In this document: positions 1-38,593 of the stretch, one piece after another | Layout: each line of letters begins with the position of its first letter | How positions within the stretch are numbered: position 1 is the first letter of the stretch | Source: a virus | Taxonomy: Duplodnaviria; Heunggongvirae; Uroviricota; Caudoviricetes | DNA: 38,593 bases | IMG/VR virus record: IMGVR_UViG_2778261460_000002 | Strand: one strand, 5' to 3' | Translations under genes and position numbers: made by a program | The notes under the pieces: model-generated | What the model was told of the DNA's origin: nothing | What the model saw: the letters and a program-made list of their open reading frames with translations, nothing else | The model's database searches: none

Positions 1-1053
1 TTACGGGGTAATGCCAACCGCTGCCGCCACTTTGTCGCCACTTGGCAGCGTTGCCAGAGGATTGAAACGGAGCGCCGTTTCCAGATGATCCGGTGCCAGA
101 TGTGCGTAACGCATAGTCATTTTTATATCGTGGTGTCCGAGAATTTTTTGTAAGGCCAGAATGTTTCCACCCGACATCATGAAGTGCGCCGCAAACGTAT
201 GGCGCAGAACGTGTGTGAGTTGACCGCGAGGGAGCACGATAGACGTTTTTTCCATCACGGATAAAAATTGAAAATAGCAGTCTGTGAAGAAATTGAACCC
301 ATCAAGCGCCATGATCTCTTCGTAAAGCTCTTTACTGATAGGGATGCTTCTGTTTTTCTTCCCCTTCGTTCTGACAAAGGTAATTCGGTATTTGGTCACC
401 TGTGAGCGAGTAAGATTTACGGCTTCACGCCAGCGTGCGCCTGTGCTTAAGCATATCTTAACTACCAGTGCCAGAATTGGGTCCTGACGTTTGCAATCAG
501 CCAGCAATTCAACAATCTGCTCATGGGTAAGCCATGCCATCTCTTTTTCTGCGATGGTGAATTTTCGCATGTTCTCCAGTGGGTTCGGATACGACCATTC
601 GCCCAGACGGGATAGTTCGCTAAAAACACTACTTAGATAGCTTTGCTCCAGGTTAATGGTGACCGGGCTTGCTCCTTTCTTCCATTTCTCGCTGAAGTAG
701 ATCTCGCCTGTCAGGCGTTTATCTCGATAGTGGGCAAACATTTTAGAGGTGAGATCGGTTGCAAGAGGATTGCCCAGAGCGTCAACCATCAACAGCAATT
801 TGTCATAGACATGCTGCCCAGCTGTCAGAGATTTACCATGTAGTTTGAACCATAGTTCAACCACGTCTTTCAGTGTTCGACGATCCACTGATTCACCCAG
901 CCAGGGCTTTGCTTCGGTTTCTTCCATCGTGTGACGCTCAAAAGCCAGAGCTTCGCCTTTGGTGGCGAATTGTTTACGCACACGACGTCCACTACGTCCG
1001 GCGGGGTAACATTCGCAAAGCCATTTTCCTGTGGTGAGTTTTCGTACTGCCAT
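1..1053 (-). CDS. int: Phage integrase (tyrosine recombinase), P2/186 Int-like
   Basis: 350-aa ORF with tyrosine-recombinase C-terminal motifs (HVLRHTFA, MRYAHL); sits at the prophage end as in P2/186. Stop codon is at positions 3..1. Confidence 0.9.
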   Translation of the reverse strand: MAVRKLTTGKWLCECYPAGRSGRRVRKQFATKGEALAFERHTMEETEAKPWLGESVDRRTLKDVVELWFKLHGKSLTAGQHVYDKLLLMVDALGNPLATDLTSKMFAHYRDKRLTGEIYFSEKWKKGASPVTINLEQSYLSSVFSELSRLGEWSYPNPLENMRKFTIAEKEMAWLTHEQIVELLADCKRQDPILALVVKICLSTGARWREAVNLTRSQVTKYRITFVRTKGKKNRSIPISKELYEEIMALDGFNFFTDCYFQFLSVMEKTSIVLPRGQLTHVLRHTFAAHFMMSGGNILALQKILGHHDIKMTMRYAHLAPDHLETALRFNPLATLPSGDKVAAAVGITP

Positions 1054-1077
1054 AAAAAAGCCCTCATATCAGAGGGC
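1054..1077 (-). terminator. Rho-independent terminator on the minus strand (stem gccctc/gagggc followed by a U6 run) abutting the int start codon
   Basis: Plus strand reads aaaaaa-gccctc-atatca-gagggc at 1054-1077; on the minus strand this is a hairpin followed by six U residues, ending at the int ATG (1053). Confidence 0.55.
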
Positions 1078-1136
1078 TAAATTTAACTGTATATACAACC
1101 AGTAATCAATGTGTGATTACTATGAAACATACATTG

Positions 1137-2813
1137 CTAAGCAACATGCAGTTCATCGTTGGCGGAAGTTGCTGCTTTGCGCTCTTGCTCAATCGCCAGT
1201 GACTCTCTATATTCTTTCGCTTCCGCAAACATTGTCCATTGTGCGTTGATGTTCATATCTTCAATAACAGACTTAATTTCTTTAATATTTACGTTGAAAA
1301 ACTCTTTTCGTGAGTTAATTTTATTGACCTGTTTTTCGTTGAAGACTTTATGCAGATGATTTTCTAATGATGGTGCATCATCACTATAAATCATCGCATG
1401 AACATCGAACGAAAAAGGAACACTAGCATCACCGAGTTCACGAACACGATCAAGTGGTTCAAGGCGGCGTGTCATTCCAATTTTATATACATCTTCGCCA
1501 AATGAGCCAATATTACTAATTATATAAACGTGGCCTGATCTAGTTTGTTGAGCCATAGAAATAGCTCGTTGGTTTTTAGCTTCAGCTTCTTCATATTTTA
1601 ACTGTAGTTCAGCTATTTTTTGCTCTAAAGCTAAGCGTTGTTCTTCATTTGCAAGCATAAGCTCTTTTGTTGCTTTATTTATAGCTTGCTGAATAGCTTT
1701 CTCTTCTTTTTCAGCTTCTTTTATCGCTTTTTCATACTCCCTACGAGCTCTTTCCTCTTCACGAAGTTGTTCTTTAATCCTTCTTTGCTCTTCTTTTTCT
1801 TCGAGCATAATTTCATTAACTGCAACTCCCCATTTTAGCTCGTTGAGTCGAGCTTGAAGATAGATGTCACTTATTTTTGCGGACCTAAAGGCAGAACCAT
1901 TGTAATTTACAAGTTGAAACGCATCTTTTATCTCTTGGGAAAGTTTTCCAAAATTGTTGTGTTTGACTTTTGATAAAATACTGTCAACTCTTCCATTGAA
2001 GGCATCTAAAACAAAGTTGATAGCAGTATTACGCCTGTTTTGTTCAACATAATCACACGAAGCAGCTTTATTAGTTTTTATTAATGATTTTGTTAACTCC
2101 CTGGCTTTTTGTAATTCCTTACCTGCATCTGTAAACTCATAATTTTCTGCCAATTCATCGAGAACGCTACGGTTAGGGATGATCCATTCATCACCATAAC
2201 CTTCAATTTTATTTTTCATTGATTTGGCAACTGCTTCATATTTTTCTGCAAACTCTTTAGCTTCATATGCTGAACCAGCAATCTCTTTTGCTCTTTCTTC
2301 TGCATCGGAAATAATTTTCACTGCATTGTCATTAGCATTTGAGATCAGCTCATTTGCTTTACTATTGGCATTATCAAGACGTTCTTTAGCTTTCAGGCGT
2401 GCATCGCGAGCGTCTTTAGTAATTGCTATAGCTTCGCTATTAGCGTTGCTTATTTTTATCTGAGCTTGATAATTTGCTTCGTTTACTGTCTTAGCAGCCT
2501 TTATTTGGGCTTCTTCTATTTTTTGCCTGGCTATTGAGTCTGCATTTTTTATCTTATTCTCTGCTTCCATCACTGCGCTGTGCAATTCTACGTATTGCCA
2601 TAATGGCGCAGCTCGTCCTTCAAGCTCTGATAGATCTCGTACAGTCTGTGCTAATTCTTCTTGATTTTCTTTCAGTTGGTTGGAAAGGGCTATGTTGTTA
2701 GCTGTCAAGGTATTTATAGCCGCTTTATGTTTTTTGCTTTGCTTAAATAATATTACAGCTAGAATGGGGGCGAGAAATGCTAATAAGAATATAACGATGG
2801 AAAATGAATTCAT
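1137..2813 (-). CDS. Membrane-anchored coiled-coil protein with C-terminal T5orf172 (GIY-YIG-like) domain; DUF4041-type architecture; candidate anti-phage/moron gene
   Basis: 558-aa ORF. N-terminal hydrophobic helix (SIVIFLLAFLAPILAVILF), long E/K/A/Q-rich coiled-coil region, C-terminal segment GHVYIISNIGSFGEDVYKIGMTRRLEPLDRVRELG typical of T5orf172. AT-rich relative to the phage backbone. Start codon 20 nt downstream of the cI stop with a GGA Shine-Dalgarno, same strand as cI and int. Confidence 0.7.
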   Translation of the reverse strand: MNSFSIVIFLLAFLAPILAVILFKQSKKHKAAINTLTANNIALSNQLKENQEELAQTVRDLSELEGRAAPLWQYVELHSAVMEAENKIKNADSIARQKIEEAQIKAAKTVNEANYQAQIKISNANSEAIAITKDARDARLKAKERLDNANSKANELISNANDNAVKIISDAEERAKEIAGSAYEAKEFAEKYEAVAKSMKNKIEGYGDEWIIPNRSVLDELAENYEFTDAGKELQKARELTKSLIKTNKAASCDYVEQNRRNTAINFVLDAFNGRVDSILSKVKHNNFGKLSQEIKDAFQLVNYNGSAFRSAKISDIYLQARLNELKWGVAVNEIMLEEKEEQRRIKEQLREEERARREYEKAIKEAEKEEKAIQQAINKATKELMLANEEQRLALEQKIAELQLKYEEAEAKNQRAISMAQQTRSGHVYIISNIGSFGEDVYKIGMTRRLEPLDRVRELGDASVPFSFDVHAMIYSDDAPSLENHLHKVFNEKQVNKINSRKEFFNVNIKEIKSVIEDMNINAQWTMFAEAKEYRESLAIEQERKAATSANDELHVA

Positions 2814-2833
2814 TTTTAAATCCTTTTACTATA

Positions 2834-3430
2834 TTAATTTGAAACTATTGTACTTCTTATACAAGCAACTACTTCAATATCAGAAAATGCACATTCAAAG
2901 CTATTCTCTGTACTTGTAATTTTAATCATACCTTTTGGAAGCTTTGTGATTTTTCGAATGGAATAGGTTCCGTCGATGTTGATTAACCAGTGCCCATCAA
3001 GTACTTCAGAAAATTTTTGATCACAAATGTATGTGACGAGCCCATCCTGAATAACAATTGGTGATGAAAGATTTGCAGGAAGAAATGATGAATCGAAGAC
3101 ATATGAACCATCTTCAATCATTTTGCCTGCGGTAAGGCGAAACTTGGCAAGCTCTTCTGTAGCTGCTGTCAGCGAGCTTTGCTTAAGGCCTTGCCCGGTG
3201 GTTAACCATTTCAGTGAGGTTCCTGTTTCAAGAGCACATTGGATTATCCAGTCTGCAGGAAACGTATCCCGCAAATACCTGTTCGCCAGAGTGCTTTTTG
3301 ATACTTCCAAGTGATCAGCTAAAGCCTGTCGTGTCGTAAAGCCATAAGCTTCGACTAATCGCTCAATCGCAGCCTTACCACCTTTATTGGGATTTATTTT
3401 GATCTCATTTGGGTACTTTGATGTTGACAT
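2834..3430 (-). CDS. cI: Immunity repressor, phage 186 CI-like
   Basis: 198-aa ORF divergent from the apl/cII lytic operon; N-terminal helix-turn-helix-like region, size and position match 186 CI. Confidence 0.7.
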   Translation of the reverse strand: MSTSKYPNEIKINPNKGGKAAIERLVEAYGFTTRQALADHLEVSKSTLANRYLRDTFPADWIIQCALETGTSLKWLTTGQGLKQSSLTAATEELAKFRLTAGKMIEDGSYVFDSSFLPANLSSPIVIQDGLVTYICDQKFSEVLDGHWLINIDGTYSIRKITKLPKGMIKITSTENSFECAFSDIEVVACIRSTIVSN

Positions 3431-3477
3431 ATCTCTTTTGCGATCCTAGTATCAATTTTGTCCCCATTTGGGTACTT
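3406..3477 (+). repeat. Two exact copies of CATTTGGGTACTT (3406-3418 and 3465-3477) flanking the lytic promoter; candidate repressor/Apl operator elements
   Basis: 13-bp direct repeat read directly from the sequence, 59 bp apart, bracketing the -35/-10 of the putative pR. Confidence 0.4.
3424..3452 (+). promoter_or_regulatory. Putative early lytic promoter pR: -35 TTGACA (3424-3429), 17-bp spacer, -10 TAGTAT (3447-3452)
   Basis: Perfect -35 hexamer with canonical spacing to a near-consensus -10, upstream of apl and oriented toward it. Confidence 0.55.
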
Positions 3478-3525
3478 GTCACGATTACTACAGGCTCACC
3501 ACAAGCCAATAGGAGATGTTGCATC

Positions 3526-3747
3526 ATGACCCCTAACATTTCAATAACTCTGAATACGCCACATGTCACAATTGAGCGTTATAGCGAACTTACTGGTCTT
3601 TCTATCGACACCATCAACGATATGCTGGCTGATGGTCGCATCCCTCGCCATCGCCTTCGGAAAGACAAGAAAAGAGAAAAGGTAATGATCAACCTTGCTG
3701 CTCTTACCGTTGATGCACTTACTGATTGCAATGTTGTATTCAACTAG
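3526..3747 (+). CDS. apl: Apl/Cox-like excisionase and transcriptional regulator
   Basis: 73-aa product from the internal ATG at 3526 (AGGAG-like RBS upstream); small basic protein in first position of the rightward early operon as in 186. Confidence 0.6.
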
Positions 3748-3779
3748 TTCCATTTTGGGATACATCAGGGGTGTCGACT

Positions 3780-4289
3780 ATGTTTGATTACCAAGTTTCC
3801 AAACATCCACATTTTGACGAAGCCTGTCGTGCATTCGCACTGCGCCACAACCTGGTGCAACTGGCAGAACGTGCAGGCATGAATGTACAGATTCTGCGGA
3901 ACAAGCTGAACCCAGCTCAACCTCATTTATTAACCGCACCAGAAATCTGGTTGCTTACCGATCTGACTGAAGATTCAACGCTGGTAGATGGCTTTCTGGC
4001 ACAGATTCACTGCCTGCCATGTGTACCGATTAATGAGGTGGCAAAAGAGAAACTGCCGCATTATGTCATGAGTGCAACCGCAGAGATCGGGCGTGTTGCT
4101 GCAGGTGCGGTATCCGGCGATGTAAAAACCAGTGCAGGTCGTCGTGATGCTATCAGCAGCATTAACTCTGTAACACGGCTGATGGCGCTGGCCGCTGTTT
4201 CATTGCAGGCCCGTTTACAGGCTAATCCTGCGATGGCGAGTGCAGTTGATACCGTTACTGGCCTCGGTGCTTCATTCGGTTTGCTGTGA
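3780..4289 (+). CDS. cII: CII-like lysogeny establishment activator (phage 186 type)
   Basis: 169-aa product from ATG 3780 ([10 protein letters not shown]...); position after apl and size match 186 CII. Confidence 0.6.
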
Positions 4290-4296
4290 GGTGCTT

Positions 4297-4497
4297 ATGC
4301 TGACGAAAGAACCATCATTTGCATCGCTGCTGGTAAAACAAAGCCCGGCAATGCACTACGGTCACGGCTGGATCATGGGGGAGGATGGTAAACGCTGGCA
4401 TCCGTGCCGTTCACAGGATGAATTGCTGGCAGAACTATCTACGAAAAAACGGGGGAACAAATGGCTATTGAAGGCGCTGCGGCAACTGTTCCATTAA
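4297..4497 (+). CDS. fil: Fil-like small early protein (186 filamentation protein-like)
   Basis: 66-aa product from ATG 4297 with GAGGTG RBS; position after cII as in 186. Confidence 0.45.
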   Translation: MLTKEPSFASLLVKQSPAMHYGHGWIMGEDGKRWHPCRSQDELLAELSTKKRGNKWLLKALRQLFH

Positions 4498-4802
4498 GCC
4501 CTGGTGAACGCCTGAATGGACTTAATCACATTGCGGAGTTAAGGGCGAAAGTTTTTGGCCTGAATATTGAGTCAGAGCTTGAGCGGTTTATTAAAGATAT
4601 GCGTGATCCACGGGATATCAATAATGAACAAAATAAACGAGCACTGGCTGCCATATTCTTTATGGCAAAAATTCCAGCTGAACGTCATAGCATCAGCATT
4701 AATGAGCTGACCACTGACGAAAAGCGGGAGCTGATTAAAGCAATGAATCATTTTCGTGCAGTGGTGAGCTTATTTCCCAGACGGCTAACCATGCCGAATT
4801 AA
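4461..4802 (+). CDS. Early-region protein of unknown function (186 Dhr-like position)
   Basis: 113-aa ORF in the early operon; function not recognisable from sequence. Confidence 0.4.
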   Translation: MAIEGAAATVPLSPGERLNGLNHIAELRAKVFGLNIESELERFIKDMRDPRDINNEQNKRALAAIFFMAKIPAERHSISINELTTDEKRELIKAMNHFRAVVSLFPRRLTMPN

Positions 4803-4869
4803 CCAACTAATGAAATTAATGGCGTAAACCCGCCGGGCATCCCTTTATCTAAATTCAGGAGAATTGATT

Positions 4870-5103
4870 ATGCGTAATATTGAAACCCTCACGACTAAAA
4901 CCGGACCGGATGACGCAGGGCTTAATATTTTACTGACAGAGGCTCGTCTGGAAGAACGCCGGGCAAGGGCTGAAGCAATGGCAGCTCGCCTTGATAGCCT
5001 GGCGTGTCATATCTCATCCCGTCAGCTAAACCACGTGGAAGCGGCAGAACTGCTGCGTGTGACTGCTGAAGCAATCCAGAACGAAGCGCAGGAGATCCAC
5101 TAA
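4870..5103 (+). CDS. Small early-region protein, unknown function
   Basis: 77-aa product from ATG 4870 with AGGAG RBS at 4856-4860. Confidence 0.4.
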   Translation: MRNIETLTTKTGPDDAGLNILLTEARLEERRARAEAMAARLDSLACHISSRQLNHVEAAELLRVTAEAIQNEAQEIH

Positions 5104-5330
5104 TGGCTGATGCAATGGATCTCGTACAGCAGCGCGTTGAAGAAGAACGCCAGCGCCATATCCGTGCTGCCCGTGCCAAAACGCCGGGCGTGTCCCGCGT
5201 GCTTTGCGTTGAGTGTGAAGCGCCAATTCCGCCAGCACGCCGCCGTGCCATTCCGGGTGTGCAGCTTTGCATTACATGTCAGGAAATCGCAGAGCTGAAA
5301 GGCAAACATTACAACGGAGGTGCTGTATGA
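5103..5330 (+). CDS. TraR/DksA-family C4 zinc-finger protein
   Basis: 75 aa with CVEC-x17-CITC zinc-finger spacing; start overlaps the upstream stop (TAATG). Confidence 0.55.
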   Translation: MADAMDLVQQRVEEERQRHIRAARAKTPGVSRVLCVECEAPIPPARRRAIPGVQLCITCQEIAELKGKHYNGGAV

Positions 5331-6184
5331 GCACCATCTTGAAATGGGCGGGAAATAAAACCGCCGTAATGTCCGAACTGAAAAAACATCTTCCTGCTGG
5401 TCCGCGACTAGTTGAACCTTTCGCGGGTTCCTGTGCTGTGATGATGGAGACGGATTATCCCTGCTATCTGGTTGCGGATATTAATCCTGATTTAATCAAC
5501 CTCTATAAAAAGGTTGCCGCTGATTGTGAATCGTTTATATCTCGCGCCAAAGTTTTATTTGAGATCGCAAACAGGGAGGTGGCTTATTACAACATAAGGC
5601 AGGAGTTTAATTACTCAACTGAAATTACTGATTTCATGAAAGCGGTATATTTCCTGTATCTCAATCGTCACGGTTACCGTGGGTTATGTCGCTATAACAA
5701 GAGCGGGCATTTCAACATTCCCTACGGTAATTATAAAAATCCGTATTTCCCTGAAAAAGAAATTCGCGCTTTTGCAGAAAAAGCCCAGCGAGCAACGTTT
5801 ATCTGCGCCAGCTTTGATGAAACGCTGGCGATGTTGAAGGCGGGGGATGTGGTGTATTGCGATCCGCCTTATGACGGTACGTTTTCCGGCTATCACGCTG
5901 ACGGCTTTACTGAAGATGACCAGTATCACCTGGCATCCGTTCTTGAACATCGGTCATCAGAAGGACATCCGGTCATTGTTTCTAACAGTGACACATCCCT
6001 GATCCGTTCGCTGTATCGCAATTTTACTCACCACTATATCAAGGTAAAACGCAGCATCGGCGTAGCAGCTGGTGAGAGTAAATCAGCAACAGAAATCATT
6101 GCTGTTTCCGGGCCGCGCTGCTGGGTGGGATTTGATTATTCGCGTGGCGTGGATAGTTCTGCCGTGTACGGAGTACGTGCATGA
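5327..6184 (+). CDS. dam: DNA adenine methyltransferase (Dam-like, N6-adenine, probable GATC specificity)
   Basis: 285-aa product from ATG 5327 ([11 protein letters not shown]...); N-terminal AdoMet-binding region (EPFAGSCAV) and catalytic DPPY motif; ATGA overlap with the upstream stop. Confidence 0.75.
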
Positions 6185-8595
6185 GCCATGCCGATATGAG
6201 CAACTGCTGCGGCTTTAACGAGGCTGCCGCATCGTTCTCATGGAACAGTCCGAAAAAGGCCATTAACCCTTATCTGGACCCGGCGGAAGTTGCGCCGGTT
6301 TCTGCGCTTTCAAACCTGATCACTCTGTACGCTGCCGATAACGAGCAGGAACAACTGCGCCGCGAGGCACTGAGTGATCAGGTCTGGGAGCGTTATTTCT
6401 TTAATGAATCCCGTGATCCTGTCCAACGCGAAATAGAGCAGGATAAGCTCATTAGCCGGGCAAAGTTGGCGCATGAGCAGCAGCGTTTTAACCCGGACAT
6501 GGTCATTCTGGCAGACGTCAGCGCCCAGCCCTCCCATATCAGCAAGCCGCTGATGCAACGTATTGAATACTTCAGCAGCCTGGGCAGGCCAAAGGCTTAT
6601 TCCCGCTATTTACGTGAGACGATTAAGCCATGTCTGGAACGACTGGAGCATGTACGCGACAGCCAGCTATCTGCATCTTTTCGTTTTATGGCAAGCCATG
6701 TAGGGCTGGACGGCCTGCTGATTCTGCCTGAAATGAGTCAGGATCAGGTGAAACGCCTGTCTACCCTTGTCGCTGCGCATATGAGCATGTGCCTTGATGC
6801 AGCTTGTGGTGATTTGTATGCCACCGATGACGTTAAGCCAGAAGAAATCCGCAAGACATGGGAAAAGGTGGCAGCGGAAACCCTGCGTCTGGATGTCATC
6901 CCGCCTGCGTTTGAGCAACTCCGTCGGAAAAGAAACCGCCGTAAACCCGTGCCCTATGAACTCATTCCGGGTTCGCTGGCGCGTATGTTGTGCGCCGACT
7001 GGTGGTACCGGAAATTATGGAAAATGCGTTGCGAATGGCGGGAAGAGCAGTTGCGTGCTGTCTGCCTGGTCAGCAAAAAAGCATCTCCCTATGTCAGCTA
7101 TGAAGCCGTGATGCATAAACGTGAGCAGCGCCGCAAGTCACTGGAGTTTTTCCGTTCTCATGAACTGGTGAACGAAGAGGGCGACACGCTGGATATGGAA
7201 GACGTGGTAAACGCCAGCAGCAGCAACCCGGCGCACCGCCGCAATGAGATGATGGCCTGTGTTAAAGGTCTGGAGCTTATCGCGGAAATGCGCGGTGACT
7301 GCGCCGTTTTCTACACCATTACCTGTCCGTCACGTTTCCATTCCACGCTCAATAACGGCAGACCAAACCCAACCTGGACAAATGCGACGGTAAGACAAAG
7401 CAGCGATTATCTGGTCGGCATGTTTGCTGCATTTCGTAAGGCGATGCACAAAGCCGGGTTGCGCTGGTATGGCGTGCGGGTGGCTGAGCCGCATCATGAC
7501 GGTACAGTTCACTGGCACCTGTTGTGTTTCATGCGCAAAAAAGACCGCCGCGCCATTACTGCATTGTTGCGTAAGTTTGCCATCCGTGAAGACCGCGAGG
7601 AACTGGGTAATAACACTGGTCCACGCTTTAAATCTGAGCTGATAAACCCGCGCAAAGGAACGCCGACAAGCTACATCGCGAAATACATCAGTAAGAACAT
7701 TGACGGGCGTGGTCTGGCTGGCGAGATCAGCAAGGAAACGGGTAAATCCCTGCGTGATAACGCTGAATACGTTAATGCCTGGGCGTCTCTGCATCGTGTT
7801 CAGCAATTCCGCTTCTTTGGTATTCCGGGACGTCAGGCTTACCGTGAACTTCGCTTGCTGGCTGGTCAGGCGGCAAGGCAACAGGGTGACAAAAAAGCAG
7901 GTGCGCCGGTACTGGATAACCCGCGTCTTGATGCCATTCTGGCTGCTGCTGATGCTGGTTGTTTTGCCACCTACATCATGAAGCAGGGCGGCGTACTGGT
8001 TCCCCGCAAATATCACCTCATCAGAACCGCTTATGAAATCAACGAAGAGCCAACCGCCTATGGCGATCACGGTATTCGTATTTATGGCATCTGGTCACCC
8101 ATTGCAGAGGGCAAGATCTGCACTCATGCAGTGAAGTGGAAAATGGTTCGTAAGGCCGTTGACGTTCAGGAGGCGGCAGCCGACCAGGGCGCTTGCGCCC
8201 CTTGGACTCGTGGCAATAACTGTCCCCTTGCTGAAAATTTGAACCAACAGGAGAAAGATAAATCAGCTGATGGAGACACCAGAACGGACATTACCCGCAT
8301 GGATGACAAGGAGTTGCACGATTACCTGCACAGTATGAGCAAAAAAGAGCGCCGGGAACTGGCAGCAAGGTTACGCCAGGTGAAGCCGAAAAGGCGTAAA
8401 GACTACAAACAGCGAATTACAGATCATCAGCATCAGCAGCTCGTCTATGAACTGAAGTCCAGAGGATTTGATGGCAGCGAGAAAGAGGTCGATTTACTCC
8501 TTCGCGGTGGCAGTATTCCGTCAGGAGCAGGCCTGCGTATTTTCTATCGGAACCAGCGTTTGCAGGAAGATGATAAGTGGCGGAACCTGTATTAA
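6181..8595 (+). CDS. Replication initiation protein A (P2 gpA / 186 replication endonuclease-like)
   Basis: 804-aa ORF after the early operon; size and position match P2 A; ATGA overlap with dam stop. Confidence 0.8.
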
Positions 8596-8689
8596 TTACG
8601 CGGGTTAACAATTCGTGCTCTTAATAATACCAGGCATATCAGGCTGATGAACGTAAAAAAACGTTTTACATCAGTAAGATTATTATATA

Positions 8690-8705
8690 CTGTAAATATA
8701 AACAG
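8690..8705 (+). promoter_or_regulatory. LexA (SOS) box CTGTAAATATAAACAG
   Basis: Exact match to the CTGT-N8-ACAG LexA operator consensus, about 45 nt upstream of the tum-like start, inside an AT-rich promoter-like region. Confidence 0.7.
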
Positions 8706-8748
8706 TGTTTATGCATACAGTATTGTTTGTGGTGTCATAGGAGGAAAG

Positions 8749-8937
8749 ATGCAGGACTATTTTTTGGAGTCTTTGAAGCTCCAGCGCATTGATTTTTTTC
8801 TTAAGCTTGTAGCGGCTAGTGAGTGTAGTGATGAAGAGAAGGGGCTGGCTCTGCAGTGGGTTTCTGAATTGACTGATGAACTCATGGCAAAAATCAGAAG
8901 CCACGAATACAACCGCTCAATGGATGTCATCAGCTGA
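8749..8937 (+). CDS. Small SOS-regulated protein, candidate Tum-like antirepressor
   Basis: 62-aa product from ATG 8749 with AGGAGG RBS (8739-8744); directly downstream of the LexA box; position matches the 186 tum locus. Confidence 0.45.
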   Translation: MQDYFLESLKLQRIDFFLKLVAASECSDEEKGLALQWVSELTDELMAKIRSHEYNRSMDVIS

Positions 8938-8947
8938 GGTGACTTTT

Positions 8948-9181
8948 ATGCGCATTGAAATAATGATCGATAAAGAGCAGAAGATTAGCCAGTCTACCCT
9001 GGACGCTCTGGAGTCCGAGCTTTACCGCAACCTGCAACCCATCTATCCCAAGACAGCTATCCGCATCCGTAAAGGGTCGGCAAACGGCGTTGAGCTGAGT
9101 GGCTTAAAGCTTGATGAAGACAAAAAGCGGGTGATGGAAATTATGCAGCAGGTTTGGGAAGACGACAGATGGCTGCACTAA
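8948..9181 (+). CDS. DinI-family protein
   Basis: 77-aa product MRIEIMIDKEQK...IMQQVWEDDRWLH aligns by eye with E. coli DinI (MRIEVTIAK ... ILQETWE ... W); second gene in the LexA-boxed operon. Confidence 0.65.
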   Translation: MRIEIMIDKEQKISQSTLDALESELYRNLQPIYPKTAIRIRKGSANGVELSGLKLDEDKKRVMEIMQQVWEDDRWLH

Positions 9182-9254
9182 GGAACGTTCCTGATGTAAG
9201 AACTTGATTCTGACGTCAGCAAGGTTGAACAACGAGAGTAGCGAGGCGTTAGCC

Positions 9255-9515
9255 ATGGGTAAAAAAGACAGTAATCACCAGATTATTTATCGGGGCCAGG
9301 TGCTGGAACGGTTTACCCCTGGCGGCTGGGTCTTCTTTCAACGCCCAAAGGAGTGTGGCGGAGGTTTTTAGTTGGGCCGCACCTATGAAGACTGCTTCTG
9401 GCTTGAGCTGGAATTCCCCGTTTCGCTATATGACGGCCTGGAGTTTTTGATGGAAGTCACCAGGGTAGAGCAGAGAAGTGATGAGGTTGACGCGAATTAT
9501 TCCCTGTTTGATTAA
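9255..9515 (+). pseudogene. Small ORF interrupted by an in-frame amber codon (TAG at 9369-9371); probable pseudogene
   Basis: ATG at 9255 opens 38 codons, TAG, then the same frame stays open for 47 more codons to TAA at 9513-9515. Confidence 0.3.
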
Positions 9516-9534
9516 AAATGTATTAGCTTATAAT
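9507..9534 (+). promoter_or_regulatory. Putative sigma70 promoter for the 203-aa gene (-35 TTTGAT/TTGATT, -10 TATAAT at 9529-9534)
   Basis: Perfect -10 hexamer with a plausible -35 at 15-16 bp spacing, about 30 nt upstream of the ATG at 9564. Confidence 0.4.
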
Positions 9535-9563
9535 GGAATACTATTTTTGCAGGTGGGGGCGCA

Positions 9564-10175
9564 ATGGATTTAGTCTTTAAAATTCTGGCTTCGTTGGGTG
9601 GGGTGTCTTTTGTTGCATCTGGCATATTTGTTTGGATCGGGAAAGTTTATTTAGAAAGATATAAGTCGCGGCTAAACAAAGATATTGCTGAATTTCAATC
9701 ACAACTGAGTGCAACTAATGAAAGAATAAAGGCTAAGTTAGACAATTCTGTTTATGTAACGAAAGCGTATTTTGATAAGGAGTTATCAGCATATAGTCTC
9801 ATTTGGAATTCGATGTTTGAAACCAGAGAAAGCGTGCTTAAGCTGAGGCCTGCGCTGGATCATTTTGACCCCAACGAACCATTTGAAGAGAGAAAATTTA
9901 GAAGGTTGAAAGTTTTTTTCGATGCATTTAATACTTTTGTTACAAGTGTTGAGTCTAACAAACCGTTCATCTCACCAGAGGTTTATATAATCTTGGACCG
10001 TTTCCGGAAGGAATGCCTTTCAGAGTCAATATCGTTTCAGCATGGCGATCCAGAATTTGACTGGCAAAATTATTGGAAAGAGGCAGAGTTGAACCGTACA
10101 ACCATCACCAAGCTTTTTGATGAGACGTGTGATGCAATTCGAGACAGGATGCACACATTAACTGTGGTTACGTAG
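9564..10175 (+). CDS. Single-pass membrane protein of unknown function; accessory cargo in the old/tin-equivalent position
   Basis: 203-aa ORF with N-terminal hydrophobic helix (ILASLGGVSFVASGIFVWIG) and a soluble domain with no recognisable motifs; AT-rich; own promoter and terminator. Confidence 0.6.
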   Translation: MDLVFKILASLGGVSFVASGIFVWIGKVYLERYKSRLNKDIAEFQSQLSATNERIKAKLDNSVYVTKAYFDKELSAYSLIWNSMFETRESVLKLRPALDHFDPNEPFEERKFRRLKVFFDAFNTFVTSVESNKPFISPEVYIILDRFRKECLSESISFQHGDPEFDWQNYWKEAELNRTTITKLFDETCDAIRDRMHTLTVVT

Positions 10176-10266
10176 TTTTCCAAAAAGTCTCGATGCCCGC
10201 TTTGGCGATTGTGCATGTCTATGCCGCATGAATCCGCATGATCGTTTGAGGATCGTTTTAGCTGAG

Positions 10267-10290
10267 GCCCGCTAGGAATGGCGGGCTTTT
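10267..10290 (+). terminator. Rho-independent terminator (gcccgc-loop-gcgggc-tttt)
   Basis: Perfect 6-bp GC stem with 8-nt loop followed by TTTT, about 90 nt downstream of the 203-aa gene. Confidence 0.55.
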
Positions 10291-10335
10291 GCTTATGTCA
10301 TGCAGGCGCATGAAAACCACTACATAAAGCGGGCA

Positions 10336-10354
10336 GGCGTGGCGGGGATACGAG
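10336..10354. other. Probable cos site (cohesive-end region) GGCGTGGCGGGGATACGAG
   Basis: Matches from memory the start of the P2/186 cohesive end (GGCG[A/T]GGCGGGGA...), with a GCGCGCT tract after it as in P2; lies between the replication side and the portal gene. Not verified by alignment. Confidence 0.45.
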
Positions 10355-10367
10355 CGCGCGCTCATGG

Positions 10368-10396
10368 TTGAATTAATGAAATTATGGTGTTAAATA
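10368..10396 (+). promoter_or_regulatory. Putative sigma70 promoter for the 232-aa gene: -35 TTGAAT (10368-10373), 17-bp spacer, extended -10 TGtTAAATA (10388-10396)
   Basis: Read directly from the sequence; about 70 nt upstream of the ATG at 10465, which has a GGGAGGAG RBS. Confidence 0.45.
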
Positions 10397-10464
10397 GGCT
10401 AGCTTTTTAAGTCGTGAATATTCAATTTTTCAACTCATTTTTTTCATAGGGAGGAGTAATTGAC

Positions 10465-11163
10465 ATGGTTATGTTAGTGGATGACTGTCCACGATGTGGA
10501 TCACAAAAAATAGCGTTTGATGTTAATGGGCTGAATTGCACTAGGGTTTACAATGCATTGGGCGGGGGTAAAACATACGAGTACGAGGTCTATTGTGTTT
10601 GCCGAGAGTGTCATAAAACGACAATGTTTCTTTGCAGACCTTTAACGAAAAATAAAACTTTAGATGGCTATAATTGGAAAAGTGGAATATTCGGCTTAAA
10701 GGAAGTTGCAGAGGTTGTTAGGCCTATATCACCGGCAGACTTAGCAGTAGAGGAGCCACCAGAGTTCTTACCTGAGCATATCAATAGTGCATATGAGGAA
10801 GGGGCGAAATGTTTGGCTATAGGTTGTTATAATGCAGCAGCAACCATGTTTAGGCTTTGCCTTGATTATGCCACAAAAGGACTTCTTCCTGATGGGGAGC
10901 AAGGGCCTGCGCAAAAAATAAGGAGAAGCCTAGGGTTAAGAATGGAGTGGTTATTTGATAATCATCTACTGCCTGAAGCTTTAAGGGAACTAGCTGAATG
11001 CGTTAAAGATGACGGAAATGATGGAGCGCATGAAGGTATTTTGGATAAAGCTGCTGCTGAGGATCTTGAAGATTTTACCTATCTTTTTTTAGAACGGCTT
11101 TACACTGAACCTCAACGCCTTATCGAAGCCAAGACAAGGCGTGAACAAAGAAGAAACAAATAA
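10465..11163 (+). CDS. Zinc-ribbon protein with DUF4145/HEPN-like C-terminal domain; accessory cargo between cos and the portal gene
   Basis: 232-aa ORF; N-terminal CPRC-x35-CRECH Cys cluster; C-terminal helical region with GNDGAHEG resembling the RN..AHG motif of DUF4145 as recalled (arginine replaced). AT-rich, own promoter. Confidence 0.55.
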   Translation: MVMLVDDCPRCGSQKIAFDVNGLNCTRVYNALGGGKTYEYEVYCVCRECHKTTMFLCRPLTKNKTLDGYNWKSGIFGLKEVAEVVRPISPADLAVEEPPEFLPEHINSAYEEGAKCLAIGCYNAAATMFRLCLDYATKGLLPDGEQGPAQKIRRSLGLRMEWLFDNHLLPEALRELAECVKDDGNDGAHEGILDKAAAEDLEDFTYLFLERLYTEPQRLIEAKTRREQRRNK

Positions 11164-11171
11164 GTTCGGAA

Positions 11172-12209
11172 TTATTCTTCTGAAAGAATATAGGGCGTAA
11201 ATTTAATCACTTCTTCGCCCAGCCAGTCGTTCAGCTCTTGTAGCCTTTTTTGCAAGGGCGTTAATTCATTACGTACAAATACGCGACTGGCCTTCTCCAC
11301 ATCCCCAAATCCCCCAACATTATTAGGCATTATCCCCATCATTTGTGGCGGTACACGGTGCGCAGCCATCATGTCATCGCGGCTGACATTTTTGATATTC
11401 AGAAACTCATCCTTCGCCGCGACTTCTGACAGAGGAATGATCTGAAGGCCGTCCTTTTTGCCGTTCGGCGAGTACATAAACAGGTTACGGAAATTGCCAG
11501 GTCCTTTGGCGCTTTTCATCGCATTACGGAGGTTGTTTACATCCTCCTGGTTCTGCGCGGCGTCGGTCATGTACATGATGAAGCCTGCGTGGCTGCCGTT
11601 AATGTAATACTTGCGGCGGAACAGCGTGGCGGACTCGTTGAGTAGGGCTGACGGAATGGCAGAAAGATAACCGGGCAGGCCGTAGATCTCCTGGTTGATA
11701 TCCGGTTCCATCAGGTGAAAAATGCTGCCTTTCGTGAACTGATACGGTTGCGTGGTCATGCCGTATTGCACAAACCAGTAGGTATCCAGGTCTAATCCGC
11801 GTCGGGTGTATTTTGCCAGGGCAGGTTCAAGGGCGATAACTTCACCGAAGCGGTTCGTGCGTTTCTCCAGGTAGGCGTTACCAAAAACCAGATAGTCCTG
11901 CACAAAACGCGAAAAAGCCTGCTGGCTGAGCAGCGGGTGAGGGATGTAGGTGCTGGTCAGAATGTTGCACTTTACTGCAATCGGGGAACTATGATGCACG
12001 GCAGCGCGGAAGGTGCGCGCCAGTCCGTCAAAGCTGACGGGCGGCTCATACCAGCGGTCCATCTGTACGCATTCCACATAATCCAGCAGTTCTCGGCGGT
12101 CCAGAACAGGAACGGGATCGCCGAAGCTGAATGCTTCGGCTGTAGTTTGACTTTTAAGCTGGATCTGTTTCGTCGCCGCAGCGCGGTTCTTCTTACTCTT
12201 TCCCATCAA
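11172..12209 (-). CDS. Portal protein (P2 gpQ-like)
   Basis: 345-aa ORF adjacent to and overlapping the terminase gene start; first gene after cos as in P2. Confidence 0.8.
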   Translation of the reverse strand: MMGKSKKNRAAATKQIQLKSQTTAEAFSFGDPVPVLDRRELLDYVECVQMDRWYEPPVSFDGLARTFRAAVHHSSPIAVKCNILTSTYIPHPLLSQQAFSRFVQDYLVFGNAYLEKRTNRFGEVIALEPALAKYTRRGLDLDTYWFVQYGMTTQPYQFTKGSIFHLMEPDINQEIYGLPGYLSAIPSALLNESATLFRRKYYINGSHAGFIMYMTDAAQNQEDVNNLRNAMKSAKGPGNFRNLFMYSPNGKKDGLQIIPLSEVAAKDEFLNIKNVSRDDMMAAHRVPPQMMGIMPNNVGGFGDVEKASRVFVRNELTPLQKRLQELNDWLGEEVIKFTPYILSEE

Positions 12210-13972
12210 AAAATCTCCACAATATTGCTGGTATTGGCGGATTCGCCCTGCAGCGGTTCGTTAAACAGTGCGTGCATTGTTGCCCAGGCCAGATCGGCAT
12301 GGCTGGCTTCTTCGCTGCGGCTGGCTTCATAGGTTGGGCGGTTGCCGCTGGCGGTGGTGGCGCGACGGATTGCCATAAATGACTGCGCTATGTCGGTGTG
12401 TCCGGCGTCAAACTCCAGACGACGGTGACTGATAATGTCGTAGGCCTTGAGTACCAGGGCGTTTTTAACGTTGGGGTTGTAGACAAACTCCCGGACGGCT
12501 GGAAAAAACGCTTTCACGTTCTCGTAAACCCCGTGGCCGACACCTGTCGAGTCGATGCCGATGTAGGTCACGTTGTACTGTTCGGTCAGTTTTTTGATGG
12601 CGTCAGCCTGGGCGCGAAAGTCCATTCCGCGCCACTGGTGACGCTCAAGAATGCGGAACTTGCCGCCCGGCACGGCTGGCGGTGCCACCACCACGCATCC
12701 GGCGCTGTCGCCATTCTGCGTACCTTTCGCCGGGTCATAACCGATCCATACTTCGCGCCAGCCAAACGGGCGCAGGGCCAGTGCATGAAAGTCAGTCCAG
12801 ACTTCCCAGCTGTCTACCATGCACGCCTGCAGCTCGCTGAGCGGGAACACGGACGCGAGATCGTCCACAAACTCGCACATCAGCAGGTTCTGGTATTCGT
12901 CCGGACTGTACTCCATGCGCAACTGGTCAAGGTCGAACAGGTTACAGCCGCCGCGCACCGCATCTTCCACGGTGACTATCTGGCGGTATTGCCCGTCTGC
13001 GCACAGCAGGCCGGGGGCCAGATTGCTGTGGGACAGGTCGATGTCCACCTTATCGGCTTTGTTGCGCCCACGGTTGAACAGCGCACCGGACCAGAACGGA
13101 TAAGCACTGTGTGTCAGGCTGGATGGCGTGGAAAAATAGGTTTGTCGCCATTTTTTGTGAATAGCCATACCGGAAGCCACTTTGCGCAGCTCCTGGAATT
13201 TCGGTATCCAGAAATATTCATCCAGATACAGGTTGCCGTGGTAACTCTGGGCCGTGCGGGCATTGGTGCCGAGGAAGTAAAGCGTGGCCCCGTTGGGAAG
13301 CACCATCGGATCGCCTTTCAGCTCCACCTCCACTTCTTTGGCGAAGTCGATGATGTACTGCTTAAAGACGTGGGCCTGTGCCTTACTGGCAGAAAGGAAA
13401 ATCTGGTTACGTCCGGTAAGCAGGGCGTCAATCAGGGCTTCACGGGCAAAATAGAAGGTCGCGCCGATCTGGCGTGACTTCAGCAGGTTGCGGATGCGGT
13501 TGGTTTTTCCGGCTTCCCACCAGTGGCGCTGGTAGTTGAACATGGAGGAATGGAAAATTTCTTCCAGCTTCTCAATCTGTTCATCGGTGAAAACATTCTT
13601 TTCAGGCTGACGGCGTGGGCCTTTGTTGCGGTTGGCGACGTTAGGGTTTAAGTCAGCTTCGTTGCCGCCATTGTTAAACTTGCCGATCCGCGCGTGGCGC
13701 TCCGACTGGCGCGCCAGCAGGTCAATCTCTTTGAAATCTTTCCCTTCTTTGTGCTCCTTCATGATGAGCTGGCAGTAGCGTGCGGCGGTGGTGAGCTGCA
13801 TCTGATCCAGCGGCCCATAGTCACCCCACTTGTCGCGTTTTTTCCAGCTGTGAACGGTTGCAACTTTCTCGCCCAGCATTTCAGCAATGCGGGCTACGCG
13901 GTATCCCTGAAAGTACAGCAGCATGGCCTGCCGACGGGGATCGAGATCTGCGGGTGTCAGTGTGGTGTTCAT
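12206..13972 (-). CDS. Terminase large (ATPase) subunit (P2 gpP-like)
   Basis: 588-aa ORF, same strand as portal, divergent from the capsid operon. Confidence 0.8.
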   Translation of the reverse strand: MNTTLTPADLDPRRQAMLLYFQGYRVARIAEMLGEKVATVHSWKKRDKWGDYGPLDQMQLTTAARYCQLIMKEHKEGKDFKEIDLLARQSERHARIGKFNNGGNEADLNPNVANRNKGPRRQPEKNVFTDEQIEKLEEIFHSSMFNYQRHWWEAGKTNRIRNLLKSRQIGATFYFAREALIDALLTGRNQIFLSASKAQAHVFKQYIIDFAKEVEVELKGDPMVLPNGATLYFLGTNARTAQSYHGNLYLDEYFWIPKFQELRKVASGMAIHKKWRQTYFSTPSSLTHSAYPFWSGALFNRGRNKADKVDIDLSHSNLAPGLLCADGQYRQIVTVEDAVRGGCNLFDLDQLRMEYSPDEYQNLLMCEFVDDLASVFPLSELQACMVDSWEVWTDFHALALRPFGWREVWIGYDPAKGTQNGDSAGCVVVAPPAVPGGKFRILERHQWRGMDFRAQADAIKKLTEQYNVTYIGIDSTGVGHGVYENVKAFFPAVREFVYNPNVKNALVLKAYDIISHRRLEFDAGHTDIAQSFMAIRRATTASGNRPTYEASRSEEASHADLAWATMHALFNEPLQGESANTSNIVEIF

Positions 13973-14018
13973 GGCACAAACCTACAACCTTGAATGAAGG
14001 CTTTCCCCGCCTGCGGTT

Positions 14019-14036
14019 TGTGTGGTTGTCGGTACA
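14019..14036. promoter_or_regulatory. P2-type late promoter activator site TGT-N12-ACA in the P/O divergent region
   Basis: TGT gtggttgtcggt ACA; centre about 55-60 nt upstream of a plausible start site for O (ATG 14115). Confidence 0.5.
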
Positions 14037-14114
14037 AATACCGCGCATTGTTTCACTGCCCCCATCACCGCAACCATAAGGCTCCAGTAAGTTTTTTCTA
14101 ACGGAGCACGGCTC

Positions 14115-14948
14115 ATGACAGTGAAAGCAAAGCGTTTTCGCATCGGGGTGGAAGGTGCCACCACCGACGGACGCGAAATCCAGCGTGAATGGCTGGAACA
14201 GATGGCAGCCAGCTACAACCCGGCGGTGTATACCGCGCTGATTAACCTTGAGCACATCAAGTCTTATCTGCCGGACAGCACCTTTAACCGCTACGGTAAG
14301 GTGACGGCGCTGTTTGCTGAAGAAATCACGGAAGGTCCGCTGGCAGGCAAGATGGCGCTGTATGCCGACGTTGAGCCAACGGAGTCCCTGGTGGAACTGG
14401 TGAAAAAAGGCCAGAAATTATTCACCTCTATGGAAGTCAGCCCGAAGTTTGCTGATACGGGCAAAGCCTACCTGGTCGGCCTGGCAGCCACTGATGACCC
14501 TGCCAGTCTGGGCACTGAAATGCTGACATTCAGCGCCAGTGCAGCCCATAACCCGCTGGCAAACCGCAAGCAGAATCCCGCCAATCTCTTTACAGCCGCA
14601 GAGGAAACGGTGATCGAACTGGAAGAAATCCAGGAGGACAAGCCGTCCCTGTTTGCCCGTGTCACGGCGCTGTTCACCAAAAAAGAGCAGTCCGATGACG
14701 CCCGGTTCTCTGATGTGCATAAGGCCGTGGAACTGGTCGCCACTGAGCAGCAGAACCTGAGTGCGCGCACCGAAAAATCCCTGTCTGAGCAGGAAGAGCG
14801 CCTGTCTGAGCTGGAGACAGCCCTGCAGGCACAGCAGACCGCCTTTAACGAACTGGTGGACAAGCTGAGCCAAGAAGACAGCCGCCAGGACTACCGCCAG
14901 CGTGCAACAGGCGGTAACGCCCCCGCTGACACTCTGACCAATTGCTGA
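14115..14948 (+). CDS. Capsid scaffolding protein (P2 gpO-like)
   Basis: 277-aa ORF, first gene of the rightward late operon, immediately before the major capsid gene. Confidence 0.75.
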   Translation: MTVKAKRFRIGVEGATTDGREIQREWLEQMAASYNPAVYTALINLEHIKSYLPDSTFNRYGKVTALFAEEITEGPLAGKMALYADVEPTESLVELVKKGQKLFTSMEVSPKFADTGKAYLVGLAATDDPASLGTEMLTFSASAAHNPLANRKQNPANLFTAAEETVIELEEIQEDKPSLFARVTALFTKKEQSDDARFSDVHKAVELVATEQQNLSARTEKSLSEQEERLSELETALQAQQTAFNELVDKLSQEDSRQDYRQRATGGNAPADTLTNC

Positions 14949-14964
14949 TGGAGCACAAAACCTG

Positions 14965-16020
14965 ATGAAGAAGAATACCCGCTTTGCTTTTAACGCTTAC
15001 CTGCAGCAACTGGCGCGTCTGAACGGTGTGGCAGTTGAAGAACTGTCCAGCAAGTTCACCGTAGAGCCGTCCGTGCAGCAGACATTGGAAGACCAGATCC
15101 AGCAGTCCGCCGCTTTCCTGACGCTGATTAACGTCACGCCAGTGACTGAGCAGTCCGGTCAGCTGCTGGGGTTGGGAGTTGGCAGCACCATTGCCGGAAC
15201 CACTGATACCACCGCGAAAGAGCGTGAACCTGTCGATCCGACGCTGATGGTCGATGTGGAATATAAATGCGAGCAGACCAACTTTGACACGGTGCTGACC
15301 TACGCGAAGCTGGACCTGTGGGCGAAGTTTCAGTATTTTCAGGTGCGTATCCGTGACGCCATCGTGAAACGTCAGGCACTGGACCGCATCATGATCGGCT
15401 TTAACGGCGTGAAGCGTGCGAAAACCTCCAACCGTAGCGAAAACCCGCTGCTGCAGGATGTGAATAAAGGCTGGCTGCAGAAAATCCGTGAGGATGCACC
15501 GGATCACGTCATGGGCAGCACCACCACGGGCGGTGAAACCACACCGGGCGCGGTGAAAGTCGGTAAAGGTGGCGAATATGCCAACCTGGACGCCGTGGTG
15601 ATGGATGCCGTTAATGAGCTTATCGACGTGGTCTACCAGGACGATGACGATCTGGTGGTGATTTGCGGTCGTGAACTGTTGTCTGATAAGTATTTCCCGC
15701 TGGTCAACAAAGAGCAGGAAAACAGTGAAAAACTGGCTGCCGATATGATCATCAGCCAGAAACGCATGGGTGGCCTGCAGGCCGTGCGTGCGCCGTTCTT
15801 CCCGCCGAATGCGCTGCTGATCACCCGTCTGGATAACCTGTCCATCTACTGGCAGGAAGACACCCGCCGCCGTTCAGTTATCGACAACCCGAAACGTGAC
15901 CGGATTGAAAACTTTGAATCCGTTAACGAAGCCTATGTGGTTGAGGACTACCGCTGCGCAGCACTGGTGGAAAACATCCAGATTGGCGACTTCAGCACCG
16001 CCGCAGAAGCCGGAGCATAA
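14965..16020 (+). CDS. Major capsid protein (P2 gpN-like)
   Basis: 351-aa ORF after the scaffold gene. Confidence 0.8.
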   Translation: MKKNTRFAFNAYLQQLARLNGVAVEELSSKFTVEPSVQQTLEDQIQQSAAFLTLINVTPVTEQSGQLLGLGVGSTIAGTTDTTAKEREPVDPTLMVDVEYKCEQTNFDTVLTYAKLDLWAKFQYFQVRIRDAIVKRQALDRIMIGFNGVKRAKTSNRSENPLLQDVNKGWLQKIREDAPDHVMGSTTTGGETTPGAVKVGKGGEYANLDAVVMDAVNELIDVVYQDDDDLVVICGRELLSDKYFPLVNKEQENSEKLAADMIISQKRMGGLQAVRAPFFPPNALLITRLDNLSIYWQEDTRRRSVIDNPKRDRIENFESVNEAYVVEDYRCAALVENIQIGDFSTAAEAGA

Positions 16021-16023
16021 ACC

Positions 16024-16674
16024 ATGAGCCTGAGTCCCGCACGGCAGCATCGCCTGCGCGTTCAGGCTGAACAGGCCGCCCGCGAGGGCGGCAGTGTTCG
16101 CCACGCGTCGGGCTATGACCTGATGCTGCTGCAACTGGCGGAAGACCGCCGCCGTCTCAAGGGCGTTCAGTCCACGGTCAAAAAAGCGGAAATCAAAGTG
16201 GAGCTGCTGCCGAAGTACGCCGCCTGGGCGGAGGGTGTCCTGGCTGCCGGAGGCGCACAGCAGGATGACGTGCTGATGTACGTGATGCTGTGGCGCATTG
16301 ATGCCGGAGATTATGCCGGGGCGCTGGAGATCGGGCGTCATGCCCTGCGTCATGGCTGGGTGATGCCGCTGGGTAACCGCAACGTGCAGACCGTGCTGGC
16401 AGAGGAAATGGCAGACGCAGCGCAGAGCGCAATGCTTGCCGCCATCGGCTTTGATGCTGATCTGTTGCTGCAGACGCTGGAACTGACAGACGATCTGGAT
16501 ATGCCGGACCAGTCACGGGCGCGTCTGCATAAAGCGATTGGCGCAGTCCTGAGTGAAAGCAATCCGGCTTTCGCCCTTAATCATCTCAACCATGCGTTAC
16601 AGCTCGATCCCCGCTGTGGCGTGAAAAAAGACAAACAGCAGCTGGAGCGCAGACTGCGCAATGACAGCCGCTGA
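16024..16674 (+). CDS. Terminase small (endonuclease) subunit (P2 gpM-like)
   Basis: 216-aa ORF after the capsid gene, as in P2. Confidence 0.7.
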   Translation: MSLSPARQHRLRVQAEQAAREGGSVRHASGYDLMLLQLAEDRRRLKGVQSTVKKAEIKVELLPKYAAWAEGVLAAGGAQQDDVLMYVMLWRIDAGDYAGALEIGRHALRHGWVMPLGNRNVQTVLAEEMADAAQSAMLAAIGFDADLLLQTLELTDDLDMPDQSRARLHKAIGAVLSESNPAFALNHLNHALQLDPRCGVKKDKQQLERRLRNDSR

Positions 16675-16769
16675 CAGAACGTGCCCCCGCGCACGAGCGG
16701 CACGGGGTGGCGAAAGGCTCTGCCACATCAAAACCCCGTCCACCGCCCTTTATTTCAGGAGAAAGCAGC

Positions 16770-17234
16770 ATGAAGTTTGTTGCGCCAGAACAGGCACCGG
16801 AACAGGCGGAAATCATCAGAAATACGCCGTTCTGGCCTGATGTGGACCTGTCGGAGTTTCGCAGTGTGATGCGCACTGACGGCACGGTGACGCAGCCGCG
16901 TTTAAAGCAGGTTGCGCTATCGGCAATTTCGGAGGTCAACGCAGAGCTGTATGAGTTTCGCAGACGTCAGCAGATGCTGGGGTATGCGTCGCTGGCTGAG
17001 GTTCCGGCGGAACAGTTGGACGGCAAAAGTGAGCGCATTCAGCACTATTTCAACGCGGTTTACTGCTGGGCACGCGCCATGCTCAACGAGCGTTATCAGG
17101 ACTATGACGCCACGGCGTCCGGTGTGAAGCGAGGCGAGGAACTGGCGGAAGCAAGCGGTGATTTGTGGCGTGACGCCCGCTGGGCCATCAGCCGGGTGCA
17201 GGATGCGCCGCACTGCACAGTGGAGCTTATCTGA
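16770..17234 (+). CDS. Head completion/stabilisation protein (P2 gpL-like)
   Basis: 154-aa product from ATG 16770 (MKFVAPEQAP...). Confidence 0.7.
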   Translation: MKFVAPEQAPEQAEIIRNTPFWPDVDLSEFRSVMRTDGTVTQPRLKQVALSAISEVNAELYEFRRRQQMLGYASLAEVPAEQLDGKSERIQHYFNAVYCWARAMLNERYQDYDATASGVKRGEELAEASGDLWRDARWAISRVQDAPHCTVELI

Positions 17235-17437
17235 TGAAAGTGCGTGCGCATCAGTATGACACGGTGGACGCGCTTTGCTGGCGTCATTACGGGCGCACGC
17301 AGGGTGTCACGGAGCAGGTACTGAAGGCAAATCCGGGGCTTGCCGAATACGGCCCCTTTTTACCTCACGGGCTGCAGGTGGAGCTGCCGGACATTCCGGC
17401 AACCACCACCGTGCAGACCGTCCAGCTATGGGACTGA
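17234..17437 (+). CDS. Tail protein X (P2 gpX-like)
   Basis: 67-aa ORF before the lysis genes. Confidence 0.65.
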   Translation: MKVRAHQYDTVDALCWRHYGRTQGVTEQVLKANPGLAEYGPFLPHGLQVELPDIPATTTVQTVQLWD

Positions 17438-17440
17438 ATT

Positions 17441-17656
17441 ATGACGCTTGAGCGAATCAGCGCCTTTATCACGTATTGCATCGCCGTCGTGCTGGCCTGG
17501 CTGGGCGATTTGTCCATCAAGGATATCTCAACGCTGGGCGGCCTGATGATTGGTGTGCTGATGCTGGCTATCAACTGGTACTACAAACACAAAGCCTACC
17601 AGCTTCTGCGCGACGGGCAGATCTCGCGGGAGGACTATGAATCCATCAGTCGTTAA
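17441..17656 (+). CDS. Holin
   Basis: 71 aa with two hydrophobic helices and a charged C-terminus; immediately upstream of the endolysin. Confidence 0.65.
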   Translation: MTLERISAFITYCIAVVLAWLGDLSIKDISTLGGLMIGVLMLAINWYYKHKAYQLLRDGQISREDYESISR

Positions 17657-18149
17657 ACGCTGCCTTGTCGGGGCCGTGCTGGCTATTGCTGCCACGCTGC
17701 CGGGCTTTCAGCAGCTTCATACGTCCGTGGAAGGGCTGAAACTGATTGCCGATTACGAAGGCTGTCGTCTGCAGCCGTATCAGTGCAGCGCGGGTGTCTG
17801 GACCGACGGCATTGGTAATACATCGGGCGTCATTCCCGGCAAAACAATCACGGAACGACAGGCAGCAGAAGGGCTGATCTCCAACGTGCTGCGTGTGGAG
17901 CGGGCACTGGAAAGGTGTGTGAAGCAACAGCCACCACAGAAGGTGTATGACGCTACGGTGTCGTTTGCCTTCAACGTGGGAACTAGCAATGCCTGCAGTT
18001 CCACACTGGTGAAATTGCTCAATCAGCGGCGCTGGGCGGATGCGTGCCGACAGTTACCGCGCTGGGTTTATGTGAAAGGTGTGTTTAATCAGGGGCTGGA
18101 TAACCGCCGTGCGCGGGAGATGGCCTGGTGTTTACAGGGAGCAAACTGA
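17637..18149 (+). CDS. Endolysin (T4-lysozyme-like GH24), possibly with N-terminal signal-arrest-release (SAR) segment
   Basis: 170 aa; E-x8-D-x5-T catalytic arrangement (EGCRLQPYQCSAGVWTDGIGNT); hydrophobic N-terminal stretch CLVGAVLAIAATLP. Confidence 0.75.
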   Translation: MNPSVVKRCLVGAVLAIAATLPGFQQLHTSVEGLKLIADYEGCRLQPYQCSAGVWTDGIGNTSGVIPGKTITERQAAEGLISNVLRVERALERCVKQQPPQKVYDATVSFAFNVGTSNACSSTLVKLLNQRRWADACRQLPRWVYVKGVFNQGLDNRRAREMAWCLQGAN

Positions 18150-18150
18150 A

Positions 18151-18528
18151 ATGAAAAAGAAATTAATCAGCGGGCTGTTTCTGATGTTATGGATGGCGCT
18201 GTTAATTGCAGCAATGGTGTATCCGCAGGGGATTTTTCCGGTACTGGCAGCGTCCGGCGTTTGGGTAGCCTGTTTACTGACATGGGCGGTAATTCCGGTA
18301 GCACTGGCTGCGTTAATTAAGAATGGCTCGCTCTGGCAGGAGTTGAGGGCATCTTTGCTGAAGACCATTACCCGAAAAGAAAACGTATTTATCAGCTGGG
18401 TGATGCGATTGCTGATTGTCGTAAGTCTCGCCTGGACGGGGTGGGCTATTACCCTGGTCTTTTATCTACTGACCGTTATTGCCTTCTGGATCACCCGTAA
18501 TCAGATGGCGCAACAGGTAGCAGCATGA
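18151..18528 (+). CDS. LysA-like membrane protein (lysis timing)
   Basis: 125-aa product from ATG 18151; four hydrophobic helices; follows the endolysin as in P2. Confidence 0.6.
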   Translation: MKKKLISGLFLMLWMALLIAAMVYPQGIFPVLAASGVWVACLLTWAVIPVALAALIKNGSLWQELRASLLKTITRKENVFISWVMRLLIVVSLAWTGWAITLVFYLLTVIAFWITRNQMAQQVAA

Positions 18529-18953
18529 ACCGGTTGCTGCTGGTTGTGCTGGCGTTATTACTGGCGGCGCTGGGCTGGCAGACGTGGCGGCTGGCTGATG
18601 CCAGCCAGACCATCAGCACGCAGGCAGACGAGCTGCAGAGCAAAAGTCAGGCACTGGCAAAGAGCAACAGCCAGCTTATCAGCCTGTCCATTCTGACTGA
18701 AACTAATAACCGGGAGCAGGCGCGGCTCTATGCCGAAGCAGAACAGACCAGCGCACAGCTGAGACAACGACAACGCCGGATCGAGGAACTGAAACGTGAG
18801 AACGAGGATTTACGCCGCTGGGCTGATACTCCTTTGCCTGCTGACATTATCCGGCTGCGGGAACGTCCGGCACTCACCGGAGGTGCAGCTTACCGTCAGT
18901 GGTTGTCCGCGAGTGACGCCGTGTCGGCTGGATCAGACAGCGCCGCGCACTAA
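18525..18953 (+). CDS. LysB, Rz-like inner-membrane spanin
   Basis: 142 aa; N-terminal TM helix then coiled-coil region. Confidence 0.65.
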   Translation: MNRLLLVVLALLLAALGWQTWRLADASQTISTQADELQSKSQALAKSNSQLISLSILTETNNREQARLYAEAEQTSAQLRQRQRRIEELKRENEDLRRWADTPLPADIIRLRERPALTGGAAYRQWLSASDAVSAGSDSAAH

Positions 18954-19083
18954 CGGTGATCTGAACGCATTGCTGGATGAAACGGAGGCCGCCTGGGCGG
19001 TCTGTGCAGACAAAGTGGACATGATTATTGCGTGTCAGGAGCGAAACAGTGAACAAACCACAATCCCTGCGCCACGCCCTTAA
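18796..19083 (+). CDS. LysC, Rz1-like outer-membrane lipoprotein spanin, embedded in an alternative frame within lysB
   Basis: GTG start at 18796; signal peptide with lipobox LTLSGC; overlaps the lysB 3' end. Confidence 0.6.
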   Translation: MRTRIYAAGLILLCLLTLSGCGNVRHSPEVQLTVSGCPRVTPCRLDQTAPRTNGDLNALLDETEAAWAVCADKVDMIIACQERNSEQTTIPAPRP

Positions 19084-19480
19084 TAAAGCAGTGCCTTATG
19101 TCCGTAATAACCCGGACAAACTGCATCTGTTTGTGGATAACGGTTCGCTGGTTGCCACGGGGGCCAGCTCCATGTCATGGGAGTACCGCTACACCCTGAA
19201 CGTGGTGATAGAGGATTTCAGTGGTGACCAGAATCTGTTGATGGCCCCGGTTTTGCTGTGGCTGCGTGATAACCAGCCCGATGCCATCAATAATCCCGCT
19301 TTACGGGAAAAGTTATTCACCTTTGAGGTGGATATTCTGCGCAACGATGTCTGTGATATCAGCCTTAACCTGCAACTGACGGAACGTGTGCTGGTCAGCA
19401 CTGACGGCACAGTGTCCAGCGTTGAAGCTGTAGCGGAACCCGATGAACCTGAAGAAATGTGGACGGTGAAACGTGGCTGA
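19049..19480 (+). CDS. Tail completion protein R (P2 gpR-like)
   Basis: GTG start at 19049 with AGGAG RBS; product begins MNKPQSLRHALNKAV, resembling the P2 gpR N-terminus as recalled. Confidence 0.65.
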   Translation: MNKPQSLRHALNKAVPYVRNNPDKLHLFVDNGSLVATGASSMSWEYRYTLNVVIEDFSGDQNLLMAPVLLWLRDNQPDAINNPALREKLFTFEVDILRNDVCDISLNLQLTERVLVSTDGTVSSVEAVAEPDEPEEMWTVKRG

Positions 19481-19919
19481 ATTGCAGAAGGTGGACGACT
19501 GGCTGAGTGCCTTGCTGGCGAATCTGGAGCCAGCCGCAAGAAGCCGTATGATGCGCCAACTGGCGCAGGAACTTCGCCGGACACAGCAGCAGAATATCAG
19601 GATGCAGCGCAACCCTGACGGCAGCAGCTATGAACCGCGACGGGTAACAGCACGCAGTAAAAAAGGCCGCATTAAACGTCAGATGTTTGCGAAGCTGCGC
19701 ACCACAAAATACCTGAAAACTGCCGCCAGCGCCGATTCTGCCAGCGTGCAGTTTGAAGGCAAGGTGCAGCGCATTGCCCGCGTTCATCACTACGGCCTGC
19801 GTGATCGCGTCAGTCGCAAAGGACCTGAGGTCCGTTACGCAGAGCGTAAGCTATTGGGTATCCACGATAAAGAATATTATCAAATCAAGGATACCCTATT
19901 TGAATGGTTATCTAAATAA
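19473..19919 (+). CDS. Tail completion protein S (P2 gpS-like)
   Basis: 148-aa ORF after R; start overlaps the R stop. Confidence 0.65.
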   Translation: MAELQKVDDWLSALLANLEPAARSRMMRQLAQELRRTQQQNIRMQRNPDGSSYEPRRVTARSKKGRIKRQMFAKLRTTKYLKTAASADSASVQFEGKVQRIARVHHYGLRDRVSRKGPEVRYAERKLLGIHDKEYYQIKDTLFEWLSK

Positions 19920-19920
19920 T

Positions 19921-19941
19921 ATAAAAATACATCTGTATTTT
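19921..19941. terminator. Bidirectional hairpin (aaaaataca / tgtattttt) between convergent S and the AriB-like gene
   Basis: 9-bp perfect inverted repeat with A-run on one side and T-run on the other. Confidence 0.45.
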
Positions 19942-19944
19942 TTC

Positions 19945-20796
19945 TTATTTCATTTCGTGTGGCATATTTATGGCTTTAATTTTTTCGTGGTAATGATTAA
20001 ACTCAATATGAGCATTGGTAAAATTAGATTCAAATGTATTCATTAAATTGGAATATAATGATTCATATGATAAGGATACTTTTTTTCCATTTTTTTCTGC
20101 AGTTGTGCTAATGTACCTATGTACTGCAGAAAAAAGAAAATGACCTCTAAGCCACTTTCTGTATTCTATCGATTTTGATTTGAAAGATGAATCGATGTTA
20201 TCTGGTTCCACACCTAATTTTTCAATGATGGTGTTTTTGTAACTCGTGATTTTTTGCTCGCAAATTTCATTTGATTTTCTAGATTTCATGAAACGATCTG
20301 CACTGTCACCAATAACTGAAATGCCTTTTCTATAAATATGATTGTATATATCAAGTTTTATTAGGGGTTCCATTTTGGTATAAAAGTCTTCTGTCCAAGA
20401 ATCGACGTTGACATCGTTCATTATCTTTTGAGGTAATTTTCCGAGAGTTTTTATTGCCTTATATATGCCTGTTTTGTCAATAAACGTGTTTTCGATGGAG
20501 TGCCCATAAGTTTTTACAATGCGACTATCAGCGTTTTCCTCATTTTCAAATGTAGTGAAGTCTGCATCACATGCAATTATAATTTGAAGATCTTCATCAG
20601 TAACTCTATCAATATATTTTTTTAATTCTTCACAGCCGCCAACATCTTTGATTTCAACCTTTAATGAACTAGCTTTATTAAAGATGATTTCCCAAAAGCA
20701 AATATCATCTGGGCCTTCAACATAAACCATGGCTTCAGCTTGGTAAAATAAATTCATTACATTTTCTGCTTCGGCAGAATAATGGAAATCATCCAT
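19945..20796 (-). CDS. DUF4435/Toprim-like nuclease, PARIS AriB-like (OLD-family Toprim fold)
   Basis: Open frame extends to 20880 (311 aa). The ATG at 20796 overlaps the upstream stop as ATGGATGA, so 283 aa is more likely. Toprim-like acidic motifs YVEGPDD and IIACDADF. Very AT-rich. Confidence 0.55.
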   Translation of the reverse strand: MDDFHYSAEAENVMNLFYQAEAMVYVEGPDDICFWEIIFNKASSLKVEIKDVGGCEELKKYIDRVTDEDLQIIIACDADFTTFENEENADSRIVKTYGHSIENTFIDKTGIYKAIKTLGKLPQKIMNDVNVDSWTEDFYTKMEPLIKLDIYNHIYRKGISVIGDSADRFMKSRKSNEICEQKITSYKNTIIEKLGVEPDNIDSSFKSKSIEYRKWLRGHFLFSAVHRYISTTAEKNGKKVSLSYESLYSNLMNTFESNFTNAHIEFNHYHEKIKAINMPHEMK

Positions 20797-22048
20797 GAAC
20801 CAATTTCTCCATATCAAAGATTGCATTTCGATATTTAGAAGCCACTTCTGGTGAATGCGTAGCGGCGATAATTTGCGCATTAGGATTAAGTTGTTTGATT
20901 GCAGGTATTATTTTTCGTTGCCATGCAATATGTAGCGATAATTCTGGTTCATCAGTAAGATAGATGAAAGGTTTGTTTTGCTGTAGCAAAGTTTCAATAA
21001 AAAGAATTAATAGCTGTTTTTCACCAGACGATAAATTACTATGGCTAATCGGCCCATGCTCGTTTTCTATTACTAGCTCACCGGAGATAAAATTAAATTT
21101 TTTATCGGTTATGAACTCATGTAATGTTTCTAAAAATAGATTTATAGGAAGAAATATGTTTTTTATTTTCTCCTCGGATTTTAAAGACATCTTTATAATT
21201 CTTTGCGTCTTTCGTAATGCCTCAAATGATCTGTAATCTACATTTAAAATATTTCTGTTATTTTTTTCTGCAAGTCGTAATTCTTCAAATGTTTTGGCAA
21301 TAGATTCAACGTGAAAGTTAATCTTCTTTCTGACATCACTATCAAAAGCTCCAAGCTGAGAATATGCAGCTATTAAATTTCTACGTTCTTTTTCTTTATC
21401 AAAAGAAAAGTTAAATGTGTCATCGATACCATCTTCTTTACTATAAAGAATAGAAGCAAGAACCTCTTTCTGTAATATTGCAGAAACATCACGAGCTCTT
21501 TGTGATAAATAAAGTTGATATTTTGTTAGGTTCTGCAATAATTGTTCTAATCGGTAATCAACAGGGTTGATTAATTTTGAGCCATATTTGTCTCTGATTT
21601 CAAAATCTTCACCGCTTCTAAGTCGGTAAACTGATAGAGAAGATAAAGCAACTAATTTATCTAACTCTAATTTAAGTTTTTCAACGTCTTCCTGATATTT
21701 TCTCCTCATATAAATAGGTAGTCTACGATCTTCAAAGGATCTGATAATATATTTCTTTCTAGAAATTGTATATTCAAACGTAGGCAAAGCTTTAGTTATG
21801 TCAAATTTACTCACAACTTTTATTGTTTTAGTTTTGCTTCCTTCTTTTATTTTTATTGTTACATTATCAAAACTATTCTCATTTAGTGATTCGAGTTCTA
21901 ATGCCAGAACTGAGTGAAGAATATTCATAAAGGTTGTTTTACCGGTCCCATTTCGACCAATAATAATATTTACATCTTCATTAAATGAACATGATGCATT
22001 TAGTCTTCCCCAAAAACCTTCAATCTTGACACTAGATAATCTAAACAT
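20789..22048 (-). CDS. ABC-type ATPase (AAA_15/AAA_21-like), PARIS AriA-like
   Basis: 419 aa; Walker A GRNGTGKTT, Walker B-like IYLTDEPE, H-loop AATHSPEV; translationally coupled to the downstream DUF4435 gene. Confidence 0.6.
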   Translation of the reverse strand: MFRLSSVKIEGFWGRLNASCSFNEDVNIIIGRNGTGKTTFMNILHSVLALELESLNENSFDNVTIKIKEGSKTKTIKVVSKFDITKALPTFEYTISRKKYIIRSFEDRRLPIYMRRKYQEDVEKLKLELDKLVALSSLSVYRLRSGEDFEIRDKYGSKLINPVDYRLEQLLQNLTKYQLYLSQRARDVSAILQKEVLASILYSKEDGIDDTFNFSFDKEKERRNLIAAYSQLGAFDSDVRKKINFHVESIAKTFEELRLAEKNNRNILNVDYRSFEALRKTQRIIKMSLKSEEKIKNIFLPINLFLETLHEFITDKKFNFISGELVIENEHGPISHSNLSSGEKQLLILFIETLLQQNKPFIYLTDEPELSLHIAWQRKIIPAIKQLNPNAQIIAATHSPEVASKYRNAIFDMEKLVHG

Positions 22049-22084
22049 AGGAATCCTTTATTTAGTCCATGAGTAAATGCACTT

Positions 22085-22102
22085 TGTATCATAACTGGCA
22101 CA
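22085..22102 (+). promoter_or_regulatory. P2-type late promoter activator site TGT-N12-ACA upstream of V
   Basis: TGT atcataactggc ACA, 47 nt upstream of the V ATG. Confidence 0.4.
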
Positions 22103-22148
22103 AAACTAAAGAGTTTTTTTATCAATCTTATCTCGGCATGATTAAATT

Positions 22149-22727
22149 ATGAACGCACAATTAACCGAAATCATGCGCCTTATCACCAACCTGATCCGCA
22201 CTGGTGTAGTCACCGAAGTGGACCGGGAACACTGGCTTTGTCGGGTGAAAACGGGCGACCTTGAAACCAACTGGATTAACTGGCTGACGCTGCGCGCGGG
22301 TAATGCCCGCACATGGTGGCGACCATCGGAAGGTGAGCAGGTGGTGCTGCTGAGTCTGGGCGGCAATCTGGAAACCGCCTTTGCGCTGCCCGCTGTCTAT
22401 TCGAATCAGTTCGCACCACCGTCGGCGTCGGTGGACGCCTGTGTGACAGAACATCCTGACGGTGGCTGGTTTGAATACGAACCCGCTACCGGGCGCTGGT
22501 ATGTCAGGGGAATCAAATCCATGGTCATTGAAGCTGCCGACAACATCACCCTGAAAACCAGTGAGTTTGTACTGGAGGCTGACCGCACACGCATTAACAG
22601 CGAAGTAGTGATCAATGGTGGTGTTACCCAGGGCGGCGGTGCAATGAGTTCTAACGGAATTGTGGTTGATGCACATCAGCATACTGGCGTCCTGAAAGGC
22701 GGCGACACAACCGGAGGCCCGGTATGA
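22149..22727 (+). CDS. Baseplate assembly protein V (spike)
   Basis: 192-aa ORF; resembles P2 gpV as recalled (conserved RAGN-RTWW-PS-GEQV region). Confidence 0.75.
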   Translation: MNAQLTEIMRLITNLIRTGVVTEVDREHWLCRVKTGDLETNWINWLTLRAGNARTWWRPSEGEQVVLLSLGGNLETAFALPAVYSNQFAPPSASVDACVTEHPDGGWFEYEPATGRWYVRGIKSMVIEAADNITLKTSEFVLEADRTRINSEVVINGGVTQGGGAMSSNGIVVDAHQHTGVLKGGDTTGGPV

Positions 22728-23083
22728 CGCTTTATAGCGGGATGAACAATACCAGCGGTAAAGCCATTACTGATATTGACCATCTGCGCCAGTCGGTGCG
22801 GGACATTTTGCTGACGCCGCAGGGTAGCCGCATTGCCCGTCGGGAATATGGTTCCCTGCTGTCGGCACTGATAGACCAGCCACAAAATCCGGCATTACGC
22901 CTGCAGGTCATGTCGGCAGTGTATGTGGCGCTGAGTCGCTGGGAGCCACGGCTGACGCTGGATTCCATCACCATTAAAAGCAATTTTGACGGTTCAATGG
23001 TGGTGGGGCTGACCGGGCGGCGTAATAACGGTGTGCCTGTTTCCCTTTCCGTATCAACAGGAGCAGAGAATGGCAGTGATTGA
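22724..23083 (+). CDS. Baseplate protein W (gp25-like wedge)
   Basis: 119-aa ORF after V. Confidence 0.7.
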   Translation: MTLYSGMNNTSGKAITDIDHLRQSVRDILLTPQGSRIARREYGSLLSALIDQPQNPALRLQVMSAVYVALSRWEPRLTLDSITIKSNFDGSMVVGLTGRRNNGVPVSLSVSTGAENGSD

Positions 23084-23978
23084 CCTTTCGCAGTTGCCTG
23101 CGCCGCAGATTGTCGATGTGCCGGACTTTGAGACGCTGCTTGCCGAACGCAAGGCCGAATTTGTTGCGCTTCATCCGAAAGATGAGCAGGAAGCAGTGAT
23201 CCGCACGCTGGAACTGGAATCTGAACCCGTCACCAAATTGTTGCAGGAGAACGCTTACCGTGAGTTGCTTCTGCGCCAGCGCATTAACGAAGCCGCGCAG
23301 GCGGTAATGGTGGCTTACGCGATGGGCGGCGATCTTGACCAGATCGCTGCCAACTACAACGTGAAACGCCTGACGGTGACGCCTGCTGATAATGACGCTG
23401 TGCCGCCCGTTGCGGCTGTGATGGAAAGCGATGAAGCGTTACGCCTGCGTGTGCCTGCAGCCTTTGAGGGGCTTTCAGTTGCGGGGCCAACCGCAGCTTA
23501 TGAATTTCATGCCCGAAGCGCCGACGGTCGGGTGGCGGATGCCAGTGCAACCAGTCCGGCTCCTGCAGAGGTGGTGCTGACTGTCCTTAGCCGCGAAGGC
23601 GACGGAACAGCAGAAAAAGACCTGCTGGATGTGGTGGAAAAAGCTCTGAACAGTGAGAACGTCCGCCCGGTGGCTGACCGTCTTACGGTTCGCAGCGCAG
23701 AAATAATCCCGTATCGCGTGGAAGCCACCATTTTTCTCTATCCGGGACCGGAAGCAGAGCCGGTAATGGCAGCGGCAAAAGCCAGTCTGCAGAAGTACAT
23801 TGCCAGCCAGACGAGGCTTGGTCGGGATATTCGCCGTAGCGCCATCTTTGCTGCTCTGCATGTTGAGGGTGTTCAACGTGTGGAACTGGCTTCTCCGCTG
23901 GCGGATGTGGTCCTGAACAAAACACAGGCGGCATCATGTACGCAGTGGAGCGTAACCAACGGAGGAACGGATGAATAG
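23070..23978 (+). CDS. Baseplate protein J
   Basis: 302-aa product from ATG 23070 (MAVIDLSQLPAP...). Confidence 0.75.
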   Translation: MAVIDLSQLPAPQIVDVPDFETLLAERKAEFVALHPKDEQEAVIRTLELESEPVTKLLQENAYRELLLRQRINEAAQAVMVAYAMGGDLDQIAANYNVKRLTVTPADNDAVPPVAAVMESDEALRLRVPAAFEGLSVAGPTAAYEFHARSADGRVADASATSPAPAEVVLTVLSREGDGTAEKDLLDVVEKALNSENVRPVADRLTVRSAEIIPYRVEATIFLYPGPEAEPVMAAAKASLQKYIASQTRLGRDIRRSAIFAALHVEGVQRVELASPLADVVLNKTQAASCTQWSVTNGGTDE

Positions 23979-24576
23979 TCTGCTGCCACCGGGTTCAACT
24001 TCACTGGAGCGCCGACTGGCGCAAACCTGTAGCGGGATTTCTGATTTGCAGGTGCCGCTGCGTGACTTGTGGAATCCGGCTACCTGTCCGGTCAGCTTCC
24101 TGCCTTATCTCGCCTGGGCGTTCTCTGTGGATCGCTGGGACGAGGGCTGGACAGAAAGCGTCAAACGCCAGGTAGTGAAGGATGCTTTTTATATTCATCA
24201 GCATAAAGGAACCACCAGTGCCGTGCGGCGGGTGGTGGAACCGTTCGGATTCCTGATCCGCATTATTGAGTGGTGGCAGACCGGAGAAACACCGGGCACG
24301 TTTCGCCTGGATATCGGCGTGCAGGACCAGGGCATCACTGAAGATACCTATCTGGAACTTGAGCGACTGATAAGCGATGCCAAACCATGTAGCCGCCACA
24401 TGATCGGCATGTCCATCAATCTGCAGACCAGCGGCCCGCATTGGGTGGGAGCCGCCAGCTATCTTGGCGAAGAAATCACGATCTATCCGTATATCAACGA
24501 AACGATTATTTCCGGTGGCACCGCGCATGAAGGCGGGGCGGTCCATGTTATTGACACAATGAGAGTGAATCCATGA
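23971..24576 (+). CDS. Baseplate/tail protein I
   Basis: 201-aa ORF between J and the tail fibre gene. Confidence 0.7.
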   Translation: MNSLLPPGSTSLERRLAQTCSGISDLQVPLRDLWNPATCPVSFLPYLAWAFSVDRWDEGWTESVKRQVVKDAFYIHQHKGTTSAVRRVVEPFGFLIRIIEWWQTGETPGTFRLDIGVQDQGITEDTYLELERLISDAKPCSRHMIGMSINLQTSGPHWVGAASYLGEEITIYPYINETIISGGTAHEGGAVHVIDTMRVNP

Positions 24577-25916
24577 GCACAAAATTTTATACCCTGCTGA
24601 CGGATATTGGCGCGGCGAAACTTGCCAGCGCCGCCGCGCTCGGTGTGCCGCTAAAAATTACCTATATGGCGGTGGGCGATGGCGGTGGAGTATTGCCAAC
24701 GCCGGACGCAAAGCAGACGGCACTGGTAAATGAGAAACGCCGGGCTGCGCTGAATATGCTTTATATCGACCCGCAGAACAGCAGCCAGATTATTGCCGAA
24801 CAGGTGATCCCTGAAAACGAGGGCGGTTGGTGGATACGTGAAGTGGGCTTGTTTGATGAGTCCGGGGCATTGATTGCTGTGGGCAACTGCCCGGAAAGCT
24901 ATAAGCCGCAACTGGCTGAAGGTAGCGGGCGCACTCAGACCGTGCGCATGGTGCTGATTACCAGCAGCACGGTCAATATCACCCTGAAAATCGACCCTGC
25001 TGTAGTGCTGGCAACCCGCAAGTATGTGGATGACAAGGCACTGGAGCTGAAGGTGTACGCGGATGATCAGATGGCAAAACATCTTGCCGCACCGGACCCG
25101 CATTCACAGTACGCGCCAAAAGCCAGCCCGACATTTACCGGAACCCCCAAAGCGCCAACGCCAGCGGCGGGGAATAATACCACGCAGGTTGCGACCACTG
25201 CGTTTGTACAGGCGGCACTGACGGCCCTTATTAATGGTACGCCAGCCACGCTGGACACGCTGAAAGAAATAGCCGCAGCCATTAACAATGATCCGAATTT
25301 CAGTACCACCATTAACAATGCGCTGGCACTTAAAGCACCGTTGTCGAGTCCGGCACTCACCGGAACGCCAACAGCCCCCACGGCGGCGCAGTCGGTCAAC
25401 AATACACAGATTGCCACTACGGCTTTTGTGAAATCGGCGATTGCAGGAATGGTGGGTTCTGCACCTGCTGCACTGGATACACTGAACGAACTGGCGGCGG
25501 CACTGGGGAATGATCCGAACTTTGCCACGACAATGCTTAATGCGCTGGCAGGTAAACAACCGCTGGACAATACGCTTACCAATTTGAGTGGAAAGGATGT
25601 AGCTGGTCTTCTCACATACCTTGGTTTTGGAGAAGGTGCTAACTGGGTTATGTTACCTGGAGGAATGATAATTCAGCGTGTTTATCTTGGATTTCCTATT
25701 GGCACCAATGCAAGACACATAACTTTCCCCCGGTCGTTTACAACAACGAACTATTCCATCTCAATTAACTGGAATGATATCGGTACTGTAACAACTGAAA
25801 CACAATCACCAGCAAATGTGGCGGTTGTTCATCAAACAAAATCATTAACAGGGGCCAGCATCTGGCAGGCAGGTCCCGGGGGATTTAATGTGGACATTAT
25901 AGCGGTGGGGTATTGA
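24573..25916 (+). CDS. Tail fibre protein H; the C-terminal ~94 codons lie inside the invertible segment
   Basis: 447-aa ORF with repeated [11 protein letters not shown] / [11 protein letters not shown] motifs; contains a hix/gix-like crossover site at 25609-25634. Confidence 0.8.
25609..25634 (+). repeat. hix/gix-like 26-bp recombination site (left): TTCTCACATACC TT GGTTTTGGAGAA
   Basis: Right half GGTTTTGGAGAA matches 11 of 12 positions of the gix right half as recalled; 2-bp core TT. Confidence 0.6.
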
Positions 25917-25917
25917 T

Positions 25918-26346
25918 ATGTACGTATGGAGCGCTAAATCAAATGGCTTTTTCCCCATATCGGAGAAAGAAAAATTTGAGGCATCAGGTCTGTGGCCTGA
26001 TGATGGTGTAATAGTCAGTGAGGAAGAACATAAAAAGTTATTTATGGATATTCCACCAGGAAAACAGATTGGAACACTGAATGGAAAACCAGCACTGATA
26101 GATATTCCTCAGCCGACCAAAAAGGAATTAATAGCTATTGCTGAAGTTAAAAAATCCCAATTACGGGAAAAAGCTGACAGTGAAATATCCTGGCGTCAGG
26201 ATGCTGTTGATGCTGATATCGCAACTGATGAAGAAACTTCAACTCTCACCGAATGGAAGAAATACCGTGTGCTGCTGATGCGTGTTGATACTTCAACAGC
26301 ACCCGATATTGAATGGCCTACGCCTCCGGCAGTTCAGGCCAGATGA
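25918..26346 (+). CDS. Tail fibre assembly protein (P2 gpG / Tfa-like), current-orientation copy
   Basis: 142 aa, C-terminal [13 protein letters not shown] shared with the inverted copy. Confidence 0.7.
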
Positions 26347-26911
26347 CATCCGGCGCGGTGCTGGTATCTGTTGCCGTCACCGCGTCAATGTAATCCAGCA
26401 CGGTGTTAAGTCGGGTTGTTTCTGCCTGAGTCAGTTTCCGTCCGGCCTGTAATTTCAGCTGAATCAGACTAATGGAAGCCATTACTGCATCAATCAGTGA
26501 CTGGCGCTGTGCTTCTGCTGCTTCTACTGCGGCACCGTGTTGTGCCTCAGTATCTGTCACCCATTTCTCACCATCCCATTTATCATATGGCGTTAACGGT
26601 GAAAGCGTGACATAACCGTTTTTGATGGCACCGATATAATCCACTGTAACAGCTGCGCCATTTTCTGTTGAGTAAACAGTCTCATTGCGATGGTCTTCTT
26701 CATGGCTCCATCCCTTACCCGTAAATACTGCCACTTTCCCCGGAATGTTTTCGCCCGGGTCAATACCAGTGGAACAGGCGGGCATACTTACGCCAGTATT
26801 AATATATTCATCAGACCAGCCCGTATATTCAGACGTTACTGCATCATAATAAAAACAACGCATATCACCCGGCACTGTAGCCAGTCCATTTTCATCAAAA
26901 ACAGGTTTCAT
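26318..26911 (-). CDS. Alternative tail fibre assembly protein (Tfa'), inverted-orientation copy
   Basis: 197 aa on the minus strand, C-terminal [14 protein letters not shown]. Confidence 0.65.
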
Positions 26912-27408
26912 TATTTAGCCCTCACCAGAAAGTTAAATGCAATATTTCGCGGTCTGACAGCAACAAAATTCACACCATCACCCACAGAGTTACTGGTGAA
27001 ATTAAATCGTGAAAATCCTGGCTGATTTCCGGCGATGCCATCATGAAAGTTAATTGCGTGTCCCGCACCTCCGCCTATATTCCCGGCAAACTGAGAAAAG
27101 TTTGTAGCTTCCTGCCAGCTTAATAATTCGCGACCACCGTCTGCACCTCGCCCGTCATCCCAGATACGAATGAAATCACCGCGGGCTTCAGGTAATATCA
27201 GCGAAGGAAACACTTTCGCCAGCACAGGATAATCAGTGGCAGAGAATTTCGCGCCGTTGAACTTCAAAAACACCATACTGGACCAGCTGTCGATTACAGT
27301 ATTTGGCATTGCAGCGGACGGCCAGAAGAACGGAACGCCAATAGCTGGAGCACCTTCTCCCAAACCAACGTTTATGAAAATGCAGAGATAACGGCTAACT
27401 GGCATCAT
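26911..27408 (-). CDS. Alternative tail-fibre C-terminal cassette (H'), promoterless, expressed only after inversion
   Basis: Minus-strand frame open through the right hix-like site; my frame arithmetic shows it joins H in frame after inversion about the 2-bp cores. Confidence 0.55.
   Translation of the reverse strand: MMPVSRYLCIFINVGLGEGAPAIGVPFFWPSAAMPNTVIDSWSSMVFLKFNGAKFSATDYPVLAKVFPSLILPEARGDFIRIWDDGRGADGGRELLSWQEATNFSQFAGNIGGGAGHAINFHDGIAGNQPGFSRFNFTSNSVGDGVNFVAVRPRNIAFNFLVRAK
27355..27380 (+). repeat. hix/gix-like 26-bp recombination site (right, inverted): TTCTCCCAAACC AA CGTTTATGAAAA
   Basis: Reverse complement TTTTCATAAACG TT GGTTTGGGAGAA aligns with the left site at about 21 of 26 positions with the same TT core. 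Confidence 0.55.
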
Positions 27409-27435
27409 CCCCGGTTTTTATTCAGGGGATTGATC

Positions 27436-28002
27436 ATGCTTATTGGCTATGTACGCGTGTCAACAAATGACCAGAACACCGATTTGCAACGTAATGCACT
27501 GAACTGCGCGGGATGTGAGCGGATTTTTGAGGACAAAATCAGTGGCACTAAGTCCGACAGACCGGGGCTGAAAAAACTACTCAGGACACTATCGGCAGGA
27601 GACACGCTGGTTGTCTGGAAGCTGGACAGGTTGGGGCGCAGTATGCGGCATCTTGTTACGCTGATAGAAGAGTTGCGCCAGCGTGGTGTGAATTTCAGAA
27701 GCCTGACTGACAGTATTGATACCAGTACCCCAATGGGCCGTTTCTTTTTTCATGTCATGGGTGCCCTGGCTGAAATGGAACGCGAACTGATAGTTGAACG
27801 TACCAGGGCAGGGCTGGCTGCAGCTCGTGCCAAAGGCAGAGTAGGTGGACGCCGTCCTAAGTTGACCACCGAACAGTGGGCACAGATTGGGCGTTTACTC
27901 GAGGCCGGAGAATCAAGACAGCGTATTGCACTGATTTTTGATGTAGGCGTTTCTACCATTTATAGAAAATTTCCGGCAAATAAGATCAATGAATCCCCCT
28001 GA
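27436..28002 (+). CDS. Serine recombinase, DNA invertase of the Hin/Gin/Cin/Pin family
   Basis: 188-aa product from ATG 27436 (MLIGYVRVSTNDQ...); catalytic serine context YVRVST, C-terminal helix-turn-helix; adjacent to the invertible segment. Confidence 0.85.
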   Translation: MLIGYVRVSTNDQNTDLQRNALNCAGCERIFEDKISGTKSDRPGLKKLLRTLSAGDTLVVWKLDRLGRSMRHLVTLIEELRQRGVNFRSLTDSIDTSTPMGRFFFHVMGALAEMERELIVERTRAGLAAARAKGRVGGRRPKLTTEQWAQIGRLLEAGESRQRIALIFDVGVSTIYRKFPANKINESP

Positions 28003-28050
28003 ATCAGCATTATGTTGATTATCCCTGCAAGCAGACAAATACCGTTATTT

Positions 28051-28068
28051 TGTGTGAATAACGACACA
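28051..28068 (+). promoter_or_regulatory. P2-type late promoter activator site TGT-N12-ACA upstream of FI
   Basis: TGT gtgaataacgac ACA, 77 nt upstream of the FI ATG. Confidence 0.5.
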
Positions 28069-28144
28069 ACTGCGCTTAGCTGTTTGTCAGGCACAATCAC
28101 TTCAACATAGGGCGAAGCCTAATCCAATCAGGAGGTTCGCCACT

Positions 28145-29317
28145 ATGGCTCAGGATTACCACCACGGGGTGCGCGTTGTTGAAGTCAACGAAGGCACCCG
28201 ATCTATTACCACGGTGAGCACCGCCATCGTGGGTATGGTCTGCACGGGCGATGATGCCGATGCAAAAATGTTTCCTCTTAATAAACCCGTGCTGATCACT
28301 GATGTGCTGACTGCCAGCGGTAAAGCGGGTGAGTCAGGTACTCTGGCCCGTTCGCTGGATGCCATCGCTGACCAGGCAAAACCCGTGACCATTGTTGTGC
28401 GTGTGCCGCAGGGTGAAACGGAAGACGAAACCACGACCAATATCATCGGCGCAGTGACCGCTGAAGGTAAAAAAACAGGTATGAAAGCCCTGTTATCTGC
28501 CCAGTCACAGCTCGGCGTTAAACCGCGCATTCTCGGCGTGCCAGGCCACGACACCAAGGCGGTAGCTACTGAGTTGCTGAGCGTGGCGCAAAGCCTGCGT
28601 GGATTTGCTTACCTGTCAGCGTATGGCTGCAAGACAGTGCAGGAGGCGATCACTTACCGCGAAAACTTCAGCCAGCGCGAAGGGATGCTGATCTGGCCTG
28701 ACTTTACTGGCTGGGACACGGTGCTGAATGCCGAAGCAACGGCATATGCCACCGCCCGTGCGCTTGGTCTGCGCGCCAAAATTGACGAGCAGACCGGATG
28801 GCACAAAAGCCTGTCCAACGTGGGCGTGAACGGTGTCACCGGAATTTCTGCAGATGTGTTCTGGGATCTGCAGGACCCGGCAACCGATGCAGGTCTGCTG
28901 AACCAGAACGACGTCACCACGCTTGTGCGTAAAGACGGTTTCCGCTTCTGGGGTTCCCGCTGCCTGAGTGATGACCCGCTCTTTGCCTTCGAAAACTACA
29001 CCCGCACGGCGCAGGTGCTGATGGACACGATGGCAGAAGCACACATGTGGGCGGTGGATAAACCGCTTAACCCGTCGCTGGCCCGCGACATTATCGAAGG
29101 TATCCGCGCCAAAATGCGCAGCCTGGTCAGTCAGGGCTATCTCATTGGTGGTGATTGCTGGCTGGATGAGTCGGTGAACGACAAAGACACGCTGAAAGCC
29201 GGAAAACTCACCATCGACTACGACTACACGCCAGTGCCGCCACTTGAAAACCTGATGCTGCGTCAGCGCATCACCGATCAGTACCTGGTGAATTTCGCCA
29301 GCCAGGTCAGCGCGTAA
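28145..29317 (+). CDS. Tail sheath protein (P2 gpFI-like)
   Basis: 390-aa ORF preceding the tail tube gene. Confidence 0.8.
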
Positions 29318-29326
29318 GGGGACAAC

Positions 29327-29842
29327 ATGGCTTTACCACGCAAATTAAAACACCTGAACCTGTTTAACGACGGGAACAACTGGCAGGGGATCGTTGAGTC
29401 GCTGACGCTGCCGAAATTTACCCGCAAATATGAGAAGTATCGCGGCGGCGGAATGCCGGGTGCGGTGGATGTGGATCTGGGGCTTGATGACAGTGCGCTG
29501 GACACAGAATTTTCCATTGGTGGTACTGAATTGCTGCTGTTTAAACAGATGGGTAAAGCCACGGTGGATGGCATCCAGCTGCGCTTTACCGGCTCTATTC
29601 AGCGTGACGATACCGGGGAAGTGCAGGCCGTGGAGCTTGTCGTGCGTGGACGTCACAAAGAAGTGGATTCCGGCGAGTGGAAGACGGGCGAAAGCAACAC
29701 GACCAAAGTGACCAGTACCAACAGCTACGCGAAGCTGACCATCAATGGTGAGGTGCTCTATGAAGTGGACCTTATCAACATGGTGGAAATTGTGGACGGT
29801 GTGGACCTGATGGAAGCGCACCGCAACGCCCTCGGCCTCTGA
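29327..29842 (+). CDS. Tail tube protein (P2 gpFII-like)
   Basis: 171-aa ORF after the sheath gene. Confidence 0.8.
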   Translation: MALPRKLKHLNLFNDGNNWQGIVESLTLPKFTRKYEKYRGGGMPGAVDVDLGLDDSALDTEFSIGGTELLLFKQMGKATVDGIQLRFTGSIQRDDTGEVQAVELVVRGRHKEVDSGEWKTGESNTTKVTSTNSYAKLTINGEVLYEVDLINMVEIVDGVDLMEAHRNALGL

Positions 29843-29896
29843 TATATCTGAACGGCGCGGGATACCGCGCCAGAACCCAATTGACAGGACAGTAAA

Positions 29897-30199
29897 ATGA
29901 GCGATAAGCAGACTGAAAAGACTATTCAACTGGATACCCCCATCAAGCGCGGTAAAACAGAAATCACCGAAATTGTGCTGCGTAAACCGCAGTCTGGTGC
30001 GCTACGCGGTACACGCCTGCAGGCCATTATGGATATGGATGTGAACGCGATGATGACCGTGATCCCCCGCATCTCCAGCCCGGCACTGACTGCACAGGAA
30101 ATTGCAGAGATGGACCCGGCAGATCTCACTGCCATGTCGGTTGAGGTTGTCACTTTTTTGTTGAAGAAGTCGGTGCTTGCCGGTTTACCGACAGCCTGA
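29897..30199 (+). CDS. Tail assembly chaperone E
   Basis: 100-aa ORF containing the TTTTTTG slippery heptamer near its 3' end. Confidence 0.7.
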   Translation: MSDKQTEKTIQLDTPIKRGKTEITEIVLRKPQSGALRGTRLQAIMDMDVNAMMTVIPRISSPALTAQEIAEMDPADLTAMSVEVVTFLLKKSVLAGLPTA

Positions 30200-30333
30200 C
30201 GGTTGACGATCTGGTGGCAGATATCGCCACCATTTTTCACTGGCCGCCATCCGTTACTGACGTTATGCCGCTGACCGAAGTGCTGGAATGGCGGTATAAA
30301 GCGATTCAGAGAAGCGGGGCCAACGATGAGTGA
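29897..30333 (+). CDS. E+E' fusion produced by programmed -1 ribosomal frameshift at TTTTTTG (30154-30160)
   Basis: After a -1 slip at the heptamer the -1 frame stays open for 58 codons (FVEEVGACRFTDSL...LEWRYKAIQRSGANDE) and stops at 30331-30333, overlapping the T start at 30326. Confidence 0.6.
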
Positions 30334-33300
30334 TAACAACCTGCGTCTGCAGGTCATTCTTAATGCGGTTGACAAACTCACCCGCCCATTCCGTGCTGCA
30401 CAGGCCAGTTCGAAAGAGCTGGCTGGCGCAATTCAGAATACCAGAAACAGCCTCAAAGAACTGAATAAGCAGGCTGGCAGAATTGATGAGTTTCGCAAGA
30501 CGCGCTCGCAACTAGCCATAACAGCCAACAACCTGAACGCAGCCCGCGAAGAGGCGGCAAAACTCGCCACACAATTTGCTGCCACTAACAGGCCAACCGC
30601 CGCGCAGGCAAAGTTATTCAGTCAGGCCAAAACACGAGTACAGGAACTTCAGCAGACCTATAACGGCTTGGTGGGGGCGGTCCAGAGACAACGTCAGGCA
30701 CTTAAAGAATCAGGGATTGATACCAGGCAACTCAGTAGTGCCCAGCGAGAACTTAAGAAAAATGCTGAAGAAACAAGGCAGGCACTGGAGGGCCAGCAAA
30801 AAGCACTTAAACGTCTGGGTGAACAACAGGCACGGATGAACGCTGCCAGAGAACAATACTCAAGACGGCTTGAAGTGCGCGATCGTATCGCAGGAGCCGG
30901 AGCCACCACCACGGCTGCAGGGCTGGCAATGGGCGCGCCAGTGATGGCGGCGGTAAAAAGCTATACCAGCATGGAAGATGCCATGAAAGGTGTGGCAAAG
31001 CAGGTCAATGGTCTGCGTGACGATAATGGCAACCGCACTGCGCGTTTTTACGAAATGCAGGATGCCATCAAGGCTGCCAGCGAACAGTTGCCGATGGAAA
31101 ACGGTGCGGTGGACTTCGCTGCACTGGTTGAAGGTGGTGCGCGCATGAACGTGGCAAACCCTGACGACAGCTGGGAAGACCAGAAACGTGACCTGCTGGC
31201 CTTCGCCAGTACGGCAGCAAAGGCGGCAACAGCCTTTGAGCTGCCAGCGGATGAACTGTCAGAAAGTCTGGGGAAAATCGCCCAGCTCTACAAAATACCT
31301 ACCCGCAATATTGAACAGCTCGGCGATGCGCTGAACTATCTGGATGATAACGCCATGTCGAAAGGGGCGGACATCATTGATGTGATGCAACGTCTGGGCG
31401 GTGTGGCTGACCGTCTGGATTATCGTAAAGCGGCGGCACTGGGTTCCACCTTTCTGACACTGGGCGCTGCGCCGGAGGTTGCAGCCAGTGCAGCAAACGC
31501 GATGGTGCGTGAATTGTCCATTGCCACCATGCAAAGCAAGAGTTTCTTTGAAGGGATGAATCTGCTGAAACTCAATCCTGAAGTGATTGAAAAGCAGATG
31601 ACGAAGGATGCGATGGGAACCATCCAGCGTGTACTGGAGAAGGTGAACGCACTGCCGCAGGACAAGCGTCTGTCTGCCATGACCATGTTGTTTGGTAAAG
31701 AGTTTGGCGATGACGCGGCGAAACTGGCAAACAACCTGCCGGAACTACAGCGCCAGCTAAAACTGACAGCGGGCAATGATGCGCTCGGTTCGATGCAGAA
31801 AGAATCCGACATCAACAAAGACTCACTTTCTGCTCAGTGGTTGCTGGTCAAAACCGGAGCGCAGAACACCTTCAGCAGCCTGGGCGAAACGCTGCGCCAG
31901 CCGCTGATGGATATTCTGTACACGGTGAAAAGCGTCACGGGGGCGTTGCGTCGCTGGGTGGAAGCTAACCCGGAACTGACAGGCACACTGATGAAAGTAG
32001 CGGCTGTTGTGGCTGCGGTTACCGTAGGCCTCGGCACCTTAGCGGTGGCGCTGGCTGCAGTGCTGGGGCCGCTGGCAGTGATCCGTCTGGGATTCTCTGT
32101 GCTGGGTATCAAAACGTTACCTTCCGTTACGGCAGCAGTAACCCGAACCAACAACGCGGTGTCCTGGCTGGCAGGCGCACCACTGGCAGTGCTGCGACGC
32201 GGGCTTGCTTCATCGGGTAACGCAGCGGGTTTACTTACTGCGCCGTTGTCGTCTTTGCGCCGTACGGCATCACTGACGGGAAATGTCCTGAAAACTGTAG
32301 CAGGTGCGCCGGTTGCACTATTGCGGTCTGGATTATCCGGTTTACGTGCTGTTGCTGTGATGTTTGTGAATCCTCTGGCGGTACTGCGCGGTGGACTGGC
32401 TGCCGCAGGCGTGGTGCTTCGTGTGCTGGCATCCGGTCCGCTGGCGATGCTGCGCGTTGCCCTGTATGCCATATCTGGTCTGTTAGGTGCTCTGCTCAGT
32501 CCGATAGGTCTTGTGGTTACTGCACTGGCGGGCGTGGCGCTGGTTGTCTGGAAATACTGGCAACCCATCACCGCATTTCTCGGTGGCGTGGTGGAAGGAT
32601 TCAAAGCGGCGGCAGGTCCCATCAGTGCCGCATTCGAACCACTTAAGCCCGTGTTTCAGTGGATTGGTGACAAAGTGCAGGCTCTGTGGGGCTGGTTTAC
32701 TGATCTGCTGACGCCCGTTAAGTCGACCTCTGTCGAACTGCAGAGCGCAGCGGCAATGGGGCGACGATTCGGGGAGGCACTGGCGGAAGGGCTGAATATG
32801 GTCATGCATCCGCTGGACTCCCTGAAATCCGGCGTTTCCTGGTTGCTGGAGAAACTCGGCATTATCAGTAAAGAGGCTGCAAAGGCGAAACTGCCGGAAA
32901 GCGTGACGCGTCAGCAACCCGCAACAGTGAATGCAGACGGCAAAGTGATGATGCCATCAGGTGGTTTTCCGTCATGGGGATATGGCTTTGCGGGGATGTA
33001 TGACAGCGGCGGGTATATCCCGCGCGGGCAGTTTGGCATCGTCGGTGAAAACGGGCCGGAAATTGTTAACGGCCCGGCAAATGTGACCAGCCGGAGAAAT
33101 ACAGCTGCACTGGCTGCCGTTGTTGCCGGAATGATGGGCGTTGCTGCCGCGCCAGTAGAGCTTCCACCGTTGCATCCTTTGGCGCTTCCCGCGAAAGGCG
33201 GTGAAGCGATGGTGAGTCGCGCAGCTGCTGTGCCGCCCGTTCAACGGATTGAGGCACCGACGCAGATCATCATTCAGACGCAGCCAGGACAAAGTGCGCA

Positions 33301-33403
33301 GGATATTGCGCGGGAGGTGGCCCGCCAGCTTGATGAACGTGAACGCAGGCTGAAGGCAAAAGCCAGGAGTAACTACAGCGATCAGGGGGGATACGACGCA
33401 TGA
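30326..33403 (+). CDS. Tail tape measure protein (P2 gpT-like)
   Basis: 1025-aa ORF with coiled-coil N-terminal half and Gly/Ala-rich hydrophobic central region. Confidence 0.85.
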   Translation: MSDNNLRLQVILNAVDKLTRPFRAAQASSKELAGAIQNTRNSLKELNKQAGRIDEFRKTRSQLAITANNLNAAREEAAKLATQFAATNRPTAAQAKLFSQAKTRVQELQQTYNGLVGAVQRQRQALKESGIDTRQLSSAQRELKKNAEETRQALEGQQKALKRLGEQQARMNAAREQYSRRLEVRDRIAGAGATTTAAGLAMGAPVMAAVKSYTSMEDAMKGVAKQVNGLRDDNGNRTARFYEMQDAIKAASEQLPMENGAVDFAALVEGGARMNVANPDDSWEDQKRDLLAFASTAAKAATAFELPADELSESLGKIAQLYKIPTRNIEQLGDALNYLDDNAMSKGADIIDVMQRLGGVADRLDYRKAAALGSTFLTLGAAPEVAASAANAMVRELSIATMQSKSFFEGMNLLKLNPEVIEKQMTKDAMGTIQRVLEKVNALPQDKRLSAMTMLFGKEFGDDAAKLANNLPELQRQLKLTAGNDALGSMQKESDINKDSLSAQWLLVKTGAQNTFSSLGETLRQPLMDILYTVKSVTGALRRWVEANPELTGTLMKVAAVVAAVTVGLGTLAVALAAVLGPLAVIRLGFSVLGIKTLPSVTAAVTRTNNAVSWLAGAPLAVLRRGLASSGNAAGLLTAPLSSLRRTASLTGNVLKTVAGAPVALLRSGLSGLRAVAVMFVNPLAVLRGGLAAAGVVLRVLASGPLAMLRVALYAISGLLGALLSPIGLVVTALAGVALVVWKYWQPITAFLGGVVEGFKAAAGPISAAFEPLKPVFQWIGDKVQALWGWFTDLLTPVKSTSVELQSAAAMGRRFGEALAEGLNMVMHPLDSLKSGVSWLLEKLGIISKEAAKAKLPESVTRQQPATVNADGKVMMPSGGFPSWGYGFAGMYDSGGYIPRGQFGIVGENGPEIVNGPANVTSRRNTAALAAVVAGMMGVAAAPVELPPLHPLALPAKGGEAMVSRAAAVPPVQRIEAPTQIIIQTQPGQSAQDIAREVARQLDERERRLKAKARSNYSDQGGYDA

Positions 33404-33885
33404 TGATGGTGCTGGGATTGTACGTGTTTATGCTGCGCACCGTGCCGTATCAGGAGCTGCAGTACCAGCGCAGCTGGCGACATGCGGCTAACAGCCGGGT
33501 TAACCGACGCCCGTCAACGCAGTTTCTGGGACCGGACAATGACATGCTGACGCTTTCTGGTGTTCTTATGCCGGAGATAACAGGCGGCAGGCTGTCGTTG
33601 CTGGCACTGGAGCAGATGGCGGAACAGGGGAAAGCATGGCCTCTGATTGAAGGCAGCGGCACGATTTACGGCATGTATGTGATTGAGGGACTGAATCAGA
33701 CTAAAACGGAGTTTTTCCGCGACGGTATGCCGCGCCGGATTGAGTTCACCCTGTCGCTCAAACGGGTGGATGAATCCCTGTCCGATATGTTCGGTGATCT
33801 CAGTACGCAACTGAATAATCTGCAGGACACGGCAACATCTGCCTTAAGTGATATCAGTAAAACGGTGGGAGGGCTGCTGTCGTGA
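33400..33885 (+). CDS. Tail protein U
   Basis: 161-aa ORF after the tape measure gene. Confidence 0.7.
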   Translation: MMMVLGLYVFMLRTVPYQELQYQRSWRHAANSRVNRRPSTQFLGPDNDMLTLSGVLMPEITGGRLSLLALEQMAEQGKAWPLIEGSGTIYGMYVIEGLNQTKTEFFRDGMPRRIEFTLSLKRVDESLSDMFGDLSTQLNNLQDTATSALSDISKTVGGLLS

Positions 33886-34982
33886 ATTTCAGCTCTGAAC
33901 TGCTTAACAAAGGCAACAAAACTCCGGCATTCAGCATCAGTATTGAGGGCAGGGATATCACCACTGTGCTGGACAACCGCCTGATGGGGCTGACGTTGAC
34001 GGATAACCGGGGCTTTGAAGCAGACCAGCTTGATCTGGAACTGGACGACGCCGACAGAAAAATCGCGCTGCCGCGCCGTGGTGCGGTCATTACGCTGGCG
34101 CTGGGCTGGAAGGGGCAGCCGCTTTTCCCGAAAGGGGCATTCACGGTGGACGAGATTGAACACACTGGCGCGCCGGATCGCCTGACTATCCGGGCGCGAA
34201 GTGCTGATTTTCGTGAAACGCTGAATACCCGCCGTGAAAAGTCGTGGCACAAGACCACAGTCGGGGAAGTGGTGAAGGAAATAGCCGCGCGGCACAAACT
34301 GAAGATGGCACTGGGTAAAGACCTGTCGAATAAACCCGTGGATCATATAGACCAGACCAATGAAAGTGACGGCAGTTTTTTGATGCGGCTGGCGCGCCAG
34401 TACGGTGCTATTGCGTCGGTGAAAAATGGCAATCTGTTATTCATTCGGCAGGGACAGGGCAAAAGCGCCAGCGGTAAACCACTACCGGTTATCACTATCA
34501 CACGCAAGGACGGCGACAGTCACCGCTTTACCCTGGCAGATCGCGGAGCCTACACGGGCGTAATTGCCAGCTGGTTGCATACCCGCGAACCCGAGAAGAA
34601 AGAAAGCACCACGGTGAAGCGTAAGCGCAGGACTAAGAAGCAGAAGAAAGAGCCGGAAGCGAAGCAGGGCGATTACCTGGTGGGTACGGATGAAAATGTG
34701 CTGGTACTTAATCGCACTTATGCCAACCGGAGCAACGCCGAACGAGCGGCGAAAATGCAGTGGGAACGCCTGCAACGCGGCGTTGCGTCATTCTCGCTAC
34801 AACTGGCAGAAGGTCGGGCAGATCTCTACACGGAAATGCCTGTGAAGGTCAGTGGCTTTAAACAGCCGATAGATGATGCGGAATGGACCATTACCACCCT
34901 GACGCATACTGTCAGCCCGGATAACGGTTTTACGACCAGTCTGGAGCTTGAAGTGAAGATTGATGATTTCGAAATTGAATGA
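33882..34982 (+). CDS. Tail protein D (late control gene D)
   Basis: 366-aa ORF, last tail gene before ogr. Confidence 0.75.
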   Translation: MNFSSELLNKGNKTPAFSISIEGRDITTVLDNRLMGLTLTDNRGFEADQLDLELDDADRKIALPRRGAVITLALGWKGQPLFPKGAFTVDEIEHTGAPDRLTIRARSADFRETLNTRREKSWHKTTVGEVVKEIAARHKLKMALGKDLSNKPVDHIDQTNESDGSFLMRLARQYGAIASVKNGNLLFIRQGQGKSASGKPLPVITITRKDGDSHRFTLADRGAYTGVIASWLHTREPEKKESTTVKRKRRTKKQKKEPEAKQGDYLVGTDENVLVLNRTYANRSNAERAAKMQWERLQRGVASFSLQLAEGRADLYTEMPVKVSGFKQPIDDAEWTITTLTHTVSPDNGFTTSLELEVKIDDFEIE

Positions 34983-35072
34983 TTCTTCGCAATGGAGAAC
35001 TTTTAAGTTTTCAAAATGGAATAATGCGGTATCATTATTGTGAATTTAGCAAAAATGGGGAGAACTCGAAAA

Positions 35073-35291
35073 ATGATGATTTGCCCACTGTGTGGAAGTG
35101 CCGCCCATACTCGCAGCAGTTTTCAGGTATCTTCATTGACCAAAGAGCGTTACAACCAGTGCCAGAACATTAACTGCAGCCATACTTTTGTTACCCATGA
35201 AACTTTTGTTCGTTCGATTGCAACGCCAAAAGAGTCAAATCCGGTTCAGCCGCATCCAATGAAATCAGGACAGGTGGCGCTCTCTCTTTGA
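35073..35291 (+). CDS. ogr: Ogr/Delta-family zinc-finger late transcription activator
   Basis: 72-aa product MMICPLCGSAAHTRSS...QCQNINCSHTF with the Cys4 zinc finger (CPLC ... CQNINC) characteristic of P2 Ogr; terminal phage gene. Confidence 0.8.
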   Translation: MMICPLCGSAAHTRSSFQVSSLTKERYNQCQNINCSHTFVTHETFVRSIATPKESNPVQPHPMKSGQVALSL

Positions 35292-35370
35292 CTCTGCCGC
35301 CAATTTGTCGCCATCGTTAAAAAACACTGCTTCTAACATCATGATTTTAAAAGGCATAAATTTCAGGCAA

Positions 35371-35414
35371 CAAAAAACCCATCAACCTTGAACCGAAATG
35401 GCGGGGTTGATGGG
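35371..35414 (-). terminator. Rho-independent terminator for ybjL (stem cccatcaacc/ggttgatggg then U-run on the minus strand)
   Basis: 10-bp perfect inverted repeat; minus-strand transcript ends with UUUUUUG; about 115 nt downstream of the ybjL stop. Confidence 0.5.
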
Positions 35415-35526
35415 CTCCACAAAATGGGGACATCAAAGAAAAGCAGTGGCACTAATTAAGACTGATGCCCTGCGGAAAAGTTCTGCGGTTGTGCAAAAAA
35501 ATTTCATTTTCAGGGCAACTTCAGTT

Positions 35527-37212
35527 TTATCCTAATCCTGGCCATACCATGACGATGATTGTCCCTGCCAGCGTCAGCAGGACGTTGGCGATTGCGTAGG
35601 TGCCCGCATAGCCCAGCGCAGGGATGTTACTGCGAGCTGTATCACTGATGATCTCCATTGCCGGCGCGCAGGTGCGTGCGCCCATCATTGCGCCGAACAA
35701 CAGTGCGCGGTTCATTCGCAATACATAAGCACCGAACAAGAAACAGATAACCACGGGCACAAGACTGACAATTAATCCGGCAATCAACATCTGACCGCCA
35801 ATCGCGCCCAGGCCGTTATTAATACCGCTACCGGCGCTCAGACCAACGCCTGCCATAAACACCATCAAGCCGAACTCTTTCACCATGCTTAATGCACCTT
35901 GCGGAATGTAACCGAAGGTCGGGTGGTTAGCACGCATAAAGCCCAGCATAATTCCGGCGAATAACAACCCGGCAGCGTTCCCCATGCCGAAACTGAATGT
36001 GCTGAACTGGAAGGTGATCATCCCGATCATCAGCCCAATAACAAAGAAGGCGCAAAATGCCAGCAGGTCAGTGACCTGGCTGTGAATCGAGATAAAGCCG
36101 ATGCGATCGGCGATGGTTTTTACGCGACGGGCATCACCGCTGACTTGTAAAACGTCACCTTTGTTAAGCACGACGTTGTCATCTATCGGCATCTCAATCT
36201 GGCTACGAATGACGCGGTTAAGGAAGCAACCGTGATCGGTCAACTTCAGTTGTGCGAGACGTTTACCTACAGCGTTATGGTTTTTAACGACCACTTCTTC
36301 AGTGACGATACGCATGTCGAGAAGGTCACGATCGAAAACTTCTTTACCGTTACGGAAGCTGGGATCGAGTCGGGCATGGGCGTCGGGATAGCCTACCAAC
36401 GCTATTTCATCGCCCATTTGTAGCACGGCATCACCGTCTGGATTTGCAAGAATCCCGTTACGTCGAATACGTTCAATGTAGCAGCCGGTTTGTCGATAAA
36501 TACCCAGTTCACGCAGATTTTTGCCGTCGGTCCAGGCCACGAGCTCCGGGCCGACGCGATAGGCGCGGATCACCGGTAAATAAACCTTACGGTTGGCATC
36601 AGTGTCCAGGCCACGTTCGCGGGCGATTTGCTGGGCGCTGGTCTGTAAGTCCTGATGCTGCAATTTCGGCAAGTAACGCGCACCAACAATCAAACTCACC
36701 AGACCGATTAAATAGGTTAAGGCATACCCGAGGCTCAGATTATCCAGTGCCAGTGAGAGCTGCCTGCTTTCCATGCCGGAATGACGCAGTGTATCGCCAG
36801 CACCGACCAGAACCGGTGTCGACGTCATAGAGCCTGCTAACATACCGGCCGTCAGGCCAATATCCCAGCCAAACAGCTTACCTAACCCTAAGGCGATCAC
36901 CAGCGCACTGCCAACCATCACCAGTGCTAACATTAGGTAATTTTTCCCATCGCGAAAAAAAATGGAAAAAAAGTTCGGTCCGGCTTCGACCCCGACGCAG
37001 AAAATAAACAGCATAAAGCCAAGATTAAGCGCATCGGTGTTAATGCTGAAATGTTGTTGGCCTAATAACAGCGATACGACTAAAACGCCAATGGAATTAC
37101 CCAGTTGGATCGAACCAAGTCGTAACTTTCCGAGACATAGCCCAAGCGCGAGGACCACAAATAATAACAGAATGTAATTCCCATTTAACAATTCGGCGAC
37201 GTTTATATTCAC
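35527..37212 (-). CDS. ybjL: Putative transport protein YbjL (AAE-family transporter)
   Basis: 561-aa polytopic membrane protein with two membrane domains flanking a cytoplasmic region; matches E. coli YbjL as recalled. Confidence 0.85.
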
Positions 37213-37481
37213 GGAGGCTAACTTCTTGTTTACTAGTAAGCTGTTGAAAGAAATGGTAATTTACGATAATGTTTTTTACCAGAATTCAGGGCGCAGATTC
37301 ATTCAGCGCACCTAAACGATAGTAAAGTAACAATATATTTTACTAGTGTAATCACATTAGGTATCAACGGCTATATGAATTGCGTTGGCCTATATTAGCA
37401 TGGAATGCGAAGCGGCTTTATCTTACTGAACGCCACACTGGCGAAAAATGTGTTCGATAGACGCAGTGTCAGGAGGAACGA

Positions 37482-37859
37482 GTGAAACATAAACAACGTT
37501 GGGCGGGGGCAATCTGCTGTTTTGTCCTCTTCATTGTGGTGTGCCTTTTTCTGGCGACGCACATGAAAGGCGCTTTTCGGGCTGCCGGGCATCCTGAAAT
37601 CGGCTTGCTATTTTTCATTCTTCCTGGAGCAGTCGCCAGCTTCTTTTCACAGCGTAGAGAAGTCCTGAAACCTCTGTTTGGCGCAATGCTGGCGGCACCC
37701 TGTTCGATGCTCATTATGCGGCTGTTTTTTTCACCGACGCGCTCATTCTGGCAAGAGCTGGCATGGTTACTAAGCGCGGTGTTCTGGTGTGCGCTGGGGG
37801 CACTGTGTTTCTTATTTATCAGTAGTTTGTTTAAACCACAGCACAGAAAAAATCAGTAA
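37482..37859 (+). CDS. ybjM: Inner membrane protein YbjM
   Basis: 125-aa hydrophobic protein, conserved synteny ybjL-ybjM-grxA. Confidence 0.8.
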   Translation: MKHKQRWAGAICCFVLFIVVCLFLATHMKGAFRAAGHPEIGLLFFILPGAVASFFSQRREVLKPLFGAMLAAPCSMLIMRLFFSPTRSFWQELAWLLSAVFWCALGALCFLFISSLFKPQHRKNQ

Positions 37860-37888
37860 AGCCCTCAACGCGAGGGCTTGTCAGACGA

Positions 37889-38146
37889 TCAGGCGTCCAG
37901 ATTTTCTTTCACCCATGCAGCAAAATCGGTATAGCCGCCGATATGTTGCTGATCGACAAAAATCTGCGGCACGGTTTCTACGGGTTTACCTGCCTTTTGT
38001 TGTAGATCTTCTTTAGTGATCCCTTCCGCACGAATATCTACATACTGATACTGAAAATCATCGCGTTCATTGCTCAATTTCTCAGCCAGATCTTTTGCAC
38101 GCACACAGTAAGGGCAACCCGAACGACCAAAAATAACGGTTTGCAT
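37889..38146 (-). CDS. grxA: Glutaredoxin 1
   Basis: 85-aa product MQTVIFGRSGCPYCVRAKDLAEKL... with CPYC active site. Confidence 0.9.
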   Translation of the reverse strand: MQTVIFGRSGCPYCVRAKDLAEKLSNERDDFQYQYVDIRAEGITKEDLQQKAGKPVETVPQIFVDQQHIGGYTDFAAWVKENLDA

Positions 38147-38305
38147 TATTTCTCTCCTCATAGATTTATGCCTGTAATGATCACGCTAAAATGTATTCGC
38201 TGAAAGTAGGTTTAACCTGTTGCATTAATTGCTAAAAGCTATAACTGTTAAACACAATACAGTGAAAAGTTTTAGACTGAAGGCTCACTTTGCAGAGGGA
38301 AGCGT

Positions 38306-38593
38306 ATGCGCGCGATCGGTAAATTGCCTAAAGGCGTGTTGATACTGGAATTTATCGGAATGATGCTACTGGCGGTGGCGCTGCTGTCGGTAAGCGACTC
38401 CCTGTCGCTGCCTGAGCCATTTTCTCGGCCAGAAGTGCAGATTCTGATGATTTTTCTCGGTGTTTTGCTCATGCTTCCCGCTGCGGTGGTGGTTATTCTT
38501 CAGGTGGCAAAACGTCTTGCCCCACAGCTGATGAACCGTCCACCGCAATATTCACGTTCAGAAAGAGAAAAAGATAATGACGCCAACCATTGA
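38306..38593 (+). CDS. ybjC: Membrane protein YbjC
   Basis: 95-aa ORF with two hydrophobic helices; stop codon is the last triplet of the window; synteny with grxA. Confidence 0.8.
   Translation: MRAIGKLPKGVLILEFIGMMLLAVALLSVSDSLSLPEPFSRPEVQILMIFLGVLLMLPAAVVVILQVAKRLAPQLMNRPPQYSRSEREKDNDANH

What the first reader, a model, noticed from the sequence alone, without database searches (positions are those of the whole stretch)
10465..11163. Zinc-ribbon plus DUF4145/HEPN-like protein between cos and the portal gene
A 232-aa protein with an N-terminal four-cysteine cluster (CPRC ... CRECH) and a helical C-terminal domain whose GNDGAHEG segment resembles the conserved motif of DUF4145, which I recall is grouped with HEPN-type RNase folds common in abortive-infection and toxin systems. 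It is AT-rich and has its own near-consensus promoter with an extended -10. It lies only about 300 bp downstream of the 203-aa membrane protein, so the two may be partners of one system split across cos or two independent single-gene systems.
Basis: partly seen in the sequence, partly recalled or inferred. Interest (0 to 1): 0.8.

Follow-up and report, generated by a model that had tools for sequence, protein, structure and literature searches.

The report
RAZR-like zinc-ribbon HEPN defence gene
A P2-type prophage of E. coli carries, between its cos site and its portal gene, one stand-alone gene for a zinc-ribbon plus HEPN-RNase protein that is a distant cousin of the recently solved anti-phage RNase RAZR (PD-T7-4); it is most likely a single-gene abortive-infection defence, which is the expected kind of cargo at this known hotspot.

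Summary

The closest characterised relative is RAZR/PD-T7-4, a zinc-finger plus DUF4145-HEPN RNase activated by phage ring proteins. The HEPN halves are homologous (hhalign 97%, E 1e-10). RAZR's catalytic R146 and H154 align with K181 and H189 here.

It is not a RAZR orthologue. It scores 26 bits on the PD-T7-4 model, against 339 bits for true RAZR. The zinc-ribbon domains do not align, and this family has about 28 extra residues between the two domains.

The 203-aa neighbour is not a partner. Of 5426 complete E. coli genomes, 46 carry the DUF4145 gene, 52 carry the 203-aa gene and only 25 carry both. A hairpin terminator and cos lie between the two genes.

My verdict is a sister family of RAZR: plausible as a defence gene, untested, and of moderate interest. 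It may be the already validated "DS-38".

The parts
10465..11163 (+). Gene for the 232-aa zinc-ribbon + DUF4145/HEPN protein (WP_000245245.1; Cartapus gp01)
   Evidence: ORF list; RefSeq and phage annotation; 603 word-index homologues and 1802 50%-identity cluster representatives at E<=1e-3
10465..10731 (+). N-terminal beta-rich sensor-like domain (residues 1-89). It holds a Cys4 zinc ribbon (C8/C11 and C46/C49), a long variable beta-hairpin (residues 16-45), and a roughly 28-residue extension (residues 61-89) that RAZR lacks.
   Evidence: Near-invariant Cys. AF2 strands 3-6, 16-30, 36-45, 52-59 and 82-88, pLDDT about 80-90. This is the most variable part of the protein. No significant PDB fold match.
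10732..10773 (+). Conserved linker PADxxxxxPPExLP (residues 90-103). It aligns with the RAZR linker IPAAGNVELPNPDMP, which contains AGN68-70.
   Evidence: hhalign A1 vs A3 starts here; BLASTP; the RAZR linker is described in PMC13017515
10774..11118 (+). HEPN (DUF4145) helical domain, residues 104-218
11005..11031 (+). Putative active-site motif K181-D-D-G-N-D-G-A-H189. K181 aligns with RAZR R146 and H189 with RAZR H154.
   Evidence: Residue-by-residue alignment to 9y9c_OA. Position 181 is R in 66 and K in 40 of 117 representatives; H189 is present in 113/117. RAZR R146A and H154A abolish defence (PMC13017515).
10450..10456 (+). Shine-Dalgarno sequence GGAGGAG, 8 nt before the ATG
   Evidence: read from the sequence
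10368..10395 (+). Promoter-like element TTGAAT-N16-(TG)TTAAAT. It is weak evidence and was not called by the consensus scan.
10304..10362 (.). cos site of the P2-like phage. It separates this gene from the cargo on the left-hand side of the hotspot.
   Evidence: The Cartapus record begins here and annotates bases 1-59 as a putative cos site
10260..10293 (+). Strong hairpin followed by a U-rich tail. It looks like the terminator of the upstream 203-aa gene and so puts the two genes in separate transcription units.
   Evidence: RNA fold -22.9 kcal/mol, z -4.1, 0 of 200 shuffles fold as well

Best explanation
This is a stand-alone, prophage-borne abortive-infection defence gene of the RAZR type: an N-terminal Cys4 zinc-ribbon sensor fused to a C-terminal DUF4145-family HEPN RNase.

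I propose the following mechanism by analogy with RAZR. The protein is made in the lysogen from its own weak promoter and stays harmless. When a foreign phage infects, the fast-evolving zinc-ribbon hairpin binds a phage protein, possibly a large ring such as a portal or a recombinase. This repositions the HEPN dimers so that K181 and H189 form an active RNase site. Non-specific RNA cleavage then stops translation and aborts the infection.

Shown here: the domain architecture, conservation of the Cys4 and [R/K]xxGNxxAH residues, HEPN homology to RAZR with the catalytic residues aligned, the variable-sensor/conserved-effector pattern, single-gene mobility, and the hotspot location.

Inferred only: defence activity, RNase activity, oligomerisation, and the nature of the trigger.

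For: 2. Homology to RAZR. The PADLOC PD-T7-4 model hits at E 1.2e-6, and 87 of 117 family representatives hit it. The family profile hits PDB 9y9c (RAZR) at E 6.5e-5, with R146 aligned to K181 and H154 to H189. hhalign between the two families gives 97% probability, E 9.8e-11, over residues 100-224 here and 76-193 in RAZR.

3. Architecture. Both are single proteins of about 220-230 aa with two CxxC knuckles at the N-terminus (C8/C11/C46/C49 here, C16/C19/C49/C52 in RAZR).

4. Evolutionary pattern. As in RAZR, the hairpin between the knuckles is the most variable region and the HEPN domain the most conserved. Among P2-like prophages, ZFD identity falls from 79% to 34% while HEPN falls from 95% to 70% and terminase from 97% to 65%.

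5. Context. The gene sits in P2 defence hotspot 1, between replication gene A and portal gene Q (Vassallo 2022 and Rousset 2022). It is AT-rich. It is present in only 46 of 5426 complete E. coli genomes, whereas 1260 matched the 2-kb query that spans the cos/portal region. The same prophage also carries PARIS and a PD-Lambda-1 homologue.

6. Single-gene behaviour. In E. coli E41, Klebsiella and Pantoea it is the only sizeable cargo gene of the hotspot; only DinI and small hypothetical ORFs (58-85 aa) lie between gene A and it. Distant homologues sit next to integrases or transposases.

7. Published precedent. RAZR is a single-protein Abi RNase (PMC13017515). A second E. coli ZnF+HEPN protein, DS-38, whose HEPN but not ZnF aligns with PD-T7-4, was validated as a defence (bioRxiv 10.1101/2025.01.08.631726).
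Against: No phenotype has been measured for this protein. It is not a PD-T7-4 member by score: 26 bits, against 339 bits for bona fide RAZR.

The zinc-ribbon domain cannot be aligned to RAZR's by profile methods. The ZFD-only model has no significant PDB fold match. The sensing mode may therefore differ.

The canonical HEPN arginine is a lysine here (K181), which could lower or change catalysis, and the active-site loop 184-187 is modelled with pLDDT below 50.

A portal-sensing RNase encoded next to the phage's own portal gene would have to ignore that portal. This is unexplained.

The synteny with the portal gene is conserved across genera. This could also be read as evidence for a phage-intrinsic role.
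Confidence: 0.7

Rival explanations
1. It is one half of a two-gene system with the upstream 203-aa membrane/coiled-coil protein, for example a membrane effector plus an RNase sensor, split by cos.
For: The two genes are 289 bp apart on the same strand. Both are AT-rich and lie in the same hotspot. They co-occur in 25 complete E. coli genomes.
Against: The DUF4145 gene is in 46 genomes, the 203-aa gene in 52, and both in only 25. Left of cos, the DUF4145 gene is found with a 433-aa protein, a DUF2971 protein, two other hypotheticals, HicAB, or no sizeable cargo gene at all. The 203-aa gene is also found with a PIN-domain protein instead. A strong hairpin terminator and cos lie between the two genes. 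Distant homologues have no such neighbour.
Confidence: 0.04
2. It is a phage-lifecycle protein that works with the adjacent portal, terminase or cos machinery, such as a packaging accessory or DNA-binding zinc-ribbon protein, as the PHROG label 'DNA binding protein' suggests.
For: Its position directly convergent with the portal gene and next to cos is conserved in P2-like prophages of Escherichia, Klebsiella, Pantoea and Serratia, down to 56% identity. HEPN divergence roughly tracks the phage backbone. phrog_1305 scores E 1e-52 and is labelled 'DNA binding protein'.
Against: The gene is absent from most of the E. coli genomes that matched the 2-kb query spanning the cos/portal region (46 vs 1260). 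Another E. coli P2-like prophage has a PIN-domain gene in that slot instead. Homologues occur outside prophages, for example in the Nitrospira chromosome, beside IS elements in Oceanimonas, and beside an integrase in Pseudomonas. HEPN catalytic residues are conserved. The gene is AT-rich and on the opposite strand to the flanking portal and terminase genes, as is typical of a moron.
Confidence: 0.08
3. It is a toxin or addiction-type HEPN RNase that stabilises the prophage, or a host-shutoff RNase used by the phage during lytic growth. In this view it is not a sensor of foreign phages.
For: HEPN RNases are common toxins (PMC3710099). In Serratia a HicAB pair lies immediately upstream.
Against: No conserved adjacent antitoxin-sized partner is seen. 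The related RAZR is non-toxic when overproduced alone. The fast-evolving N-terminal domain fits target recognition in an arms race better than a fixed housekeeping target.
Confidence: 0.08
4. It is a catalytically impaired HEPN protein, because of the R-to-K change, that acts non-enzymatically, for example as a decoy or binder of ring proteins.
For: K181 replaces the arginine that is essential in RAZR (R146A abolishes defence). The enterobacterial P2 clade has K at this position throughout.
Against: The K/R exchange is conservative, and R is found at this position in 66 of 117 family representatives. H189, N185, G184, E112 and R130 stay near-invariant, as expected under selection for catalysis.
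Confidence: 0.05

Closest known systems
RAZR / PD-T7-4 (ring-activated zinc-finger RNase; E. coli UMB1727; PDB 9Y9C, 9Y6U; Zhang et al., Nature 2026, PMC13017515; Vassallo et al. 2022, PMC9519451)
   Same: Both are single proteins of about 220-230 aa with an N-terminal Cys4 zinc ribbon and a C-terminal DUF4145-type HEPN domain. The HEPN domains are homologous (hhalign 97%, E 1e-10), and the catalytic R146/H154 align with K181/H189. The PAxxxxExP linker is shared. In both, the ZFD hairpin is variable and the HEPN domain conserved. Both are carried on mobile elements.
   Different: Identity is only about 24%. The score on the PD-T7-4 model is 26 bits, against 339 bits for true RAZR. The ZFDs are not alignable. 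There are about 28 extra residues between the second knuckle and the linker. Lys replaces the catalytic Arg. The gene sits in the P2 cos-portal slot rather than overlapping an integrase. Trigger and oligomeric state are unknown.
DS-38 of the DefensePredictor screen (bioRxiv 10.1101/2025.01.08.631726)
   Same: DS-38 is described as an E. coli HEPN + zinc-finger protein, validated as anti-phage, whose HEPN but not Zn-finger domain aligns with PD-T7-4. That is the relationship found here.
   Different: Its identity could not be checked, because no accession or sequence is held. DS-38 may be this family or another ZnF-HEPN family.
Other DUF4145/HEPN defence proteins: BxaP (BREX-associated, PMC10799925), Ishtar1 (anti-plasmid, bioRxiv 10.64898/2026.07.06.735840), and DUF4145 fusions to restriction and helicase modules (PMC3710099)
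   Same: They share the DUF4145-family HEPN effector module used in defence against mobile elements.
   Different: The partner domains differ (HEAT-like, a beta-rich C-terminal domain, REase or helicase). None has the N-terminal zinc-ribbon architecture.
P2 old and tin, and the other cargo of the P2 gpA-gpQ hotspot (Rousset et al. 2022, PMC9122126)
   Same: Same genomic niche and the same logic: prophage-encoded genes that exclude other phages.
   Different: The proteins are unrelated. In this window the P2-hotspot-type cargo (the 203-aa gene) lies left of cos, whereas this gene occupies a separate slot right of cos, directly against the portal gene.

Membership tests
Pfam DUF4145 (PF13643), HEPN superfamily | Profile match above the curated gathering score | tested here: met
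   30.3 bits against a cutoff of 23.1, E 4.5e-7, residues 114-203
Pfam DUF4145 (PF13643), HEPN superfamily | All-alpha HEPN helical-bundle fold | tested here: met
Pfam DUF4145 (PF13643), HEPN superfamily | Catalytic R-x(4-7)-H motif | tested here: inconclusive
   H189 is present (113/117 in the family). The Arg position holds Lys (K181); relatives have R in 66 and K in 40 of 117. The substitution is conservative, and its effect on activity is unknown.
Pfam DUF4145 (PF13643), HEPN superfamily | RNase activity | not testable with these tools
   Needs biochemistry
RAZR / PD-T7-4 | Single protein with an N-terminal Cys4 zinc ribbon and a C-terminal DUF4145 HEPN domain | tested here: met
   C8/C11/C46/C49 are near-invariant; HEPN domain at residues 104-218
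RAZR / PD-T7-4 | Full-length match to the family model (PADLOC PDLC04109) | tested here: not met
   26.1 bits, E 1.2e-6, covering profile positions 39-165 of 211. True RAZR proteins score 337-339 bits over positions 1-209. The best score among 117 relatives is E 8.9e-13.
RAZR / PD-T7-4 | HEPN domain homologous to RAZR's, with the catalytic residues aligned | tested here: met
   hhalign 97%, E 9.8e-11. Profile against PDB 9y9c_OA gives E 6.5e-5, with R146 aligned to K181 and H154 to H189.
RAZR / PD-T7-4 | Zinc-finger domain homologous to the RAZR ZFD (the trigger-binding surface) | tested here: not met
   No ZFD alignment in hhalign or HMMER. The ZFD-only model has no PDB match at E<1. Caveat: I could not confirm that the 9Y9C coordinates are in the fold library.
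RAZR / PD-T7-4 | [quoted passage not shown] | tested here: met
   Mean column entropy is 2.3-2.6 in residues 16-45 and 61-89, against 0.7-0.9 in the HEPN domain. RAZR shows the same pattern: 2.2 against 0.33. Inter-prophage identities agree.
RAZR / PD-T7-4 | Activation by assembly around phage ring proteins, higher-order oligomers, and an Abi phenotype | not testable with these tools
   Requires phage assays, escape mutants and cryo-EM
Cargo of P2 defence hotspot 1 | Located between replication gene A and portal gene Q of a P2-like prophage, with variable occupancy | tested here: met
   gpA at 6181-8595 and portal at 11172-12209(-). 46 of 5426 genomes carry the gene, whereas 1260 matched the 2-kb query spanning the cos/portal region. 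Alternative occupants are seen.
Two-gene system with the 203-aa protein | Obligate co-occurrence and co-transcription | tested here: not met
   25 genomes carry both genes, out of 46 and 52 carrying each. A terminator hairpin and cos lie between them.
Type II toxin-antitoxin pair | A conserved adjacent small antitoxin gene | tested here: not met
   No conserved neighbour is seen across loci. HicAB lies nearby only in Serratia and is a complete TA pair of its own.

The most novel reading that the evidence does not exclude
This family may be a separate branch of ring- or assembly-sensing HEPN RNases with a larger, non-RAZR zinc-ribbon sensor. In P2-like phages it has stayed physically linked to the portal gene, while its sensor domain diverges much faster than the phage backbone. 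The prophage would then carry a sensor tuned to foreign portal or recombinase rings, possibly including those of rival P2-like phages, while staying blind to its own linked portal allele. That would be a built-in self/non-self discrimination between portals.
Probability: 0.12. Interest if true: 0.65.

Novelty: new variant of a known kind. Interest (0 to 1): 0.35.

Why it matters
If confirmed, this gene would extend the RAZR principle, a zinc-ribbon sensor that switches on a HEPN RNase, to a second large family. That family has 1802 cluster representatives at E<=1e-3 and a different sensor domain. PADLOC-DB 2.0's PD-T7-4 model scores it at only 26 bits, against about 339 bits for true RAZR.

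It would also add one more defence gene to the arsenal of the LF82 prophage Cartapus, alongside PARIS and a PD-Lambda-1 homologue. And it would raise a testable question: how does a phage that makes its own portal ring tolerate a possible ring-sensing suicide RNase?

It is not a new principle. The gene class, the hotspot and the likely mechanism are all already described.

Tried and rejected
1. Sequence searches of the PDB with the single protein and with the 25-sequence profile found nothing. Only the broader 117-sequence profile reached RAZR (9y9c).

3. The ZFD-only model had no significant PDB neighbour, so I could not show that the ZFD is structurally equivalent to RAZR's. The afdb50 library was unavailable.

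4. hhalign with the shallow A1 profile gave only 12.8% probability. The deeper A2 profile gave 97%.

5. I could not obtain the DS-38 accession, because the preprint's supplements are not held. RAZR's supplements are not held either. A search for WP_000245245 in the literature returned nothing.

6. I tried to map the two Cartapus 'morons' reported as expressed in LF82 lysogens (LF82_783 and LF82_789; PMC9928086) to this gene. The old locus tags are not in the RefSeq table.

7. NCBIfam has no model for either protein.

8. I rejected the two-gene hypothesis on the co-occurrence counts. I rejected a packaging role on the gene's sporadic distribution and its non-phage homologues.

Full report
**What is there**

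The window is a P2-like (Peduoviridae) prophage. The 2-kb region around the finding is 99.8-100% identical to E. coli LF82 and other strains. Its left half ends exactly at the right end of the deposited phage genome 'Escherichia phage Cartapus'. In that record the cos site is bases 1-59 and gp01 (162-860) is a 'DUF4145 domain-containing protein'. This places cos at window 10304-10362 and gp01 at 10465-11163.

The ORF is 232 aa, with a GGAGGA ribosome-binding site 8 nt upstream. It is convergent with the portal gene Q (11172-12209, minus strand). It lies downstream of replication gene A (6181-8595), a DinI-like gene, two small ORFs and a 203-aa ORF. The region has about 42% GC, against 53-60% in the structural genes.

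**Checking the observation**

In 25 homologues down to 48% identity, C8, C11, C46, C49 and the block K181-x-x-G-N-D-G-A-H189 are invariant. In 117 representatives of clusters at 50% identity, the four Cys are present in 107-115, G184 and N185 in 109, and H189 in 113. Pfam DUF4145 is matched above its curated threshold (30.3 against 23.1 bits).

Only the 'near-consensus extended -10 promoter' is overstated. The consensus scan found no + strand promoter upstream. What can be read is TTGAAT-N16-TTAAAT preceded by TG (10368-10395).

**Fold**

AlphaFold2 with the family alignment gave a confident model (pLDDT 83). The N-terminal part is a beta-rich domain with strands at 3-6, 16-30, 36-45, 52-59 and 82-88, and the two CxxC knuckles sit at the strand ends. 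The C-terminal part is a helical domain.

**Closest characterised relative**

PADLOC's only hit was PD-T7-4 (E 1.2e-6, 26 bits). PD-T7-4 ('Zn finger-HEPN', E. coli UMB1727) has been renamed RAZR and solved (Nature 2026, PMC13017515). It is a single protein with an N-terminal Cys4 zinc ribbon and a C-terminal DUF4145/HEPN RNase, and it is non-toxic on its own.

RAZR is activated when its zinc-finger domains bind around roughly 170-Å rings formed by phage portal proteins or by an Erf-like recombinase. It then cleaves RNA non-specifically and aborts infection. R146 and H154 are essential. [quoted passage not shown]

A 117-sequence profile of the present family hits the RAZR chain of PDB 9Y9C (E 6.5e-5). 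In that alignment RAZR R146 and H154 fall on K181 and H189. I confirmed that the chain is RAZR from its AGN68-70, R146 and H154.

I then retrieved the RAZR family and compared the two families:
- **Profile-profile comparison.** 97% probability, E 9.8e-11, restricted to the HEPN half (residues 100-224 here against 76-193 in RAZR).
- **Pairwise identity.** About 24%.
- **PD-T7-4 model scores.** True RAZR proteins score 337-339 bits over the full length of the model; this protein scores 26 bits. Of 117 relatives, 87 hit the model, none better than E 8.9e-13.
- **Zinc-ribbon domains.** Both have two CxxC knuckles about 30-35 residues apart. They do not align by profile.
- **Extra residues.** This family has about 28 more residues between the second knuckle and the shared PAxxxxExP linker.
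- **ZFD-only model.** pLDDT 80, with no significant PDB neighbour.

The protein therefore works like RAZR at the level of architecture and effector. It is not a member of the PD-T7-4 family as currently modelled. It belongs to a large sister family: 1802 representatives at E<=1e-3 and 223 at E<=1e-30 in the 1.84-billion-protein library.

The DefensePredictor preprint describes a validated E. coli system, DS-38, as HEPN + zinc finger with only the HEPN aligning to PD-T7-4. That description fits this family. I could not verify identity because no accession is held.

**Catalytic motif**

The canonical HEPN Arg is Lys here (K181). Across the family the position holds R in 66 and K in 40 of 117 representatives. 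It is an R/K position, and the enterobacterial P2 clade uses K. E112, R130, G184, N185 and H189 are near-invariant and are also conserved in RAZR as E88, R105, G149, N150 and H154. Catalytic competence is likely but not shown. The active-site loop 184-187 is the least confident part of the model.

**One system or two?**

Among 5426 complete E. coli genomes, the DUF4145 gene is in 46, the 203-aa gene in 52 and both in 25.

The DUF4145 gene always abuts the portal gene. The cargo left of cos varies:
- a 433-aa hypothetical protein;
- a DUF2971 protein;
- two hypothetical proteins;
- no sizeable cargo gene, only DinI and a small ORF.

The 203-aa gene also occurs with a PIN-domain gene in the right-of-cos slot, and in a degraded non-P2 context. 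A strong hairpin with a U-rich tail (10260-10293; -22.9 kcal/mol, z -4.1) and cos itself lie between the two genes. They are independent cassettes.

**Wider context**

Homologues at 71%, 56% and 54% identity in Klebsiella, Pantoea and Serratia occupy the same slot against the portal gene of P2-like prophages. In the first two, only small ORFs (58-85 aa) lie between gene A and the gene; in Serratia it follows HicAB.

More distant homologues (about 50% identity) are solitary genes:
- next to an integrase in Pseudomonas;
- next to an integrase and IS elements, with an AbiTii-domain gene nearby, in Oceanimonas;
- in a Nitrospira chromosome.

Compared across P2-like prophages, the N-terminal domain diverges much faster than the HEPN domain, the portal or the terminase. 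ZFD identity is 79, 60, 55, 55, 37 and 34%. HEPN is 95, 90, 77, 81, 70 and 71%. Portal is 88-61% and terminase 97-65%. Column entropy shows the same contrast and mirrors RAZR. This is the signature of a specificity-determining sensor under diversifying pressure attached to a conserved effector.

The same prophage carries two recognised defence systems in its other AT-rich islands: a PD-Lambda-1 homologue (1137-2813, minus; E 5e-120) and PARIS (AriA 20789-22048, AriB 19945-20880, minus).

**Mechanism proposed**

*Shown:* the architecture, the conserved zinc ligands and [R/K]xxGNxxAH site, HEPN homology to RAZR, the variable sensor with a conserved effector, single-gene mobility, and hotspot residency.

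*Inferred by analogy:* the protein is expressed in the lysogen and is inert. Its zinc-ribbon hairpin recognises a protein of an infecting phage. Binding, perhaps on a ring scaffold, repositions the HEPN dimers. RNA cleavage then arrests translation and aborts the infection. I put about 0.7 on 'stand-alone HEPN-RNase defence gene' and only about 0.3 on ring sensing specifically, because the sensor domain differs from RAZR's.

*Unexplained:* if portals are the triggers, the phage's own portal must be ignored. That portal gene ends 8 bp from this gene.

**Rivals**

- A two-gene system with the 203-aa protein is largely refuted by co-occurrence.
- A packaging or DNA-binding accessory role is suggested by the PHROG label and by the conserved synteny. 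Against it are the gene's sporadic presence, its replacement by a PIN-domain gene, and its non-phage homologues.
- An addiction or host-shutoff toxin has no conserved partner to support it, and RAZR is non-toxic alone.
- A non-catalytic binder, because of K181, is argued against by the R/K interchange and the otherwise conserved site.

**Novelty and score**

The kind of gene (ZnF-HEPN single-protein Abi), the domain family and the hotspot are all known. A validated system matching this description may already exist (DS-38).

What is new is modest:
- a large sister family with a different, larger zinc-ribbon sensor;
- a Lys variant of the HEPN motif;
- a stable 'right-of-cos' slot against the portal gene.

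I rate it a new variant of a known kind, interest about 0.35.

Noticed in passing
window 9564-10175 (+): A 203-aa protein with an N-terminal hydrophobic helix and a coiled-coil-like region. It matches phrog_26391 (unknown function) and has no Pfam, PADLOC or NCBIfam family. Some RefSeq genomes mis-annotate it as 'valyl-tRNA synthetase'. It is present in 52 of 5426 E. coli genomes, half of them without the DUF4145 gene, and once with a PIN-domain gene right of cos. It is an independent hotspot cassette and an uncharacterised defence candidate in its own right.
   Followed up: partly
window 1137-2813 (-): A 558-aa protein with DUF4041 and T5orf172/MUG113 (GIY-YIG-like) domains. It is a strong homologue of the PD-Lambda-1 defence protein (E 4.7e-120) and lies between the integrase (1-1053) and the CI repressor (2834-3430), in an AT-rich island (35-39% GC).
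   Followed up: partly
window 19945-22048 (-): A PARIS-like pair in the second P2 hotspot (29-34% GC): AriA-like AAA_15/AAA_21 ATPase (20789-22048) and AriB-like DUF4435 (19945-20880). The two listed ORFs overlap by about 90 nt, so the AriB start is probably an internal codon.
   Followed up: partly
window 10260-10293 (+): A strong GC-rich hairpin (11-bp core stem, -22.9 kcal/mol, z -4.1) with a U-rich tail, just upstream of cos. The terminator scan did not call it. It probably terminates the hotspot transcript from the left-hand side.
   Followed up: yes
L005 (NZ_CP069571.1) 4918-5979: In another E. coli P2-like prophage the slot between cos and the portal gene holds a 353-aa PIN-domain protein instead of the DUF4145 gene. 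The right-of-cos position is therefore a variable cargo site of its own.
   Followed up: no
window 8647-9515 (+): Between gene A and the cargo genes lie a small conserved phrog_698 ORF, a DinI-like gene (8876-9181; Pfam DinI E 1e-23) and an 86-aa hypothetical ORF (about 9255-9515). The last recurs in some hotspots with different downstream cargo (L002, L005, L015). It may be a conserved hotspot leader or regulator.
   Followed up: no
L018 (Serratia, CAMKJG010000001.1) 4342-4937: A HicA/HicB toxin-antitoxin pair sits immediately upstream of the DUF4145 homologue in a Serratia P2-like prophage, after a 753-aa protein with no Pfam hit. This is another example of stacked cargo at this hotspot.
   Followed up: no
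window 11172-12209 (-) versus L002-L004: Within E. coli the portal protein differs more between these prophages (85-88% identity, with different N-termini) than the adjacent terminase does (95-97%). I did not test whether portal alleles co-vary with the neighbouring zinc-ribbon sensor alleles beyond what phylogeny predicts.
   Followed up: partly
PMC9928086, Table 1 (LF82 lysogen transcriptome): Two Cartapus 'morons' (LF82_783 'putative exonuclease' and LF82_789 'hypothetical protein') are reported as expressed 15-fold and 7-fold above background in the lysogen. I could not map the old locus tags to window genes, so I do not know whether the DUF4145 gene is one of them.
   Followed up: partly

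What the first reader, a model, noticed from the sequence alone, without database searches (positions are those of the whole stretch)
19945..22048. PARIS-like ABC ATPase plus DUF4435/Toprim pair inserted between tail gene S and the V promoter
Two very AT-rich, translationally coupled minus-strand genes (ATGGATGA overlap) interrupt the late structural region. The upstream product is an ABC-type ATPase with Walker A/B and H-loop; the downstream product has Toprim-like acidic motifs consistent with DUF4435. This two-gene architecture matches the PARIS system (AriA/AriB), which senses phage anti-restriction proteins and triggers abortive infection; related OLD/AbiL-type pairs are alternatives. As far as I know, the S-V junction is not one of the recognised P2 hotspots.
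Basis: partly seen in the sequence, partly recalled or inferred. Interest (0 to 1): 0.68.

Follow-up and report, generated by a model that had tools for sequence, protein, structure and literature searches.

The report
PARIS defence pair in P2 prophage
Two AT-rich genes between tail genes S and V of a P2-like E. coli prophage form a divergent but intact PARIS (AriA/AriB) anti-phage system, and the site they occupy is a known cargo-swapping spot, so the finding is real but ordinary.

Summary
Two overlapping minus-strand genes (ariA 20789..22048, ariB 19945..20796; GC ~0.31 against ~0.55 in the flanks) lie between gpS and gpV of a P2/186-like prophage.

The PARIS reading is supported:
- Best PADLOC hits are AriA and AriB.
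- Both genes pass the Pfam rule used to define PARIS.
- The Walker A/B, signature and H-loop residues of AriA and the five Toprim acidic residues of AriB are invariant in their families.
- AlphaFold models match solved AriA and AriB chains best in the PDB.

The proteins are only 16-20% identical to the characterised E. coli B185 system. Trigger and RNA target are therefore inferred, not shown.

P2 itself carries orf30 there, and the literature calls it one of three moron regions. In an evenly spread sample of 60 of 1,070 E. coli records, about half of the S-V junctions hold varied defence-like cargo.

This PARIS clade sits at S-V in every E. coli allele class inspected and in 17 of 30 viral contigs. 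The swapped module (19846..22147) includes the gpS C-terminus and the V promoter.

Verdict: a new member of a known kind, of low to moderate interest.

The parts
20789..22048 (-). ariA: 419-aa ABC/SMC-type ATPase, the sensor and scaffold subunit of PARIS
   Evidence: Pfam AAA_21 8.2e-23 and AAA_15 1.6e-17. Best PADLOC model is AriA, 5.7e-40. Best PDB sequence hit is AriA 8ux9/8v45, 6e-17. The top 14 Foldseek PDB hits of the AF2 model (pLDDT 82) are all AriA chains, E 4e-18 to 4.5e-15, TM 0.57-0.66; the next hit is retron PtuA at 2.4e-12. K37, LSSGEKQ, D366/E367 and H398 are invariant in 48 homologues.
19945..20796 (-). ariB: 283-aa DUF4435/Toprim nuclease, the effector subunit of PARIS
   Evidence: Pfam DUF4435 1.1e-25. 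PADLOC AriB 2.3e-24. E27, D31, D77, D79 and E102 are invariant in 50 homologues and correspond to B185 AriB E26/D30/D88/E90/E122 (PMC11464382). The best Foldseek PDB hits of the AF2 model (pLDDT 93) are AriB 8ux9_A and 8v46_D (prob 1.0, TM 0.54), followed by OLD C-terminal regions.
20789..20796 (-). ATGGATGA overlap of the ariA stop and the ariB start (translational coupling)
   Evidence: Read directly from the sequence. The same 8-nt overlap is annotated in phage ON470620.1, and overlaps of 8-14 nt are annotated in the homologous loci.
22049..22148 (.). AT-rich divergent control region holding the V late promoter and, by inference, the ariA promoter
   Evidence: This is the 100 bp between the ariA ATG and the V ATG. 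Its sequence is cargo-specific apart from the TGT-N12-ACA element. The consensus scan found no strong sigma-70 promoter here. By eye there is a TATGAT -10-like hexamer on the minus strand, which is inference only.
22085..22102 (+). TGT-N12-ACA late-activator (Ogr-type) site of the V promoter, 64 nt before the V ATG
   Evidence: Unique match. The same element lies at -64/-65 in the empty-site phage and in two other PARIS alleles. The same motif sits upstream of O/P (14019) and FI (28051), where P2 has its late promoters.
19846..22147 (.). The swapped cargo module of the S-V hotspot: gpS C-terminal ~24 codons, ariB, ariA and the V promoter
   Evidence: Homology breakpoints fall at 19844-19847 and 22148-22150 against an empty-site phage, a Septu-like cargo and other PARIS alleles on backbones 93-96% identical in these flanks. 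The GC step coincides. No flanking direct or inverted repeats were found.
19923..19942 (.). Weak A/U-rich hairpin between the S stop and the ariB stop, a possible bidirectional terminator
   Evidence: An 8-bp stem with U-runs on both strands, -5.5 and -6.9 kcal/mol, z -1.8 and -3.3. The terminator scan did not call it. P2 has its O-operon terminator at the equivalent place.
19473..19919 (+). gpS (tail completion), the left flank; its last ~24 codons belong to the variable module
   Evidence: Pfam Phage_tail_S 4.9e-41. The C-terminal sequence after ...YAER(K/R)LLG differs with each cargo type.
22149..22727 (+). gpV (baseplate spike), the right flank
   Evidence: Annotated as baseplate assembly protein V in identical loci. 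Homology to other phages resumes at its start codon.

Best explanation
This is a PARIS-family (AriA/AriB) abortive-infection system. A P2/186-like temperate phage carries it as accessory cargo in the orf30 (S-V) moron hotspot, antisense to the late genes, so it can be expressed from the prophage. Shown here are the identity of the two proteins, intact catalytic residues, folds matching solved AriA and AriB, purifying selection, and the hotspot context. The mechanism is inferred from the characterised E. coli B185 system (PMC11464382, PMC10802264, PMC12409363). In that system AriA assembles into an ATP-dependent hexameric scaffold that sequesters AriB in an inactive form. A protein of an invading phage, such as the DNA mimic Ocr, binds AriA and releases AriB. 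AriB then dimerises and its Toprim site cleaves host tRNAs. Translation stops and the infection aborts, which protects the lysogen population and the resident prophage from competing phages. The trigger and the RNA target of this divergent clade are unknown.
For: Profiles: the best PADLOC hits are AriA (5.7e-40) and AriB (2.3e-24). The Pfam scores of AAA_21 82 bits, AAA_15 65 bits and DUF4435 91 bits exceed the thresholds Rousset et al. used to define PARIS, which are 27, 32 and 27 (PMC9122126).

Residues: AriA K37, D366/E367, the signature motif and H398 are invariant. AriB E27, D31, D77, D79 and E102 are invariant and match the B185 catalytic set.

Folds: the AriB model best matches AriB 8ux9_A and 8v46_D. 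The top 14 hits of the AriA model are AriA chains, about six orders of magnitude ahead of PtuA.

Architecture: ariA lies upstream and overlaps ariB by 8 nt.

Selection: pN 0.09-0.35 against pS 0.71-0.80 between alleles.

Context: antisense, low-GC cargo at a site that in other E. coli prophages holds SIR2, GmrSD/DUF262, AAA+HNH, AIPR and other defence-type genes. The same module is present in an isolated phage, vB_EcoM-813R9.
Against: There are no functional data. Identity to the characterised B185 proteins is only 16-20%. A 50-sequence AriB profile does not find B185 AriB in the PDB by sequence. TM-scores are moderate (0.54-0.66). The lysines that hold the tRNA anticodon loop in B185 AriB (K60, K64) have only partly conserved basic counterparts here, so tRNA specificity, or even the substrate class, could differ. 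No convincing sigma-70 promoter was found upstream of ariA.
Confidence: 0.8

Rival explanations
1. It is an ATPase plus Toprim pair that resembles PARIS in architecture but works like OLD or Gabija. In this reading the released or activated Toprim nuclease nicks or degrades DNA rather than tRNA, or it responds to a different kind of signal than an anti-restriction protein.
For: After AriB, the next-best structural matches of the AriB model are the OLD C-terminal Toprim regions 6njw and 6nk8, and GajA 8x5i. Pfam gives a weak OLD-like_TOPRIM match, 0.13. This AriB clade cannot be linked to B185 AriB by sequence. The tRNA-gripping lysine positions are variable.
Against: AriB chains are clearly the best fold match (1e-5 against 7e-3 for OLD) and cover the whole protein, not only the Toprim core. 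DUF4435 is matched end to end. OLD and GajA fuse the ATPase and Toprim in one polypeptide, and Gabija needs a GajB helicase that is absent here.
Confidence: 0.12
2. It is mainly a toxin-antitoxin-type addiction module that stabilises the cargo or the prophage, with AriB as toxin and AriA as antitoxin, and it gives no meaningful anti-phage protection.
For: PDB depositors label AriA an antitoxin. Pfam AAA_21 is described as a putative AbiEii/type IV TA domain. The module persists across many alleles at one site.
Against: The characterised PARIS systems defend against T7, T5, lambda and T4 (PMC9122126, PMC11464382). The site is otherwise filled with defence-type cargo and is empty in about half of the prophages, which does not suggest an addictive element.
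Confidence: 0.05
3. It is a decaying, non-functional remnant of horizontally acquired DNA.
For: One related locus (E. coli S56) has both genes annotated in two fragments each.
Against: Both ORFs here are full length relative to their families (419 aa against 414-436; 283 aa against 277-285). All catalytic residues are intact. pN is far below pS. The module is 99.7-99.9% identical in 18 complete genomes from unrelated sources.
Confidence: 0.03

Closest known systems
PARIS (AriA/AriB) of E. coli B185, carried by a P4-like satellite (Rousset 2022; Burman 2024; Deep 2024; PDB 8ux9, 8v45-8v49)
   Same: It is a two-gene operon with the ABC ATPase upstream of a DUF4435/Toprim protein. The Walker A Lys, the Walker B Glu and the five Toprim acidic residues are conserved. 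Both predicted folds best match the solved subunits. It is carried by a mobile viral element in a diversity hotspot.
   Different: Identity is only 16-20%. AriA is 419 aa against 464 aa, and AriB is 283 aa against about 306 aa. AriB cannot be linked by sequence search to the solved chain. The carrier is a P2-like phage at the S-V late-gene junction, not the P4 int-psu hotspot. Trigger and target have not been tested. A basic cluster (R108 R109 ... R115 R116 K117, of which R109 and R116 are at least 90% conserved) aligns weakly with the B185 central-pore R116/R119.
P2 orf30 / the S-V moron region of P2-like phages (Nilsson and Haggard-Ljungquist; PMC3091744, PMC6823313)
   Same: The position is identical (between the S stop with its O-operon terminator and the V promoter activator site). 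The orientation is antisense, the GC content is low, and the cargo is non-essential and replaceable.
   Different: P2 orf30 is a single 261-aa protein with no Pfam match. Here the cargo is a two-gene PARIS system.
P2 Old and class 1/2 OLD nucleases; Gabija GajA
   Same: They combine an ABC-type ATPase with a Toprim nuclease and are used for phage exclusion. Old is itself P2 cargo.
   Different: In OLD and GajA the two domains are fused in one polypeptide, and GajA needs the GajB helicase. Here they are separate, translationally coupled genes with no third gene. The fold match to OLD is limited to the Toprim core.
Septu / retron PtuA-PtuB
   Same: PtuA is the next-closest ATPase family. A PtuA-like ATPase plus HNH pair occupies the same S-V site in another E. 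coli prophage.
   Different: The partner here is a Toprim/DUF4435 protein, not an HNH nuclease.
Lactococcal AbiL (AbiLi/AbiLii)
   Same: It is an ABC ATPase plus Toprim/OLD-like two-gene abortive infection system, grouped with PARIS in PMC13064643.
   Different: That review reports no significant sequence similarity between AbiLii and AriB. For the second protein, PADLOC returned only AriB, AriAB and mad4 models.

Membership tests
PARIS (AriA/AriB) | Adjacent genes matching Pfam AAA_15 (at least 32 bits) or AAA_21 (at least 27 bits) and DUF4435 (at least 27 bits), the detection rule of Rousset et al. 2022 | tested here: met
   AAA_21 82.3 bits, AAA_15 64.6 bits, DUF4435 91.3 bits. The rule is quoted from PMC9122126. 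The best PADLOC models are AriA and AriB.
PARIS (AriA/AriB) | AriA ATPase catalytic residues (B185 K39 in Walker A, E393 in Walker B) | tested here: met
   K37 and D366/E367, together with LSSGEKQ and H398, are invariant in 48 homologues. The B185 residues are taken from PMC11464382.
PARIS (AriA/AriB) | AriB Toprim metal-binding acidic residues (B185 E26, D30, D88, E90, E122) | tested here: met
   E27, D31, D77, D79 and E102 are invariant in 50 homologues.
PARIS (AriA/AriB) | Folds of both subunits resemble the solved AriA and AriB | tested here: met
   The AriB model hits 8ux9_A and 8v46_D first (prob 1.0, TM 0.54). The AriA model hits 14 AriA chains first (E down to 4e-18, TM up to 0.66). 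The TM-scores are moderate.
PARIS (AriA/AriB) | AriA hexamer sequesters three AriB subunits | not testable with these tools
   No multimer prediction or biochemistry was available.
PARIS (AriA/AriB) | Activation by a phage anti-restriction or DNA-mimic protein (Ocr and others), leading to growth arrest | not testable with these tools
   This needs phage challenge and trigger co-expression.
PARIS (AriA/AriB) | Released AriB cleaves specific host tRNAs (Lys-UUU, Thr-UGU, Asn-GUU in B185) | not testable with these tools
   Only indirect evidence exists: basic residues near the B185 K60/K64 positions are partly conserved (position 64 is R or K in 36 of 50 sequences).
OLD family nucleases (class 1/2) | ATPase and Toprim domains in a single polypeptide | tested here: not met
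   There are two separate ORFs with an 8-nt overlap. The OLD-like_TOPRIM Pfam match is below threshold (13.3 against 23.2 bits).
Gabija | GajA (fused ATPase-Toprim) with a GajB UvrD-like helicase | tested here: not met
   No third gene lies between S and V. GajA is a distant fold hit only (E 0.16).
Septu (PtuA/PtuB) | ATPase partnered with an HNH nuclease | tested here: not met
   The partner is DUF4435, with no HNH match.
AbiL | Sequence similarity to AbiLi and AbiLii | not tested
   No AbiL sequences were compared directly. No AbiL model appears among the four PADLOC hits of the second protein.
P2-like phage moron hotspot (orf30 site) | Variable, low-GC, antisense cargo between conserved genes S and V, with alternative contents or none in related phages | tested here: met
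   P2 orf30 lies at the same place. In a spread sample of 60 of 1,070 E. coli records, 28 sites were empty and about 30 held at least 12 cargo types. The breakpoints recur. Literature.

The most novel reading that the evidence does not exclude
The S-V-resident AriA/AriB clade may be a distinct PARIS subtype. Its effector evolves fast (44-70% identity where AriA keeps 64-86%) and may have a different RNA target or trigger from B185 PARIS. Its cassette may also be wired into the phage's own late control: the module brings its own gpS C-terminal tail and its own V promoter, and the only good -10-like hexamer for ariA (TATGAT, minus strand) lies inside the TGT-N12-ACA late-activator site. Binding of the phage's Ogr-type activator could therefore switch PARIS off during the carrier phage's own lytic cycle.
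Probability: 0.12. Interest if true: 0.55.

Novelty: new member of a known kind. Interest (0 to 1): 0.25.

Why it matters
The finding adds a well-documented example of PARIS carried by a helper-type P2-like phage, where the characterised systems came from P4 satellites. It also shows that the long-known orf30 site between late genes S and V behaves as a true defence-cargo hotspot with fixed recombination boundaries. These boundaries cut into an essential gene (S) and include a late promoter. This divergent clade would be a useful comparator for asking which PARIS features, such as trigger sensing and tRNA choice, are general. It does not reveal a new kind of system: standard defence-annotation tools would label it PARIS.

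Tried and rejected
1. Sequence search of AriB against the PDB, both as a single sequence and as a 50-sequence profile, found no AriB. Only the fold search linked them.

2. The consensus promoter and terminator scan found no sigma-70 promoter upstream of ariA and no terminator at the S/ariB boundary. Only a weak A/U hairpin is present.

3. I looked for direct or inverted repeats flanking the module, as a sign of a transposon or a site-specific insertion. None was found. Recurrent breakpoints inside conserved flanking sequence point to homologous cassette exchange instead.

4. I considered that the module co-diverged vertically with the phage backbone, because core genes of L004 are 79-88% and the cargo 73-76% identical in nucleotides. 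I rejected this as unproven. Synonymous sites in the cargo are saturated (pS 0.72-0.80) while S and V show pS 0.41-0.53. Backbones whose S-V flanks are 95-96% identical to the window's carry a 62%/44%-identical allele.

5. NCBIfam has no model that names either protein; the best hit, PtuA, scores far below its cut-off.

6. The MADS (mad3/mad4) hits in PADLOC were dismissed because the mad4 match is marginal (0.034) and MADS is a large multi-gene system.

7. The TGT-N12-ACA motif is not enriched window-wide (13 found, 10.4 expected). Its assignment as the V-promoter activator site rests on its position and its conservation across alleles, not on statistics.
Full report
**What is there.**
The window is a P2/186-like prophage. 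Its gene order is integrase 1..1053, CI repressor 2834..3430, gpA 6181..8595, Q, P, O, N, M, L, the lysis genes, R, S, then V, W, J, I, H, G, FI to D. Between gpS (19473..19919, +) and gpV (22149..22727, +) lie two minus-strand ORFs:
- a 419-aa ORF at 20789..22048;
- a second ORF ending at 19945, whose biologically supported start is the ATG at 20796, giving 283 aa.

The two ORFs overlap by 8 nt in the sequence ATGGATGA. GC content falls from about 0.55 to 0.27-0.34 across exactly this interval.

**What the proteins are: the upstream protein (AriA).**
- It matches Pfam AAA_21 (8e-23), AAA_15 (2e-17) and SMC_N.
- Its best PADLOC model is AriA, at 5.7e-40.
- Its best PDB sequence match is AriA of the solved PARIS complex (8ux9/8v45, 6e-17), ahead of retron and Septu PtuA at about 1e-8.
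- In an alignment of 48 homologues, Walker A (G31..G36-K37-T38), the ABC signature LSSGEKQ (339-345), Walker B D366-E367, the D-loop SLH and H398 are all invariant.
- An AlphaFold2 model (pLDDT 82) has AriA chains as its top 14 Foldseek PDB matches (E 4e-18 to 4.5e-15, TM 0.57-0.66). Retron PtuA follows at 2.4e-12 with TM 0.45.

**What the proteins are: the downstream protein (AriB).**
- It matches DUF4435 end to end, at 1.1e-25, and PADLOC AriB at 2.3e-24.
- It finds nothing in the PDB by sequence, either alone or as a 50-sequence profile.
- Its AlphaFold2 model (pLDDT 93) has AriB of the PARIS complex as its best structural matches (8ux9_A, 8v46_D; prob 1.0, TM 0.54, 16% identity). OLD C-terminal Toprim regions and GajA follow.
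- E27, D31, D77, D79 and E102 are invariant in 50 homologues. They correspond to the B185 AriB metal-binding set E26, D30, D88, E90 and E122, and the E26A mutation abolishes defence (PMC11464382).

The pair also satisfies the Pfam-threshold rule by which Rousset et al. defined PARIS (PMC9122126). Comparison with diverged alleles gives pN 0.09-0.35 against saturated pS 0.71-0.80. Both genes are therefore under purifying selection.

**How it most likely works.**
Family membership and intact active sites are shown here. The mechanism is inferred from the B185 system (PMC11464382, PMC10802264, PMC12409363). In that system:
1. AriA forms an ATP-dependent hexameric scaffold that holds AriB inactive.
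2. A protein from an incoming phage, such as Ocr, binds AriA and releases AriB.
3. AriB dimerises and cleaves specific tRNAs.
4. Translation stops and the infection aborts.

A conserved basic cluster in this AriA (consensus DDRR..YRRR; R109 and R116 at least 90% conserved) aligns weakly with the central-pore R116/R119 of B185 AriA. That would fit the sensing of acidic DNA mimics, but the alignment has low confidence. The positions near the tRNA-gripping K60 and K64 of B185 AriB are only partly basic in this clade. Target specificity may therefore differ. Nothing here identifies the trigger.

**Genomic context: the site is a known hotspot.**
P2 itself carries the non-essential, antisense orf30 at exactly this place, between the O-operon terminator and the V-promoter activator site. 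PMC3091744 and PMC6823313 list the TO region, orf30 and Z/fun as the three characteristic moron regions of P2-like phages. A 2026 preprint reports defence hotspots within the P2 late genes.

I sampled 60 records, evenly spread over the 1,070 complete-genome E. coli records that contain this S..V region. Of these, 28 sites were empty. About 30 held at least a dozen different cargoes:
- DUF6216 proteins;
- several hypothetical proteins;
- SIR2;
- DUF262/GmrSD;
- an AAA ATPase with an HNH nuclease;
- AIPR;
- FRG;
- P-loop and Sll1717-type ATPases;
- IS1;
- PARIS.

**Anatomy of the swap.**
Homology breaks at 19844-19847 and resumes at 22148-22150 in five comparisons:
- an empty-site phage;
- a Septu-like cargo;
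- three loci carrying other PARIS alleles, on backbones 93-96% identical to the window in the S-V flanks.

The exchanged module thus begins inside gene S, after the codons for ...YAER(K/R)LLG, and ends at the V start codon. Each cargo brings its own ~22-24-residue gpS C-terminus and its own AT-rich V promoter. These promoters share only a TGT-N12-ACA element, which lies 64-65 nt before the V ATG in the empty-site phage and the PARIS alleles and 78 nt before the V start codon (GTG) in the Septu-like cargo. In the window it is at 22085..22102. The same motif sits at the expected O/P and F late-promoter positions in the window. No flanking repeats were found. Exchange by homologous recombination in the conserved flanks is the simplest reading, and this is an inference.

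**Distribution of this PARIS clade.**
- The exact module (99.7-99.9% identity) is in 18 of 5,426 complete E. coli genomes and in one deposited phage, vB_EcoM-813R9.
- Thirteen further E. coli genomes carry alleles at 65-72% nucleotide identity. Every one I inspected sits at S-V.
- Of 30 IMG/VR viral contigs encoding a relative of this AriB, 17 have it between V and S, 3 between gpA and gpQ (the old/tin hotspot) and 2 beside CI or integrase. The other 8 show no P2 genes nearby.
- Relatives also occur next to the CI repressor of a Yersinia prophage and on a Brenneria mobilisable contig.
- In every pair, AriA is more conserved than AriB: 86/70, 80/65, 64/44, 65/44 and 65/49 % identity.

**Comparison with the known, and verdict.**
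This is a member of the PARIS family by every criterion that could be tested here. It is not an OLD, Gabija or Septu system: the domains are not fused, and there is neither a helicase nor an HNH partner. It is a divergent clade that has not been characterised experimentally, and it lies in a cargo site that was already known. I rate it a new member of a known kind, with interest about 0.25. What remains open is whether this clade has its own trigger or target, and whether the overlap of the ariA promoter region with the late-activator site has regulatory meaning.

Noticed in passing
window 1137..2813 (-): A 558-aa low-GC (0.36) gene between the integrase (1..1053) and the CI repressor (2834..3430). 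It matches PD-Lambda-1 (4.7e-120) and has DUF4041 plus T5orf172/MUG113 domains. This is a second defence cargo in another hotspot of the same prophage.
   Followed up: partly
window 8647..11163 (+): The region between gpA and gpQ (the old/tin or TO hotspot) has lower GC (0.39-0.43). It holds small ORFs, a 203-aa protein with no hits (9564..10175) and a 232-aa DUF4145 protein (10465..11163) with a weak PD-T7-4 match of 1e-6. It is possibly an uncharacterised defence cargo.
   Followed up: partly
window 26318..28002: At the Z/fun position downstream of the tail-fibre genes there is a resolvase-type DNA invertase (27430..28002). It comes with an inverted tail-fibre assembly gene (26318..26911, Caudo_TAP) and a 165-aa ORF. 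This looks like a tail-fibre inversion switch rather than a defence gene.
   Followed up: no
window 35369..35447 (-) and 35527..37212 (-): The sRNA gene rybB (Rfam, 105 bits) and an Asp-Al_Ex/TrkA_C permease lie just past the prophage's right end, so the prophage sits next to rybB. There are no tRNA genes in the window.
   Followed up: no
window 19846..19919 (gpS C-terminus): The last ~22-24 residues of the essential tail protein gpS differ with each cargo type at the hotspot, while the preceding ...YAER(K/R)LLG is conserved. The recombination boundary thus lies inside an essential gene.
   Followed up: partly
L030/L031 (IMG/VR contigs); L013 (E. coli 2014C-3075): In these loci the S-V flanks are 93-96% identical to the window's, yet they carry a PARIS allele only 62-63% (AriA) and 44-45% (AriB) identical at the same site. 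This indicates allele replacement within one hotspot.
   Followed up: partly
L009 (E. coli S56, NZ_CP010242.1 2906543-2908589): A related PARIS pair at the S-V site is annotated as two fragments per gene. This is either pseudogenisation or sequencing frameshifts.
   Followed up: no
L011 (E. coli GDSC2227PM): The 72%-identical PARIS allele sits in a prophage with an internal deletion. A portal-gene fragment and the cox-like regulator directly abut ariB, and S and the head genes are missing. The PD-Lambda-1-like DUF4041 gene is retained.
   Followed up: no
window 22085..22102 / minus strand 22088..22093: The reverse complement of part of the late-activator site (ATCATA) reads TATGAT. This is the only good -10-like hexamer upstream of ariA, and it is also present in the 76%-identical allele of L004. 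It may mean that ariA transcription is coupled to late activation. This is untested.
   Followed up: no

Follow-up and report, generated by a model that had tools for sequence, protein, structure and literature searches.

The 38,593-nucleotide stretch of DNA analysed here (the window) carries a locus that, with a probability of roughly 0.9, is an inversion switch of the Din family (Hin/Gin/Cin/Pin), by which a P2-like prophage sets the receptor-binding tip of its tail fibre. The locus has the architecture of a host-range switch, with a constant fibre N-terminus, two C-termini on opposite strands that each have their own chaperone, and fusions that are in frame for both. Two crossover sites bound the switching segment, and an intact invertase gene lies just outside it.

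The element is a P2-like (Peduoviridae) prophage of E. coli. The window is collinear with annotated prophages of this type; its late genes run in the P2 order Q P / O N M L X ... R S V W J I H G / FI FII E T U D ogr, and positions 1-3430 encode an integrase and a CI repressor. DNA identity of the sheath gene is 70% to P2 FI and 99.8% to Escherichia phage 500465-1 (Wadgaonvirus). The prophage looks complete, with its late operon intact. No tRNA or tmRNA gene is found in the window; a related prophage (L005) adjoins ssrA. Between G and FI, phage P2 carries fun(Z) and has no invertase, in agreement with the original prediction that the switching module is missing from P2. The prophage also carries PARIS-like and PD-Lambda-1-like defence cargo.

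The tail-fibre gene H (24573-25916, plus strand) encodes 447 amino acids and has a Pfam Phage_tail_fib N-terminus (1.4e-63). Codons 1-350 (24573-25620, plus strand), which hold this N-terminal domain, lie outside the invertible segment and form the constant part of the fibre. The segment itself spans ~1.75 kb from core to core (25621-27368) and has the opposite orientation in L005, which is otherwise collinear with the window. In the present orientation it supplies a 97-residue variable C-terminus (25623-25916, plus strand) with a gp53-like C domain (Pfam Gp53-like_C, 1.8e-4), a match whose 22.4 bits fall under the Pfam gathering score of 24.9; RefSeq homologues of this tip are annotated as gp53-like domain-containing proteins. 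One nucleotide past the H stop begins tfa (25918-26346, plus strand), a 142-residue tail-fibre assembly gene (Caudo_TAP, 7.4e-34; phrog_188, 3.9e-55). A second assembly gene of 197 residues, tfa' (26318-26911, minus strand; Caudo_TAP, 4.6e-27; phrog_105, 1.6e-83), overlaps tfa by 29 bp at its 3' end and is co-oriented with H only after inversion. The silent alternative C-terminus of H (26911-27366, minus strand) comprises 151 residues and has a tip of the Mu S / P1 S type. Pfam returned no match for this cassette, and it was therefore placed by PHROGs (phrog_3100, 6e-52; phrog_523, tail collar fibre, 4e-41). Both tips would serve in receptor binding, a role that rests on their PHROG families and on homology.

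Inverting 25621-27368 in silico gives an uninterrupted 501-residue H' in frame with the constant part, and the stop codon of H' then overlaps the start of tfa' (TAATG). Along its whole length H' shares 81% identity with the 502-residue H of phage 500465-1, and a PDB sequence search with it returns just a repeat-region match to 9d93. Both the cassette content of the two strands, here assigned by Pfam and PHROG domains, and the in-frame joining of the alternative cassette to constant H had been put forward in the original prediction, and they hold.

The segment is bounded by the one outstanding inverted repeat that a repeat finder reports, 25609-25640 and 27349-27380, with 32-nucleotide arms that are 84% complementary and spaced by 1708 nucleotides. 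A scan of the 38.6-kb window with the consensus TTCTCNNAAACCNNGGTTTNNGAGAA, allowing up to 3 mismatches, matches only 25609-25634 (1 mismatch) and 27355-27380 (2 mismatches), and dinucleotide-preserving shuffles, which give the chance level, yield 0.00 expected matches. No third crossover site occurs in the window at up to 5 mismatches. The left 26-bp site (25609-25634, plus strand), TTCTCACATACC-TT-GGTTTTGGAGAA, has its TT core at 25621-25622 inside H codon 350; the right site (27355-27380, plus strand), TTCTCCCAAACC-AA-CGTTTATGAAAA, has its AA core at 27367-27368. These core positions are supported by the register: in the same 26-bp frame, positions 13-14 coincide with the crossover points annotated for Mu gix and P1 cix. 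TT and AA are one asymmetric dinucleotide read in opposite directions, the arrangement needed for inversion. The half-sites are symmetric at 9 of 12 positions in the left site and 8 of 12 in the right, so that the pair has the form of Din-family sites: two imperfectly palindromic 26-bp sequences, inverted, with a common asymmetric 2-bp core. The original prediction had named inverted 26-bp sites related to those of Hin and Gin, with these positions and cores, and both the repeat finder and the consensus scan agree with it. The alignment with known systems that it had proposed as a check shows 17-21 of 26 positions shared with the Mu and P1 sites.

The presumed recombinase is encoded at 27436-28002 on the plus strand, just outside the segment. 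It is an intact 188-residue small serine recombinase with catalytic Ser9 (Resolvase, 2.2e-53) and a C-terminal helix-turn-helix (HTH_7, 1.4e-15). Din-family recombinases are marked by these parts, with the serine at about residue 9-10 of an N-terminal resolvase catalytic domain; an adjacent invertase had likewise been part of the original prediction. The protein shares 85% identity with PinE, 79% with Cin and 74% with Gin, and it matches the solved Gin structures 3UJ3 (1e-92) and 4M6F (about 1e-92). Ser9 and the YVRVSTxxQ motif around it do not vary between this protein, PinE and Gin, and all residues that are invariant among PinE, Gin and their relatives are kept. A shufflon, with an Rci tyrosine recombinase and at least three sfx sites, was considered and rejected: the recombinase is of the serine type and the window has two sites.

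Inversion by this enzyme probably depends on Fis bound to a recombinational enhancer. In the Gin, Cin and Hin systems such an enhancer acts in cis, has two Fis sites and sits in the 5' part of the gene for the invertase. The putative enhancer in the window lies inside the invertase gene near its 5' end (27454-27525, plus strand) and corresponds to cin nucleotides 19-90, annotated in the P1 record as the C-segment inversion enhancer. Identity there is 56 of 72 positions to P1 (78% DNA) and 63 of 72 to K-12 pinE, in a region that is also coding-constrained. A scan of the invertase 5' end for the Fis motif GNNYAWWWWWTRNNC returns weak, non-discriminating matches, for which reason the enhancer is assigned by homology.

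Comparison between genomes indicates that the segment inverts by exchange at the core. A database search finds the segment flipped in silico in one piece, at 100% coverage and 98.6% identity. The complete genome of E. coli S1-CAM-01-A holds a 96-99% identical prophage that runs collinear with the window from 22148 to 25640 and from 27349 to 30425 and in which 25621-27380 is inverted, with breakpoints inside both sites. The outer half-sites are unmoved; a T/G polymorphism that marks the inner ones shows these to have been swapped, which confines the crossover to TTGGTTT at 25621-25627, 7 bp including the core. Both the predicted 501-residue H' and the reciprocal 111-residue junction reading frame are on record, exactly, in public assemblies, and many genomes carry a gene annotation for the latter. 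Of 5426 complete E. coli genomes, some have the window's type of left junction and others the flipped type.

Differences in orientation could also arise from RecA-dependent exchange between short inverted repeats, or from errors of assembly, rather than from site-specific recombination. The 32-nucleotide repeats are 84% matched, and inverted repeats can confuse assemblers. Such an origin is nonetheless extremely improbable: uninterrupted identity extends over just 12-13 bp, much too short a stretch for RecA to recombine efficiently, and in a closed, complete genome the crossover is placed within the 7 bp surrounding the core. Moreover, a dedicated invertase lies alongside, and the same sites in the e14 element of K-12 invert in an invertase-dependent manner, with pinE and pinE pinQ mutants locked (PMC12529663).

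A site-specific switch may nevertheless have stopped working. The prophage could retain the architecture and be locked in the gp53-like orientation, supposedly through weak sites, failure to express the invertase or loss of the enhancer. The sites do depart from the consensus at specified positions, one in the left site and two in the right, and in one relative (L001) the invertase is frameshifted and dead, so that such switches do decay in some relatives. Furthermore, left junctions of the window's own type are the rarer ones, found in 5 of 5426 complete E. coli genomes against 46 with the flipped type. Against this, the invertase reading frame is intact and its product 99.5% identical to that of the isolated phage 500465-1, the right site has the sequence of the experimentally active e14 site, and exact flipped products of the window's allele in other assemblies argue that the lineage flipped recently. 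A locked switch is accordingly improbable, and flipping presumably occurs within this very isolate.

An operating Din-family switch would work as follows. Late transcription through V-W-J-I-H would read the fixed 350-codon N-terminus of H and then the segment from the left site onward. The present orientation would yield the 447-residue H with its gp53-like tip and the 142-residue Tfa chaperone; the inverted orientation would yield the 501-residue H' with a tip like that of Mu S and P1 S, and the 197-residue Tfa'. This pattern of expression is probable for the two orientations. The 188-residue invertase would bind both 26-bp sites, probably assemble with the Fis-bound enhancer in its own 5' coding region, cleave each of them at its 2-bp core (TT/AA), rotate and religate. 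Through such switching, lysogen populations would hold both orientations and release two types of virion with different host ranges. The difference in host range and the receptor specificities behind it are suggested by homology.

The nearest relative of the system is the e14 Pin system. The P segment of e14 in K-12 (stfP-tfaP / tfaE-stfE / pinE) has its parts in an order identical to that of the window: constant fibre N-terminus, site, cassette with tfa, tfa' with the second cassette, site and invertase. Its right site, beside pinE, is identical to that of the window at 26 of 26 positions and its left site at 21 of 26, and the tail-to-tail overlap of the tfa genes is the same 29 bp. The right site of the window includes the experimentally defined e14 repeat CCTTCTCCCAAACCAA (PMC12529663), and qPCR has shown that PinE and PinQ carry out inversion at the e14 sites (PMC12529663). 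However, e14 is a defective lambdoid element, whereas the host element in the window is a complete P2-like myovirus prophage. What K-12 e14 has in common with the window is limited to the sites, the 3'-terminal 316 bp of tfa' and the invertase gene, which is 81% identical as DNA; its cassettes are otherwise not recognisably similar at the DNA level. A description of the segment as 95% e14 was therefore rejected, because the matches behind it are pinE-annotated loci in other strains, one of which (L004) has the cassette pair of the window, 94% identical. The relatedness to Hin and Gin that was originally proposed thus stands for the family (Hin/Gin/Cin/Pin type) and gives way to e14 Pin for the closest system.

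The Mu G / Gin and P1 C / Cin systems likewise agree with the window in build, mechanism and logic: S/U genes alternate with S'/U' genes, the gix or cix sites are 26 bp long with a core of 2 bp, and the invertase gene lies directly outside the segment, with an enhancer, putative in the window, near its 5' end. The core is TT in the window, P1 and e14 and TC in Mu. The segment is shorter in the window, 1.75 kb versus 3 kb in Mu and 4.2 kb in P1, and in contrast to these phages the variable part of the fibre comprises just 97 or 151 residues, and of its two tips one is gp53-like and not S-type.

Other P2-like elements (prophages of EPEC E2348/69, Salmonella Fels-2 and phage 500465-1) have an invertible module in the same slot, from G to FI. 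In EPEC P2-like prophages co-existing orientations were found by sequencing and PCR, and one such prophage has three repeats giving four variants (PMC4272514), compared with two sites at the locus in the window. Fels-2, with the invertase fin, is a further P2-like example, for which co-existing orientations were inferred (PMC7953296). Phage 500465-1 has a constant part of H and an invertase that are 99% identical to those of the window, with H at 99.2% DNA identity up to position 25636, but carries a different cassette pair.

The reading frame at the right junction suggests a second possible use of the switch. The alternative minus-strand reading frame now begins at an ATG at 27408, outside the segment and 28 nucleotides past the right site, and this ATG is in frame with the cassette next to it in either orientation; the reading frame encodes 165 residues at present and 111, with the gp53-like tip, after a flip. 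The P segment of e14, once inverted, is reported to give rise to StfE2, a product that blocks adsorption of T2 (PMC12529663). By analogy, the product from 27408 might be made as a free tip that masks the receptor and blocks superinfecting phages, and the main selected effect of inversion would then lie in the lysogen rather than in the virion. The window is arranged like e14 in this respect, and the 111-residue form is the one annotated as a gene in many genomes. In addition, the cassette pair recurs at L004 in a defence island beside Avs2, and there is other defence cargo on the prophage in the window. However, a promoter scan detects no sigma-70-like promoter on the minus strand upstream of 27408, and a GGGG run abuts the ATG, a poor Shine-Dalgarno spacing. 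Around the sites the promoter and terminator scan is uninformative, with 2 promoter-like matches versus 5.1 expected, neither of them near 27408. The original prediction had called the alternative cassette promoterless; this agrees with the scan upstream of its ATG and is presumed for the cassette as a whole. Because the prophage is complete, with an intact late operon, the classical role in virion host range is sufficient, and lysogen defence would be at most an add-on. Defence as the main selected effect is highly improbable, and it is improbable that the host-range switch doubles as a lysogen-side toggle of phage defence through a free, receptor-masking tip.

For annotation, the 447-residue H, the two tfa genes and the 'partial' tail protein belong together as a single functional unit. 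The orientation of the segment in an assembly is a snapshot, and the silent cassette is not to be annotated as a pseudogene. For phage biology the locus adds little, as invertase-driven switching of tail fibres has been known since Mu, P1 and e14, and inversion in P2-like prophages has already been published for EPEC E2348/69 and Fels-2. Modestly useful are the mosaic joints between the window and related phages, as with phage 500465-1, which lie at the crossover sites and illustrate the swapping of receptor-binding cassettes between unrelated elements.

The switch region begins on the plus strand with tail-fibre gene H (24573–25916, 447 aa; N-terminus Pfam Phage_tail_fib, 1.4e-63) and its assembly gene tfa (25918–26346, 142 aa; Caudo_TAP, 7e-34). 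Convergent on the minus strand are a second assembly gene, tfa' (26318–26911, 197 aa; Caudo_TAP, 5e-27), and a tail-fibre C-terminal cassette (26911–27366) that matches PHROG tail-fibre and tail-collar families (6e-52 and 4e-41) and has no match in a Pfam search. As sequenced, the cassette ORF extends to an ATG at 27408. A plus-strand recombinase gene (27436–28002, 188 aa; Pfam Resolvase, 2e-53, and HTH_7, 1e-15) and then the tail sheath gene (28145–29317) follow. Invertase-driven tail-fibre switching is textbook knowledge for Mu, P1, and e14, and a classical switch of this kind is the best-supported explanation of the region, with a probability of about 0.9. The original prediction of an invertible tail-fibre segment, made from sequence alone, is correct, as borne out by crossover sites, reading frames, protein families, and natural flipped alleles. 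The tail-to-tail overlap of tfa and tfa' spans 29 bp (26318–26346), and the identical overlap is annotated in K-12 e14, in three other comparison loci (L001, L002, and L003), and in the P2-like prophage of E. coli S1-CAM-01-A (L005), despite differing cassettes.

The strongest inverted repeat of the region pairs 25609–25640 with 27349–27380 (32 nt, 84% complementary). With up to three mismatches, the Din-type consensus TTCTCNNAAACCNNGGTTTNNGAGAA occurs in the whole 38.6-kb window only at 25609–25634 and 27355–27380, with 0.00 matches in shuffled sequence; a scan allowing five mismatches finds no third crossover site. When the same 26-bp register is laid on the annotated Mu and P1 records, positions 13–14 fall exactly on the Mu G-segment boundaries and the P1 cix crossover points, and the cores proposed earlier, TT at 25621–25622 and AA at 27367–27368, are therefore well founded. 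TT and AA are one asymmetric dinucleotide read in opposite orientations, as inversion requires of the two cores. The right site is identical at 26/26 positions to the K-12 e14 site beside pinE and contains CCTTCTCCCAAACCAA, a repeat at which e14 inversion has been demonstrated experimentally (PMC12529663). The left site contains TTGGTTTTGGAGAAGG, one base off the other e14 repeat.

Within H codon 350, core position 25621 supplies the second base. With 25621–27368 inverted in silico, the reading frame runs without interruption to give a 501-aa H (H'), so the alternative cassette does join in frame as claimed. The H' stop overlaps the tfa' ATG (TAATG), mirroring the tight H–tfa coupling of the present orientation. 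The H of Escherichia phage 500465-1, a sequenced phage, is 502 aa long and aligns with the whole of H' at 81% identity; the fusion is thus a normal full-length fibre.

The segment has flipped in nature. Flipped in silico, the 2.6-kb stretch aligns in one piece over 100% of its length, at 98.6% identity, with E. coli S1-CAM-01-A (NZ_CP145714.1), where the locus is a P2-like prophage adjoining ssrA. That prophage is collinear with the window over 22148–25640 and 27349–30425 and inverted over 25621–27380. At base level the outer half-sites are unmoved, while the inner half-sites, which differ (T or G) five bases inward of the core, are swapped, placing the exchange within TTGGTTT (25621–25627), core included. 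That inversion by RecA or an assembly artefact accounts for the pattern is extremely improbable. The exact 501-aa H' predicted from core exchange is found in a public assembly, the exact 111-aa reciprocal right-junction ORF lies on nine contigs in public assemblies, and present-orientation assemblies 99.9% identical to the window also exist. In a set of 5426 complete E. coli genomes, 5 have a window-type left junction and 46 a flipped-type one. A draft contig 99.94% identical to the window (GCA_039299295.1) ends at window position 26878, inside the segment and close to the tfa' 5' end; the break could reflect a repeat common to other prophages or mixed orientations.

The recombinase is 85% identical to K-12 PinE, 79% to P1 Cin, 74% to Mu Gin, and 99.5% to the invertase of 500465-1. 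It matches solved Gin structures at ~1e-92 and keeps Ser9 and all residues invariant across the PinE/Gin comparison set. The chance that the prophage carries a frozen relic, a switch architecture no longer operating, is small given an intact invertase, a right site identical to the experimentally active one of e14, and recorded sequences of the exact flipped products of the window allele. The P1 record annotates an inversion enhancer at cin nucleotides 19–90, and the homologous stretch at 27454–27525 (56/72 identical to P1, 63/72 to pinE) is no more than a putative enhancer, because the stretch is also coding and a Fis-motif scan of the invertase 5' end is not discriminating. A hairpin resembling a terminator, with a T run after it (27397–27416, plus strand), stands between the right crossover site and the start codon of the invertase gene and might limit late-operon read-through into that gene.

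In the proposed mechanism, late transcription would read the constant 350 H codons and then whichever cassette faces them. One orientation would give the 447-aa fibre with a gp53-like tip and the 142-aa Tfa, the other the 501-aa fibre with an S-type tip and the 197-aa Tfa'. Inversion by the invertase, probably helped by Fis at the enhancer, would occur at low frequency, so that a lysogen population would release two virion types. Such expression, receptor specificity, and Fis dependence are presumed, as is flipping in the source culture. The short ORF from 27408 might have a lysogen-defence role, for which e14 StfE2 is an analogue (PMC12529663); this is quite unlikely, as the ORF has no promoter-like site that could be found and its Shine-Dalgarno spacing is poor.

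The window represents a prophage of the P2-like group (Peduoviridae), nearest to Wadgaonvirus 500465-1; integrase and CI repressor genes occupy the left end, and the right end carries a host permease gene. The switch was said to be missing from P2 itself, whose G–FI slot indeed holds fun(Z), without an invertase. P2-like precedents include EPEC E2348/69 prophages, in which both orientations co-exist by sequencing and PCR (PMC4272514), and Fels-2 with fin, for which they are described (PMC7953296). RefSeq already contains annotations of near-identical loci, and the window locus is one more, well-supported example of an established switch type.

On either side of the cassettes, up to 25636 and from 27354 onward, the window is 99% identical to 500465-1; the cassettes themselves differ. 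A pinE-annotated locus of E. coli FDAARGOS_1077 (L004; NZ_CP068155.1) matches at 94% from exactly 25609 across the segment into the invertase gene (to 27884). These mosaic joints coincide with the crossover sites and are consistent with cassette exchange between elements there. At L004 3392–6345, the same cassette pair (94% identical) lies, without the constant fibre gene, between two inverted pinE-annotated invertase genes beside an Avs2 defence gene, a layout common to many ETEC-like genomes. The 3' part of tfa' (26284–26599, 316 bp) is ~91% identical in K-12 e14, L001, and 500465-1 (inverted in the last), and outside it their cassettes are unrelated to the window's at the DNA level; cassettes may be shuffled by recombination at this internal point.

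Other cargo is also present. A low-GC (~30%) 2.3-kb minus-strand insertion between tail genes S and V (19945–22048), missing from the otherwise collinear S1-CAM-01-A prophage, encodes an ATPase of 419 aa (AAA_15/AAA_21; AriA-like, 5.7e-40) and a protein of 311 aa (DUF4435; AriB-like, 3e-24), which by these matches form a PARIS-like anti-phage pair. Between the integrase (1–1053) and CI repressor (2834–3430) genes, a low-GC (~36%) minus-strand gene (1137–2813) encodes 558 aa matching PADLOC PD-Lambda-1 (4.7e-120) and Pfam DUF4041 and T5orf172/MUG113, matches that mark it as a second, predicted defence-type cargo gene. Upstream of the portal gene, a variable plus-strand region (9564–11163) differs from that of S1-CAM-01-A; it contains a 203-aa ORF without any family match and also encodes a DUF4145 protein (232 aa) that weakly matches PD-T7-4 (1.2e-6).

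What the first reader, a model, noticed from the sequence alone, without database searches (positions are those of the whole stretch)
35292..35414. Prophage-host junction next to the ybjL terminator
The last phage gene (ogr) ends at 35291 and a strong minus-strand terminator for ybjL lies at 35371-35414, so the right attachment site should fall in the intervening roughly 80 bp. The left junction is outside the window (int stop is at position 3). Insertion downstream of ybjL would be an integration site I do not recognise for P2 or 186, but I cannot verify that from this window.
Basis: inference. Interest (0 to 1): 0.4.

Follow-up and report, generated by a model that had tools for sequence, protein, structure and literature searches.

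The report
Prophage right end inside rybB sRNA
This is the ordinary right-hand junction of a P2/186-family prophage, but the hairpin next to it belongs to the small regulatory RNA gene rybB rather than to ybjL, and the phage inserts into and rebuilds the last 11 bases of that gene, a site already described in the literature.

Summary
The junction is real, but it is placed and labelled slightly wrongly. Genomes with an empty site align with the window from base 35356 onward. The att core is ATAAATTTCAGGCAACAAAAAACCCAT (35356-35382).

Rfam identifies that hairpin as the terminator of the sRNA gene rybB (35369-35447, minus strand, 105 bits). The prophage therefore sits in the 3' end of rybB and restores it, as phages that target tRNA genes do.

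Related lysogens supply the missing attL, which lies about 100 bp left of the window. One phage record (KP12) holds the reconstructed attP as one contiguous stretch. In 898 lysogens attL keeps a host-type left half of the core, while attR has the phage type. Only one genome shows the reverse. Strand exchange therefore lies within AACAAAAAACCCAT (35369-35382).

Paired repeats TGYCGCCA-N3-TGYCGCCA at 22-40 and 35295-35313 match the 186-type Int arm-site consensus.

The site is already documented: PhiECO1/PhiECO3 (phi-b0847 of CFT073), Kpn38RybB, and E. coli hotspot #29. About 1,100 of 5,426 complete E. coli genomes carry a prophage here. This is an already known feature of low interest.

The parts
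1..1053 (-). int, a tyrosine integrase of the 186 type (350 aa); its stop codon is at window bases 1-3
   Evidence: Pfam Int_N 3.2e-32 and Phage_integrase 7.2e-22. It is 56% identical to 186 Int and 35% identical to P2 Int.
22..40 (+). P' arm: two direct Int arm-type repeats (TGCCGCCACTT, TGTCGCCACTT), 11 bp apart, inside the 3' coding end of int
   Evidence: The pattern TGYCGCCANNNTGYCGCCA occurs only twice in the window, against 0 expected. It matches the 186-type consensus tgccGCCActt (PMC3448106) and YAYCGCCAYTY in the 186 record. In P2 the P' arm sites also lie inside the int 3' end. In CFT073 the repeats are kept as non-coding DNA.
35073..35291 (+). ogr, the late-gene activator and last phage gene
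   Evidence: Pfam Ogr_Delta 5e-22. Annotated as ogr/Delta in matching genomes.
35292..35355 (.). P arm of attP: phage-specific DNA between ogr and the core
   Evidence: It is absent from empty sites, whose alignments start at 35356. It is contiguous with the core and the P' arm in phage record KP12.
35295..35313 (+). P arm: two direct Int arm-type repeats (TGCCGCCAATT, TGTCGCCATCG)
   Evidence: They lie 61 bp before the core start, against 63 bp in P2.
35334..35346 (-). Candidate IHF site (AATCATGATGTTA, one mismatch to WATCAANNNNTTR) between the P arm sites and the core
   Evidence: Consensus scan. It is conserved in CFT073, WP8 and KP12. IHF sites occupy the same position in P2 and 186. No binding was tested.
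35356..35382 (.). attR copy of the 27-bp att core ATAAATTTCAGGCAACAAAAAACCCAT
   Evidence: It is identical in attL of PA45B and CFT073 and in attR. There is a single copy in the window. K-12 attB differs at core positions 5, 9, 12 and 13.
35369..35382 (.). AACAAAAAACCCAT, the part of the core within which strand exchange must occur
   Evidence: WP8 has a host-type left half in attL and a phage-type left half in attR. 898 genomes have such a hybrid attL. Only 1 genome has the reciprocal attR.
35369..35450 (-). rybB small-RNA gene. The transcript starts at 35450 and ends in the U-tract at 35372-35377. Its last 11 nt lie inside the att core.
   Evidence: Rfam RF00110, 35369-35447, 105.3 bits, E 1.6e-22. 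rybB is annotated at this place in MG1655. The 5' end at 35450 comes from my own knowledge of the RybB sequence.
35372..35414 (-). Intrinsic terminator of rybB: stem 35378-35387 with 35405-35414, U-tract 35372-35377
   Evidence: Fold energy -23.3 kcal/mol. Structure line of the Rfam alignment.
35457..35483 (-). Promoter-like element upstream of rybB (GAACTT, 16 nt, TCTTA), of sigma-E type
   Evidence: Read directly from the sequence. The sigma-E dependence of rybB is established knowledge and was not tested here.
35527..37212 (-). ybjL, the host gene upstream of rybB on the same strand
   Evidence: ORF. Annotated as the aspartate:alanine antiporter YbjL.

Best explanation
The interval holds attR of a prophage of about 35.5 kb from the P2 family (Peduoviridae). 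Its structural genes are closest to Elveevirus, and its Int and switch genes are of the 186 type. The prophage is integrated by its tyrosine integrase into the 3' end of the sigma-E-dependent small-RNA gene rybB, which lies between rcdA and ybjL.

Shown:
- The phage attP carries a 27-bp core (35356-35382). It copies the last 11 nt of rybB (5 bp of the terminator stem plus T6) and 16 nt of downstream spacer.
- Recombination takes place within the 14 bp nearest int (35369-35382).
- attR therefore joins host rybB to a phage-supplied 3' end of identical sequence, and the rybB sequence is unchanged.

Inferred:
- At attL, and in free phage DNA, the same core follows a phage hairpin (AACCCGUUUACAUAAAUGGGUU plus U6). 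I infer that this hairpin terminates the int/lysogenic transcript.
- Int is positioned by paired arm-type repeats on both arms (35295-35313 and 22-40), probably together with IHF sites. The layout matches the mapped attP regions of P2 and 186. No protein binding was tested here.
For: - Boundary: empty-site genomes align from 35356 onward.
- Alignment of attL, attB and attR gives the 27-bp core.
- The reconstructed attP is found in one contiguous piece at 99.5% identity in phage record OM835953.
- The related Klebsiella phage 4LV2017 has an annotated attL, GCAGGCAACAAAAAACCCAT.
- RybB covariance-model hit of 105 bits, and rybB annotation in MG1655.
- Crossover mapping from natural variation: 898 hybrid attL against 1 reciprocal attR.
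- The arm-repeat pattern occurs only at the two prophage ends and matches the published 186-type consensus.
- Int is 56% identical to 186 Int.
- The anatomy parallels the annotated P2 and 186 attP regions.
- The hairpins fold as described.
- The literature names this site.
Against: - attL of this particular genome is outside the window. The exact source is not in the collection; the best match is 99.7% identical. The duplication was therefore shown in close relatives, not in this strain.
- The exact cleavage positions, Int and IHF binding, and the terminator role of the attL hairpin (only -9 kcal/mol, z -0.6 to -2.2) are all inferred.
- The simple terminator scan reported nothing in this region, because the rybB loop exceeds its loop limit.
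- One genome has the reciprocal hybrid attR. Exchange to the left of the polymorphisms, or a later gene conversion, is therefore possible but rare.
Confidence: 0.93

Rival explanations
1. One reading: the att site lies wholly within the roughly 80-bp spacer 35292-35370. The hairpin is only the ybjL terminator, and the location is a previously unrecognised integration site for this phage family.
For: The phage-host boundary does fall in the interval. ybjL has no other hairpin between its stop and this one, so read-through from ybjL may also stop here.
Against: The core runs to 35382, inside the hairpin. The hairpin is the RybB terminator. The site is documented and is occupied in about 1,100 of 5,426 genomes.
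Confidence: 0.04
2. The 19/20 direct repeat CTGCCGCCA[C/A]TTTGTCGCCA at 21-40 and 35294-35313 is the duplicated att core. The junctions would then lie right after ogr and inside int.
For: It is the only long direct repeat shared by the two ends of the window.
Against: Both copies are phage DNA. They are absent from empty sites. [quoted passage not shown] They match the Int arm-site consensus of 186-type phages.
Confidence: 0.01
3. The element is a fixed, non-mobile remnant, and its position reflects vertical inheritance or homologous exchange rather than repeated site-specific integration.
For: Occupancy is high and could partly reflect clonal expansion.
Against: - The prophage has a complete gene set.
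- Diverse prophage variants sit at the same site in different host backgrounds, with both attB alleles.
- A free-phage-type contiguous attP exists.
- Related phages use the same core in Klebsiella.
Confidence: 0.02

Closest known systems
PhiECO1 / PhiECO2 / PhiECO3 (= phi-b0847 of E. coli CFT073) / PhiSEN1 integration-site group (Nilsson et al. 2011, PMC3448106; Wiles et al. 2013, PMC3573123)
   Same: Same chromosomal site between rcdA and ybjL. CFT073 has the same 27-bp core, P arm and P' arm. The integrase is of the same 186 type, and the arm-repeat consensus is the same.
   Different: The cargo differs. This window carries PD-Lambda-1 and PARIS, while CFT073 carries neaT. CFT073 also has an extra 270-nt gene between the P' arm sites and int.
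Kpn38RybB island of Klebsiella pneumoniae (Hudson et al. 2014, PMC4048246), E. coli defence hotspot #29 (Hochhauser et al. 2023, PMC10121019), and Klebsiella phage 4LV2017
   Same: Prophages of this family integrated within rybB. 4LV2017 shares about 96% identical int DNA, and its annotated attL is GCAGGCAACAAAAAACCCAT.
   Different: Different host genus, or only hotspot-level descriptions. These papers do not give the crossover window or the arm anatomy reported here.
Coliphage 186 attP (NC_001317)
   Same: Int is 56% identical. The arm-type repeats CGCCAYTY lie on both arms. IHF sites flank the core. The target is the 3' end of a structured RNA gene, and the crossover lies at the end of the identity block nearest int.
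   Different: 186 targets tRNA-Ile (ileY) with a 36-bp identity block that is absent here. Its lysogenic terminator lies beyond the core in the P arm, and its P' arm sites are outside int.
Coliphage P2 attP (NC_001895)
   Same: Same order and similar spacing: ogr, P arm Int sites, IHF, 27-bp core, accessory-protein region, int stop, then P' arm sites inside the int 3' end.
   Different: A different core (AAAAAATAAGCCCGTGTAAGGGAGATT) and different arm repeats (TGTGGACA type). Int is only 35% identical. The P2 host sites are not in rybB.
Integration into 3' ends of tRNA and tmRNA genes (Williams 2002; Fels-2 and SopE-phi in ssrA), and the ryeA/ryeB sRNA hot spot (Balbontin et al. 2008, cited in PMC3603311)
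   Same: The principle is the same. The identity block runs from the crossover through the 3' end of a structured RNA gene, so the gene is rebuilt after insertion.
   Different: The target here is an Hfq-dependent sRNA terminator, and only 11 nt of the gene are replaced.

Membership tests
attR of a site-specifically integrated tyrosine-integrase prophage (P2/186 family) | A tyrosine integrase gene lies at the opposite prophage end, next to att | tested here: met
   Pfam Int_N and Phage_integrase. 56% identical to 186 Int.
attR of a site-specifically integrated tyrosine-integrase prophage (P2/186 family) | The same core sequence is present at both prophage ends as a direct repeat | tested here: met
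   27/27 identity between attL of PA45B or CFT073 and attR. In K-12-type hosts the identity is 14/14 plus 9/13. attL of this very genome is outside the window.
attR of a site-specifically integrated tyrosine-integrase prophage (P2/186 family) | Uninterrupted empty sites (attB) exist, with one core copy and homology that breaks exactly at the core | tested here: met
   Alignments start at 35356 in empty-site genomes. K-12 site read.
attR of a site-specifically integrated tyrosine-integrase prophage (P2/186 family) | A contiguous attP (P arm, core, P' arm) exists in phage DNA | tested here: met
   OM835953 (KP12) matches with 100% coverage at 99.5% identity in one piece.
attR of a site-specifically integrated tyrosine-integrase prophage (P2/186 family) | Arm-type Int-binding direct repeats lie on both arms (186-type consensus tgccGCCActt) | tested here: met
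   The pattern is found only at 22-40 and 35295-35313, with 0 expected. Consensus. Binding itself was not tested.
attR of a site-specifically integrated tyrosine-integrase prophage (P2/186 family) | IHF and excisionase (Apl/Cox) binding sites in the arms | tested here: inconclusive
   Three matches to the IHF consensus with at most one mismatch, in the expected places. No motif is shared between the P' arm and the cI-apl switch region.
attR of a site-specifically integrated tyrosine-integrase prophage (P2/186 family) | Int-catalysed strand exchange at defined positions in the core | not testable with these tools
   Natural hybrids (898 against 1) only bound it to 35369-35382.
RybB sRNA (Rfam RF00110) | Covariance-model score above the gathering threshold over the full model | tested here: met
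   105.3 bits against 40, model positions 1-79 of 79, E 1.6e-22.
RybB sRNA (Rfam RF00110) | Conserved location between rcdA (ybjK) and ybjL, on the ybjL strand | tested here: met
   MG1655 annotation. Gene order.
RybB sRNA (Rfam RF00110) | A sigma-E-dependent promoter and an expressed RNA of about 80 nt | not testable with these tools
   GAACTT-16-TCTTA is visible at 35457-35483. Expression and sigma-E dependence rest on the literature, not on a test here.
P2 attachment sites (locI and others) | Similarity to the 27-nt P2 core and TGTGGACA-type arm repeats | tested here: not met
   P2 core and arms read. The core and arm repeats here are different.
186 attachment site (ileY tRNA-Ile) | A 36-bp tRNA-Ile 3' identity block | tested here: not met
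   No match with up to 3 mismatches. The window has no tRNA gene.
   The hairpin and U-tract are real. They lie 113-155 nt beyond the ybjL stop and form the 3' end of rybB. Whether ybjL read-through ends there was not tested.

The most novel reading that the evidence does not exclude
Two readings are not excluded.

1. The phage int transcript ends in a hairpin plus U-tail whose last 11 nt are identical to the 3' end of RybB. It could yield an Hfq-binding 3' fragment that competes with or mimics RybB, linking lysogeny to the envelope-stress response.

2. The four-base polymorphism in the left half of attB affects how easily the prophage enters or leaves. Occupancy is about 35% in K-12-type hosts and about 12% in hosts whose site matches the phage perfectly. 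This difference is more likely due to phylogeny and sampling.
Probability: 0.05. Interest if true: 0.4.

Novelty: already known. Interest (0 to 1): 0.15.

Why it matters
- It corrects the annotation of this window. The hairpin is rybB, a conserved regulator of outer-membrane proteins, and the prophage rebuilds it rather than disrupting it.
- It gives exact coordinates for the att core, the crossover window and the Int arm sites of a very common E. coli prophage family, which occupies about one complete genome in five. These coordinates are useful for delimiting prophages and for engineering, such as curing or integration vectors.
- It reveals no new biology.

Tried and rejected
Folding and Rfam settled the question instead.
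- I first suspected that the 19/20 repeat at 21-40 and 35294-35313 was the att core. I rejected this once empty sites and contiguous attP showed that both copies are phage DNA and match the Int arm consensus.
- I tested whether the P' arm repeat ACAATAAGTT also occurs in the cI-apl switch region, as Apl/Cox sites would. No match was found.
- I looked for the exact source genome to read its own attL. The best complete genomes are 99.7% identical over 1-25000, so attL was taken from relatives (L001, L003, L007).
- Phage record vB_EcoM-813R9 seemed to have a different P arm. It is a prophage excerpt that includes host rcdA, so it is simply an attL.
- Paper searches for ybjL with P2-like prophage, and for rybB with attB and phage, gave nothing on the site. 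Searches for b0847 and for rybB with prophage and integration site did.
- The exact cleavage sites and the core-type Int half-sites could not be deduced from sequence.

Full report
**What is in the sequence**

The window is a P2-family prophage followed by host genes. The integrase gene lies on the minus strand with its stop codon at bases 1-3. The last phage gene, ogr, ends at 35291. To the right come ybjL (35527-37212, minus strand), ybjM, grxA and ybjC. This host flank is 99.6% identical to K-12.

The minus strand of 35372-35414 folds into a 10-bp G+C-rich stem followed by U6, with an energy of -23.3 kcal/mol.

**Where the junction is**

A search of 35250-35560 against 5,426 complete E. coli genomes matched 5,419 of them. 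In 1,109 genomes the match spans ogr through ybjL, so those genomes have a prophage at this site. In the others the match starts at query base 107, which is window 35356.

I fetched several reference sequences:
- The empty site of K-12 (L002).
- The left junctions of three lysogens: PA45B (L001), WP8-S17-ESBL-05, whose prophage is 99.7% identical to window 1-25000 (L003), and CFT073 (L007).

Aligning attL, attB and attR gives a 27-bp core, ATAAATTTCAGGCAACAAAAAACCCAT, at window 35356-35382. It occurs once in the window. In the relatives, the attL core starts 3 nt after the rcdA stop and ends 74 bp before the int stop, so attL lies about 100 bp outside this window. Phage-specific DNA ends at 35355, and nothing phage-derived lies beyond 35382.

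Joining the window's P arm and core to the P' arm of L003 gives a predicted attP. This sequence is present in one contiguous piece, at 99.5% identity, in phage record OM835953, "Klebsiella phage KP12". The related Klebsiella phage 4LV2017 has an annotated attL, GCAGGCAACAAAAAACCCAT.

**What the hairpin really is**

The MG1655 annotation lists the small RNA gene rybB under the rcdA-side match. Rfam finds RybB (RF00110) at 35369-35447 on the minus strand. The score is 105.3 bits against a gathering score of 40, E 1.6e-22, over the full model.

Between the ybjL stop and the rybB start, the minus strand reads GAACTT-16 nt-TCTTA (35457-35483). This fits the sigma-E promoter known for rybB from the literature; I did not test it. 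ybjL read-through may also stop at this hairpin, but that too is untested.

The att core covers the last 11 nt of rybB (5 bp of the stem plus T6) and 16 nt beyond its 3' end. From core position 14 rightwards, attR is identical to K-12 attB, so the rybB sequence is unchanged in the lysogen.

**Where strand exchange happens**

K-12-type hosts differ from the phage core at positions 5, 9, 12 and 13. In WP8, attL keeps the host-type left half while attR has the phage-type left half. Short junction queries, designed so that only one allele could seed a match, gave these counts:

| Junction type | Genomes |
|---|---|
| Hybrid attL (host-type left half) | 898 |
| attL with phage-type left half | 191 |
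| Reciprocal attR (P arm plus host-type left half) | 1 |
| Empty K-12-type sites | 1,568 |

Exchange therefore occurs to the right of core position 13, within AACAAAAAACCCAT (35369-35382). This is the end of the identity block nearest int, as is predicted for 186. It also fits the usual logic of RNA-gene targets: the phage supplies the gene's 3' end. The exact cut sites cannot be derived from sequence.

**The rest of the attP anatomy**

*Arm repeats.* The only long repeat shared by the two ends of the window is CTGCCGCCA[C/A]TTTGTCGCCA, at 21-40 and 35294-35313. Each copy holds two TGYCGCCA units 11 bp apart. The pattern occurs nowhere else in 38.6 kb, against 0 expected. It matches two published consensus sequences:
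- The 186-type Int arm-site consensus tgccGCCActt (PMC3448106).
- YAYCGCCAYTY in the 186 record.

Int is 56% identical to 186 Int, with a well conserved N-terminal region. It is 35% identical to P2 Int.

*Layout compared with P2.* The order is ogr, P arm sites, candidate IHF site (35334-35346), 27-bp core, repeats in the accessory region, int stop, then P' arm sites inside the int 3' end. This mirrors the mapped P2 attP in both order and spacing. The P arm to core distance is 61 bp here against 63 bp in P2. In P2 the P' sites also lie inside int.

*Evidence that the P' sites are kept as DNA sites.* In CFT073 a 270-nt gene has been inserted next to int. The old int 3' end with its arm repeats survives there as non-coding DNA, which suggests that the repeats are kept as DNA sites.

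*P' arm.* The P' arm holds two 19-bp-spaced repeats, AAACAATAAGTT(A/G). Each is one mismatch from the IHF consensus. I found no related motif in the cI-apl switch region, so binding by Apl/Cox is unsupported.

*Phage hairpin.* At attL and in attP, the core is preceded in the int sense by a phage hairpin, AACCCGUUUACAUAAAUGGGUU, followed by U6 (-9 kcal/mol). I infer that this is the terminator of the int transcript. Phage and host would then share the tail of a terminator as their recombination site.

**Comparison with what is known**

The site is neither the P2 site nor the 186 site. The P2 core differs, the 186 tRNA-Ile block is absent, and the window has no tRNA gene. The site is nevertheless documented:
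- Nilsson et al. 2011 group PhiECO1 (strain HS), PhiECO2, PhiECO3 (CFT073 908870-942351) and PhiSEN1 under one integration site. I confirmed that the CFT073 coordinates lie between rcdA and ybjL, with the same core.
- Wiles et al. 2013 study this prophage as phi-b0847.
- Hudson et al. 2014 describe Kpn38RybB as lying "precisely within" rybB.
- Hochhauser et al. 2023 describe hotspot #29 as Felsduovirus prophages integrated within rybB, found in 109 genomes. They cite Bobay et al. 2013, who proposed sRNA genes as prophage targets.

The structural genes of this prophage are 96-99% identical to Escherichia phage Cartapus and Klebsiella phage 4LV2017, both in the genus Elveevirus.

**Verdict**

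The finding is a real but ordinary attR junction. However, the core overlaps the hairpin, the hairpin belongs to rybB rather than to ybjL, and the site is already known and very common. What this check adds is precise coordinates, a 14-bp crossover window derived from natural hybrids, and the arm-site anatomy. Interest is low.

Noticed in passing
window 1137-2813 (-): A DUF4041 protein lies between int and cI. It matches the PD-Lambda-1 anti-phage defence family (E 4.7e-120) and sits in the known defence-cargo slot of P2-like phages.
   Followed up: partly
window 19945-22048 (-): A two-gene insert lies on the opposite strand among the tail and baseplate genes. It matches PARIS: AriA (AAA ATPase, E 5.7e-40) and AriB (DUF4435, E 2.3e-24).
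   Followed up: partly
window 9564-11163 (+): Two cargo ORFs lie near the cos end. One is a DUF4145 protein with a weak PD-T7-4 match (E 1.2e-6). The other is a 203-aa ORF with no defence-family match, annotated in a relative, implausibly, as valyl-tRNA synthetase.
   Followed up: partly
window 24573-28002: A tail-fibre gene is followed by oppositely oriented tail-fibre and assembly ORFs (26318-27408, minus strand) and a recombinase ORF (27430-28002, plus strand). This looks like a Gin/Cin-type invertible host-range segment, judged from the annotation of the WP8 relative.
   Followed up: partly
L007 (CFT073) 940-1340: In CFT073 attL, a 270-nt hypothetical gene is inserted between the P' arm sites and a different int 3' end. 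A 45-nt relic of the int end, carrying the arm repeats, is left as non-coding DNA.
   Followed up: partly
rcdA-rybB spacer, window 35356-35368 and its equivalent in other genomes: There are two host alleles of the left half of the core. Occupancy by the prophage is about 35% in K-12-type hosts (898 of about 2,500) and about 12% in hosts matching the phage (191 of 1,550). The difference is probably confounded by phylogeny and sampling.
   Followed up: partly
NZ_CP148423.1 (strain Z1323CEC0015) 2704019-2704072: This is the only genome of 5,426 whose attR carries the host-type left half of the core next to the phage P arm. It could reflect a rare exchange further left or a later gene conversion.
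   Followed up: no
L006 (OM835953, 'Klebsiella phage KP12 clone KP12_3, partial sequence'): The record is filed under Vequintavirinae, yet it holds a P2-family genome with ogr-attP-int contiguous and 99.5% identical to this E. coli prophage. It is probably a co-assembled induced prophage that has been mislabelled.
   Followed up: no
L009 (phage 186) 1927-1960 compared with window 35366-35377: The predicted terminator of the 186 lysogenic operon ends in TTTTTGTTGCCT. This is nearly the same tail as the core here (TTTTTTGTTGCCT), although in 186 it lies in the P arm and not in the core. It could be a coincidence or shared ancestry.
   Followed up: no
window about 3406-3477: The cI-apl intergenic region holds two direct copies of CATTTGGGTACTT about 59 bp apart. 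They are likely repressor operators of this immunity type.
   Followed up: no
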